Origin: Geosiphon pyriformis uo1
Taxonomy: Eukaryota; Fungi; Glomeromycota
DNA: 64,000 nt
NCBI GenBank assembly: GCA_016748015.1
Contig: JAAOMT010000617.1
Span: 814,635 to 878,634 of the forward strand
Direction of reading: 5' to 3'
In this document: positions 1 to 64,000 of the stretch, one piece after another
Layout: every line of letters starts with the position of its first letter
Numbering within the stretch: position 1 is the stretch's first letter
Notes under the pieces: model-generated
The model's database searches: none
The model's input: the letters and a program-made list of their open reading frames with translations, nothing else
Told to the model about the DNA's origin: nothing
Translations under genes and position numbers: made by a program

Positions 1-461
1 TGAAATATAGTGTGTAGTCAATAAATAGTCCTGATGTGTAGTGTCAAATTTGTTTTTTTTCCAATAATGTCTTTAATGTTCCAGATTATTTCTTGATTGA
101 AGATTCTCTTGGATTTATCCAAATATAACTTCTAAATATCTACTTTTCATCTCAATTAATAGAAGCAGTATGATATTGAAAATTGGTCTATCTATTGGTT
201 CCAATTTTCTTTAGCCAGTTTTTCTGTTGGAACCATAGTTGTTATTTTTCCAAAAGTGTTTTTTACTTTCTCTACTATTTTATCTAACCAGTTTATTGAT
301 TGTTTCTGTAGTCGCTGGTATGGTGTATTTTTCTCTTTTTGTTTGGTGTTTTAATAACAGATTGTTTGGTTGTTAATAATAATTTTTATGTTTACTTACT
401 GTTAACTTAAAGCCTAAAACAATTGTTAAGCTAAAGTGTAAATATGGTTTGGTATTTCCAT
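1..461 (-). pseudogene. gypsy A ORF3 (unknown protein, N-terminal part)
   Basis: ATG at 461 reads MEIPNHIYTLA*QLF*ALS..., homologous to ORF3 of copies B and C. Confidence 0.7.
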
Positions 462-516
462 TTTTCTTTGTTGCTTTTATTGTATATACCATGTCTTTAT
501 ATACTCTTTTGGTTGT

Positions 517-1899
517 TCAATTTGACATGTTTAGTCCAATTATTATGATTGGTTCCAGATCTCGTAGAATCTCATCTGGTTGGACTAGTATCTTTTGTAC
601 TTCTAATTATAGAATATTACTAGTCGATAGTGACACTATATGGTAGTATGGTTTCAGTCAATCATTATATGCTGCTTTGGCTAAAATTTTGTTGTTTCAT
701 CTTAATATATAAGCTTCATTTCCTAGAATTTTTTCTATGTAAAATAGTCTGTCCTATTTGGGATCAAATTTTTTACTCCATTGTTTTTTCACTTTGGTAT
801 GATATAGAAGTACTTTGTCTCCAATCTTGAATTTGACTGGTTTATCTGGTAGTTGGTTATCATGTCTTTCTTTTTGTTTCTCTTGTGACTTTTAGATGTT
901 ATCAGCTGCTTTTTGCCATTTGTTTTCCAGTGTCTTCATTAAGTTATATGTTTTTTTCAGCAATGTTCTTTGAAAATTCTCTTCTGTTATTGGTTCTGTT
1001 GGATATGTTTTAACTTTTATCTTAACTGGTAATATTGCTGTTCTACCATATACTAATTTAAATGGTGTTGCTTGTGTAGTGTCTTGTTTCATTGTTCTGT
1101 AAGCAAATAATACTGATAATATGAACAAATCCCATTTGTCCTGATTTTCTTGGCTGATCTTTGCTATTGCTTTACACAGTATTCTGTTGAATCTTTCAAT
1201 TAACTCATTTGTTTGTAGATAGTATAATGATAATAATGGTCTTTTTATTTCAAATCTTTGACTTAGTTTTGTTAATGTTCTATTCACAAAGTAAGTTTTT
1301 TAATCTGATAATAGTTCTTTTGGATATCTGTGTTAACATATCAAATCTTGATAAACAAATTTGGCAACAGATTCTGCATCTGCTCTTTGAATGGCTTTTG
1401 TTTTTGGCCATTTAGTGAAATAATTCATGGCTATTGCAATATATCTGTTGCCTCTGCTGGTTATGGTTAATGGTCTATCTAAGTCAATTCCAATTCGATC
1501 AAATGATTGTCTCACTTTGATTGGTCTTAATAGTTCACTGGGTCTTGTTCCTCTTTTTCTCTAATAAGCATCACAATTTTGCACATATTGAATGATGTCT
1601 GGATACATTAATGACCAGTAATATCTCTTCTTGGTTCTTTCCATGGTTGTTTCTTTATAAAAATATCCTGCTGTTGGATCTGAGTGTATGTTGAATAATA
1701 TTGTCTCTTTTTCTGGTTATGTAATTACTCTGGTTGGTTAATCTGAATTTCTTTTGTTCTTTTGGTAAAGTATATTTTGATGGTTAATAAAATATTTTGA
1801 TTGTTGTTTTATGTTATTTTGTTTTTTTTGAGATAATTTCTCTTTGAACAATTGAGTATTTATATAATGTTGGAGTTGTTGATATTTTTGTATATTCAT
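517..1899 (-). pseudogene. gypsy A integrase, stand-alone ORF
   Basis: ATG at 1899 (MNIQKYQQLQHYI), HHCC remnants, core FDRIGIDL...YFTKWP, ERFNR, GPY/F-type C-terminus; ORF-track pieces 1333-1515 and 892-1287. Confidence 0.9.
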
Positions 1900-1929
1900 C
1901 TTTTGTTATATTTTTGGGTTAAAATGTTT

Positions 1930-4900
1930 TTAGATTTGTTTCATTTGTAACAAACTGTCAGCATTTCTGTTTTCTTTTCTTTTTTTATAATGTATTGTAT
2001 AATTAAATGGTAAAAGTTCTATTTTTTATCTGATATGGCAATCATTTCCAAATTCTGGCTTCTGGATTAAAGTCAATTCTTTGTGATTAGTGTACACATC
2101 AAACTTTTAATTCAAGTATTTTTTCTATTTGGTGACAGCCCAATAGATAGCTAAATGTTCTAGTATTGGAGTTCCATAGTTCTTTTCAGCTGGACTTAAG
2201 CTTTTATTAGCATAAGCTACTGGGTGTTCTCATCCATCCAGTTTTTTTTGAGATAGTACTACTTTCAATGCTTGACCCAACGCATTTGTTGTGATTATAA
2301 ATGGCTTGCTATGATCCAAGTAGATCAATACTGAAGCTTGAATAAGTTTTTTTCTTAATGTATCAAAAGCTTTTTGCTGAGTTTCAGTTCATTTATATTT
2401 GGTATTCTTTGTTTGAAATTGATGTAGTGGTTAAGCTATTTTAAAAAAGTCTTTGATAAAGCAGTGGTAGTATCCAGCAAATCCCAAGAATGCTCTTAAT
2501 TCTGTGAGATTATTTGGTACTGGAAAGTTTTTAACAATTTCAATCTTATCTGGATCCATTTTAATACCGTTTTTGCTTATAACATGTCTCAAAAACTTGA
2601 GTTCTGTTTTTTCAAAAAAACACTTGTTTGTATTTAGTTTCAATTCTGCTTATTTAAGTCTTTCAAATACTTGTTGGAAATGATGCAGATAATCATCAAA
2701 TGTTTTTGAGAACACATTGGTGTCATCCAAGTATATGACTACTAATTTTCATAGCATTCTGGTATAGACAATTTCTATAAGCTGTTGGAATGTGACTGGG
2801 GCATTCATCAAGCCAAATGACATAACCTTGAATTCAAAATTCTCTTCTTGTGTTGTAAAAGCTGTTTTCTCTTTATCTTCTGGTTTTATGGCTACTTGCT
2901 AATATCTACTGTCTAAATTTAAAGTTAAGAGCCATTTTTTTCCTCCAAAAGCATCAAACAGCTCTTGGATTTTTGGTGTTAGGTAGCTATTACTTTTGGT
3001 TACTTCATTCAGTTTCCAGTAATCCACACAAAAACAAATTTTCCCATTTTTCTTATAAACTAGTACCATTGGTAAAGACCATGAGCTCATTGATGGCTGA
3101 ATTAGCCTATTGTTAAGCATTCAATTAATCTCTTAACAAATAATTTCATGGCTGGCTAGTGGTACTCTGTATGCTCTTTGTTTGATTGGCATCATGTCTT
3201 TAGTCTTTATTTAATACTAGATTATGTTAGTGCTGCCAAATTTGTTTTTGCTGGCAAAAATATTATTGAAGTTGTTGAGTAACATCTTGAGTTGTATATG
3301 TTGTTACTCATAGAAATATAAGAAATATATTAGCATCAGTAGTAGCCAATTAAAAGTAGGCATAGTAAATGGAGAATTTCAGGATTCCTCTCAGGAATTG
3401 CAGGATTCCAGGAATTTCAGGATTCTCTGATGAGAAATTGCAGGATTCCAGAATTCCAGGATTTCTGTCATGAAGAATCAAGGAATTAAAAAATCTCAAT
3501 TATGTATATATAGCAGCAGGATTAGAAGCTGAAAAAGACAGACCTCCCAGTTTAGATTTAATCTAAGCAACATTCCAGTTCCCAATTATTAAATAAATAA
3601 TTATTCCATATCTCAACCTACTCTCTACTATCAACACTTCATGTTAATAGTAATTGATACTTAACCATGCTGGAACAATAGCTCTTGATCATGGCTATTG
3701 ATGAGATACTAATGTACCAAATTGCCTTGGCTTATTTTCTCCATTTTTTTTATTTTATTTTCTTTATTTTTGATTTTGTTGTTGTATACTAATTGATTAA
3801 AAGATTAAGCACTGAGTTATTGATGTCAAGGATAGCCTGGTAAAAGACCCAAAAATAAGGGTAGGATTTTATATATTATCGGATAGCTTACCAGAAGGGC
3901 ATGATTGCTAGACTAAATCCGGCCACCACACTGAGAAAGAAATTGGGAAACTCTTGAAAGATACATTTACTATCAACACTATTGAATCTCTGTTCATTAT
4001 ACAAAGAACTCCATCAAAATCTTCTGATACAACACTTGCAGAACCTCATCCATGGAAGTAGCTTTTGAGCACCAAGTTACAGGTTTGTTATTTAATTCAA
4101 CAGTAGAAATAGTCCCTTGTAACAATGTTGTAGTGGGTCTAGATTTCCTAAGTTCATCTGTTTCAATTGTTTTGGTTGGAACAGATAACATTCTTCTCAT
4201 TTGTATATTGTTTAAGATGTGATATTTACATATCCACACAGTTGTGAAAAGTTTAAAATGGTATTTGGTGGCTGGTCCTCAATTTCAATGGTTAGATATC
4301 CAATGGTGGTTCTTTTTGCTATCTCGATGGTATTTCTCGTGTTGTTGTAAATGAAAATTTTGATGTGACTGTAGTTCTTGGCTGGTATGTATAGATTAAC
4401 TAATCCAATTTCTCCTGATTTACAAAGTGTTGCTTTTGCCTCAAAAATTTGAATCTGATCCTTTATTTTTCTTTCTATGACTACCATGTACTAATCATAT
4501 GATAAAATAGAAATTGATTGATAGGTGGAGATAATTTCTCTCTTGTTAGCAATTTCTTCTTTTGCCATATTAACTGGTATATCTATTCTGTTCATGGATC
4601 TGAAATCCTGTATCTTTCTAGCTGTAATTCCTAATTTTTCTCTGTTTCTTACTAATACTAATTAAGCTATTTTAACCAGAGACAGAAATATTGTCTGTGC
4701 TATCTTTTTGTTTGGATCTATAATGTAGGCCTTTTCTGAGTCATTTTGTAGTATTGTAATAATATTTCCTACATATTCTGCATTAATTATTCTTTCTTTA
4801 ATATTGATTTCTTTTTTTGCTAAGCTATTCCTAGATGCTAGTTGAACCATTGTAATTGCTAGAATTTCTAGTACTATTTTGAGATCAATGCAAGTGTGCT

Positions 4901-7900
4901 AATATGGTTCTAATTTGATGGCATCTTGTTTCAGATATCTTAAATCAAACTCTGCATTAGTATCATGCACTTGTTTTGGCATGATGTCTTCATTGTTATC
5001 ACTGAACCATTTAAGTTTCTGTTCTTTGGAGAGATCAGAAAGAGCAATGTATGTTTTGGGGTTTAAATCGGAGTACAAATTGTCATTATTTCCATTGCCG
5101 TTTTGAATAGAACTGGAATTATTGTTTTTATTGTCATTGTCAGAATTTGAATTGGGATTGAAAGTTGATTCCGATTCTAATACACAGCTGCTAATTGGTT
5201 TGTCTTTTTCTGGAATCGTGTAAATCATACATGGTAGTGGATTGTAAATGAAGTCACACTCATTACAATATTGGAAGTCACATGGAATCAAACAATGGTC
5301 ACATAGTTTTGTGTTTATTTCTTTTAACTATTGTTCTTGTTCTTCTCTAGTGAATGCTAATTCTTGGTAGTGCTTGTAGAATTGTTTTGGGTCTATAGAC
5401 TCTAGGATAATATCTGAGTTTGGGCCCCAGTCAAGTTTTATGAGTTCTGGTGAGTTGTTTTTGATTGTTCTTATTTCTTCTGGTGATGTTCCTTCAATTT
5501 TGGCGAGAGCCATTCACCAAATTTCATCATCATTATGTGGACATCTATCTAACTGTTTTACTGCTCTCTTCCAAGCTGCTTCTATTGGTGTTTCTTTTCT
5601 TATCCAGTCACTTATTAGGATTGTGTACTGATACAATTTGTTACATGTTTCTCTTCTCCTAGGAATGTTGTTCCACATTCTTTTGTCAAGAAGAGTTTCA
5701 CCACAAGCCAAACATGATTTGTTGTCCTATTTTTCTTGTTTTTTTGGTTATCCAAACCATTCAATGATGCATGGGTGACAATAGAATTTAGTTGCCATTG
5801 GCCATTCTTCATTGTCACCATAGCATGCATCCATTGTGAACAATTTCTTGTCACAGTCAATGTATACTAGTTTCAGTTGGTGATAGTTAGATGGTGGTAG
5901 TGTGGTATAGGTGTAGGAAATATGAGTGGTGGTGGTGGTGGTGATTGGTGCTGGCTTTTCTTCTTTCCTTTTTCCTTTTCTTTTTGTATTTTCTTCCTAC
6001 TTTCAAGTTGGCATCAGTTTAATATCATTGTTGTTAATCCACCATGTTTGGTCGGCATTTTTGATAGGTTTCTCCTTTTTTTTCCCTTTCTATTGTCATT
6101 TCAGAATAGTACTGGTGGCAACTCATTGTGCTCAATGTCAGTTTAGGAAACTTGGTAGGCTTCTCAGGTAAGTTTTTTTTTTCTTCTTCTAATTCGATGA
6201 GTGACTTGTTATGGATAGTAGTCTTAAAATAACTACAAGTAGCTGGCACATGTGTGTGGTGGCCATTTTGGCTGATCTGCAGTTCTTGGATGTTCCAGTC
6301 AAGCACAGTATTGGTTTTAAACAGCCAGTCATTTCCAACAAGAGCTTGGTACTGAGTTGCTTCCATTACCAATACCTTGATTAGTATTATGATACTGTTA
6401 ACTTCAAATGAGAAGTCACCTATTTCACCAATTGGAGTTTTGGTTGGTTCATTAGCAGTTATAATTTTGGCATGGTAGTACAATCAACTTGGTGACCTAA
6501 TTGGTCCATGAGTTGTTGTGTGATAATGCTGTCTGCTGATTCACTATCAAGAATGAGCTTGATAGAATGACCATCGACTTTGGCATCAGTGTACATAGTG
6601 GTGATTGGTTTTTTCTCAAGTACAGCTCTACTGAACAAGGGCATGGATGTCAGTTTCTCAAGTTCAAATGGAAAGATAACTGTAAGTGATTTGTTGTTGG
6701 TAACAGTGGCTGGAGATATGTTGCTGGTGAATAGTTGTTTTTAGTTGAGTTCTGTGTTGTTGGATGAGGCATCTTCTGAAGTTACCAGAAGACTTAAATA
6801 GTTTTGGAAACTCAGGTTTTGTGTATACCCAGTTCCTAAACTCTACTGGTATGATTCTAATGACTGGTTTGAGGAGCTGAGAATTAGTTAGTAAACAACC
6901 ATTGCCAATTTCCAGTTTTAGGTGACTTTGGATCTGGAATTTTCTGATGTTATTTGAGTTAAGTTTGGGGTTGAGATTGTTGGTGTCTGATAGATTACTT
7001 GTGGCTGTAGTGGTTGATAAATTATGGATGTTGTTGGTTAATAAATTGATGCTGGAAACTAATATACTGGAAGTAAATATAATTGCTGTGTCATTAGGGT
7101 TTAATAAATTGGCTGCATTACTGAAGAGTAATGTAATTAAGGTTGGTATTATTTTGGTAATTAATTACTGACATAATTCTAAGTTTGAAGTCAGCAATCA
7201 GAGTTTCAATACTGATTAGATGATCTTAGGTTGCTTATCTTTTTTCAATATTCAAATTGCAAATGTCCTTGTTTACTATAATAGTGGCATATACACATTT
7301 CCTGCTGCCACTGGTGATTGGTCACTGATACTGGATGTGGTTGATTTTGGGTGCAATTAGAGTTTCCTTGATTATTGCATTATTGAGGAGGTTGATAAAT
7401 TGCCTGATTGTTGTTAACTAAGTATCTCTCTAATTTCTGATTGATTGATTCACTAAATTGTTTCAATTTAGAATCCAAGTTAGATGATCCATTCATCATT
7501 AAATTTATGGCTTGGACATGGTTAGCTTTGAGTTCAGCTGCTTTAAAATTTCTGGTGTTTATAACTGCAGCTTGAAGGTCTGCTGGATGCATTGGACATA
7601 TGTATTAGAGAATGCTACTGTGCAGACCTCTAATAAATTGGTTTAAGATTTGTGGCGCTGTGAAATAATCAGTCTGTATGGCCTGAATCTGGTGCAAATT
7701 TCTGTAAAAGTGTCCCAAATAAGTGGTAACTGCTTCATTTTCTCTTTGTTTGATGGTGATGAAAGTGTTGACCAATTAGTTGATGCTATTATTATTGCTA
7801 AAATATTGTAGGAATGCAAGTTTGAATGTATTGAAATCTTGAGGCTTGTTAACCAAGCTTTAATATTAAGAGTTGGTGATATTCTAGAGAAAATATGAAA

Positions 7901-8942
7901 TGGTTTACATGACTCTAGTGTCATTCTATCCATTGGCTGTGATGGCTTTTTCAACATTATTTAGCCACACTTGGGTGCTATTTTTTTTGTCTATGAACTT
8001 TTCAAGCTTTGCTATTGGAGCATAGGCTATTGGATCCAAGTTTGGTTGTTGTGGTGGTTGAAAAAATAATTGTTGGGGTAGTATTGGCAGCTGTTAAAGT
8101 TGTTCAACAATCAGATTAATTGGTTGTTAATTGATGACAATTTCTGCAGGTAAGTTTTCCTGATTAATTAATTCGGGGTTTGGATTATTCAGAATTTGTT
8201 GGGTTTGAATATTCGAAGTTTCAATTTCCAGATTTTCTGCAATCAGATTTTGATAATTAAATTCTTGATCTTCTTCTTCCTCTTCTTTTGATGCTGTTAT
8301 TTCCCAAAAACTTGTGGTTCCGAAATTGGGTAGAGGTGGTAGTGATTAAAATTCTGATGGCATTGACAATTGTGATTTAAATTCTTCAAAATAATCACCA
8401 TAGGTTCTTAATAATTCTGCTTTCTTTTGTTTATTTTGAAATGGTAGTTGTTCAAATATTGATGTTATGTTTAATATAGATACATCTGTTGATGTAATGT
8501 TGATGGTACTTATGGGTGTGTGATAATATGATGAATATAGTAGAGATTCAATTCTTTGTTTCTTCCACGTTGGTAATTGTATTCTTTTTGGTATTGCTGT
8601 AGGTGTTTGTAATTTTTTTTTACTCTTATCTGTATAGATAATGGAGAATTGTTGTTGAATGTATCTTTCAATTTCTTGATTAATTTCTTTGATGATTGGT
8701 GTGAAACTGTAATTTCTTGGTAAGCTGGTATGTTAGATTAATTCCATATAGAAATTTTTTCTTGTTGATTCAATGTCAACTGGTCTTCTTAGAAAATCCG
8801 TGATTCTCTTATTAATGTAAAAGTTAAAAGCTGATTCTGCTGAATAATAGTTGTTGGTTAAGTCCAATTGTTGGCTGTATTGTTGAAATAAGGATTTAGC
8901 AAATCCTAAATGGTTTGTCTCTATTATTTCTGATTCTGCCAC
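1930..8942 (-). pseudogene. gypsy A gag-PR-Cys-rich-dUTPase-RT-RNase H polyprotein (interrupted by solo LTR 3302-4124)
   Basis: ORF fragments 8733-8942, 7380-7592, 6459-6644, 6034-6483, 5514-5711, 4899-5291, 4662-4850, 2899-3120, 2431-2643. Confidence 0.9.
3302..4124 (+). mobile_element. Solo LTR of the same gypsy family, opposite orientation, 4-bp TSD ATGT
   Basis: TGTTAC...TGTAACA termini; ATGT at 3298-3301 and 4125-4128; removing it restores the sequence seen uninterrupted in copy B near 43690-43720. Confidence 0.95.
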
Positions 8943-8985
8943 TTTTGGATGATTGTTGTTGGTGCTGGTTTTCTGTAGAATTATA

Positions 8986-9002
8986 CCTCATAGGGAGCAT
9001 TA
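8986..9002 (-). promoter_or_regulatory. Primer-binding site of gypsy A (mutated)
   Basis: TAATGCTCCCTATGAGG next to the 5' LTR; G>A-mutated form of TGGTGCT(C/T)CCTGTGAGG seen in copy C. Confidence 0.75.
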
Positions 9003-9004
9003 AA

Positions 9005-9815
9005 TATTACAGATGATTATTTGGGATCTCAAATCAAATAACAAATTTGTAACTTGGTGCTTAATTGATAGTTTGATAATATTAGTTTCTAAAAGTTTGG
9101 TTGATCTGAAAGTTTTAATAGTCTGAAGATAGTGTGTTTGAGTTCTTTGTATAATGGACAGAAATTCAATGCTTGTTTTCCTTAGTAGCCTCCCAAAATT
9201 GCAATTCCATCAAATTTTTTTCTCAGTATGGTGGTCAGTAATCTGGCAGAGATGCTCTTTTGGTAAGCTATTCTTAAATTCTCAATGTTATACTTTTCCT
9301 TGGGGTCTTTTACCAGGCTATCCTTAATATCAATAATTTAGCACTTTTACTCTTTAATCAATTAATAAAACAAAAAAAATAACAAAAGAAAATAAAAAAA
9401 AATAAAAAAAATAAGCCAAGACAATAGATGTTAGTATTCTGTTAATAGCCATAATCAAGAGCTATTGTTCCAGTGTGGTTAAGTATCAATTACTATCAAC
9501 ATGAAATGTTGATAATGGAAAGTGAATTGAGATAGTGAATAATTATTTATTGATATTTGTGAATAAAAGATTGCTTAGATCAAATCTAAACTGAGAAATC
9601 TGTCTTTTTTTTTTCTAATGCTACTGCTATATATACATAATTAATGTTCTATAAGATCGCTCACATTTCCAAGCAATGTGCTATAATTTCTTGAGCAATG
9701 TCTTCTAATTTTCTAACATTACTTCACATTATTAAGCAATGTACTTACGTGCTAACTACTATTTTTCTATTGGTCTACTATTTTTTATATCTGTTTTTCC
9801 TTTTTATGAGTAACA
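9005..9815 (-). repeat. 5' LTR of gypsy A
   Basis: TGTTACTCAT start on the - strand, TATA-like tatatatagcag, conserved LTR hairpin, CAATGTGC U3 repeats. Confidence 0.9.
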
Positions 9816-10380
9816 ACAGATATGCTATTTCCAATCCAAATAGTATTATTCATGAAAGCTCCAGCTGTCAAAAAGAACATCTTGCCACTTTTAGAATTCT
9901 GCTTGCTGGATTTAATAAAAAACTTTGAATCTAACTTGTATCTATACAGATCCTTATGTTTTTTAACTTTATAGAGTAAGAAATCATAGAAAATTCTCCA
10001 TAATAGTGGCAAAAAAATCTCTTCTTGATCCAAACTATTATAAACATTATACTTATTTATAAGGCCAAAATTTGTTATAATTTGATTGACACAGCCATTG
10101 TAAATATTTCCAAAAAACTCAATGAAGTAGAAGCATATCTTAATCTTAGTCAGACTATTCTGTAAGTAAAACCACCCAACAGAATTATATGTCTTTTACA
10201 TGTCCTGAAAAACCAGTCACAGCTCTCTATTTTTCTTCAGCACATTCTCAATTATTAAACTGACAGCAAAGATTGGAGTATGAGTTGATATACCTTTAAG
10301 AACCGAGAAGTTATTTCCATGTAAAACATCAAACTTGCTACAGACCAAAGAAATCCTATCTGACAAAATTTTTGACAAGT
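9816..10380 (-). mobile_element. LINE reverse transcriptase fragment (host of gypsy A)
   Basis: ORF 9785-10033 DQEEIFLPLLWRIFYD...AFMNNTIWIG, homologous to the LINE RT at 35475-36491; truncated by the LTR at 9815. Confidence 0.85.
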
Positions 10381-11002
10381 TTTTTTAAATTCATAAATAA
10401 CCAATATTTTTATTATAATATATTTTTTTAATTATCAAAAAATTAATATTTAAAATTTAAAATTTTTTAATAAGTATTTACACTTTTTTTAATAATTTTA
10501 AAATTAATTCAAATTCTGTTCAAATTTATAATACAGCAAAAAAAAATACAATTTTTTTTTCATGTTAAAATTTAAAAATTCAAAAAAACTATCTATTTTA
10601 TTAATATTAAACTATTTTGCTTTGAAAATATTATTTTAAAATTCAAAAAATATTATTTTTATTATTAGTATTGTAATTATTACTAATTAATAAAAAAATG
10701 CTTATATTTTTATACATATTAGTTTTTATATTAAAAAATTGCTTAAAATTATTTAATATTACTAATTAAAGTCTTTTGTTTTTACTTAAAAATATTATTT
10801 ATACAATTATACAAAAATTTAGTTGCCAATTTTTTTAATTATATTATCACTAGTAATAATAATTAGTTTTAAAACAAAAAGTAAAAAATTTTTAAAATTT
10901 ATTTTTTTTATAGTAACTAATAAAGTTTTAACAAAAAAAATCACTGTTATTAAAGCAATTAAACAAAATATCTTGGCAATATTTTTTAAATATAAAAAAC
11001 TG

Positions 11003-12925
11003 CAGTGTCCTGGGACATTTGTTCTCTCACAGGTCTTATGACTTGCAGGTTCTGTGCTAGGCGTCTTGTTTATCTATTGAGTTTTTCTGTGCGTATTTAT
11101 GTCAGTTCTTTCAATAACTTTCTGGTGGGCATAATTTGCATTCTTCTTAATTGTGGTTTGTCCCTGGATGACTTTTTGGCCAATTTCTTTTGGTTTTATG
11201 GAGGGGTCTCTATGTCTGCTGTTCTGGGTGAGTTACAGTTTCTCAGGTTTTTTCCTTCTCTCTGATGGTATGGTGTTGCCTTTGTGGACCAACTTCATGA
11301 TCATCATGGTTCTGTTTTTGATTGGCACACCTTTAAGCATTGGAAAAGATTAGACTCTTGTGGCTTTGTTTCTGAATGGTTTAAGCTTTTTGTTGCATTT
11401 TTCAATGGTAAAAGTTTTTCTTTCATTCATCTCTCAGTTTCAAATGGGGCTGGTTCTTTGAACATTCTTGAATCTAGTGATTTTGTTTTTGTCTGTGATT
11501 GTCTTTTGCAAGTTGGTGCTGACAGTTTGTCAGTATATACAGATGGGTCCCTTAGTAATCTGGGCACAGTTGGTTGTAGAACTGGCACTACTGTATTTTT
11601 TAAGGACATTGATTTGAGTTTGGATGTCAGTGTATTGGGTTTGATATCATTCACTTTGGCAGAGTTACAGGCTATTGTGCTGGCTCTGGAGTGTGTTTCC
11701 CTACTGAGCTCTGTTAAACTGTTTTCAGATAGTCAATCTGCTTTAGATGTCTGTAAGTCTGAATTAGGTTTGGTGTGTTCTGACTTTTGTAATCAGTATT
11801 GGGTTGAACGTTATCATATTGTCAATGTTATTTACAATAAGAATTTGAAGATCAGTTGGCATAAAGTTAAAAGCCACTTTGGCATTTTGGGAAATAAGTG
11901 TGCTAATATGATTGCTGGTGATGCCTCTCTTTCTGGTTGGTATTTTTCTCATTACTTGGATGAAAAATTCATAGTGGTTGATAGTAGTGTAGTTTCTGGT
12001 AATTCTAGACATTTTGTACATGATATTTATTGTTTGGTTTGTTGTGTGCACTGAAAGGTTGGTTCTGGTTCCAAGTTTTTGGCAGGTGGTTTGCTTTCTG
12101 AGATTGACTGGCTCCATTCATCTTTGATTTGATACCCCAACTTGCACATGGCTGCTGGTTTCACCAGCAGACCCTTGGCTAATGTCCGCTTTTATTTTAT
12201 AAAGGCTTTATACCACCAGCTGTCAGTTGCTGTTCGAAAGTGCCTTTATAATAAACTATATCTGACTATGTTGTACTTATATTATGGCAATGTAGAAGTA
12301 TCAGATCATGTGTTTTCTTGCAAGATTGATGACTTTGTCTGACGTTAATTGTTGGAATCCTATATGGACTTCTGGAAGGTGATCTCTGGTTTCTCTTATT
12401 CATCTTTGGACATACTACAAATGTTGTCTTCATGTGTTTCTGACTTTTTTTTGGCTATGGCTTTTTATAAGAATTTCGTTTTTAATAATTGGTTTTGTGA
12501 AATGGTCACCATTTTTTGCAATCTCAAGGTTGCTGGTTCTGAGATTGTCAAATTTGTGTGCTCTCTTAGTCTTAATTTTAGGAGTGATGTTTGGTTAGTT
12601 CATGCTAAACATTGTGCTTATATGGAAAAAAATGGGTTAATTCCCCTTGATGGTTTAGTTCTTGTCTCGGTTTCTGGTTTGGTCTCTGAGTTGTTGGCTG
12701 GAGTGATCAAATTGCTTAGTATTGCCAATGTTTTTAGTGTTTGTTTTGGCTTTCACAAATCTTGTTTGTTTTTTTTAGGTATAAGTAACTTAGTTTTAGT
12801 TTACATAGTTGCATAGTGTTGTTCTGATTGGCCTGAGTGGCTGGTCATGTATAAAAAGTACATGATTCACACCTAGTTTAGATTATTTCTTTAATGTATA
12901 GCACTAGGTAGTGTTTGACCCTCAC

Positions 12926-12970
<45 letters not shown>
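11003..12970 (+). mobile_element. 5'-truncated LINE (RNase H, Zn-finger remnant, 3' UTR, poly-A) with probable TSD AAAAAACTG
   Basis: RNase H motifs VYTDGS, AELQAI, DSQSA, KVKSH in ORF 11284-12054; ORF2 stop 12816; poly-A 12930-12970; AAAAAACTG at 10994-11002 and 12965-12973. Confidence 0.92.
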
Positions 12971-12972
<2 letters not shown>

Positions 12973-12973
12973 G

Positions 12974-15340
12974 TTTTTAATTATTTTTAAAGCTTTTTCT
13001 TATCTTTAATTATTAGTTTTTTTTAATTAAAGTTTTTTTTAAGAGATTAAAATTAGTTTTAGTGTTATTTTTATTTTTTTTAAAACTTCAAAGTTTTTAA
13101 TAATAAATCAATTAATAAGCTGGTTTTTTTTGTTCTTATTATTACTATTATTACTTTGTAAATTGTTAAAATAATCAAAGATTTTAAAAAACAGCAGTAA
13201 TTACTTATATTTATTATTGTTATACTAAATTTTTTTGTAGTTCAAATAAAATTTTATTTAAAATTTTTTTAATAATATTTAATTTTTTTTAATATGAACA
13301 ATAATAATAATAATAATAATATATTTTTTAAAACAAATCAAGATTAATTACTGATTATATTGTCAAATATGGTGTTTTTTAACAGATTATTACTGGTTTT
13401 AAAAACAAATTAGTCTATAAAATTACTTAATTTTAAGATTTAAGTTAATTAAATAAAATTAAATCAATTTTTTTTGTTTTTTGATATTATTTCTAATAAT
13501 ACTTAAAAAACAATTTTAAATTATTAAAAATTTTTTGAATAGGTATTTTTTATTTTAATATTTAGTATTTAATTAATTTTTTATTTCATTTGTTATTTGA
13601 TTTTATTGGATTCAAATTGATTCTAAAAGACAATATAAAATTGTTTTGTGTAAATTTTACTTTTGATATTTTTTGGTTATTATTATTAAAATTTTTATTG
13701 GTGGTTTTTTTTGATTATATTTAAAATTACAAAGTTTTTTATAATAGTTTTTGCTTTTTTTCTTATTTTTATTGTACTTAATAATTTTTTTTTTAACATA
13801 TTTGTTAATAATATTAAAAGTACTTTTGATGTTTTTAATATTATTATTTTAATTAAGTTAAAGTTTACTAATTTGTAATAATATACTATTGTTTATTTCA
13901 AAAACTTTTTTTTTGTTGTTGTTATTTTTGCTAATTAATTTGTATTAATTAAAAAAATAATGTTAAATTTTTTTTTTGCTTAATCAAAAAAAAGTTATTA
14001 TTTTAAAAAATATTTTTAAGACCAATTAATTAACTTTTTTTTAGTAGTATTGTTATTAAAATTAATAATTTGATTTTTTAAGTTGGTAATTATACATGTT
14101 TTATTTTTTACTCTTTTAATTTTTATTATTGTTAATACTTTATTGTTATAACTTTTGATTTTTTAAAGATTTTAAACTTAGCTGTTTTAAAAATTAACAT
14201 TTTATGTAAATATTATATTTAATAAAAAACTTTTAAATATCAATATTATTATAAATATTAAAGTTAAAATTCTTTAATTTTAGATTATAAGATTTTTTTA
14301 TTTTTTATTTTTAAGTTTATTTTTAAGTTATTAATAGTTTTAAGTTTTTTAATTTGTTTTTTATTAATATAAAGTTATATGTTAATTTTTTTTTATTCTT
14401 TTTTTTGTTGTTTTTTTGGCTTTTTTTGTTATTAATTTTGTAATTAAATCTAAATTAAATTTTTTAAAATTTTATATTTTTGAATTAGTTATTTTAATTA
14501 AATTTATTATTTTATTAATTGGGTTTTTTAATGCTTTAATTATTATTTTATTAAACACTCTTTTAGCTTTATATACAGAACTTAAAAATATAATTGGTAT
14601 TATTTAGAATAAGATATTAATTTTTAGTAAGATTATATATAAGTTTTTTTTTAAATATAATTCAAGTTAAAATCAAATATAGTTTTAATATTAATTAAAT
14701 AAAAGATTGTAATAATTTTTAGATAATAAAATTTATATTAAGTTAATTATTTTTTAAAAATATTAATCTATTTGTATTAAACTTAGTTTAGATAAAATTA
14801 CTAAATAAGTAAGTAGAATTATTATAAATAATAGTTTTTTAGTTGTAGTTTTGCATAAAATATTTTTTTAGAATCGATTTTCTTCTATAAAATTAATATA
14901 GTTTAATCTAAACTAAGCTTATATTTAGTTACATATAAAAAATACATGAACTATATTTAATTTATGTTATTTAATTTGATATATTGTATTAAATAATAAT
15001 TAAATTATATGTTAAATAAAAAAAATTATTAATTAAATATAATTTGTTTGTAAAAATAATTATTAACTTTATAATATATTTATAAAATAAATAAATACAA
15101 AATAAAATATGAAAAATATTAAATTATAAATAATATGTATTGTTAAAATATTATTTTTATTATTTTAAAAACTTTGTAAATTTAATAATTTAGAAATTTT
15201 TTTTTTAAATTTTTAATAAAAATAAAAATAAATAAAAAAATAAAAAAAGCTAAAAAAATATTTTACTATTTTTTTTCAGTTTTATAAACTATTTTTTTTA
15301 ATGTACTCTTGTTTAAAAAATTGAACTTAATAAACAGCTT
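12974..15340. other. Extremely AT-rich region, probably a hypermutated TE relic
   Basis: Almost no G/C; only faint gag-like remnants, identity not secure. Confidence 0.45.
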
Positions 15341-16320
15341 TATATTAAATATAAAAAAAAAATTGTTTTAATGTTAAAAAAAATATTGTTAAACATAATT
15401 TTGAAAAGTTAAATAAAAAACCCAAAGTATTTAATAATAAAATAATGTTTCTGATATATTTTATTGGTAAAAAAATCATAAAAATTAACAGCTCTAAAGT
15501 ATTCTTAAATAAGTATGTGTTTTGAAATAATAAATTTAATAGTAAAAATATGAAAAAAATTTTATAAAAAAAAACCAGCTTTATATTAAATAAGAAAGAA
15601 AAATTTTTGGGTGTAAAGAACAAGGTTCTAAGTGTGAATAACATAATTTTATAAAGCACGAATACCAAGTATTTTTTGTTAAAAAAATTGGTCAGATAGT
15701 TTGATTTTGGCATTATAAATGATGATAATATTCTGTTTTTTTTCTTTCTTATACAAAAAAGTGGTCTTTTTTCCTGTCTTTTAAAAGGTTATATTTGAAC
15801 CTGTAAAATCTTACGCACTGAATATGAATCTGTTTGCAATGAAAAGAAAAACCTTTCAAAATAAATTGAAGATAGCCAAAAATTTTTTTTCCAAATAGAT
15901 GGTTTTGGGAAGGCCTCTACTCTCTTAAAATTCCAAGAAATTATCTGATTTATGTTTACATCTGAACAAAACTAGAGAATTGGCTGTAAGAATAAACATC
16001 ATTACAAATACTAATTTAAAGCAAGCATGCAGCATCACTTTTTGTTTGCAGAAAATGCTGACCGCATCATGTCAAAAAGTGAGGGGATAAAGAGGTAAAG
16101 CTTTGTTCACAAAGGGGATTAATATTGAGATCCGGAAATATTGAGTTTGGCGGTGTAGAAACAGGGAGGGAATACAAGTCGAAGACGAGCAAGCTTTTGT
16201 TTTTGCCCATAATTAATTGTGAGCTTTAATACATGTTTATCCTTAGAAATAAATCATATAGAATGACATAAATAATGATATAAAACAATTTAAATAAAAA
16301 ACAAAAACTTGAAAATTTAT

Positions 16321-17245
16321 TATCTCTACCTTGTATTGATGTGGATATGCATATATTGCTGGAGTTTGAAGGTAAGATACATAGAAGCGATTCGAAGGTA
16401 ACTCGGCAAAATTCTGAACATGAATTGTTATGGCGTGATGCAGTGCCTTACGAGATTGAAAAGAAAGATGATGTGTTGATGTAGCTTGTGTCACTGTGCA
16501 TTATGCTTAATAACTTTCGCGCAACCAATGCTTGATCAATCGCTTCGTCTGTGATGTTGACAGGAGCTGAGCCTAAGAAATCTTTTAAGAACATACCAAG
16601 ACGGACGATGGCTCTGCAAAAATTTCTTTCACTCTAAATAGCCAAAACATCATCAAAAAGATGTTTTTTGGAACATCATAGGTTTAACCATCCTCTTTCC
16701 GTGATACCATCTTGTTTCATAATGATGCGACGTTTTTGCACTATCCCACCATATTATTAAAGGCAAATCTTGCCAAGCCCATTCGTTGCTTCAATAGCTT
16801 CTGGGGGTGGTCTTCTGGTATTTGCCACGGGTTGTTGTTGCCTTTCTCTTGTGTTTTTTTGTTCCTGCGTTCTCTTTAGCTCTCCTTTCCTGTATGCGGT
16901 TGTGTTAACGGCAAGAACATCCTGAAAGAGTTTATGCCTATGAGAGGTTACATCGTCGAAGAGAACCACGAGTTTTGCAGAATGGAGGGAGAAGATATAT
17001 TGGATAGCACCGTGGCTTGATCATTCCAGCGGGCCTTAAGCCCTCGGCCCTTGAGGTTGACGCCAGAGCCGATATTGCTGTCGGACTCAGAGAAGTTTGT
17101 TTTTGTGGCTCAAGATCCTCTTTTTGCTTTGCACTAGAGACATGGGAGTGGAGTTGTAGCAGAGATGGGGTGATGGTATCAGCATTTTGAAAAGTTATCT
17201 CAGGAAGAGGAAAAAGGTAAAGTATTTATTTTTGCGATTTTTGAA
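16321..17245 (+). ncRNA. Candidate large structured RNA (or structured 5' leader) upstream of dephospho-CoA kinase
   Basis: Nested complementary segments with G-U pairs on the + strand: 16384-16392/16538-16546, 16432-16442/16497-16507, 16550-16558/16672-16680, 16702-16711/17172-17181, 16824-16830/17010-17016, 16869-16876/16959-16966; no credible ORF. Confidence 0.55.
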
Positions 17246-17364
17246 TCTGATAACTATTAAAAAAGTGCCGGTTCTTCTGCCTTATTATTCACAGGCTATT
17301 TTGTCGTGAAATTCTTTTCGCTTTTAAATTTTATTGTTACTCACGAAATCCTGTTTTTACCACT

Positions 17365-18273
17365 ATGAAAATTATTGGGTTAACAGGAGGCATAGCTTCT
17401 GGTATTATTTTTTCTGTTTTTAAACTCCTGAATACGTGAAAAGGCATAGGTTTTGAACTAACAATTGACATGCTACGCATAGCTTTGGCTCAATTCTTTG
17501 GTTTTTCCCTAAAAATGTGATTCATAGGAAAATCGACTGTTTCGCGCATGATAGAACAACTTAATATTCCACTTATTGACGCCGATAAGTTAGCTCGAGA
17601 AGTAGTTGAACCCGGGAAGCCTGCGTACAAGCAAATAGTCAAAAAGTTCTCGCGTGATATCTTATTAGAAGATGGGACAATTGATCGTGTAAAATTAGCC
17701 AACATCATATTTACCGATGAGACGAAACGAAAAATTCTTAACAAGTGCACGCATCCGTATATACAACGAGCAATACTGAAATCGTTGTGTTGGCATTGGG
17801 TAAAGGGTGAAAGAGTGACAGTATTAGATGTGCCATTATTGATCGAAAGTGGACTATACAAATATATGAGTGCTGTGATAGTTATTTACTGGTGAGCGTG
17901 ATTGTGTTTTATCTTTCATTTTTGCTTTGAGATTTTCACAAAATTTGTAATGGGTTAACTGATTTTACTTAGTGACCCTCGCTACCCACGTAGTTCTGAA
18001 AATTTGCAATTAGGTCGATTGATGAGACGAGACGGGATATCAGAGCATGCTGCTCGACAAAGAATGGCTGCTCAGATCCCCCTCAAAGAAAAAGTGAGTT
18101 TTGCAGATTACATCATTGATAATTCGGGTGAATTTGAAGAAACAGAACGACAGGTCTTCCAAATAATGAATAAGGTTCAGCCCAAGTGGTGGAATTGGCT
18201 GTTAACATGGTTAGGGCCACCTGCTCTCGCAACTGCCGCCTTGGTAACGGCCGCCCAAAGCAATGGTTTATGA
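17365..18273 (+). CDS. CAB5: Dephospho-CoA kinase (CoaE/CAB5), 3 exons: 17365-17401, 17528-17891, 17994-18273
   Basis: Spliced MKIIGLTGGIASGKSTV P-loop, IDADKLAREVVEPG, HPYI, LDVPLLIE, RLMRRDG, ADYIIDNSG; hydrophobic C-terminal tail; GT-AG introns keep frame. Confidence 0.93.
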
Positions 18274-18667
18274 TACTATAGCAACAGATGTTTTTAGATT
18301 TTTCAGATCATCATGACATCGAAGAGTATATTTTTTTTAATAATCTAATTATGGCTTAGATAATTTCTTTAGTTGATTAGTTGAGATATTGAAATAAGTT
18401 ACATATGAGTTTTATCGTTTAGTTCTAAGGTATCAAGAAAATATTCTTTGGAAATAATACTTGGGAGAAAAAGAATTTTGACGTAAAGATTTTTGCATTT
18501 AGCCAATTGCATCTTCAGAAATTCCACAATGGGACATCAAAGATTCAACGTACTAAATAAATCTAGGCTAAATTGTGCGACAAAAGCTCTGAACTAATTG
18601 CAACTTCTCGACCACCTCAGGACTTTTCAATGAGTTGTTAAAATATTGCTCATTCCAAAACTAAAAT

Positions 18668-21600
18668 ATGCCAACACCTTACGATTTAGATCCCGATCTT
18701 CAAGCTTTATTGAAGATAGAGACTTTTCAGGTATTGAGGTTCTATGTGACTCTTAACTAAATGGATGCTTTTGATCGAGGAAATCTTCTCATGCGTATTA
18801 TTCTTATTTATACGCCAGGGAAAATTTACTACAAAAGATTTCGTGGAAAAAACCACACGAAACTTGATAAAATATGCTAATCCTAAAGGTACTTGCAAAA
18901 TTTTCACATTTGACCGCTAAATAATCCTATTTTATTATCTCCGAAATACCCAATTTCCCTTTTTATACAGTGTAAATAATGCGTCAGCTTTTGTCGCATA
19001 GCATTTAACCCAAAGCCTTTTATCCGAGCTTTTGAAAGTTCCATCGATGAATTGATGAAATTACGAAAAACCGTGCAGGAGCAGAGTGATGATCTAGAAG
19101 GTAGCGTCCAATTCACCGAGGTTTCTCATCGGAAGAAACTTCAAGAACTAACTTCCACTTTTGAGGTATAATATTTTTGCTTCGATTTTTATGTTGCTCA
19201 GTATCTGCATTATATATCTTGACTTTTAAAATTTTATTAAATCTTTCAAAGGATGTTGTCACCTCCTTTGAATCTTTGGAAACAAGAATAAACGAAGTTG
19301 GAAATACAGCTATTAGAATAGGTAGGAATGGATTATGAAATTCTAGTTCACATTTATCGTGATTTTTTAACAATTCGATCATTCGATTAAATTATAGGCG
19401 AACAATTAGAAACAATTGATCGTCAAAGATTGCGCGCTTCAGAATCAAAAGAATTAATAGAATTTTTCATGGCTTTTAACCGCGGCGATTCGACTAAGCT
19501 CGAAAATTTAAAAAAGCAGCAAGGCAGAGAGGGACAATTTAAGGTGAATTTTTTGACTATATGGAAATTTAATAGTTATCAATGAAGATTTCTTATTTGA
19601 TTAATTTAGGCCGCCGTCATTGCTCGAAGATTAAACACAATTGCGAGAGAGGTTGATATTCCCGGTGCTGAAGCTGTAAGTTTATGGGGGTTTTTATTTT
19701 CTTATATATTTCTATTTGCTAATAAATATTTTTGATTATTTCTATTCGGAAAGGCAAAAGCACGCGTAGAAAAATTTTGTGAAGTACTAGAGAAAGAATT
19801 GCTTGATCAATTTGACCGAGCATACAGAAAAGGAGATGCAAAAACAATGAAGGTAATTATTTTTATATTTTGATCACCCATTAAGCTTTTATTGTATGTC
19901 AGCAACGTTGATAATAAAATTTTCCATATGATGTCCTAGCATTGTGCAAAAACATTAAATGAATTCAATGGATGTGAATCTTGCATTAAATTATATGTGA
20001 ACCAGCATGAATTTTTCATTACTAAGGTCAATATGACAGAAAACAGCTTAGCCAATTCAAGGTATTTTTGCTTTTTCTTTGGCATACTTTATTTAGTGAA
20101 TAATAAAATAATGGATCATTTTTGTCTCAAAGTTGGAATGAGCTGGCTAATCCCGAAGTTGCTCCTCCACCCGCGGATCAAGGGCTAGTAAAACTTTACG
20201 AAGAAATAAGAGATACTGTCAAGCAAGAGGCTGAAATTATCAATGCCGTTTTTCCTAATCCTATGGGTGTTATGCAAGTGTTCTTGCAGCGTATTTTTGC
20301 CCAACTGGTATTACTTTTTAAGTAATTTATAGCCATTTTTCCACGAGTCAATTTTGAAATTCTTTAAATACATCTCAAACTAGATTCAAAGCTATTTAGA
20401 AGCTTTATTATTCCAAGCTGAGAAGGTTTCAACACTGGCTTATCTGCGGACTCTTTCATCTGTTCATGCTGCTACGACAGAGCTTGTTGAAGATTTAAAG
20501 CGACTAGACATGCGTCAAAAGAAATCAAACGGAGCTCCTCAAGACAGTAATGAAGATATTGGTCCAAGCAAAACAAACACCGTTGTGGAAGTTTTGAATC
20601 AGTGTATGGTAGATTTATTTGTTCCATACACCGAAGGAGATCGGTATATCGAGAAGGAAAAGAAGTCCTTGAACGAATTGTACTCCTCGCTCTTACTACA
20701 ATTTAATGCATATCATGTGAGATTTTTTGGAAAATCACAATTTTTTGCCGTTTATATTGTAATACTTAAAATAAAGATAATTTAGAATCAACGAAAGCAC
20801 GCTGTGAAGGGGAGTACTTTATTTCAACGCGCCGTCAATCAAATATCATCATCATCTGCCGGCTCAACACCCAATCCTAATCAAAGTCCGGGGGCCAATT
20901 TAATGGAAAAAGGTGTGCTTTCCACAACTGAAGATGATGGGAATCTATCTGTTTATTCTGCTATGTTGATTCTCAAAATACACGCCGAAGCTATTAGAAG
21001 ATCTGTTGAATTGAGCCTTCCCAACGATCTGTAAGGTTTAATTGTTATTTTAAAGATTAACGTGTGCAACTATTTCTTTAAATTTTTTTTCCACCTATTC
21101 ATTTCCTTGAAGACCAAAGAATGCAAGCAAATTGTTCCATGTTTTACTTGAGAATATTGGATGGCAATACGTTGACAATGCACTTGACACGTAATAAATT
21201 TTTTATATTTATCGGGAGTTTACCAATCAATGGCACATTACTTATCTTCAATCTTAAACTCAGAGCTTTAGATCAGATTGCTGTTATGGACTGCAAGACA
21301 GATCTTGATTACAAAGCTATTGCGGTTGTTAAGTTGGCGCGCGAAATTATGCATTTGGCTCAGAACCATTTTCAGGCTATCATTGTATGCTAAATATAAG
21401 TTTCTACTATTTTTGGTACAATATTCATATTTGTCGTTTAATATTTTGGGGTTTTGAGCTTCCCTTAGCATCACCCTCGTTGTCGATTCATCGAGAATTG
21501 ATTGCCGACAAGAATAAATTCATGTTGGCTATAGAAAATAAAATCAATTCTGCTGTGCAGCGCATGATTGACGGTAAGTTATAAATTTACATTTAAATTC

Positions 21601-22616
21601 ATTCACCAAATTTTCTTTAACGTTTTTATCCCGATAATAGCTATTTTTGCCAGATTGGGATATTTATTATCCAAACAGAAAAAAAGTGATTTCAAACCGA
21701 AAGAGGACGAGGTTCTTTCCAGCTTGGTGACTTCGGTAATCGCTTTGTTTTATTGAGCACTTATGCATATTCAAAAAAATCTTTATTCATCCTACCAATT
21801 TTATTAGCCTTGCGACGCCTCGGTTGATTTTTTGAGGAAAGTGCAAATTAACAGTAGTCAATTTCTTGATGGTAAAAATTTAGAGCTATTTTTAACCGAA
21901 ATAGGCATGTCTTTTCATAGGTAAGCAAGATTTTCAGTTGTTTGGTTAATCACGTTCTCAACATAAAAATTAAAGATCATTTTGATGTTTGACTTTCTTT
22001 AGTATGCTTTTGGATCATCTGAAAAAGTTTTCAGTGAGCGCTGCGGGAGGTTTAGTATTAACAAAGTGAGTCCTGCAGCCAACTCGAAAATATGATCCAA
22101 ATTAGCTTTCGTGATTTGAATTAACCATCCCTTTGGTATATTAGGGATATGGCTAAATATCAAGAGACGATAGCACTCTTCAAGATAACCGCGCTCGACG
22201 AACGTTTTGAAATGCTTCGACAACTCTCCAATTTGTTCATTGTTAAGCCAGAAATTTTGAAATCTGTCTTGAACGAAGGATACCTTGCAAAGATTGAGGT
22301 CAAATATATGCACATCTATCTTCAACAGCGGACCGATTTCAAGTCCGCAGGAATTGATCAATTAATTGGAATAAGCATTGAGCCTAATGCCGACGAGCGT
22401 AACTTTAATGAAAAAGCCCGAGCCAAGTTAGCCTCTATGGGGATTAGTATAGGAGGTGGCAGAGACGCTTCAGCTGTGGATGGGTCCAATTATTCTTCTA
22501 GTGTGACACCTAATATTACTCTCAGTGCCGGAGGAAATGTTATGAATTCTGTTGGAACGGCAATTAGCGGCGGAATGCAGCGCTTGAATGTTTCAGAGAA
22601 TATGCCATTTCGATAA
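18668..22616 (+). CDS. SEC10: Exocyst complex component Sec10 (multi-exon)
   Basis: Exons read AFNPKPFIRAFE, INEVGNTAIRIGEQLETIDRQR, IINAVFPNPMGVMQVFLQRIFAQ, LSKQKKSDFKPKED, LDGKNLELFLTEIG, ERFEMLRQLSNLFIVKPEILK; many short GT-AG introns. Confidence 0.9.
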
Positions 22617-22744
22617 TAAACCGTAATACAATTTTCTCCAAAGTCAATAAATGTTATTAGATAAACGATAATGAATAGAGTGAATCAATCTTCAATGTAA
22701 AAAAGAGGGTCATTTTCGTCGCTTCTGACGAAAAAGTTTTATTT

Positions 22745-24379
22745 TTATTTCGTAAGCCTCTTATTAAGTATAGCCACACGATCAAACGCGTTCATATTCT
22801 TGTGTGCAACGATTTGATAGCACGTTGCACTTCCTTGACGAGAAATAATTGTCGACCATGCAAGGAAAATTTCCCAGATACTAATAGATTATTATTCAGA
22901 AGACGTTCAGAGTGAGCAAATATTTTTATTTCGGACTTCAAAATTCAAAGTACTTACCGGAACCACCTAAAACAAGAGAAAAAAAGACAAGGTGACTCAT
23001 ATAAGTTGCAATGTAAAATCGAGTTGACTTCACGGTTAAAGTTTATATACAGTACCTTTTGCCATATTTGGTAGTGATAAAATCTTTTTTCTTCATCCAA
23101 TTCTGATACCAGCGCCAAATTGTGGCAGAATAATGTACCCCGATGGTATCGACGCCTTGGATTTCAAAACCTGCGGTTTCTAATTGGTTAATTACCCAGT
23201 ACAAAGGACATGATGCATCCGCACCCGGAAAAATATACTTGGCCATAAATAAGCCCCATATGAAGTCTTCGTATTGCCATGTACTGTACGAAAGTGTCTC
23301 ATAAAGTTAATTATCAAGATTTTGGACACAAGAAATAATTTAGAAACATACCGTCGAAGCCCGGCAATTTGCAGAAAGAATAATCCGTCGTCTTCGAGCA
23401 AATCTTTAACTTGCAACAAAAATGTTTGAAAAAGCCGTACCCCGACATGTTCAGCCATTTCAAGACAGGTAATTTTGTTGTACTTGGGTCGTTTCGGGAT
23501 GTCACGGTAGTCAAGACAGAGAATTCTTGCTTTTTCCGGATCAACATCATATTCTTTTATGCGGTTGTTTCCAAAGGCTGTTTGCCTTAGGCCAAGCGTA
23601 ACACCGGTAGCGTCAACATCAAAATTTTTGGCCGCATGTGCGACCAACGTACCCCACCCACACCCGATATCAAGAAGTCTTTCACCCTTCTTCAAATGAA
23701 TCTTTTCACAAACCAATTTGAGTTTATTATCTTGCAATTCTTCTAAGGTCTCATTTCTTGTAGGATCGGATATGATTCCAGAAGTGTAAACCATTTTTGA
23801 TCCTAGAAACGCGGCGTAAAAATCATCCCCACGATCATAATGGTCGCGCACTTGATCTTCATCCTGCTTCTTGGAGTGCCAAAGGGTTTCGGGGATCCAC
23901 TGAGTGAGGAAGAATTTCGCTTGATACATGCCGAATTCGAAAGATGCCCAGTCGTGACGTGCTTCCATTATTTCTAACGCGTCACCATTTAGATCAATCT
24001 TTCCGTCAAAGTAACTTTCGAAAAAGATTTCCATCGGGATTTTGTTGCGACTTTGATAGCCAGCTAATTTAGCATCTTTGATGGTAATGTACTCTTCAAT
24101 TTTGCGACCTGGCAGTTTGACTTTATTTCCAAAAGGCGAGGTAAATTTCGAAGAGAGGTAGAAGAAACCAGCAAATAAAGGTAGCCCAATAGTTAAAAGA
24201 AGAAAAGGATAGGTCCATAGTCCCCACCTCAGCCAAAAAAGCAGTGCAAGTGGAGCACCCCCGACTATTACAATTAACTGTAAGTTGCTAAAGGTTTGGT
24301 TGCCTGCTCCTTCAGCAGGCAAGGGTGCGTTAGCGACCCCACTCCATTCGGATACTTTGTAGTCTTCGTGTTCAGACAT
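22745..24379 (-). CDS. MTS1: Sphingolipid (glucosylceramide) C9-methyltransferase, CFA-synthase family; includes a 9-nt microexon 22958-22966
   Basis: N-terminal NAPLPAEG plus two TM segments, HSKKQDEDQVRDHYDRGDDFY, LDIGCGWG SAM motif, CLEMAEHVG, WQYEDFIWGLFMAKYIFPGADAS, C-terminal SRQGSATCYQI. Confidence 0.9.
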
Positions 24380-25125
24380 CGTTATCTTTCTCTGTTTTAA
24401 GCTAAAATAAAGGCGAGGGGGCAAGTGGAGTTCTTCAAAGATTAGGGGCTGGTTGCATGTGCTTAAAGTGCTACAATCCCAATATCTGAAAAATTTTTTG
24501 TTTCCATCTAGATGCTTTCTAAACCAAATAGAGGAATCGTGGAACGTTCAACAGTAACTTTTAGCATTTATCTATATGCTAGGGCTCTTAGGTCAACATA
24601 GAATTTGAAAGATGTTTTGCGGATTCAGAGTTCTTTTATGGTTTCATCATTGAGTTCAAAGATCAGGTGTTTTAACAAGTTAGAAAAAAAAAAGATAATT
24701 AATTTATATAAAAAGTTAGCTCTTAAGGTATTTAGCTCTTCCATATTTATTTAACTTTAACGTTTTAGCGGGACCTAAAAGTATGACGAGTACCTATCTT
24801 ATGCAAGAGACACGGTTGATTAGAATCAAAAGGTCAAATTCAGGCTTTCCTCTTGGAGTCTCTGCGGCCCCGCTTGAAAGTTTCATCAGTTATGGCAGCA
24901 ATTGCTGAATTGATGATATCTACTGTGCTTGACATTGAATGGTGTAATAATATTTCTAAAAAAGTCACAAGGAAGTGGGAAATTGAAGTTCCTCATTACT
25001 GATGTTATAAATGTTTGGCTCGGACAAAAATGAACCACGTGTTCTAAAGGGTTGATTCTCATAGAAATTCAATATTACTGCTGCGAACAATCTGAACAGT
25101 AATATTTCACCTTTCGAACTTAGAA

Positions 25126-28100
25126 ATGGCAATGCTGGAAATGCCAGAAACAATCGAAGCTCAGGAATATAAACTTGTCCAGCAACCCCAGCAAACAAAT
25201 ATCAAAAATTTGCAAATTCGAGTTTTAGGTGTTCCTCAAAGTGGTGCCAAATCCCGTGTAGAGACCCAAATCAAATTATGTTTGCAACTTGTGACTGATA
25301 AGGGAGAAAAGGTTCCCCTATGGTCTCATTTACGGTTACCCGAATACATGGTGGCAAAAGAAAAGTTAAAGACTAAGAATGCAAGAAATACTCAAGGTCA
25401 AACAATGAACGTTGTGGAAAAAAGTGTTCTCAATCTTGAAGCTACAGTAGTATGTGCTAGTGAAATCCCAAAAGAAGTTGTTACCTGTTTAGGTTGCGTC
25501 CAACGTGAGGTAATTAGAAATTTCTGATTTATTCTTACATATGAATAGTATTTAATTAACGATTGACATGGTCTACAACTCGGAAATCCCAAATCGTTTC
25601 ATTTAGCGCAAAAGATCACAACGAAAAAAGGAACACAAACTCGCCAAAGCCAATGCCAACGGATCTTCTATTGGCGAGGAAGTCAATAAACTGACCGACC
25701 CTGATGATGAAAAATCTCTTCAACTGGAACAAAGGAAAATACTTCTTTTCAACTGCAGTGAGATTGTAGATTTTAGTAGCGGTGATACCATTTTACCAAC
25801 GAGGATTACTTGTTATTGCCGTCACCACAATGAAAAGATAGGATTTTGGTTAATATCTTTTTTTGAAATTATCATTTAAAAATTCTAACAATCACTTAAA
25901 TTACGACATTTATTGTTTTTTTTCTAGCATTTATTTCGTCATGAAAGATTGTAATAATAATGTTATTGCACAGGGGAGATCGCCTCCTATTATGATAACT
26001 GACGATCATAAATCTTCTAAGACAAAAGGTGGCACTCGTTTGAAACGTCCGCGTGAAGAATACGGGCGGCGCAATTCGAGTGTGATTTCTGACTCTCCTA
26101 AATCTCCTGATCGTATAATGAGTCCTCCAATTCCTACCATAGCATCTAATGGATGTTATTCAGGTTCAGCTTCTCCTATCTCGATATTTCCTGCTCAATT
26201 GTCTTGCTCAATGTCAGCTCAACCCCAACCAGTTAAGCAAGAGAATATTCAAATTACCCAACAGATTCAAATACAACCATCTCTAGCCTTCTCATCAATA
26301 CCATCTCCACTCTCACCGATATCTCCGCTGTCCCCTATTTCATCAGATAATTCATTTGATAGTGCATTTCAACTACCCCAACAGTTAGATCATACAAGTA
26401 ATTCCACTTCGATTCCTTCCATGCCTTTCCCATTAGTTCCCAGCAATAATCCGGCCAATGTTTTAGCTAATCTTTCGATAGCCCCTTCCCAAATCAATAA
26501 CCTCAATGCTCTATACCAATCAGTTCAACTTCATAATTACAATAATTCAAATAGGTTCAACATGGGGAATGCGCCGCTTCAGGGAAGCGTAGGTGGTGGT
26601 CCAATAAGACTTCATAACACTATGAACTCTAATTCCATGCTGAGGCGTAATACTTTCTTCAATGGCGTAGCTAATTCTGCCTCGATGTTCACCAATGGAA
26701 GTATTAATGGATTTCCTTTGCCTAGAATGAGCAGGTTAATCCCATCTGAAGGACCTATTTATGGTGGGATAGAAGTAACTGTACTCGGAACTAATTTTTT
26801 TGGTAATTGGCAAACATACCAACATTTCGTTAATTTTACGGAATCCAGGCTCACTTTAATGCTATTTTATTTTTAACAATAATAGATGGTTTAACATGCT
26901 TATTTGGTGATTGTCCTGCAATTCCAACTCAATATTGGGGTCCAAGTGCATTAGTATGTCTGCTTCCTCCTTCGCCAACTCCTGGTCCTGTCATTGTGAG
27001 TTTCAAAGAATTCCAAATGAATGTCCTGGATCCTCCCGAGAGTGAAATTGTCTTGTTTACCTATACTGATGGTATGTATAGCATAAAAATTTTCTAATGA
27101 TTATTTTATATTAATAAAGAGGCGATCATGATCGTTATGAATAGAGTCGGATCGGGCTCTCATGGAGCTTGCCCTTCAAGTCGTAGGAATGAAAATGACA
27201 GGAAAACTAGAGGATGCTCGTAATATAGCTATGAGAATCGTAGGAGGTGAAACTGAAGACGGTCACTCTGGGATCAACGCCGGTAATAGCAATGTCAACG
27301 GAATGGCCAATTCCCTCTCATCTGTTTTTCATGCAACTTCCATGTCAAATAATCTCGAAGAACACATAATGAAAACTTTGAGCTTACTCGATATTTATGA
27401 AACGGAGTACTCGGATACAATATCTTTACAGAATGTTACCAACCATTCTATGTTACATTTTGCTGCTATCCTTGGTTTCGAGAAACTTGCTTCTAATCTC
27501 ATTGAGAGGGGTATCGAGCTAAATTTACAAGATCGCTATGGGTTCACTGGTAATTTAATTATTTAAATTGAATAAGCCGGAAGTAAAAATTGTTTAGAAT
27601 ATAATTTCTAAATCTTATAAGGCTCTTCATTAAATAGCTCTTCATTATGCCGCGTGGACGGGTAATACAGAAATAGTGAGGATATTACTAATAGGTAAGG
27701 TTTCCATATATGTTACATTTGAATATCATAAAGTATTGTATGAACACTTGCATCGAGGATACATTACATGATTAGAATTTTATGGTGTTTCAAATATTTT
27801 ATATATGATCAATTCAATAATGATACTGACATTCTAAATTAATAATCAGCTGGAAACGGGGATGTCATCCGGAATGCTTACGATCAGTACGCTATTGATT
27901 TGGCGCGCTCACGATATTTTGAAGAAATTGTTTACCTAATTGATCATCATCAGCATGATTCTGGAGTATCATTATCTCCAACTTCATCAGACGAATCTTC
28001 CACGGTCCATTCTGAAGATGACAATTGGTACAGTGAAGATGAGGGCGAGAGAAAACTGTTAGTGGATCAAGAGTCTAGAGAAATCCAGATAGCTGCTGAC

Positions 28101-29225
28101 AGAGAAAGAGCCAGAAGCCAATTTCCCCTGATTGCTATTGATAGAGGAAATAGGCAAATACTGGCTAATAATATTGAAATCGAAACCCCAAACATTCCGT
28201 GGGTTGACTCTGATACTGCAGCTACTTTGTTGCAAACCAACACTCATATTGAAGACGAAATTGTTAATGCTGAAGTCGTCGAAGACGATAAAAAGCCAAA
28301 GCAACCTCTTACTGATCTTGCAAACGACCTTGCTACTGCCTCCTCAATTTGGCTACAGAAAACATTTGCCCATCTTCATATGCCAACTCTCGGCAAGCCC
28401 TCTCCGATAAACATTCAATTACCGCATATAAAAATGCCAAATCTCCAAATGCCAAATATTAATATGCCTAATCTTCAACACTTTTCGTCTCAGAAATTCT
28501 CGACCTTGGCATTCACCCCAAATCTCTTCATACCGAGACCTTCCATCCCATCCATGGCTTCTCTGCATATGAACATTGAATTTCCAGCTTTACCCACAGT
28601 GACATTCCCAGCTATTTTACCTTCAGGTTTTGCAGGATTTGTTAGAGATGAAAAAATCTCAAACCTGCCGATTGTTAAAGCAGAAGGCAATGAAGATTTA
28701 AAGCTCGCTAGCATTACTTCACCATGGGATCATTATAAAAAAATTCTCACTTGGCAAGGAACATCACTCTCAGCAGAAGGAAACTCCTCTCAAACTAAAG
28801 AAGAAACCGCACCTGCCGGGCAATATGGAGTTGGTTTCTCAAGATTAGCTTATACCTGGCCATTATTTTATACATCAACTCCAACTCAGCCACAAACACC
28901 ACATGTACCAATGTATCCACATCAGCAACCATCCGAAGAACAAAAGTTTTCTGGATCACTGAAACATGCTAGTAGAAGGGTAGGGTTTCCCTTGGAATCA
29001 TTGAGTGATCAACAGGCTCTTCTGTATGAACGACATGAGCAAATGATCAGAAAACTGAAAAAGGACCGAATGTTATATTTGTTTTGGGTCCCAGCTCTAT
29101 TGTGTATGTAAATTTTCCCATATTGTTTCCTTTCCTTAGATCTTTCCATTATCTAACAAACTTTAATAATTTTTCCAGTGATGCTCGCGCTTGCCTATGT
29201 TCGCTATGGAGGATTTCCAAATTGA
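25126..29225 (+). CDS. MGA2: SPT23/MGA2-like membrane-bound transcription factor (multi-exon)
   Basis: KSRVETQIKL, PTRITCYCRHH, PIMITDDHK, IPT/TIG domain (PSEGPIYGGIEVTVLG), DRALMELALQVVGMKMTG, ankyrin repeats, C-terminal TM DRMLYLFWVP; start codon uncertain. Confidence 0.88.
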
Positions 29226-30389
29226 TTATGAAATCATTTCCTATTTATTGAGATTTTGGCCTGCCAAATATTCTCTGTATTTCTGATTTTTTAACTTACC
29301 GAATTAGATATCTTGGCATCGCTCCTTTTTATGTACATTACTTTTTTGACATTAAAAAAATTAGCATCTAGTGTGATGATTCATTTTCAGTAATCATAAG
29401 ATCAGATCGTTTTTGAGGTGACCAATATTCTGGTCTTGGTAAGATATCTCCCCTAAGAATGAGTTGGCGGAAAAAATATTATCCTTTCTGGTTTTTCATT
29501 AGGATCAACCACGGAAAAGTATTCAACAGAAATATCATATGTGTGCTTCCTATTTCCCGAATAGAAATTCAAATATTATGATAAATATGTTACATTGCCT
29601 ATCATGAATAAATCTGTCGGAGACAAAAATCGAGATCTATCAATTCTCGTAAGACCAAAGGAATATTTTCATAGTAAAAAACATGACAACATTTGTGAAT
29701 ATTAGTACCGGAGATGAACACGATGCAATTTTGTGCTTTCGATCGTTGTATCTGTTTTTAATTACACAAACGAAAATAATGGCATGTGTTTGAGATTGAA
29801 ATAATCATTCTAATCTCTGGAAAAGGGCCTAAGAGTTTTCAGCACCTCTTATTAACAAGCTAAATATTGTTCGTTAATCTGATTAGTTTGAATGTTAACA
29901 CAACACATAATTTATCCAAAACTGTTAGACCAAAAAACAAACTGCAATTAACATCCAAATCATGTATTTTAATCGGTTACACGATTAATTTTAACTTTTA
30001 TGAAAATTTTTCACAACTGAGTGATAACAGTTTTTTATTAAAACTAACACTTTTTATTTTGAATAATAAATATAATATTATTTTTAAAGATTTAAAATTT
30101 TTATCAGTTATAATTTAAAATAAAAAATAGTGTTTTTAATGCATTTTAATTGTGATCTTTTTTTAATAAAAATAGAATGATTTACAATCAATTATATTTA
30201 TATAATTTGAAGTTTTAATTATGCAATAATACATTAATCTCAATTTATTAAGCTTTTATATTTAATTAAATAATTTAAATATAAAATAGCATTATTTTAA
30301 TATTTTTAAAATTTGTGTAAAATATTTTATTATTAATTGAAAACAATAATATATTATACAAGAATTATATTTAATTTAATTTTTTATTT

Positions 30390-33340
30390 ATTTCTTTTAT
30401 AAGTATAGTTTAACTATTATTTAATACATTAAATAATTTCAATTAAATGTAACTTATGTATTTACTACATATAACCAATTACTTAAGCCAATTAAGACAA
30501 TACTATATACTTATATAAACACTAATATTATTATCTAAGCCTGAAAAAATAAATAGATTCTACATAAACCAAAATTTACAATAAATAATTCAATAATACC
30601 AAGCAATTAGACCATTCTATTTAACAAAACATTAAACAATTTACACAAAACATCTGACAAAATTTCTGTATTATTAACCAGACTATTTTTTTTATATCTA
30701 TCTTAAACTTAAATTTAAACAATTATAATACATAACAATGCTCTTTAACCAAATAGTAAATAAATTAATTATTACTAAAACTGTTTTGTTTTTGTTACTA
30801 AAAACTAAAATTGTTTTATTAATTTAATTCTTAAAAACAAAACTCTTGCACAAAATTATGTAAATATTAATATTTGAAATATATAATAAAAAAATCTAAA
30901 ATACCAAAAATATTAAAAAAAACTAAGTCTTTACTAAAAATTTTTACAATTTAACATAATTCAATAGAATTCCAAAATATATAAAAACATTTTTTGAACA
31001 AGTAAAAACATAATTTGGCAGTTTAACATTACTACATATTAAACATAAAATATTCAGATAATTTTTGTTATAAAGTTTTTTTTTAATCACAATTGACAAC
31101 TTTTTATAAACACTTTTTATTAAATATATATAAAATACAATTAAAATCTTACTTATAAAACCAGAAAGCATATGAAAATTCAGTTACTAAATTATAGCAA
31201 TACAAGTCTAGTTAATTTTGCAAATAAATAAATTATTTACAACTTCTAAATTAAAACCTATTTTTTATTAAATACAATAAACAGTTTGATAAATATTATA
31301 AAAAAATAACAAACATTGTCTAAAACAACCAAACTATTAATTAAAATAAACTTCTTACAAACATTTATAAAAAAAATTATATAAGATTATGCTATATTGT
31401 TAATAAAAGCATTGATCTGGTTATTATTAACAATTTTTAAGTAGTTTTTAACTTTTACTTACTATACAAAAATGTTTTTAGACCTAATTAAATTAGCCAT
31501 ATAATATTTTTCTATTTAATACTTGTTTTAAAAATCTAGTAAATACTGTTTGAATTTTAAAATATATATATTAATAATAGTATTACAGATAATTATTTAG
31601 GGTGTTAAAACAAATAACAAACTTGTAACTTGGTGCTTAATAGCTAGAAAGGTTGGTAATTTCTAAAGATTTTAAAGTCTAAAGGTTTTAGTTGAGCTTT
31701 TTGTATAACAAACAGATATTTAATTAATGATTTCTTTTGTAAATTTCTTTTTTTAGCATAATGGTTAATTTATTTTGGCAGTTATACCCTTTTAGTAAGC
31801 TATTCTTAAATTTTTATCTTTATTCCCAGGTTTTTTATCAGGCTATTTTTAATGTTAAATACTCAGTACTTAATTTTTTTAATCAATTAGTAAACAAAAA
31901 ATAAATAAAATAAATAAAAACAAATAAAAAAAATAAAAAAAATAAAAAATTAGTATTTTATTAATAGCTATAATCAAAAGTTATTGGTCTAGTATAATTA
32001 AGTATTGAAGTTTATTAACATGAGTTGTTAATAGTAAAAAAGTAATTAATATTTTTAATCAAGTAACAATAATATAAATTAGATGATAATTAGATATTTT
32101 ATTAATATTGATAAGTTTTCATTTCAAGTTATAAAAAACTATTTTTTAAATAAAAAAATATAGATAAGTAGTTATTGTTAATTATTGTTCTGTTGGAATT
32201 AAATACTTTTTTTGCTTTTAATACTTTTGTTATATATATATAATTTATGTTATATAAGATTCCTTGATATTCTGCAATTTCTTAAGAAAAATCCTAAAAT
32301 TTTTTTTTTACTACATTTATTTCTAATTGGCGATTTTATTTATTATTATAATTTCTATTTTTTATGAGTAACAACAACTTGGCTGTTTATATATAAGACT
32401 ATTAAACAAAACAAAGAAACACACTTTAGAGTCAAGACAATTGTCTGTAATTTAGTTATAGTAGAAAACAACAATCTATAAATTTTTATATCTATATTCA
32501 TATTAATATTAGAAAAATAAACTGCTGTTTTATCTGCCATTTTTACAGTATTCAAATTTTTTAATAAACTATCAATGTATACATTAATCACTTTTTTTAT
32601 ATTTTATACAAATGTTCTTAAACATCTGAAAATTTTTTTAAGCATAAAAAATTCAAACAACTAGAATTAAAAATAGTTTTATTAGACTTAACAAGTAAAC
32701 TACTTATGTAAACCACAGTTTTTTGAATCATAATAATATTAAATTCTTAAGACTTAGCTTTTTTCAATAACAAAATATTTTTCAATTCATAACTAATCCA
32801 TATTTATTCAACAATTTGTTTTTAAAAACAATATTTTTATGTTTTAAAGACTGAATTATTTTAAAATAATAAGAATTTTCCAAAATTCCAAATATTAAAA
32901 AACAATTAGAAACTTTAAATATATTAAATATATTGTTTACTATAGAAAACTTGTTTTTCAAAAAAAATTTCATAACACTCACCAAAAAATTATTAATTAA
33001 ATTAACTTTCAATTTAACTGAATACTATAGTAAATTTATAAGTGCCTATTTTAAAATTTGCAAATTTAAAGAACAATATATAAAAAGCCAGCTAAAAATG
33101 TCTACAATATTAGCAAACACAATTACTGAAACCTACTTTGTTTTTTATCTATACTTACTTAAAAAACTTTAATTTATATAGCAATAAATAATACAAAGTC
33201 TTATTAAAAAAATTTCTTAGTAAATTGGTTTTAGATTTAAGCTTTCTTCTTATTAAATTTAATTTATTATTAAAAAAATCAACAATAATAATTGAATATA
33301 TGTAAAAAGTACAATAAAATAATAATAACAACAATATTTA
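30390..33340 (-). mobile_element. Heavily hypermutated LINE relic (RNase H to 3' UTR) containing a solo LTR
   Basis: ORF 32355-32591 VYIDSLLKNLN...TKLQTIVLTLKCV is a G>A/C>T version of the LINE RNase H; relic 3' UTR hairpin near 30472-30495; boundaries approximate. Confidence 0.75.
31581..32373 (-). mobile_element. Degenerate solo LTR of the gypsy family
   Basis: tattacagataattattt... start and ...atgagtaaca end; flanks ATAG/ACAA fit a mutated ACAG TSD. Confidence 0.8.
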
Positions 33341-33505
33341 AATTAATTTTACAAAAAATTAAAAAATATATATTTTTTTTATTGCAAATTTAATGAGTAC
33401 AGCCCAACCACTATCTAAGTACATAAAATCAAACAAGATTTCAATTTAGATGTGGCTCATGCATTTTTCACATGTGACTGGACACTCAGTCCAGTCAAAA
33501 TAGTA

Positions 33506-36500
33506 CTATGCATGTACAGGATTTGTCAAAGAAATACTATCTAAGAAACCAAAACCTAGACTAGCAAGGCAAAGATACAGGCCAAAACACAAATGAACAC
33601 CCAACCTGAAATTGAACTCGCAGATAATACCAGCAGCTCATAAGCTCAATAAACCACCAACTGATAGCACAGCAGATCCATCCTGTGGCAAAAGATTGCA
33701 TTTCTTATAGAAGGCTCTCAGTTTAGCAGCAGGCAGCCAAATATTCAATCTATGACTCTTAGCAATATTATGGACCAACTTGACAATCAAGCTACTGCCA
33801 GAAATTAAACCAAGACACAAGACAGTATCTGACACCCAACTTTTCAGCACAAACCTTTTGGCCAACAACATATAAAGACCACCAGAAGACTTAGCTTCAC
33901 TCAAAGATCGCATTATTTCACTACTCAAAGTGGAATTACCAGCCATCTTACACCACTCCATACTAATGTTTGACAGTATATCCAGTCTGGCTATGTTATT
34001 ATACTTACACAAAAACAAGTAATCAGAGTCCTCAACCATCCTGCACCTAATGCATACCATGCTAGGATATTTAAGATCATACAATTTTTTTCTCACAGCG
34101 ACTGGCAGGCAACAATACAAAAACTTTATTAGGTAAGACTGTAAAGAAGCAAATAACAAGCTGGTATAATCAGAGCAAATCCCACCATCAGAATGCCAAA
34201 CACTAAAGAACTTGAATGAGTCGATGTCATCAACAAAATTAACATCTACAATGCCAGTCCCAAATTTGGACTCCCAACTGACAAAATTGACAGCATCAAA
34301 CAATTTCCTAACAAAATGATGCGCATTTCCAGAAACAGACCTGTTCTTAACACTAAAGAAGTGATACAGCATGCTCAGAGGCAAAACAGACTTAGACAAA
34401 GCCACTGCATTTGCAAAAAAATCCACTTGCTCATTTTTAATAACACTTGAATGTCCTTTGACTTTTCTCTACATGACTGCTAAATTTTTATTTTGAAATA
34501 ACATAACAAATATGCTTTTTCTCAATCCAGCATTTGTGTCGAAAATCAGGACCACAATTACTCATATTGAATTTGCATATATCCAATGATGTCTGACTGT
34601 CTGTAAACAAGGTGACTGTGCTAGATTCAGGAACACACTCCAATGCTAAAGCAATGGCTTGCAACTCCACCAGTGTAGAAAACAGCAATTCAAACACTTT
34701 TATACCAACACTAGTGTTGGCTTTCGGAAAATAAGCTGTAGCACCACCACAGGCACCAATAGACCCCAAACTCTTAACAAAACCATTTATGTAAACATCA
34801 ATAGAACCATGTCTAGTGGTAAACAACTGCTCAGACACAAATCCAATATCTCAAACAACATTGGCAGAAGCAGGATAAAATGCCACAACCACGTCATTGC
34901 TTAAACCACTAAACTTAACAAAATTGGAAACTGACACAAATCAAGCAGAAATTGGATCTCTGGAATCAAGTCTTTTCTACTTACAAAAAGTGTTCTAAGT
35001 GAAACACACACCATGACAATCTAATAGTTGGTCAGTAAAAATGAGGCCATATCTCCTAAGAGAATTCCTCACAATCAGATAACCATTTACACTCAACATG
35101 TCCAGAATTGGCATACCAGACTCAGCTCTAAAAACATTAGGGAGAGCACCACTTAAAAAAGTGTTGCACAAAGCAAGAGCATGTGTAGCACCAGTTAAAA
35201 AACAATTTAAAGAACTAATAGACAATGTGACCAGAAAATGGAGAGGGTGCTGGGGCATTCAGCTGGCTGCCTGTAAGTCTATTGCCCTGTGGTCGAAAAA
35301 CCTGCCAAGTGTTTCACTCGTATTGCTAAAATTGACCAGATTGGCCATCAAACTTTCAGTGAGCACTTGTTCAAAAGGCTTCAGGCCATATAACATAGGA
35401 TGATGCAGTGCCACACTAGGAAAGTCCTTAGGCAAATTTGCCTTGAGTTTGAGTCTCTTTCTCAGTAACTTGTCTTATTTTTCGCAAACACTCTTAGATG
35501 CAAAGTTAAATTGAAGTCTGTAGCAGACAATTGGCTGCAGGACAACAGAAACCAGATATAAAAATTGTTTCTCAGTGATGGTTTTCCTTAGGACAACATT
35601 CGAAAAAAATCTGATGTTAGCATGAATCTTGGCGAGACTTGGCTTGGACAACCTCTCAGTAGACAAGAAAATCTCCAAATAACAATGAGATTCACTCCTC
35701 TTGGCCATGGAAATCCTTGACCTACTAATGAACAGTTTAGCATCCCAAACACCTTGGTTAATAGGAATGGTGACAGTTTTGTCAGCATTTATTGAGATGT
35801 CATTAATAAAAAAAAATTCACTAGCTATGTTTAAAATGTTCTGTGTTGTCATCAAGCAGTTCTCAATCCAAATTGTGTTATCAACAAAGACACCTGTGGT
35901 GAAGAATGAAGTACTGTTACTGTTCAGGTTAGTCTTACCAGACTTAGTATAAAATTTTGAGCACATTCTGTAGTCATATAACTGTTTATGTTTCTTGACT
36001 TCACATAGCAATGGATTGTAAAAGATTCACCACAGTAGAGGTGAAAATACCTCTTCTTAATCCAGACCATCATGTACAATATAACCATCAAACAGACAAA
36101 AATCTGTCATAACCTGATTCAATTTCCCATTGTGTATACCACCAAAAAAACTTATGAAGCAAGAACACATCTTGATCCTGATCAAACTATTGTGCAGATG
36201 GGTCTAACCAACAGAGTCATATGCTTTGCATATATCTTGAAGAACCAACCACAATTCTCTGTTCTTCTCCAAAGCATTCTCAACAATTGAGCCAACAGCA
36301 AAAATAGAGAATTGTGTGAAAGTACCCTTTAGCACTGAAAAATTGTTATCATGCAAGATGTTATATCTACTACAAGCCAAGGATATTCTGTTTGAGAGAA
36401 TTTTAGACAAAATCTTTCGTGCAGTCTCAATAAGTGCTATTGGCCTAGTGTTGATAAGAGTACCCTCCCAATCATACAGTTTAAGAATCATAGAAACCCA

Positions 36501-38189
36501 AGATTTCCTCCACTATATAGAAACATTACCAGATTTTAAACACCTATTAAAAATGTTCAGAAGACCATTTAGAGCCAGGGAACCACTATGCTTCTAGAGT
36601 TCATTAGAAATTCCAGAAAGCCCAGCAGTCTTACCATTAGGCAATTCTTTGACAACCACCAAAAGTTCATCCAAACTGATATCACACATAACTCCCGAAA
36701 ACACATCATTGTTAATATAGTCTAATAGAGTGTATTGGTCAAGCCACTGACCTGAAAGAACACTAGAGACCAAGTGTTTTCTTGTCCAACTTTCCATTAT
36801 AGTATCAATTGAAAACTTGACAGTCTGAGGCTTCAAAATAAGCTTATCATTAATAATCAAATGATCAAAAACCACCTTTCTGAAGAACTAATCTAGAATG
36901 CTTTTAATCATTCTCCCCTTATCTGAGCAAAAATTTTCCATGCACTTTGCCACAGCTGCCCTGATGAACTTATCTTTGACAACCCTAGATTTATGATATT
37001 TGGATCTGCGGTATTCTTTCTTAACAACTGAAATGTGATGCACAATATCTTCAATCTTAGTGCCTCCATTAATCATAATCCAAACTTTGGATGTCCTATC
37101 ATTATCTAAGCTCATCCAAGTGTCAACAAAATGGCCAGTCTCCAAACTCAGGTCTGTTTTTATACTGTTAACAATCTTGGACATCAACATCTCCAACCCA
37201 TGAAATTTCAAAGAAGTCTTATTTTTCATGCTATCAAATTCACTAAACCAAAGTCTAAAGAAAATCACATCAGCAGAATCTATCATCACATTTTTAAGAA
37301 CATTCTACATGCCATCCAAATCACCACTATGTTCTATATTGTGAAACACAACTGATCTTTCCAGAAACTTGGCTGAAGAGCACTCCATAAAACACCTCCA
37401 ACCATTAGTGTCCATATTTTTTAACTTAAATTTCCAGCAATTCTTATTAGCATTCCTATGAATGCCATCTAAATGCACATTCAAAAGACCACTTAAGCCC
37501 ACCAATACCAAAACAGCTCTATAGTCAGTGTCAAAAAATTCAGTCACAGATTCCATTCTATGGCCGGCTGCAGCCAAGATTAGGCTCCCACTAACAAAAA
37601 TGTGATCAATAACTTTTTCAGCATTTCTCAAGTTGCTTTACGTTGATGCATCAGCCAAAAAATGTCTACCAAAAGAATTGACCAAACTCAAACTCAAACA
37701 AAAACCAAAACTTGTACTCTTTATTAACTTGTTTTTATTGAAATTACTGCTTAAAACAACAAAACTACTGGAATTGACCACCTGAGCTATGAAAAAATTA
37801 ATACTGGGCACTTGTCTAAACTGGTTGCCAGGAGAAGCACAGGTATACAAACCAACAACAGACACTGAAACCTTGTCTTTGAAAAGAAATTGCACCAAAA
37901 TAGTGTGACCAGGAACCTCTTCTACCTTAGACACATGTCGAGCCAAAAGATTGTCCATAATTATTGCCACTCCAGCCCCAAGGAACCCATTATCCAGACC
38001 AGATGTGAAAATGCGCATTCCATCAAAACTGTTTATAATCTATGATCTAATATTAGACCTCAATTTCGTTTCTGTAATGATAAACACCATATTGCCAGAT
38101 TTCTTATGCCAATGAACAACATCTTCCTACTTAATAGGGACATTGAAACTCTAAACATTGCATGTAGCAAACTTCCACACTAGTTCCAT
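33506..38189 (-). pseudogene. LINE ORF2: AP endonuclease, RT, RNase H, C-terminal Zn finger
   Basis: MELVWKFATCNV...ETKL, GVAII, IDHIFVS, TDYRAV; RPIALIE, QDICKAYDSV, FVDNT; VYINGF/ELQAIALAL/DSQ; CIRC...C. Confidence 0.9.
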
Positions 38190-39342
38190 TATTGAGAAGA
38201 GAGAGCATTAGAAACTAAACCAGTATTGTTAATCTTGGCCAAGAGGCCCATAACCGTGATTGAAAGATTCTTCAAAGTTTCTTCTATTTTAGAGACAACT
38301 GAAGAGTCACAAACTGTCACTCTCACTATAGTCTTACCACCAGTGGCCACATCTGAACTCTCACTCATCACTATATCCATCCCTTGATTCTGTGATAAAG
38401 GAGTCACCAATGGCTAATATTCAGAGCTAGGCTAGGAAACTGTTGGTTTAGGTGAGTCTAATCTCTTAGCCAACTTGTTAATACATTCCATGAAGCTGGC
38501 AAGACTATGCTCAAGAGCAACAAACCTATCATTTAGTTCCATAGACACTACTGAAGTAGGTTTTATCTCTAAAAAAGAACCAGAAGAATCTGAGCCATTG
38601 TGTACAGGGAGAGAAGAGAATAAAGACTTACCAACAACATTGGCCCATAAGATACTACCAAAAGAAACAGGATGAGAGATTGAAGCAGAGTGTTTAGCAT
38701 AAATGAAAGCCAGTCTGCTTTTATTATCCTCTGACAATATTTTGCAAGTAGGTCCACCAAGAAAAGTCTTCCCACTTACAGAGCAATTCAGAGATGTGTG
38801 ACCCAAATTCCCATACTTAGCACACTTAGTAGAAATCAGATAAGACCAATGCAATTTGGCATCCTTCAAGACAGGCATAGTCTCCATAGCAGCATCAATT
38901 GAAACAGCAGAGTCAAAACAAACAACAGCACACCTGGCCCAAACATACATAACAGAATGTTGATTGATAATACATGTTTTCCCACTTACAGAACCAATAA
39001 AGTCCCAGATATTATGAGCATTTGTGCCTATCAGTAGTGTATAGAGCAAAGCCCTATGCTGATCTTTTGTATCCCATGATTTCTTGTCTATATTGGCCTT
39101 GGCCACTCTCATGGCATCTTTCCCAATCAAGATAGACCATCTAGCTACGACCAAATCAGTCTGATCCTATTGGACAAACTCCACCACAGCCTTTTGCCAT
39201 AGCCTTACTAATTACATTTTGATCGACATAACAGAACCAAATTCAGAAAGCACAGTATGCACAGTCTCAGCTGGTGTTCCAACTGGAATTTCCTTAACCA
39301 CCACAGCCCGATCTGAATGACTAATTGATTTTTTGAGATTGG
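38189..39342 (-). pseudogene. LINE ORF1, C-terminal part (RRM-like segments, CCHC knuckle, coiled coil)
   Basis: ORFs 38432-39154 (CAKYGNLGHTSLNC) and 38189-38410; N-terminal part lies at 59667-~60400. Confidence 0.8.
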
Positions 39343-40200
39343 TGTTACAGATGATTATTTGGGGTCTCAAATCAAATAACAAATCTGTAACTTGGTGCTT
39401 AATATCTTGACAAAACTGGTGACACTGGTATGTTGGTTGTATCTGAAGGTTTTAGAGTTGAGTCCTTTGTATAATGGACAGAGATTTAATTGATGGTTTT
39501 ATCCGTAGCTTCCTGAAACTGCAGTTTTGTCAAATTTCTTTCTCAGCATGGTGGCCAGTAATCCTCTTGGTAAGCTATCCTCAAATCTATGAGTGTTCTA
39601 TCTTTGTTTTATGGGTCTTTTACCAGTCCCTATGATGTCTGTATCTTAATGCTTAATCCTTAATCAATTTTAGTAAAACCAAAGAAATAACAAAAGAAAT
39701 AAAAGAAAATAAAAGAAAATAAAGAAAATAACAAAAGCAATTGCAAGTTAGTATTCCATCAATAGCCGTAATCAAGAGCTATTGTTCCAGTATAGTTAAG
39801 TATCAATTACTATCAACATTTCATGTTGATAGTAAAGAGTGAATTGAGATAGTGAATGATTATTTATTGATATTTTGTGAATTGGAAAGTTGCTTAGATG
39901 AAATCTAAACTGAAAGGTCTTCTAACTAAGGATTCTGCCTTTCCTATTTCTAATACTACTGCTATATATACATAATTGAGATTCCTCAATTCCTCGATTC
40001 TTCACCTCAGGAATCTTGCAATTTCTTTTGAGAGGAATCCTGGAATTCTGGAATCTTGCAATTCCTCACATGGAGAATCCTGAAATTCCTGGAATCCTGC
40101 AATTCCTCTTGAGAGGAATCCTGGAATTTCACATTTACTACAGCTATCTCTGATTGGCTATTTCATATGCTAATATATTTTCTATATTCTATGAGTAACA
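39343..40200 (-). repeat. 3' LTR of gypsy B
   Basis: TGTTAC/GTAACA termini; aligns without gaps to 58805-59662. Confidence 0.95.
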
Positions 40201-40216
40201 TTATTCTCTCTTTTTT
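40201..40216 (-). promoter_or_regulatory. Polypurine tract of gypsy B
   Basis: AAAAAAGAGAGAATAA immediately before the 3' LTR. Confidence 0.8.
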
Positions 40217-40862
40217 AATATTGAGCTCTATCAAGATCTCCTAAATCTCCTAAATCTCCTAACTCTAATTTTTTGTTGTTGAGTATTTTTTGAACTTCTC
40301 TTTCGAAAATTATTTGAGTTATCTGGTTCTGCAATTCTTCAAATTGGGTGTTGGTTATTTTTTCCATTTGGTTAATTGTAAATGGAGTCCAATTCTGGAT
40401 TGAGTAAGATTTCCAGTCTGTCTTAAAATTCCATATGTAGCTGATAGATGGCTCTTGCTTGTGTGGTCAAATTGTTCTTTCCCATAAATTGTTCTAGTTG
40501 TTGCAGTATTGTTGTGTTGAATAATTGTTTTGTTTTATCCATGTATAGTTCTGAATGTTCAAGTGTTGTTCCAAGTGGAAGTAATAGAAGTTTTTTGGAA
40601 ATTCATGTATCCACTATTTTCATGTTTCTTTGGTCAACTCTTGATATGTGGTAACACTTGTTGGTTCCTTAATTGCTAATTTTATTTTTAGAACCATTTT
40701 GTTGATGGTGTTTTCTGTTTTTTTTTTACTTTTGTATTTGGGTATCTTTCTGGTATTTCGGTATTGAATGGTTTGTTGATTAATAGTAATTTTCATATTC
40801 TGTTGTTGAATCAATTGGAATAGTTGTTGTGCTAGTAAGTGGATGTTATTGGTAATCTCCAT
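40215..40862 (-). pseudogene. gypsy B ORF3 (unknown protein)
   Basis: MEITNNIHLLAQQLFQ...ELTKET*K*W...DRAQY*; two compensating frameshifts relative to copy C. Confidence 0.75.
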
Positions 40863-40923
40863 TTTTCTGATATCTTTTGTCACATCTACTATGTCTTTAT
40901 ATATTCTTTTTGGTCGATCACTT

Positions 40924-42300
40924 TTACGTGTTTGTGTTGATAATAATGATTGGTTCTAAATCTTGTGGAATCTCATCTGGTCAGACTAATAGTCTCTGTA
41001 CTTCCAATTGTGAAATGTTACTAGTAGATGGTAACACTATATTGTGGTATAGTTTCAGTCAATTTCCATGTGCTGCTTTTGTCAAAATTTTGCTGTCCAA
41101 TCTTAATTTATAAGCTCTATTTCTTAGAATTTCTTCTATGTAAAATGGTTTGTCCTATTTGGGATCAAATTTTCCATTTCATTGTTTTTCCACTTTGGTA
41201 CGATGTAATAGTACTTTGTCTCCAATTTTGAATTCAACTGGTTTTCTTGGTAGTTGGTTATCATGTCTTTTTTTCTGTTTCTCTTGTGACTTTTGTATGT
41301 TGTCAGCTGCTTTTTGCCATTTGTTTTCTAGAGTTTTCATTAAGTTATATGTCCTTCTTAACAATGTTTCTTGGAAATTCTCTTCCATTATTGGTTTTGT
41401 TGAGTACATGTTTACTTCTATCTCAACTGGTAATGTTGCTGTCCTACCATATACTAATTTAAATGATGTTGCTTGTGTAGTATCTTGCTTTATTGTCCAA
41501 TAAGCAAATAATACTGATGGTATAAACAAATTCCATTTGTTCTGGTTTTTTTGGCTGATTTTGGCGATTGCTTCACATAATGTTCTGTTGAATCTTTCGA
41601 CTAGTTCATTGGTTTGTAAATGATATAATAATGATAATGGTCTTTTAATTCCGAATCTCTGGCTTAATTCTGCCAATGTTTTATTTACAAAGTGAGTTCC
41701 TTAATCTAATAATAATTTTTTTGGACATCTATGTCAACAAATCAAATCTTGATGAACAAATTCAGCAATGGATTCTACATCTGCTCTTTGAATGGCTTTT
41801 GTTTCTGGTCATTTTGTGAGATAGTCCATAGCTACTGCAATATATCTGTTGCCTTTGCTGGTAATTGTTAATGGTCTGACTAAGTCAATTCCAATGTGAT
41901 TGAATGGTTGTCCTACTTTGATCGGTCTTATTGGTTTACTGGGTTTTGTTCCACCTCTTTTTTGACAAGCATTACAACTTTGAACATATTGGATGATGTC
42001 TGGATACATTGATGGCCAATAATATCTTTTTCTGGCTCTTTCTATGGTTGTTTTTTTATGAAAATGTCCTGCTGTTGGATCTGAGTGCATGTTAAACAAT
42101 ATTGTTTCTTTTTTTGATTCTGTAATTACTCTGGTTGGTTGGTCTGGATTTCTTCTGTTTTTTCAGTAAAGTATATTTTGATAATTAATGAAATATTTTG
42201 ATTGCTGTTTTATGTTGTTTTGTTCTTTTTGAAATAATTTTTCCTTGAACAATTGAGTATTTATATAATACTGAAGTTGTTGGTATTTTTGTGTGTTTAT
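40924..42300 (-). pseudogene. gypsy B integrase, stand-alone ORF
   Basis: H(SDPTAG)H...CNAC zinc-binding motif, IGIDL, DYLTK, ERFNRTL, GPY/F-type C-terminus, no chromodomain. Confidence 0.92.
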
Positions 42301-42330
42301 CTTTTGTTATATTTTTGGGTTGAAATGTTT

Positions 42331-45300
42331 TTAGATTTGTCTTATTTGCGACAATCTGTCAGCATTTCTATTGTCTTTTCCTTTTTTATAATATATTGTA
42401 TAATTGAATAATAAAAGTTCTATTTTCTATCTAGCATGATGATTATCTGCAAATTTTTGTTTCTGGATTGAAGTCAATCTTTTGTGACCCATATATATTT
42501 TAAACTTTTGGCTTAAGTATTCTCTTTATTTGATGACAGCCCAATAGATTGCTAAGTGTTCCAATGCTGGAGTTCCATAGTTCTTTTCTGCTGGGCTTAA
42601 ACTTCTACTGGCATAAGCTACTAAATGCTCTTTTTCATCGGATTTTTTCTGTGATAGTACTGCTTCCAATGCTTGACCTGATGCATTAGTAATAATAATA
42701 AATGGTTTGTTGTAATTTAGATACATCAATATTGGAGCTTGGATAAGCTTTCTTCTCAATGTGTTAAATGCTTTTTGTTGAGCTTCTGTCTATTCATACT
42801 TCACATTCTTGGTTTGTAGATGGTGAAGTGGTTGAGCCAGTTTAGAAAAGTTCTTGATAAAGTGGTAATAATAGCCTATGAATTTCAAAAATGCCCTTAG
42901 TTCTGACAAGTTGGTTGGTACTGGAAAGTTCTTAACTACTTCAATCTTGTCTGGATCTGTTTTGATTCCATTTTTGCTTACCACATGTCCCAAAAACTTG
43001 AGTTCAGTTTTTCTAAAGAAACATTTGGTTGCATTTAGTTTTAATCCAGCTCTTCTTAACCTTTTGAATACTTATTGAAGATGATGCAAATAATCATCGA
43101 ATGTTTTTGAAAACACATTGGTGTCATCTAAGTATACAACTACTGATTTCCATAGTAATCTAGTATAGACAATTTCCATGAGCTGTTGGAATGTTGCTGA
43201 AGCATTCATCAAGCCAAATAGCATAACTTTAAACTCAAAATTTTCTTCTCTTATAGTGAATGCTGTTTTTTCTTTGTCGGCTGGATCCATGGCTACTTAC
43301 CAGTAACCACTATCTAAGTCCAGTATTAAGAACCATTTATTTTCTTCAAAAGCATTGAATAGTTCTTGGATCTTTGGCATTGGATAGCTATCATCTTTTG
43401 TTACTTCATTTAGTTTCCAATAGTCTATACAAAAACAAATTTTTCCATTCTTCTTGTGAACTAGTACTACTGATGACAACCATGAACTCATTGATGACTG
43501 AATTAGCTTGTTGTTAAGCATCTGGTTGATTTCTTGACAAATGATCTCATGGCTAGCTGGTGGTACTCTGTATGCTCTTTGTTTAATTGGCATTGTATCT
43601 CTAGTCTTAATTTGATGCTGGATAATGTTGATTTGGCCAAATTCATTTTTGCTAGCAAAAATGTCATTGAAATTGTTGAGTAACATCTTGAGTTGCATCT
43701 GTTAAAGTGGATCTAGATTCCCCATGTTTATCTGTTCCAATTGTTCTGGTTAGAGCAGATAACATTTACTTCGTCTGTAGATAGTTTGTGATGTAATGTC
43801 TACATATCCACAAAGCTATGGAAAATCTGAAATGTTTGGTGGTTGATCCTCAACTTCAGTGGTCAAATATTCAATAATAGTTCCCTTTGGTATTTCAATG
43901 ACACTTCCAGTTGTGTTGTAGATGAGAATTTTGATGTTTTTGGGGCTTTTGGCTGATATGTAGAGATTAGTGAGTCCAATTCTCCCTGATTCACAAATGG
44001 TGGCTTCTGTTTCAAACAACTGAGTCTGATTCTTTACTTCTCTTTTTATATATAACATATACTGGTCATATGGTGGAATGGAAATTGATTGATGAGTTGA
44101 GATAATTTCTTTTTTGTCAATAACCTTTTCCTTCATCATATTAACTAGTATGTTTATTCTACCCATTGATCTGAATTCCTGTATTCCTTTAGCAGTAATT
44201 CCTAATTTTTTTCTGTTTTCCATTGATACTAACTGAGCTATTTTAACCAAGGGTAAAAATATTACCTGTGCTATCTTTTCATTTAGCTCTATAATATAGG
44301 CCTTTTCTGAGTCATTTTGTAGCATTGTGATAATATTTCCTACATATTCCGCATCAATTATTCCTCCTCTGATGTTTATCCCTCTTTTTGCTAGACTACT
44401 CCTAGATGTTAACTGAACCATGATAGTAGCTGGGATTTCCATCGCTACTTTCAAATCAATGCATGTACATGAATGTGGTTTCAGTTTGATGGTCTTTTTT
44501 CCAGGATATCTTAGGTCAAACCCTGTATCAGTATTATGTGCACATTTTAGCATAATCCTTTTCTCATTATTGCTGAACCATTTCAAGATCTGTTCCTTGG
44601 TGAGATCAGAGAGTGTGATATATATTTCTGGGTTTGAATTGGAATCCAAATCACTGTTATTTTTGTTGCCAATTTGAATGGAGCTGGAACCAGTGTTTTT
44701 GTCATCATCATTGTCAGAGTTTGAATCGGAATCGAAAACTGATTCTGATTCTAATATGCAGCTGCTGATTGGTTCTTTTTCTTCTGGGATTGTGTAGATC
44801 ATACATGATGGTGGATTGTAAATAAGGTTGCACTCATTACAATATTCAAAGTTACTTAGAATTAAACAATGGCAGCACAATCTGGTGTTTAATTGTTCTA
44901 GCCATTGTTCTTGCTCTTCTCTGGTGGATGCCAAACGTTGGTAGTGTTCATGAAATTCTTCTAGTTCCAATAGGTTTATGACTGGTTCTGAGTCCCAGTC
45001 AAGTTCTATTGGTTCTGGTGGGTTGTTTTTAATTTCTCTGATCTCCTCGGGTAATGCTCCTTCTATTTTAGCAAGTGCCATTTGCCAGATCTTGTTGTTG
45101 TTGTGTAGACAACTGTCCAGATGTCTCACAGCTCTTCTCCAAGCGACTTCTATTGGTGTTCTTTTCTTAACCCAATTGCTAATTAGAATCATGTATTGAC
45201 ACAATTTGTCACACATTTCTTTTTGTTCTGAAATGTTATTCCATATTCTTTCGTCCAAGAGAGTTTTTCCACAAATAAGACAAGGTTGGTTGTCTCATTT

Positions 45301-48039
45301 TCTTTGCCTTTTTGGTCATCCAAAACATACTACAATACATGAATGACAATAGAATTTAGCTGCAGTTGGGTATTCCTTGTTGTCACCATAGCATGTGCCC
45401 ATTGATGACAGTTTTTTGCCACAATTGATGCATATAAGCTTTGGTTGACAATAGTTGATTGGTTGTGGTGGTAGGTGAATATAAGTAGTGTAGGTGTCTG
45501 TGGATGTTGATTCTTCTTCTTTTGCCTTTCTCTTCTCTTTCTTATTTTTATTCTTTTGCCATTCCTAATTTATCACTTCCTTTTGGTCTTCATTGGTTTC
45601 CCAGTTGTTGTTGATGTCCCAGGTAAGTTTGGTTTCTTTTTGTTTCTCTTTTTCTTGGTCATTTCATGATAGTATTGGTGGCAGTTTGTTGTGATTTTTA
45701 TCGGCCCACGAGACTTGGTAGGCTTCCCAGGTAGGTTTTTTTTTCTTTTCTTCAAACTCAATTAGGGGTGTTGTTGGGTTAGTGTCTTGAAGTAGCCACA
45801 TGTGGCTGGTACCTGTATGTGTCAACTGTTCTAACTAAAAGCCAGTTTTTGAGTCGTCCAGTCAAGTACAGCATTGGTTTTGGACAACCAGTCATTGCCA
45901 ATGAGTGCCTGATATTGTGTTGCTTCCATCATGAGAACTTTGATGGGCATGATAATGCCATTGATTTCAATCAGTAAATCATCAATTTCACTGATTGGAA
46001 TTTTGGTTGCTCTATTAGCTGTGATGATACATCCACTGGCAGCTCAATCAACTTGGTGACCTAATTGGTCCATAAGTTGTTTTGTGATAATGCTGTCAGC
46101 TGATCTACTATCTAATATCAGTTTGATGAACTGACTATCAACTTTGACATCTGTGTACATGGCAGTAATGGGTTTTTTTTGAGGGTGGCTCTGCTAAATA
46201 AAAGAGTTACTAATGGTTTTTCAAGTTCAAATGGGAAGATCATGGCTAATGATTCATTGTGAGAAATAGTTGCAGATGGAATGTTGTTGGTAAGTGTTCT
46301 TTGGTTGGTTTTCTGTGTACTGAATGCAGCATCTTCTGGGCTAACCAAAGACTTAAGTAGTTCTAGAAACTCGGGTTTTGGTTATACCCAGTTTCTAAAT
46401 TCTGCTGACATGATCTTGATAGTTGATTTGATAAACTGAAAATCAGTTGGTAAACTACTATCACCGATCTCCAGTTTTGGGTTACTTTAGATCTGGGGTT
46501 TCCTGATGTTATTTGAGCTGGGTTGGATGGCGGTGTTTAAATTACAGGTGTCTGATAAATTATTTGTGGCTGCAGTGGTTGATACATTACCAGTGGCTGT
46601 AGTTGATAGACTGGAAGTTAATATATTGGCTGTTGCATCATCGACAGATAAGTCAGTTGATATGGTACTGGGTTGGATTGGTAATTTGGAGTTGGGAACT
46701 GGCAATCAGGATTTTGATATTGATTTCCCAATCATTGGTTATCTATTCTTAATCTACAGTCAATCTTTAAATGCTTTTGTTTACCACAGTAGTGGCAAAC
46801 ACACATCTTCTGCTGCTACTGCTGATTGGTCAAAGATAATGGGCATGACTGATTCTAGAAACAATTTGCATTTCCTTGATTATTGCATCATTGTGGAGGT
46901 TGATAGATTGTCTGATTGTTAGCTAAGTATTTCTCTAATTTTTGGTTGATGAAATCACTGAATTGTTTCAACTTAGAGTTCAATTCAGATGATCTATTCA
47001 TCACTAGATTGACAACTTGGGCATGATTAGCTTTAAGTTCAACTGCTTCAAAATCTCTGGCATTGGTAACTGCAGCTTGAAGGTCTGCTAAATGTATTAA
47101 ATGTATGCATTGGAGGATGCTACTGTGCAGACCTCTAATAAATTGGTTTAAAATTTGTGGTGCTGTAAAATAGTCAGTCTGAATTGCTTGAATTTGGCAC
47201 AGGTTCCTGTGGAAGCATCTTAGGTAAGTAGTAACTGCTTCATTTTCTTCTTGTTTGATAGTGGTGAAAGTGTTTGCTAGTCAATTAATACTATTATTAT
47301 TGCTGAAGTATTGTAGGAATGCAAGCTTGAATGCATTAAAATCCTGGGGTTTGTTAGCCAAGCTTTGATACCATGAGTAGGCAGTATTTTGGAGAAAATA
47401 GGAAATGGCTTGCATGGCTCTGGCATCATTCCATCCATTGGCTGCAATGGCTTTTTCTATATTGTTTAGTCATACTTGGGCATCATCCTCTTCACTGGTG
47501 AATTTTTCAATTTTGGCAATAGAAGCATATGCCATTGGCACTACAATGTATTATTGTGGCAGTGGAAATGGCTGTTGTAGTTGTTGGGGTGGTTGAAGTG
47601 GCTGCAGTTAAATCAGTTCAATAATCAGTTTAATTGGTAGTTGATTTATGACAATATTTAGAGATAAGTTCAGTTGATTGATTAAATCAGAGTTTAGAAT
47701 ATTCTGATTCTGTGATGTTTGAATATTCAGAGTCTTGATTTCCAGATTTTCTTGATTTGTATTTTTCAGAGTTTGAATGTTTGGGATTTTAACTTCTAGA
47801 TTTTCTGGAATCAGGTTCTGATAAGTAAATTTTTGATCCTCAGATTCTTTTTCTTCTTCTGATTCTGATGTTTCCCATGGATCAGCTATTTCAAAATTTG
47901 GTAGAGGTGGTGGTAATCAAATTCCTGATGGCATTGGTGTTCATGATTGAAATCTTTCAAAATATTTGCCATATGGGCCTAATAATTCTGTTTTTTTTTA
48001 TTTACTTTGAAATGAAAATCATCCAAATGTTAATGTTGC
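42331..48039 (-). pseudogene. gypsy B gag(part)-PR-Cys-rich-dUTPase-RT-RNase H
   Basis: ORF 43816-45258 (Cys-rich + dUTPase), 43072-43290 (VVYLDD), 42526-42759 (RNase H); gag N-terminus at 58272-58745. Confidence 0.92.
44160..44545 (-). pseudogene. dUTPase domain of gypsy B (also ~4590-4975 in A and ~52885-53275 in C)
   Basis: Trimeric dUTPase motifs: TGFDL, SRSSLAKRG, GGIIDAEYVGNI, EKIAQ, (R)GIQGF(G)ST in copy C. Confidence 0.9.
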
Positions 48040-48932
48040 TGTTACAGGTGATTATTTGGGGTCTCAAATCAAATAATAAACTCATAACTTGGTGCTCAAA
48101 GAGCTGTTTGTGTTGGATAGTAATCTGAAAGTTTTGTAGTCTGAAGGTTTTGTTAGAGTTCTTTGTATAATAGACAGAAATTTAATAGTTGTTTTATCTG
48201 TAGCTTCCCAGAATTGCAATTCTGTCAATTCTTCTCTTGGCGTGGTGGCCAGCAATTCTCTGGTAAGTATTCTGTATCTACCATACATGTCCTATCCACT
48301 TACAGAGATTTTTTACCAGGCAATCTTTGATGTCAGTAATTCAGTGCTTTTAATCTTTAATCAGTTAGTGCACAACAACAAAATCAAAAGAAAAAATAAA
48401 GCAAAATAAAAACATAAAGAAAATAAGAAAATAAGAAAATAAGCTAAGACAATATGCAGATTAGTATTTGTCAATAGCCATGATTAAGAGCTATTGTTTT
48501 AGTGTGGTTAAATATCAATTACTATCAACATGGAGTGTTGATAATAAAAAGTAGATTTGGATGGTAAATAATTTATTTATTCAATATTTTGTGAATAGGA
48601 GATTTCTAACTAAAGAATTCTGCTTTTTTCTACTTCTAATGCTACTGCTATATATACATAATTGATGTTTTACAAGATCGCTCACATTTCCAAGCAATGT
48701 GCTATGATTTCTTAAACAATGCTCACATTGCTGAGCAATGTGCTCTAATTTTCTAACATTACAGCACATTGCTAAGCAATGTGCTGTGTTTTTTGACATT
48801 GCTCCATATCGCTGAGCAATGTGCCATAATTTCTGATATTGCTCTATATTGCTGAGCAATGTGCTTACATGCTAAATATTATTCTTTTATTGGTCTGCTA
48901 TTTTCTATATCTATTTTTTTTTATGAGTAACA
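48040..48932 (-). repeat. 3' LTR of gypsy C
   Basis: TGTTAC/GTAACA termini; matches 57374-58267. Confidence 0.95.
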
Positions 48933-48944
48933 TTATCTCCTCTT

Positions 48945-49580
48945 TTAATATTGAGCTCTATCAAAATCTTTGTTTTGAATTAATTCTAATACTTTTTTTT
49001 CAAGTATTGTTTGTTTGACTCTGTTCTTCACATTTTTTACTTGTGTATTGTTCATTCTTCCCTATTGGTTAATGGTTATAATTTCCATGTCAGAGTGTAA
49101 CAGTATTTCTGGATAGTTCTGAAATATGTTGTGTAGTCAATAAATTGTTCTTACATATAGTGTTGAGTTTGTTTTTTTCCCAATAAATTCTTTAATTTGC
49201 TGTATTATATTTTGGTTAAATACTCTCTTAGATTTGTTGATATACAACTTCTGAATATTCAACTTTTGACCTAGCTGGTAGTAACAGTATGATATTAGAA
49301 GTTGTTCTGTCCATTGCTTTTAATTTTCTTTTGTAAGCTCTTCAGTTGGTACCATAGTAGGTATTTTTCCAAAAGTGTTCTTTACTTTTTCTACTACCTT
49401 ATCTGACCAGTTTTTATTGTTCTTTAGTGGTCGCTAATATGGTGTATTCTCTGTCTTTCTTCTGGTGTTTTGATAACAGATAGTTTGGTTATTAATAATA
49501 ATTTCCATATCTAACTGTTGTTGACTTAAGGCTTGAAACAATTGTTAAGCTATTGTGTGAATATGATCTGGTATTTCCAT
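48945..49580 (-). pseudogene. gypsy C ORF3 (unknown, ~211 codons in one frame)
   Basis: MEIPDHIHTIA*QLFQ...YYQLGQKLNIQKLY...RTIY*LHNIFQNYPEILL...DFDRAQY*; five in-frame stops, no frameshift. Confidence 0.8.
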
Positions 49581-49633
49581 TTTTTTGTTGCTTTTGTTAC
49601 GTATATTGTGTCTTTATATATTCTTTTAATTGT

Positions 49634-51011
49634 TCAATTTATCATGTTTGGTGTAATTATTATGATTGGTTTCAGATCTTGTGGAATTTCATCTGGTTGG
49701 ACTATTATTTTCTGTACTCTTAATCATAGAATATTACTGGTAGATAGTGGTGTTATATTGTGGTATAGTTTTAGTTGATTTTCATGTGCTGCTTTGGTCA
49801 AAATTTTGTTGTTCAATCTTAATTTATAAGCTCTATTTCCTAGAATTTCTTCTATGTGAAATGGTCTGTCCCATTTGGAGTCAAATTTTCCACTCCATTG
49901 TTTTTCCACTTTGGTACAATATAGAAGTACTTTGTCTCCAATCTTGAATTCAACTGGTTTGTCTGATAGTTGACTATCATGTCTTTTTTTCTGTTTCTCT
50001 TGTGACTTTTGAATGTTATCAGCTGCTCTTCTTTGTTTGTTTTCCAGTGTTTCCATTAAGTTATATGTCTTTTTCAACAGTGTTTCCTGAAAATTCTCTT
50101 TTGTTATTGGTTCAGTTGGATATGTGTTAACTTCTATCTCAACTGGTATTGTTGCTGTTCTACCATATACTAATTCAAATGGTGTTGCTTGTATAGTATC
50201 TTGCTTTATTGTCTAATATGCAAATAGTACTGATGGTATAAACAAATCCCATTCATTCTGGTTTTTTTAGCTGAGTTTGGCAATTGCTTTACACAATATT
50301 CTATTAAATCTTTCAACTAAACCATTTGTTTGTAGATGATATGGTGATGGGTCTTTTAATTTCGAATCTTTGGCTCAATTCTGCTAGTGTTCTGTTCACA
50401 AAGTGAGTTCCTTGGTCTGATAATAATTCTTTTGGACATCCATGTTGACAAATCAGATCTTGATAAATGAATTCGGCAACGGATTTTGCATCTACTCTTT
50501 GAATTGCTTTTGCTTCTGGCCATTTAGTAAGATAGTCCATGGCTACTGCAATATATCTATTTCCTCTGCTGGTAATTGTTAATGGTCCAATTAAGTCAAT
50601 TCCAATGTGATCAAATGGTTGTCCCACTTTGATTGGTTTCAGTGGTTTACTGGGTTTTGTTCCTTTTCTTCTTTAACAAGAATTACAATTTTGGACATAT
50701 TGAATAATGTCTGAATACATTGATGGCCAATAGTATCTTTTTCTGGTCTTTTCCATGGTTGCTTCTTTGTGGAAATGTTCTGCTGTTGGATCTGAGTGTA
50801 TGTTGAACAGTATTGTTTCTTTCTTTGGTTCTGTAACTACTCTAATTGATTGATCTGAATTTTGTCTATTTTTCTAATAAAGTATGTTTTGGTAAGTGAT
50901 AAAGTATTTTGATTGTTGTTTGATACTATTTTGTTCTGATTGAGATAATTTCTCCTTGAACTGTTGAGTATCTATATAATGTTTGAGTTGTTAGTATTTT
51001 TGTGTGTTTAT
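49634..51011 (-). pseudogene. gypsy C integrase, stand-alone ORF
   Basis: ORFs 50313-50627 (DHIGIDLIGPL...SDQGTHF) and 49724-50077 (KWDRPFHI). Confidence 0.92.
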
Positions 51012-51072
51012 CTTTTGTTATATTTTCGTTGAATTTGGTTTGGTTTTGTTATATTTTTGGGTTGAAATGTTC

Positions 51073-54000
51073 TTAGATTTGTCTTATTTGTGATAAACCG
51101 TTTACATTTCCATTGTCTTTTCCCTTTTTATAATGTATGATATAAGTATATGGCGAGAATGCTTTTTTCCATCTGGATTGTTTGTCATCTCCAAATTCTT
51201 GTTTTTGGAGTGATGTCAGTTCTTTGTGATCTGTATACACCTCAAACTTCTGGTTTAAGTATTTTTTCCATTTCATAACTGCCCAATAAATTGCTAAATG
51301 TTCTAGTTCTGATGTTCCATAATTTCTTTCAGCTGGCATATGCAACTGGATGTTCTTTTCCATCTGGTTCTCTCTGTGATAGTACTGCTTTCAATGTTTG
51401 GCCTGATGCATCAGTGGTAATAATGAATAGTTTATTGTGATCTGAATAAATCAGTACTGGAGCTTGTATAAGCTTTCTTCTTAGAATATTAAAAGCTTTT
51501 TGTTGTGCTTCTGTCTATTTGTATTTCACATTTTTGGTTTGGAGATGATTGAGTGTTTGGGCTATCTTAGAAAAGTTTTTGATGAAGCATTAATAATAGC
51601 CTGCGAATCTCAAGAATGACTTTAATTCTGTTACATTGGTTGGTACTGGAAAGTTCTTAACTATCTCTATCTTTTCTGGATCCGTTTTGATGCTGTTTTT
51701 GCTTACTATGTGCCCTAAAAAGTTTAATTCTGTCTTGCCAAAGAAGCACTTATTGGCATTCAACTTTAGCTCTGCTCATTGTAGTCTTTCAAACATTTGT
51801 TGTAAATGATGCAAATGATCATCAAATGTTTTGGAGAACACATTGGTGTTATCTAAATAAACAACTACTAATTTCTACAATAAGCCAGTATATACTATTT
51901 CCATTAGCTGTTGAAATATGGCTGGAGTATTTATCAAGCCGAATGGCATGACTTCAAACTCAAAATTCTCTTTTTTCGTCGTAAAAGCTGTTTTTTCTTT
52001 GTCTGCTGGATCCATGACTACCTGCCAGCATTCACTGTTTAGATCCAGTATTAAAAACCATTTATTTCCTCTAAAAGCATCAAATAGTTCCTGGATTTGT
52101 GAAGTTGGATAGTTGTCTCCATGGGTGACTCCATTAAGTTTTCTGTAGTCCACACAAAATCTGATCTTTCTATTCTTCTTCTGGACAAGTACCACTGGTG
52201 ATGACTATAGGCTCATAGATGGCTGAATTAGCCTGTTGTCAAGCATTCAGTTAATTTCTTGATGGATAATCTCATGGCTGGCTGGTGGTACTCTGTATGC
52301 TTATTGTTTGATTGGCATAGCATCCCCAGTCTTGATCTGATGTTGGATGATGTCAGTTCTGCCAAATTTGTTTTCACTAGCAAAGATGTTATTGAAGTTG
52401 TTGAGTAACATCTTGAGTTGTATACATTGGAGCGAATTTAAATTTTCCATGTTCATTTGTTCCAATTGTTCTGGTTGGAGCAAATAACATTTATTTTGTC
52501 CATAGATTGTTTGTGATGTAATATTCATGTATTCGCATAATTGTGAAAAGTCTGGAATAATGCTTGGTGGTTGATTTTCTAATTCAGTGCTTATGTATCC
52601 AATGATAGTTCCCTCTGATATTGTAATAGCATCTCCTGTGATGTTGTAAATGGGAATTTTGATATAATTGTGGTTTTTGGCTGGTATGTAGAGATTGATG
52701 AGTCCAATCTCTTCTAATTTACAAAAGTTTGTTTCTGCTTCAAAAATCTGATCCTTATCTTTCATTTTTCTCTCTATAATTACCATGTACTGATTATATG
52801 GTGGAATGGAAATTACTTGACCAGTTGAGATAATTTCTCCTTGGTCAATCATTTTTTCTTCTGCCATATTGACTGGTACATCTATTTTATCTGTGGATCT
52901 AAATCCCTGTATTCCTCTAGCTGTTATCCCTAATTCTTCTCTTTTTCCCACTGATACTAACTGAGCTACTTTAACCAGAGGCAGGAATATTGTCTGTGCT
53001 ATTTTTTTATTAGGTTCTATGATATAGGTCTTTTCTGAGTCATTTTGTAGCATTGCCATGATATTTCTTATATATTTGGCATCAATTATTTCTCCTCTTA
53101 TAGTAATCCCTTTTTTTGCTAAACTACTTCTGAAAGCTAGTTGAACCATGGTTGTTGCTGGTATTTTCAATGCTATTTTCAGATCAATGCAAATGCATGA
53201 ATGTGGCTTTAATTTGATGACATCTTTCTCTAGATACCTCAGATTAAACCTAGCATTAATATTATGCACATGTTCTGGTATGATCTCTTCCTCATTATCA
53301 CTGAACCATTTCAAGGTCTGCTTCTTAGTGAGATCAAGGAGCATGATATATATTTCTGGGTTTGAATCAGAGTCCCAATTGCTGTTGTTTTTGTTGCCAT
53401 TTTGAACAGAGCTGGAACTGGTGTTTTTGTTGTCATCATTGTCAGAGTTTAAATTGGGATTGAATGGCAATTCTGATTCTGATGCACAGCTGCTGATTGG
53501 TTCTTCTTCTTCTGGAATTGTATAAATCATGTGTGATGGTGGATTGTAAATGAGGTCACAATTATCACAGAATTGGAAGTCATATGAAATTAAACAGTAG
53601 TCACATAATTAAATATTGATTTTCTCCAAACGTTGATCTTGCTCTTCTCTCATAAGTGCCAAATTCTGATAGTATTTATGGAATTCTTCTGGGCTGTTTT
53701 TTAAGTCGAGAAAAGCATCCAGATTGAGAACCAAAACAATGTCTGTTGGTTTTGGAGGGTTGTTTTTAATCTCCAGAATTTCACTGGGCAAAGCACCTTC
53801 TACTTTGGCATTGGCCATTCACCAAATCTCGTCCTTGTCATGTAGATAATCTTCTAAGCAAGAGATTGCTCAGTGTTAGACTGCTGTGATGAGTGTTCCA
53901 TGACTCACCCAGTTACTGATGAGGATTGTGTACTGGCACAAAGCATCACACATTCTCTCTTGATTAGGAATGTCATTCAACATCCCTTTGTCGAGCAGTT

Positions 54001-57000
54001 GTTTTCCACAAGTGAGACATGGTTTATTGTCCCACTTGTCTTGTCTCTTGGGGTACCCATAGTGTTCGCAGTGGCATGGTTTGCAATAGTAATGGGTGCA
54101 CATCCAGTAGTCTTTATCTGATGCAACTCAAGCTCCCATTGAGAACAACTTCTTGTTGCAGTCTTTACACTTAAGAGGAATACACAATGGTTCTGGTCTG
54201 GTGTTGGTTGAGTAGGATTTTCTCTAGCCACTGGTGTTGGCTTTGGTGGTTTCATTGGTTTCAAGTCAGTTTTCTTCATTTCCTTTCTCTTTTTCTTGAT
54301 TGCTTTCCTCCCACTCTCAAATTAATAGGTCTTCTTGATTGTTGTTGACTTCCCAGGCTTGGTTAGTGTTCCAGGTAAGTTTTTTCTTTCCTTTTCCCTT
54401 TTCTTGGTATTGTTGTTCCAGGCAAGTATTGGCAGCAGTTTGTTGTGATCAACATTGGCCCACGACACTTGATATGCTTCTCAGGTGGGTTTTAGCTTCT
54501 CTTCTTCCAAGTCAATTAGTGGGGCTGGCATGTGACTGGGTTTGAAATGGTCACATGTTGCTGGTACTTGTGTGTGTCAGCTGTTTTGGCTAAGTTGCAA
54601 CTTCTGAGTGGTCCAATCAAGGATAGCATTTGTTTTGGTAAGCCAGTTATTACCAACTAGCACTTGGTACTAAGTGGCTTTCATAACTAATACTTTAATT
54701 GAGATAATTATGCCATTGACTTCTATAGGGAAGTTGTCAATTTTGCCAATAAGAGTTTTGGTTGCTTTATCAGCAGTAATAATTCTTGCACTGGCAGCTC
54801 AATCAACTCGGCAACCTAATTGATCCATGAGTTGTCTTGTAATGATACTGCCAGCTGATCTATTATCTAGGATCAATTTGATGAGGTGGCCATCAACTTT
54901 TGTATCAGTGTACATTGCCATGATGGGTTTTTCCTCTAAGGCGGCTCCACTGAATAGTGGTACTATTTTGGTTTCTTCAAGTTTAAAAGAAAATATGGTG
55001 GCCAATGTTTTGTCATTGGTGACAGTGGCTGAAGGTATGTTGCTAGTAAGTGCTGGTTGTTAATTGGATTCTGAATTGTGGAAGATGGTGTTTTTTAGAG
55101 TAACCAAGAGACTTAAATAGTGTTAGGAATTCAGATTTTGGGTGGAACTGGTATGTGAATTCTATTGACAAGAACCAGATTGTTGTGTTGATGAACTGGA
55201 AATCAGTTGGTGAATTATTATTGCCAATCTCCAGTTTTGTTGTGTTATTTTTAGCCTTTCGGTTCTGTTTTGAGATAAGTTTTGTGGTGGTGTTTGAATT
55301 TGGAGTGTTTGATAGGTTAACTAGGGCTGCGGCTGATAAATTATTGATGGCTGTAGTTGATAGATGGTCTGTGGTTGATATACTGGAGTTTAATATACCA
55401 GTGGTTGATAGATTGGCTGTTGTATTATGGGCTAATAAGTAGATTGATCTTAATTTTGATAGCTATTTGGAGTTTGGAACCAGTGATTGGAGTTTCAATA
55501 TTGATTTCTTAATCATGAATTGCTATAAGTATGGCAATTGACTTAAATATGGCTTTGTTTACCACAGTTATGACAGACACGTGTCTCTTGCTGCCACAGC
55601 TGATTGGAGGACATTGGAAAATGCGACTGATTTTGGAAATGATTGACATTTCTTGGATTACTGTGTCGTTGTGAAGGTTGATAGATTAGGTGATTGTTAG
55701 CTAAGTATCCTTTTAATTTCTGATTAATTGAATCGCTGAATTGTTTCAATTTGGAATCCAGTTCAGATGATCCATTTATTACTAGGTTTACGGCTTGAAT
55801 ATGATTGGTCTCTAACTCTGCTGACTTGAAATCCTTGGCATGTGTAACTGTGTCTTAAAGAGTGTTGGGATGCAATATGCATACATGCTGCAAGATGCTA
55901 CTGCACAGGCCACAGATAAACTGGTTGAGAATTTGTGGTGCTGTAAAATAGTTAGCGTCAATTGCTTGAATTTATCGCAGATTTCTATGAAATCATCCCA
56001 GGTAAGTGGTGACTACTTCAGTTTTTCTTTGTTTAATAGTAGTAAAAGTGTTGGCCAAGTGATTAATACTATTATTATTACTGAAATATCTTAAAAACTC
56101 CAGTTTGAATTCTTGGAAGATTTGTGGTCTGGCTGCTAAACTTTGATACCAGGAATCAGCAGTATCCTGAAGAAAGTATGGAATTGCTTGAAGGGCTCTT
56201 TGGTCATCCCAATTATTCACCATGATTGCTTTGGTGACATTATTGATCCATGCCTGGACGTCATCCTCTTTACCAGTGAACTTTTCAAGTCTCGCGATTG
56301 GTGCAAACACCATGAATTGTTGTTGTTGCTGTAGAGATAGTACTGATAACTGTTGCATTGGCTGTTGTGAGTGTTAAATTGGTTGTTGAAATGGCTGTGG
56401 TTGAATCAGTTCAATTGGGGGCTGATTGATGATGATTTCTGGAGGTAAGTTTTGCTGATTGATTGTTTTGGAGTTTCGATTATCCTGAATTGGCGGTGTC
56501 TGAATATTCGGAGTTTTAATTTCTGGGTTTTCTGGATTTAGATTTTGCTGGGTTTGAGGATTTGGAGTTTCAAATTCCAGATTTTCAGTGATTGGGTTCT
56601 GATAAGTAAATTCTTGATCCTTGGATTCTTCTTCCTCTTCCTCTTCTTGTTTTCTTTCTGATTCAGTGATTTCCCACAGACTCGCTGTTCTGAAATCTGA
56701 TTGAAGTGGTGGGAATCGAAATCCTGATAGCATTGGCAATTTAGATTTAAATTCTTCAAAATATTTGCCATATGGTCCTAATAAATCCTCTTTCCTTTGT
56801 TTATTTTGAAATAAAAATTTTCCAAATGCTGATGTCGCAGTTGCTGTAAATGTGTCTGTTGATGTTATATTAATGGTGCTTCCAGGTGTATAATGGTATG
56901 ATGGGTTGGTTGGTGATTCAACTCTTGTTTTCTTTCAAGTAGGTGGTTGTATCCTTTGGGGTGTTACTGCTGGTGTTTGTAGTTTTTCTTTACCTTTACT

Positions 57001-57312
57001 TGCATAAGTAATTGGGTATTTTTGCTGTGTGTGATATTCGATTTCTTTGTTAATCTCAGTGATGATAGATGCGAAATTATGATTTGTTGGTAGGCTGGTA
57101 TTTTGAATTAATTTGTTGTAAAAAGTTTTTCTTGCTGATTCAATATTTATTGATGTACCCAACAAATATGCAATTCTCTTATTGACATAAAAATTGAAGA
57201 CTGATTCTGCTGATATGTAATTATAGTTCAATTCTAAGTATTAGCAATAATGTTGAAATAAAGATTTCATGAATCTTAGATGGTTTGTTTCTATACTTTC
57301 TGATTCTGCCAC
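51073..57312 (-). pseudogene. gypsy C gag-PR-Cys-rich-dUTPase-RT-RNase H polyprotein
   Basis: Gag capsid (LEKFTGKEDD...W...W), CHNCGKQSH knuckle, YQP-rich linker, protease LILDNRS, dUTPase, RT, RNase H; gag and protease fragments share one frame. Confidence 0.93.
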
Positions 57313-57354
57313 TTTTGGATAAAGTTGTTGGTACTGGTTCTTTGTAGGATTATA

Positions 57355-57371
57355 CCTCACAGGAAGCACCA
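57355..57371 (-). promoter_or_regulatory. Primer-binding site of gypsy C
   Basis: TGGTGCTTCCTGTGAGG 2 nt after the 5' LTR, complementary to a tRNA ending CCUCACAGGAAGCACCA. Confidence 0.85.
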
Positions 57372-57373
57372 AA

Positions 57374-58267
57374 TATTACAGGTGATTATTTGGAATCTCA
57401 AATCAAATAACAAACCCATAACCTAGTGCTCAAAGGGCTGTTCATGTTGAATAGTAATCTAAAGGTTTTGTAGTCTGAAGGTTTTGTTAGAGTTCTTTGT
57501 ATAATGGACAGAAATTCAATGATTGTTTTATCCATAGCTTCCCAGAATTGCAATTCAGTTAATTCTTCTCTTGGCGTGATGGCCGGCAATCCACTGGTAA
57601 GTATTCTGTATTTACCATACATGTCCTACCCACTCGCAGGAGTTTTTTACCAGACAATTTTTGATGTTAGTAATTCAGCATTTTTAATCTTTAATCAGTT
57701 AATGCACAACAACAAAATCAAAAGAAAAAATAAAGCAAAATAAGAACATAAAGAAAATATGAAAATAAAAAAATAAGCCAAGGTAATATGCAGATTAGTA
57801 TTCGTCAATAGCCATAATCAAGAGCTATTGTTCCAGTATGATTAAGTATTGATTACTATTAATATGGAGTGTTGATAGTAAAAAGTAGATTTGGATGGTA
57901 AATAATTTATTTATTCAATATTTTGTGAATAGGAGATTTTTAACTAAAGGATTCTGCTTTTTTCTACTTCTAATGCTACTGCTATATATACATAATTAAT
58001 GTTCTATGAGATCGCTTATATTTCCAAGCAATGTGCTATGATTTTTTGAGCAATGCTCACATTGCTGAGTGATGTGCTCTAATTTTCTAACATTGCTCCA
58101 TATTGCTAAGCAATGTGCTGTGTTTTCTGACATTGCTTCATATTGCTGAGCAATGTGTCATAATTTCTGACATTGCTCCACATTGTTGAGCAATGTGCTC
58201 ATGTGCTAAATACTATTCTTTTATTGGTCTGCTATTTTCCATATCTATTTTCTTTTTATGAGTAATA
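57374..58267 (-). repeat. 5' LTR of gypsy C
   Basis: Matches 48040-48932; followed by the PBS. Confidence 0.95.
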
Positions 58268-58785
58268 TTGCATTTGATGTGGACACATTTGGTGACATAA
58301 TATAAATGGCACTTCCCAGAGTATAATGATATAATGGATTTGTGGATGATTCAACTCTGTGTTTCTTCCAAGTGGGTAGTTGGATTCATTGAGGTGTTAC
58401 TGCTGGTTTTTGTAGTTTTCCTTTGCCTTTACTTGAGTAGGTGATTGGGTATCTTTGTTGTATATGATGTTCAATTTCTTTGTTAATCTCAGTAATAATG
58501 GATGCAAAATTATGATTTGTTGGTAAGCTGGTGTTTTGTATTAATTTATGGTAGAAAGTTTCTCTTACTGATTCAGTGTTTACTGGTGTCCCTAACAAAT
58601 AGGCAATTCTCTTGTTGATGTAGAAATTGAAGGCTGATTCCACTGATATATGATTGTGATTTAATTTTAAGTGTTGACAGTAGTGTTAAAATAAGGATTT
58701 CGCAAATCCTAAATGGTTTGCTCCTATACTTTCTAATTCTGCCACTGTTGATTAGTTGTTGGTGCTGGTTCTCTGTAGGATTATA

Positions 58786-58802
58786 CTTTACAGAAAGCAC
58801 CA
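58786..58802 (-). promoter_or_regulatory. Primer-binding site of gypsy B
   Basis: TGGTGCTTTCTGTAAAG adjacent to the 5' LTR. Confidence 0.8.
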
Positions 58803-58804
58803 AA

Positions 58805-59662
58805 TATTACAGATGATTATTTGGGATCTCAAATCAAATAACAAATCCATAACTTGGTGCTCAATATCTTGACAAGGCTGATAACACTGGTATTTTGGTT
58901 GTATCTGAAGGTTTTAAAGTTGAGTCTTTTGTATAATGGACAGAGATTTAATTGATGGTTTTATTTGTAGCTTCCCAAAACTGCAGTTTCATCAAATTTC
59001 TTTCTCAGCGTAGTGGCCAGTAATTCTCCTGGTAAGCTATCCTCAAATCTATGAGTGTTCTATCCTTGTTTCACAGGTCTTTTACCAGTTCTTATGACGT
59101 CTGTATCTTAGTGCTTAATCCTTAATCAATTTTAGTAAAACCAAAGAAATAACAAAAAAAATAAAAGAAAATAAAAGAAAATAAAGAAAATAACAAAAGC
59201 AATTACAAGTTAGTATTCCATCAATAACCGTAATCAAGAGCTATTGTTTCAGTGTAGTTAAGTATCAATTACTATCAACATTTCATGTTGATAGTAAAGA
59301 GTGAATTGAGATAGTGAATGGTTATTTATTGATATTTTGTGAATTAAAAAGTTGCTTAGATAAAATCTAAACTGAGAAGTCTTCTAACTAAGAATTCTGC
59401 CTTTCCTACTTTTAACACTACTGCTATATATACATAATTGAGATTCCTCAATTCTTCAATTTTTTATTTCAGAAATCTTGCAATTCTTTTTGAGAGGAAT
59501 CTTGGAATTCTGGAATTCTGCAATTCTTCACATAGAAAATCCTGAAATTCCTGGAATTCTGCAATTTCTCTTGAGAGGAATTCTGGAATTCCACATTTAC
59601 TATGGCTACCTTTGATTGGTTATTTCATATGCTAATATATTTTTTATATTCTATGAGTAACA
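58805..59662 (-). repeat. 5' LTR of gypsy B
   Basis: Matches 39343-40200. Confidence 0.95.
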
Positions 59663-59666
59663 TTGG

Positions 59667-60400
59667 TGTTTACTAGGATTTTCACCTCTTCAGTCTTTTT
59701 GGAAGCCTGTGCCAAGCTTGATTCAGAAGTAAATGATGCTTTGATGATCCCAGCAAATTTTGAGAGAGTAGAGACCCCCCCAAAACCATTGATTTTTGAA
59801 AATAGCCTTTTGACCACTTGTAACTTTTCTTGAAAAAATTTCCCAACCACCTTGTCCAATCCAATATCCAAAGTGAAGAATTTGTGAACAGAAATGTTAA
59901 CCAGATTTTTGAAAGGTGGAGGGAGTTCCAATAGGGCATCTGAGAAAACATCATCATCAACATTACTAGATAAAAAGTTTATCTTACCCAATGGCTTGTC
60001 TAATGCTCTTTTGGTATTGACTTTTGAATTAGTAGGTGTTTGATTAGGATCTTCTTTAGCAAGAACACCATCTTCACCATAATCAAAACTGGTTTCTTTC
60101 ATCAGACATTCCTTCTTCATATCAATACTATCAGATTCAGTGGTGTCACCAGTCTCTAAACTCCACAAGTAGCTAATCTGAACCTTAAGACCAACACTTT
60201 TACCACCAGAACCATCTTCCAGAATACCATCTCTCCTCTTTTTCCTTAGAAAAACAGGCTTAAAGCCATTATCAAGACCAGAAACTTTAACAGCCTTCTT
60301 TATAACAACAATACTACAGCCAACAGTGACTTCGTAGTCAAGAATAAAAGGTTTAGATTTATTGTACTGAATTGTAAAAAAACTTCTTTCAAAAAACTTT
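59667..60400 (-). pseudogene. LINE ORF1, N-terminal part
   Basis: ORF 59644-60168 joins in frame with 39342 once gypsy B and one TSD are removed. Confidence 0.8.
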
Positions 60401-60879
60401 GACTCTTTTTTTGGAAATTTGGAACATAGGAAAGAAAGAAGTTTTTTTATTATTTTTAATTTAAATTTTATTTTAAATACTAAATTTTTAATTATTAAAA
60501 TTACTTAATAAATAAAAAGATTGTTGTTTTTTTGCTTTTAATATTACTATTATATATATATAAATTTTTATATTTTTTTTAAGTTATTAATAAAAATTTT
60601 GGTGTTTTTGTTAATATTCTTAAAATTTTTGGTATTTTTAAAATTATTATTATTATATTATAATTTTTAATATATAATTAATTATTTTATGTTATATTTA
60701 TTTACTAATTGTTTTTTATTATTTTATAAATAATAATATATATTTTTTAATATTAAGTTTTAATAAAATTTATAGATTTTTTTTAAATAAATTCAATTAT
60801 TTTTTTTTATTATAATATTAAAAAATTTATTTTTAGTTTTTTAAATTGTAAGTTGATTATTTTTTCTAATTGGTTTATT

Positions 60880-63800
60880 GTTAATAATAATATTCTTAAA
60901 ACATAAAACATAACTAGTATATAAAATTATCTATAAATAAATAAAAAAATAAAAAATAATTAAATATAATATAATTAACTAATTATATAATAAAAATTAC
61001 CAAAATATATAATATTAAAATAGAAATATTAAAAGTTTTAAAAATGCTAAGAATTTCAACAATAATTTAAGAAAAATTATAAAGATTCCAGAAATTTTAT
61101 ATTATAAAAATTTAAATATATATAATAAAAATATTAAAACAGAAAAAACAAGTTCAATTTTATTTATATCAAATAACTTTTATAGTTAACAACTTAATAC
61201 TTAAAATAAAATACTTATTTACAATAAATTTCTTATTTAAATTATTTAATTTTTAATATTTATAAATCTATATTTATCTTATTAAAAAGTTAATTATTTT
61301 TTTATTAATGCTAATAATATTAATTTAATACTATTAACAATACAAAAACAATAGCCTTTAATTATAACTATTAATAGAATATTAATTTTCTATTTTTTTA
61401 ATTTTATTTTTTTAAGTTTTATTTTATATTTACTAATTAATTAAGAAAAAAGTGTTAAAATTATGACATTAAGAATTATTTAATAAAAAATATAAAGAAA
61501 AACATAAAAAATAATCAAAAAATTAAAATTGTTTATTAAAAAAACAAAAAACACCAATATAAATTAATTATTATTTTAAAAAAATTAAATATTAAGTATT
61601 ATTTATTATTATTATTAAATTTTTGTCTATTATACAAAAAACTTAAATATTTTAATCTTTAGATTATAATTAAAAATAAGAGTATTAACTTATAAAATAA
61701 TAATTATTAATCAATTAACTATAATATTTAGTGTTTTTTATAAAATATAATTTACAAAAAACAAATACTATTAAATTTAATTAGCAAAAGTAATAGAATT
61801 AAAATTTATAAAAACAAAATATTTAAATCTAAACTTAATTACTAACTATTTTTTAATAGAAATAATATTTAATTTTTATATTAACAAAAGAATTAAATAC
61901 AATTTAAGAGAAATAGTTAATTCAAAATTTGCAAAAATAAAGTTTTACAAAGAATTTAAACAAAATATTAATTACTATCAATCTTACAATTTTGCAAGTA
62001 TTTTAATAAAAATTTACTTCAAAATATATAATTATATACAAAAAAAATTTTTATTTATTACAAAAAACAACAGATTTAATTTATTAATTCAAATATCTAT
62101 AATATTTAAAAAAATAATTATATTTTTATAAAAAAAAATCAGAATTGTTTGCTTTTAAAATTATTATATTATTATATTTTCAAAAATACTATTCAAATTC
62201 TATTAAAAACTGTATTAATATTTACACTCTAATTAAACTTATTTTTTAAAGTTGTCTTAAAAGTATTTATTTATTAAGTAAATTTAAAAAATATTTTAAA
62301 AGATTTAGATTACAATTATCTATGTCTATATTATTTTAATTACTATTTTTTAAACTTAATTTTAGTTTTACCAATAATTAGAAAAATATCAAGTCAAAAA
62401 AAATTAAAAAAATTAAAAAAAAACTGATTTTAAAATTTACTATATTTTAACTTTAATAATAATTTAAAATTCAATAGTTTTAAATCCAAGTGTATTAGTA
62501 AATTTATTATTAATATTAATTATTAAAGCTCTATAATTATTATTAATATTAATATATGTACTTTTTTTATTACTAATATTAATAATATATATACTTATTA
62601 TAAACTAAAAAAATCTATTAATACAAAAAATAATATTTAAGTCTAACTTAATAATATAAAAAACCATAATTACTAATAATTAAGATAATATTAAAGCTTT
62701 ATAAACAATTTCATATTTTTTGTAAAACATAATAGACTTATGATATTAAAGTTTTATTATAAAACTTAACATATTTAATGTTTTTAAAATGGTATTTTTA
62801 CAATATTCTAGCAATTATAATAGTATTATTTAGTTATAAAGTTATTTTAACATAATTAAATTAAGAAATAATAAAACAGTTACTTATTTAAGATGTTTTT
62901 ATTATTATTTATATTAAATTTAAATAATTAATACCAATTATTATACTGTTTTTCAAATTCCAAATTAATTTATTAAAAAATTACACAGTAGTATTTTTTA
63001 AAAAGTCTGTTTATTATGTTTAAACAATTTTCAAACAGCTGTTAAATTTGTTAAAAATTTTAAATTAATTTAATTAAAAACCAATTATGTTTAAACCATT
63101 AACTTAATAATAAATAAATTATCTAAATTGAATATCAAATTAAAATAATTTAGTAATAATATTAACCAAAAATTAAAGAAATATTTAATTAATAATTAGA
63201 TAACTATTAACTTTTATAATATTATAAAAACAATTAAAACAACAATTATTTTTAAAATTAAACATAATTATTATTATCTATTTAAATATAATAATAAAAA
63301 ACCCAAATTTGTAATTATTATTAAACAAAATTATATTAAAATTAATTATTATTTATAACTAAGTAATCAATAATTAAAAAACCTATATTAAAACTTTAAT
63401 TACAAATTTTAAACTTTAAACTACAGATTTAAAGCTTTATAAAAACAATATTAGTCATTATAATATTATGTATTAGCTTTATAACTACTTTAATAACAAT
63501 TTATTTATGTGTTTTATTTTTAATTACAATTATAAATTACTAATCAATTATATTTATAATTTTTAATTTAAATACAAATTAAAAACCAAAACTTATTCAA
63601 CAAAATTAGTAATTAACAATAATTACTTATTAATTAATTTTTAATAACAATGGCCAATAACATAAAATATATAATTATTATTCTTAAATTTTCAAAACTA
63701 TTTAAATTTTTTTGCTATAACAGAAATTCAATAAAATAATATTAGTTTAGAATTTTATTATCTTAATAATAATAATATTATATTTGTAATTATTATCAAA

Positions 63801-64000
63801 AGTGATATTTTTATTATTATAATTCTTTAACTTAAAAACTAAAATTAAAAAAGCTTATCTTTAATAAAACTACTTTAAGTTTTAACAAATCTATTATTAT
63901 TATGTATATATATATTAAAATTAATAATTATTATATTAAACTTATTCTTAATAGTAGTTTAACAAATAGTATTATTATAAGACAACTTATAAATTAATTA
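60880..64000 (+). mobile_element. End-stage hypermutated relic of the same gypsy family (LTR ~60880-61726, PBS relic, gag)
   Basis: ctataatatttagtgttttttataaaatataatttacaaaaaac (61719-61762) aligns to ctgtaatatttggtgcttcctgtgaggtataatcctacaaagaac of copy C with nearly all G>A/C>T; LTR landmarks recognisable at 61350-61490. Confidence 0.7.

Follow-up and report, generated by a model that had tools for sequence, protein, structure and literature searches.

Related elements and regulators

Extra open reading frames (ORFs) at the env position of LTR retrotransposons are already known (PMC5408684, PMC2864245). The LTR elements of bdelloid rotifers, which also bear a dUTPase, carry family-specific third ORFs at this position (GDSL, DEDDy, TM, and CC types; PMC5408684). 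In PosPlaTy3-5 and other fungal Gypsy elements, the dUTPase is located between the protease (PR) and the reverse transcriptase (RT), and a figure legend of the same source marks an "add. ORF" of unknown function in some of them (PMC2864245). The VANC protein of the Arabidopsis VANDAL elements is encoded by the transposon itself; its short target motif is tandemly amplified in non-coding element DNA, with family-wise divergence, in a host that methylates transposable elements (TEs) (PMC5735166). The Tas/Bel1 gene of the foamy viruses is a small regulatory gene that lies after the structural genes and before the 3' LTR, with an internal promoter, and encodes a dimeric DNA-binding activator of the LTR (PMC4929722). 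In Tnt1, Retrolyc1, and Retrosol, distinct U3 blocks are found on a conserved coding backbone; the modular change of U3 in Tnt1 was attributed to different selection on U3 and RNase H (RH) (PMC1838419). LTR elements make up 41.2% of the Geosiphon pyriformis genome (PMC11952901), and in a related mycorrhizal fungus TEs are methylated at CG (PMC8647823).

The window analysed here is a stretch of 64,000 nucleotides of G. pyriformis DNA (contig JAAOMT010000617.1). It contains three related LTR elements (A, B, and C), all on the minus strand. In all three of these decayed, dUTPase-bearing Ty3/gypsy copies, an additional ORF (ORF3) is located between the integrase stop and the polypurine tract (PPT). 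As in PosPlaTy3-5, the dUTPase lies between PR and RT, and ORF3 resembles the "add. ORF" by description. Unlike the elements of PMC2864245, as far as that source describes them, the integrase is here a separate ORF, and the extra ORF occurs in deep types that are paired with types of U3 array. The third ORFs of the rotifers are enzymes or membrane proteins of recognisable families (PMC5408684), whereas the fungal ORF3 matches none. The arrangement of distinct U3 blocks on a conserved coding backbone is shared with Tnt1 and its relatives, but these are plant Ty1/copia elements, and no extra gene is named as travelling with U3 in the portion of PMC1838419 used.

The locus also shares features with VANC, in that short motifs are tandemly amplified in non-coding element DNA and differ by family. 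However, the VANDALs are DNA transposons with 8-9-mer motifs in the same orientation, unlike the LTR element here, and binding and demethylation were shown for VANC (PMC5735166), while we infer them for ORF3. No Pfam or PDB match of ORF3 points to VANC. With Tas, ORF3 shares its position; Tas, however, comes from an Env-bearing retrovirus of vertebrates and binds the internal promoter as well (PMC4929722), whereas no full palindrome is found near the ORF3 spacer. No homology of ORF3 to VANC or Tas is claimed; both are taken as models of how such a protein might work. In the literature apart from supplements, no description of the ORF3 family was found (it might be included in the TE library of PMC11952901 or in Additional file 1 of PMC2864245), nor was a self-encoded, subfamily-specific regulator in an LTR retrotransposon found in the same literature.

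Organization of the elements

The host genes of the window carry CMAS and SPT23/MGA2 domains, which indicates fungal DNA. They encode a cyclopropane-fatty-acid synthase-like methyltransferase and an SPT23/MGA2-like factor, at 23195-24547 (-) and 25854-26873 (+). Element C (48040-58267, -) consists of gag-PR-dUTPase-RT-RH, a stop, an integrase with an SH3-like tail, and ORF3. It is nested within element B (39343-59662, -), which it interrupts and whose LTRs are 92% identical, with the target site duplication (TSD) CCAA. Element A is truncated at the window edge and hosts a solo LTR (3302-4124, +), which has a B-type U3 array and was inserted with the TSD ATGT. The 3' LTR of C (48040-48932, -) is 90% identical to its 5' LTR (about 57374-58267), with a 4-bp TSD, GCAA; the PPT and a 3-nt link to this LTR (48933-48944, -) directly follow the ORF3 stop. 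LTR pairs with TG...CA ends, TSDs, and a PPT were thus found; the 5' LTR of C begins with a decayed TA. The LTR pairs (90-92% identical) differ almost entirely by transitions, and the observed/expected ratio of CpG is 0.13-0.17 in the elements vs 0.83 in the host DNA.

The TSDs are located at 48036-48039/58268-58271 (GCAA), 39339-39342/59663-59666 (CCAA), and 3298-3301/4125-4128 (ATGT). In all three the middle is CA or TG, which matches insertion at CpG and subsequent decay. AT-rich older remnants (10-18% GC) at 31575-32400, 60989-61669, and 62702-63211 comprise a decayed LTR of the same family and decayed gag-like DNA. An ORF with an RNase H domain (PF00075; 11266-12051, +) lies outside the LTR elements and is probably from another retroelement.

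The order gag, PR, RT, RH, integrase is that of Ty3/gypsy elements. Retrotrans_gag, dUTPase, and rve were found above the Pfam cut-off and SH3_Tf2-1 below it; PR, RT, and RH were identified by motif in the translation. In each of the three copies, RT-RH terminates with a TAA stop at the corresponding position (the 51075 region in C, about 42330 in B, and about 1930 in A), so the integrase is a separate ORF. As the integrase is not in frame with RT-RH in one Pol, this is an atypical Ty3/gypsy lineage. Before the dUTPase (52304-53608 and 43819-45294) lie a stretch rich in cysteine and an acidic linker, which have no Pfam name. About 150 helical-looking codons precede the recognisable Gag in C (56938-57375), with no Pfam match above the cut-off.

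The integrase stop of C (49636-49634) and a 53-nt spacer occupy 49581-49636 (-). At 49620-49612 the spacer contains a TATA-like TATATAAAG, common to all three copies, and the ORF3 ATG is preceded by an A-run whose length varies. Another TGA upstream (49726-49724) is private to C. At the true integrase stop, the sole variant is still a stop (among the 40 of 46 differences listed), and the A-run is longer by 1 nt in 26% and by 2 nt in 14% of the depth. There is therefore no fixed in-frame fusion, and ORF3 is an ORF of its own; an in-frame extension of the integrase was considered and is ruled out, the stop being kept and the spacer length varying.

ORF3 reading frames

ORF3 of copy C (48945-49580, -) has 211 codons and a stop in one frame, with five internal stops, and is 78% identical to an intact natural copy, the uninterrupted 211-aa protein G9A89_010852 (P0002) annotated in G. 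pyriformis. Its stop codon adjoins the PPT and the start of the LTR. The extra ORF proposed from the sequence-only reading, in the frame 49580-48945 between integrase stop and PPT, is thus present as described. The single frame of C and the simple C>T/G>A nature of its stops were also borne out: all five can be derived from the codons implied by the P0002 residues by C>T or G>A transitions only, one of them requiring two changes. In a DNA run, the sense codon is found in most of the depth at no fewer than three of these five stops (among the 40 of 220 differences listed).

ORF3 of copy A (1-461, -) is of the C type, with 153 codons in the same frame and 10 stops, and is cut by the window edge. 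ORF3 of copy B (40215-40862, -) represents a second type. It had been read as one ORF from 40862 to 40215, which holds for its first and last parts; the earlier reading overlooked that the middle, about 40551-40381, is shifted by two compensating 1-nt indels. All seven motifs listed as shared between B and C were found. Two of them, QQ...F.GK and R.IY.LH, lie in the second frame of B owing to these indels. Near the end of the B ORF3, a 9-bp tandem repeat (40236-40266) expands an acidic LGD motif in frame, which is shorter in other B-type homologues.

Selection and homologues

Codon-position analysis showed an excess of differences at the third position and a deficit at the second. The differences at positions 1/2/3 are 82/50/99 for C-B (p 3e-4), 70/37/75 for A-B (p 9e-4), and 38/17/56 for A-C (p 3e-5); the LTR control gave 52/50/49. 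The dN/dS (NG86) in the ORF3 frame is 0.23, 0.21, and 0.20 across the three pairs, where the dS of the pairs with B is near saturation (B-C dS 1.72); the bootstrap range for A-C is 0.10-0.33. The five other frames gave 0.56-1.64, and LTR pseudo-frames 0.51-0.68. A ratio of about 0.2, and not near 1, indicates purifying selection, and ORF3 is almost certainly a real gene that has been maintained by it.

The closest named relatives of the ORF3 in the window are G. pyriformis proteins (76-83% identity). A representative search gave 55 matches at E<=0.001, and a profile search gave 49 matches at E<=1 (47 G. pyriformis and two ENA). The 19 distinct proteins looked up from both searches comprise 17 from G. 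pyriformis and two from ENA assemblies. The G. pyriformis entries are mostly incomplete gene models from decayed copies; the full-length natural copies have 211-234 aa. A tree of 20 chosen sequences has six groups, which are 16-38% identical over the core, and one of which comes from the ENA assemblies. These homologues agree with the claim that the protein is retained across subfamilies. The two ENA proteins have 234 aa, share 86% identity, and end in EEEIMLP, which resembles the translation of the PPT-LTR junction of C (KEEIMLL); judged by this likeness, the ENA ORF3s are probably at the same position. The gene model P0065 (G9A89_013235) fuses two different ORF3 types; its first domain represents the sixth group, has the ENA pair as its nearest neighbour, and terminates with LEEEG, a PPT-like reading. 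Searches of JGI metagenomes, IMG/VR, GTDB, and GenBank phages, which required exact short peptides and covered few fungal genomes, gave no relatives of either ORF3 or the integrase tail. The PPT-LTR pattern was found at 29 viral loci, and HMMs detected neither ORF3 nor integrase at any of them.

Protein features and fold searches

The maximum 19-residue hydropathy is 0.44-0.51 for P0001 and P0002 and 1.07-1.33 for the ENA homologues (four full-length sequences). These low values indicate no transmembrane segment, and the N-terminus is not hydrophobic either, in accordance with the earlier view that ORF3 is not a classical Env. P0002 is basic (pI 9.3), whereas the ENA homologues are acidic (pI 5.2-5.9), which counts against a DNA-binding role. 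Two AlphaFold2 models, whose alignments largely overlap, both show an N-terminal helix and β-hairpin at low confidence, a disordered basic linker, and a helical core predicted with confidence. The mean pLDDT is 73 for P0002 and 80 for P0046, with the core of the latter near 90; the N-terminal module (residues 1-45) has pLDDT 47-67 and was modelled only within the full protein. A homodimer prediction scored 0.00 with the alignment left out, which is evidence neither way. ORF3 is thus predicted to be a soluble, mostly helical protein. The suggestion of a soluble helical accessory protein kept across subfamilies fits these models, while the evidence on its function leans to a putative DNA-binding regulator of its own U3; a role in trafficking or as integrase partner, which had also been offered, is not supported by anything examined.

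The ORF3 family matches no recognised family or fold in the libraries searched. No Pfam family was matched (in one search, among the 25 of 41 families listed), including the HTH and the Env families. PHROGs gave no named family; the best E-value, 0.0012, was to an unnamed family and came from one of 27 members. Of two sequence searches of the PDB, one gave a best E of 0.1 and the other no match, and Foldseek of the AlphaFold2 models against PDB and BFVD gave none at E<=0.001. These Pfam, PHROGs, PDB, and fold searches thus identified no described gypsy accessory domain. In the ESM Atlas, two unnamed Mucoromycota clusters (190 aa and 127 aa) and a closterovirus coat cluster were listed, all at low recognition.

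The VIA fold searches (library of 48,161; noise level Z 8; rows within 1 Z tied) also gave no match at Z>=5. The top structural neighbour of the ORF3 core was the HTH domain of the ParB/Spo0J/KorB/SopB type, several members of which recurred. With the better model, Spo0J/ParB 1vz0 ranked 1 of 48,161 (Z 4.6, rmsd 5.5, 92 aligned), which is under the noise level and not significant. ParB 6s6h (3.8), Raf1 6kkn (3.8), and KorB 1r71 (3.5) matched the same region within the top 24 of 48,161, and unrelated helical proteins scored Z 4.0-4.3. With the other model, SopB and Spo0J scored Z 2.9; the ParB-HTH idea was raised from this first model, before the second ranked Spo0J first. When hhalign was run with 38 ParB/KorB domains, the top local alignment was located in the HTH, with a score of 12.9-13.4 against block-shuffle maxima of 14.3-15.5, and the control YhcG_N vs ParB reached 30.6. 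The profiles HTH_ParB/KorB (PF17762, PF08535) thus gave no ORF3 match in Pfam and an hhalign score within the shuffle range. A ParB-type ancestry of ORF3 is doubtful on these scores. ORF3 also differs from ParB in having no N-terminal CTPase domain and an extra N-terminal module of helix and β-hairpin. A ParB-like domain fused to a methyltransferase has been described in the Ectocarpus DNA transposon Sola1, a different protein from ORF3 (PMC12477816). Kinship with DUF3102 (PF11300) and YhcG_N (DUF1016_N, PF17761), suggested by a likeness of motifs, was unsupported (hhalign 13.6-14.5, within the shuffles); this comparison used 26 and 68 sequences and had low power, as the DUF3102-YhcG_N control was itself weak (19.9).

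U3 arrays and the mosaic structure of copy A

The U3 arrays are located upstream of the LTR TATA box. The C-type array has a 40-bp period, and each unit contains a CACATTGC-n3-GCAATGTG palindrome. It is found with 4.6 copies in the 3' LTR of C (48680-48865, -; five palindromes), in the 5' LTR of C (58027-58200, -; four palindromes), and in a shorter form in the 5' LTR of A (9662-9743, -; two decayed palindromes). The B-type array (40010-40128, -) has a 41-bp period and three copies with GGAATT/GATTCC motifs; it is also present in the 5' LTR of B (59479-59592, -). The period is 40-41 bp in both types although their sequences do not align. A TATA-containing LTR motif (48645-48662, -), common to A, B, C, and the solo LTR, marks the lower edge of the U3 block that has been swapped.

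The C 3', C 5', and A 5' LTRs contain 11, 12, and 4 C-type half-sites (shuffle maxima 4, 5, and 3), and B contains none; the B LTRs have 12 and 10 B-type motifs (shuffle maxima 7 and 5), which are absent from C and A. In six LTRs the counts exceed all 500 shuffles, which shows repetition and not an independent prediction, since the motifs were picked by eye from the same LTRs. The seventh, a decayed LTR at 31575-32400, has two B-type motifs (shuffle maximum 3), and its type is not assignable by motif count. No full C-type palindrome was found outside the LTRs, including the vicinity of the spacer TATA. At one half-site position, the left matches have 13 TG and one CA, and the 20 right matches include 11 CA and four CG; these states suggest an ancestral CpG at this position.

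The ORF3 type tracks the U3 array type in the three copies. Upstream of the TATA, U3 identity is 88% for C-A, 50% for C-B, and 47% for A-B; over the 250 nt from the TATA onward, every pair has 77-83% identity. A further gene model of the C type, P0009, continues into a U3 that is also of the C type. In the capsid region (two windows), the transversion distance is 0.02-0.03 for A-B vs 0.08-0.09 for A-C, and in ORF3 it is 0.07-0.09 for A-C vs 0.19-0.25 for A-B; all pairs have 0.004-0.05 in the integrase. Copy A is therefore a mosaic, with a B-like capsid region and a C-like ORF3 and U3, which points to recombination. This mosaic and the U3 arrays had both escaped the sequence-only reading. The R/U5 of A was also considered as B-like, and this was rejected, as it is 83% identical to both B and C. 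Between B and C, transversions are about eight-fold higher in ORF3 (0.17-0.25) than in the integrase (0.014-0.04). ORF3 and U3 have thus quite likely been exchanged as one cassette; some of the divergence in ORF3 may reflect rapid evolution instead of exchange. The pairing rests on three related copies of two types, which are not independent, and linkage alone predicts co-inheritance, since ORF3 and U3 are adjacent at the 3' end of the genomic RNA.

Possible function of ORF3

Taken together, a small LTR-adjacent gene with a possible HTH core, phased palindromes upstream of the TATA box, deep matched types, and a methylating host suggest that the element encodes a type-specific regulator of its promoter. 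We give a probability of roughly 0.4 to the reading that ORF3 is a sequence-specific regulator of its own LTR, working in a manner like that of VANC or Tas. ORF3 might be expressed from the spacer, either by its own TATA-like box or by re-initiation after the integrase stop. The core (about residues 85-200) would hold a ParB-like helix-turn-helix, and a dimer could bind the U3 palindromes at sites about four helical turns apart. The bound protein would keep its own LTR active against host CpG methylation. Protein and array would evolve jointly and be transferred from one pol backbone to another as a single 3' cassette. The putative binding of ORF3 to its own U3 array has slightly less than even odds; if it does bind, it would probably be an activator or anti-silencer rather than a repressor. 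The fullest form of this proposal, a Ty3/gypsy lineage with its own transcription or anti-silencing factor, a ParB-like HTH of prokaryotic ancestry, and a lock-and-key ORF3+U3 cassette per subfamily exchanged between pol backbones, is unlikely to hold in every part.

The U3 arrays might instead bind host transcription factors, as in a Tnt1-like modular U3, with ORF3 acting elsewhere, for example in the handling of RNA, the assembly of particles, or the suppression of host RNAi, and hitchhiking by adjacency. This explanation is a substantial one, although its odds are clearly below even. Physical linkage accounts for the pairing without further assumption, the similarity to ParB lacks significance, a modular U3 has been described in Tnt1 (PMC1838419), and non-Env third ORFs of varied function occur in the rotifer elements (PMC5408684). 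The swapped block is, however, tightly bounded by the integrase stop and the LTR TATA, and the two unalignable array types have the same period; both fit a matched pair of protein and array, while not requiring one. With only three related copies, regulation by ORF3 and linkage are not separable. A role of ORF3 as integrase cofactor or targeting factor, a chromodomain equivalent kept as a separate gene beside an integrase that is also a separate ORF, would agree with its place directly after the integrase, with the stop that cuts the integrase from RT-RH at the same site in all three copies, and with the CA or TG, like decayed CpG, in the middle of the TSDs GCAA, CCAA, and ATGT. It is improbable, as the B-C divergence of ORF3 is about eight-fold above that of the integrase and different ORF3 types occur on nearly the same integrase, whereas a tight partner is expected to track it.

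Even less probable is an origin of ORF3 from the coat protein of a filamentous virus, which would coat the element RNA or cDNA, perhaps for movement in coenocytic hyphae. In the feature search of the ESM Atlas, Closter_coat (PF01785) appears at 0.93 for P0002 and 0.91 for P0046, and chain 6v7b_a of Pyrobaculum filamentous virus 2 took second place among the fold matches (Z 4.3, rmsd 3.1, 67 aligned). However, the Atlas recognition values (2030 and 2116) are under the 2300 mark and the shared features (156 and 138) under 170, PF01785 was unmatched for 11 proteins at E<=1, and Foldseek against BFVD gave no hit at E<=0.001, with no named closterovirus coat protein among the best 50 rows, some of which are nameless. 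That ORF3 is a remnant of Env or a fusogen is hardly credible: its position between pol and the 3' LTR is the one point in favour, while hydropathy contradicts it by the lack of any hydrophobic segment, the full-length copies of 211-234 aa are predicted to be soluble and helical, and no Env family was matched.

Significance

ORF3 represents an undescribed protein family beside a candidate operator, and one intact natural protein and two DNA probes make the question testable. If binding fails, ORF3 would still be a conserved accessory protein without a recognised fold. If binding is true, the LTR retrotransposon would itself encode, in ORF3, a regulator specific to its subfamily. The protein bears on how LTR elements spread despite silencing.
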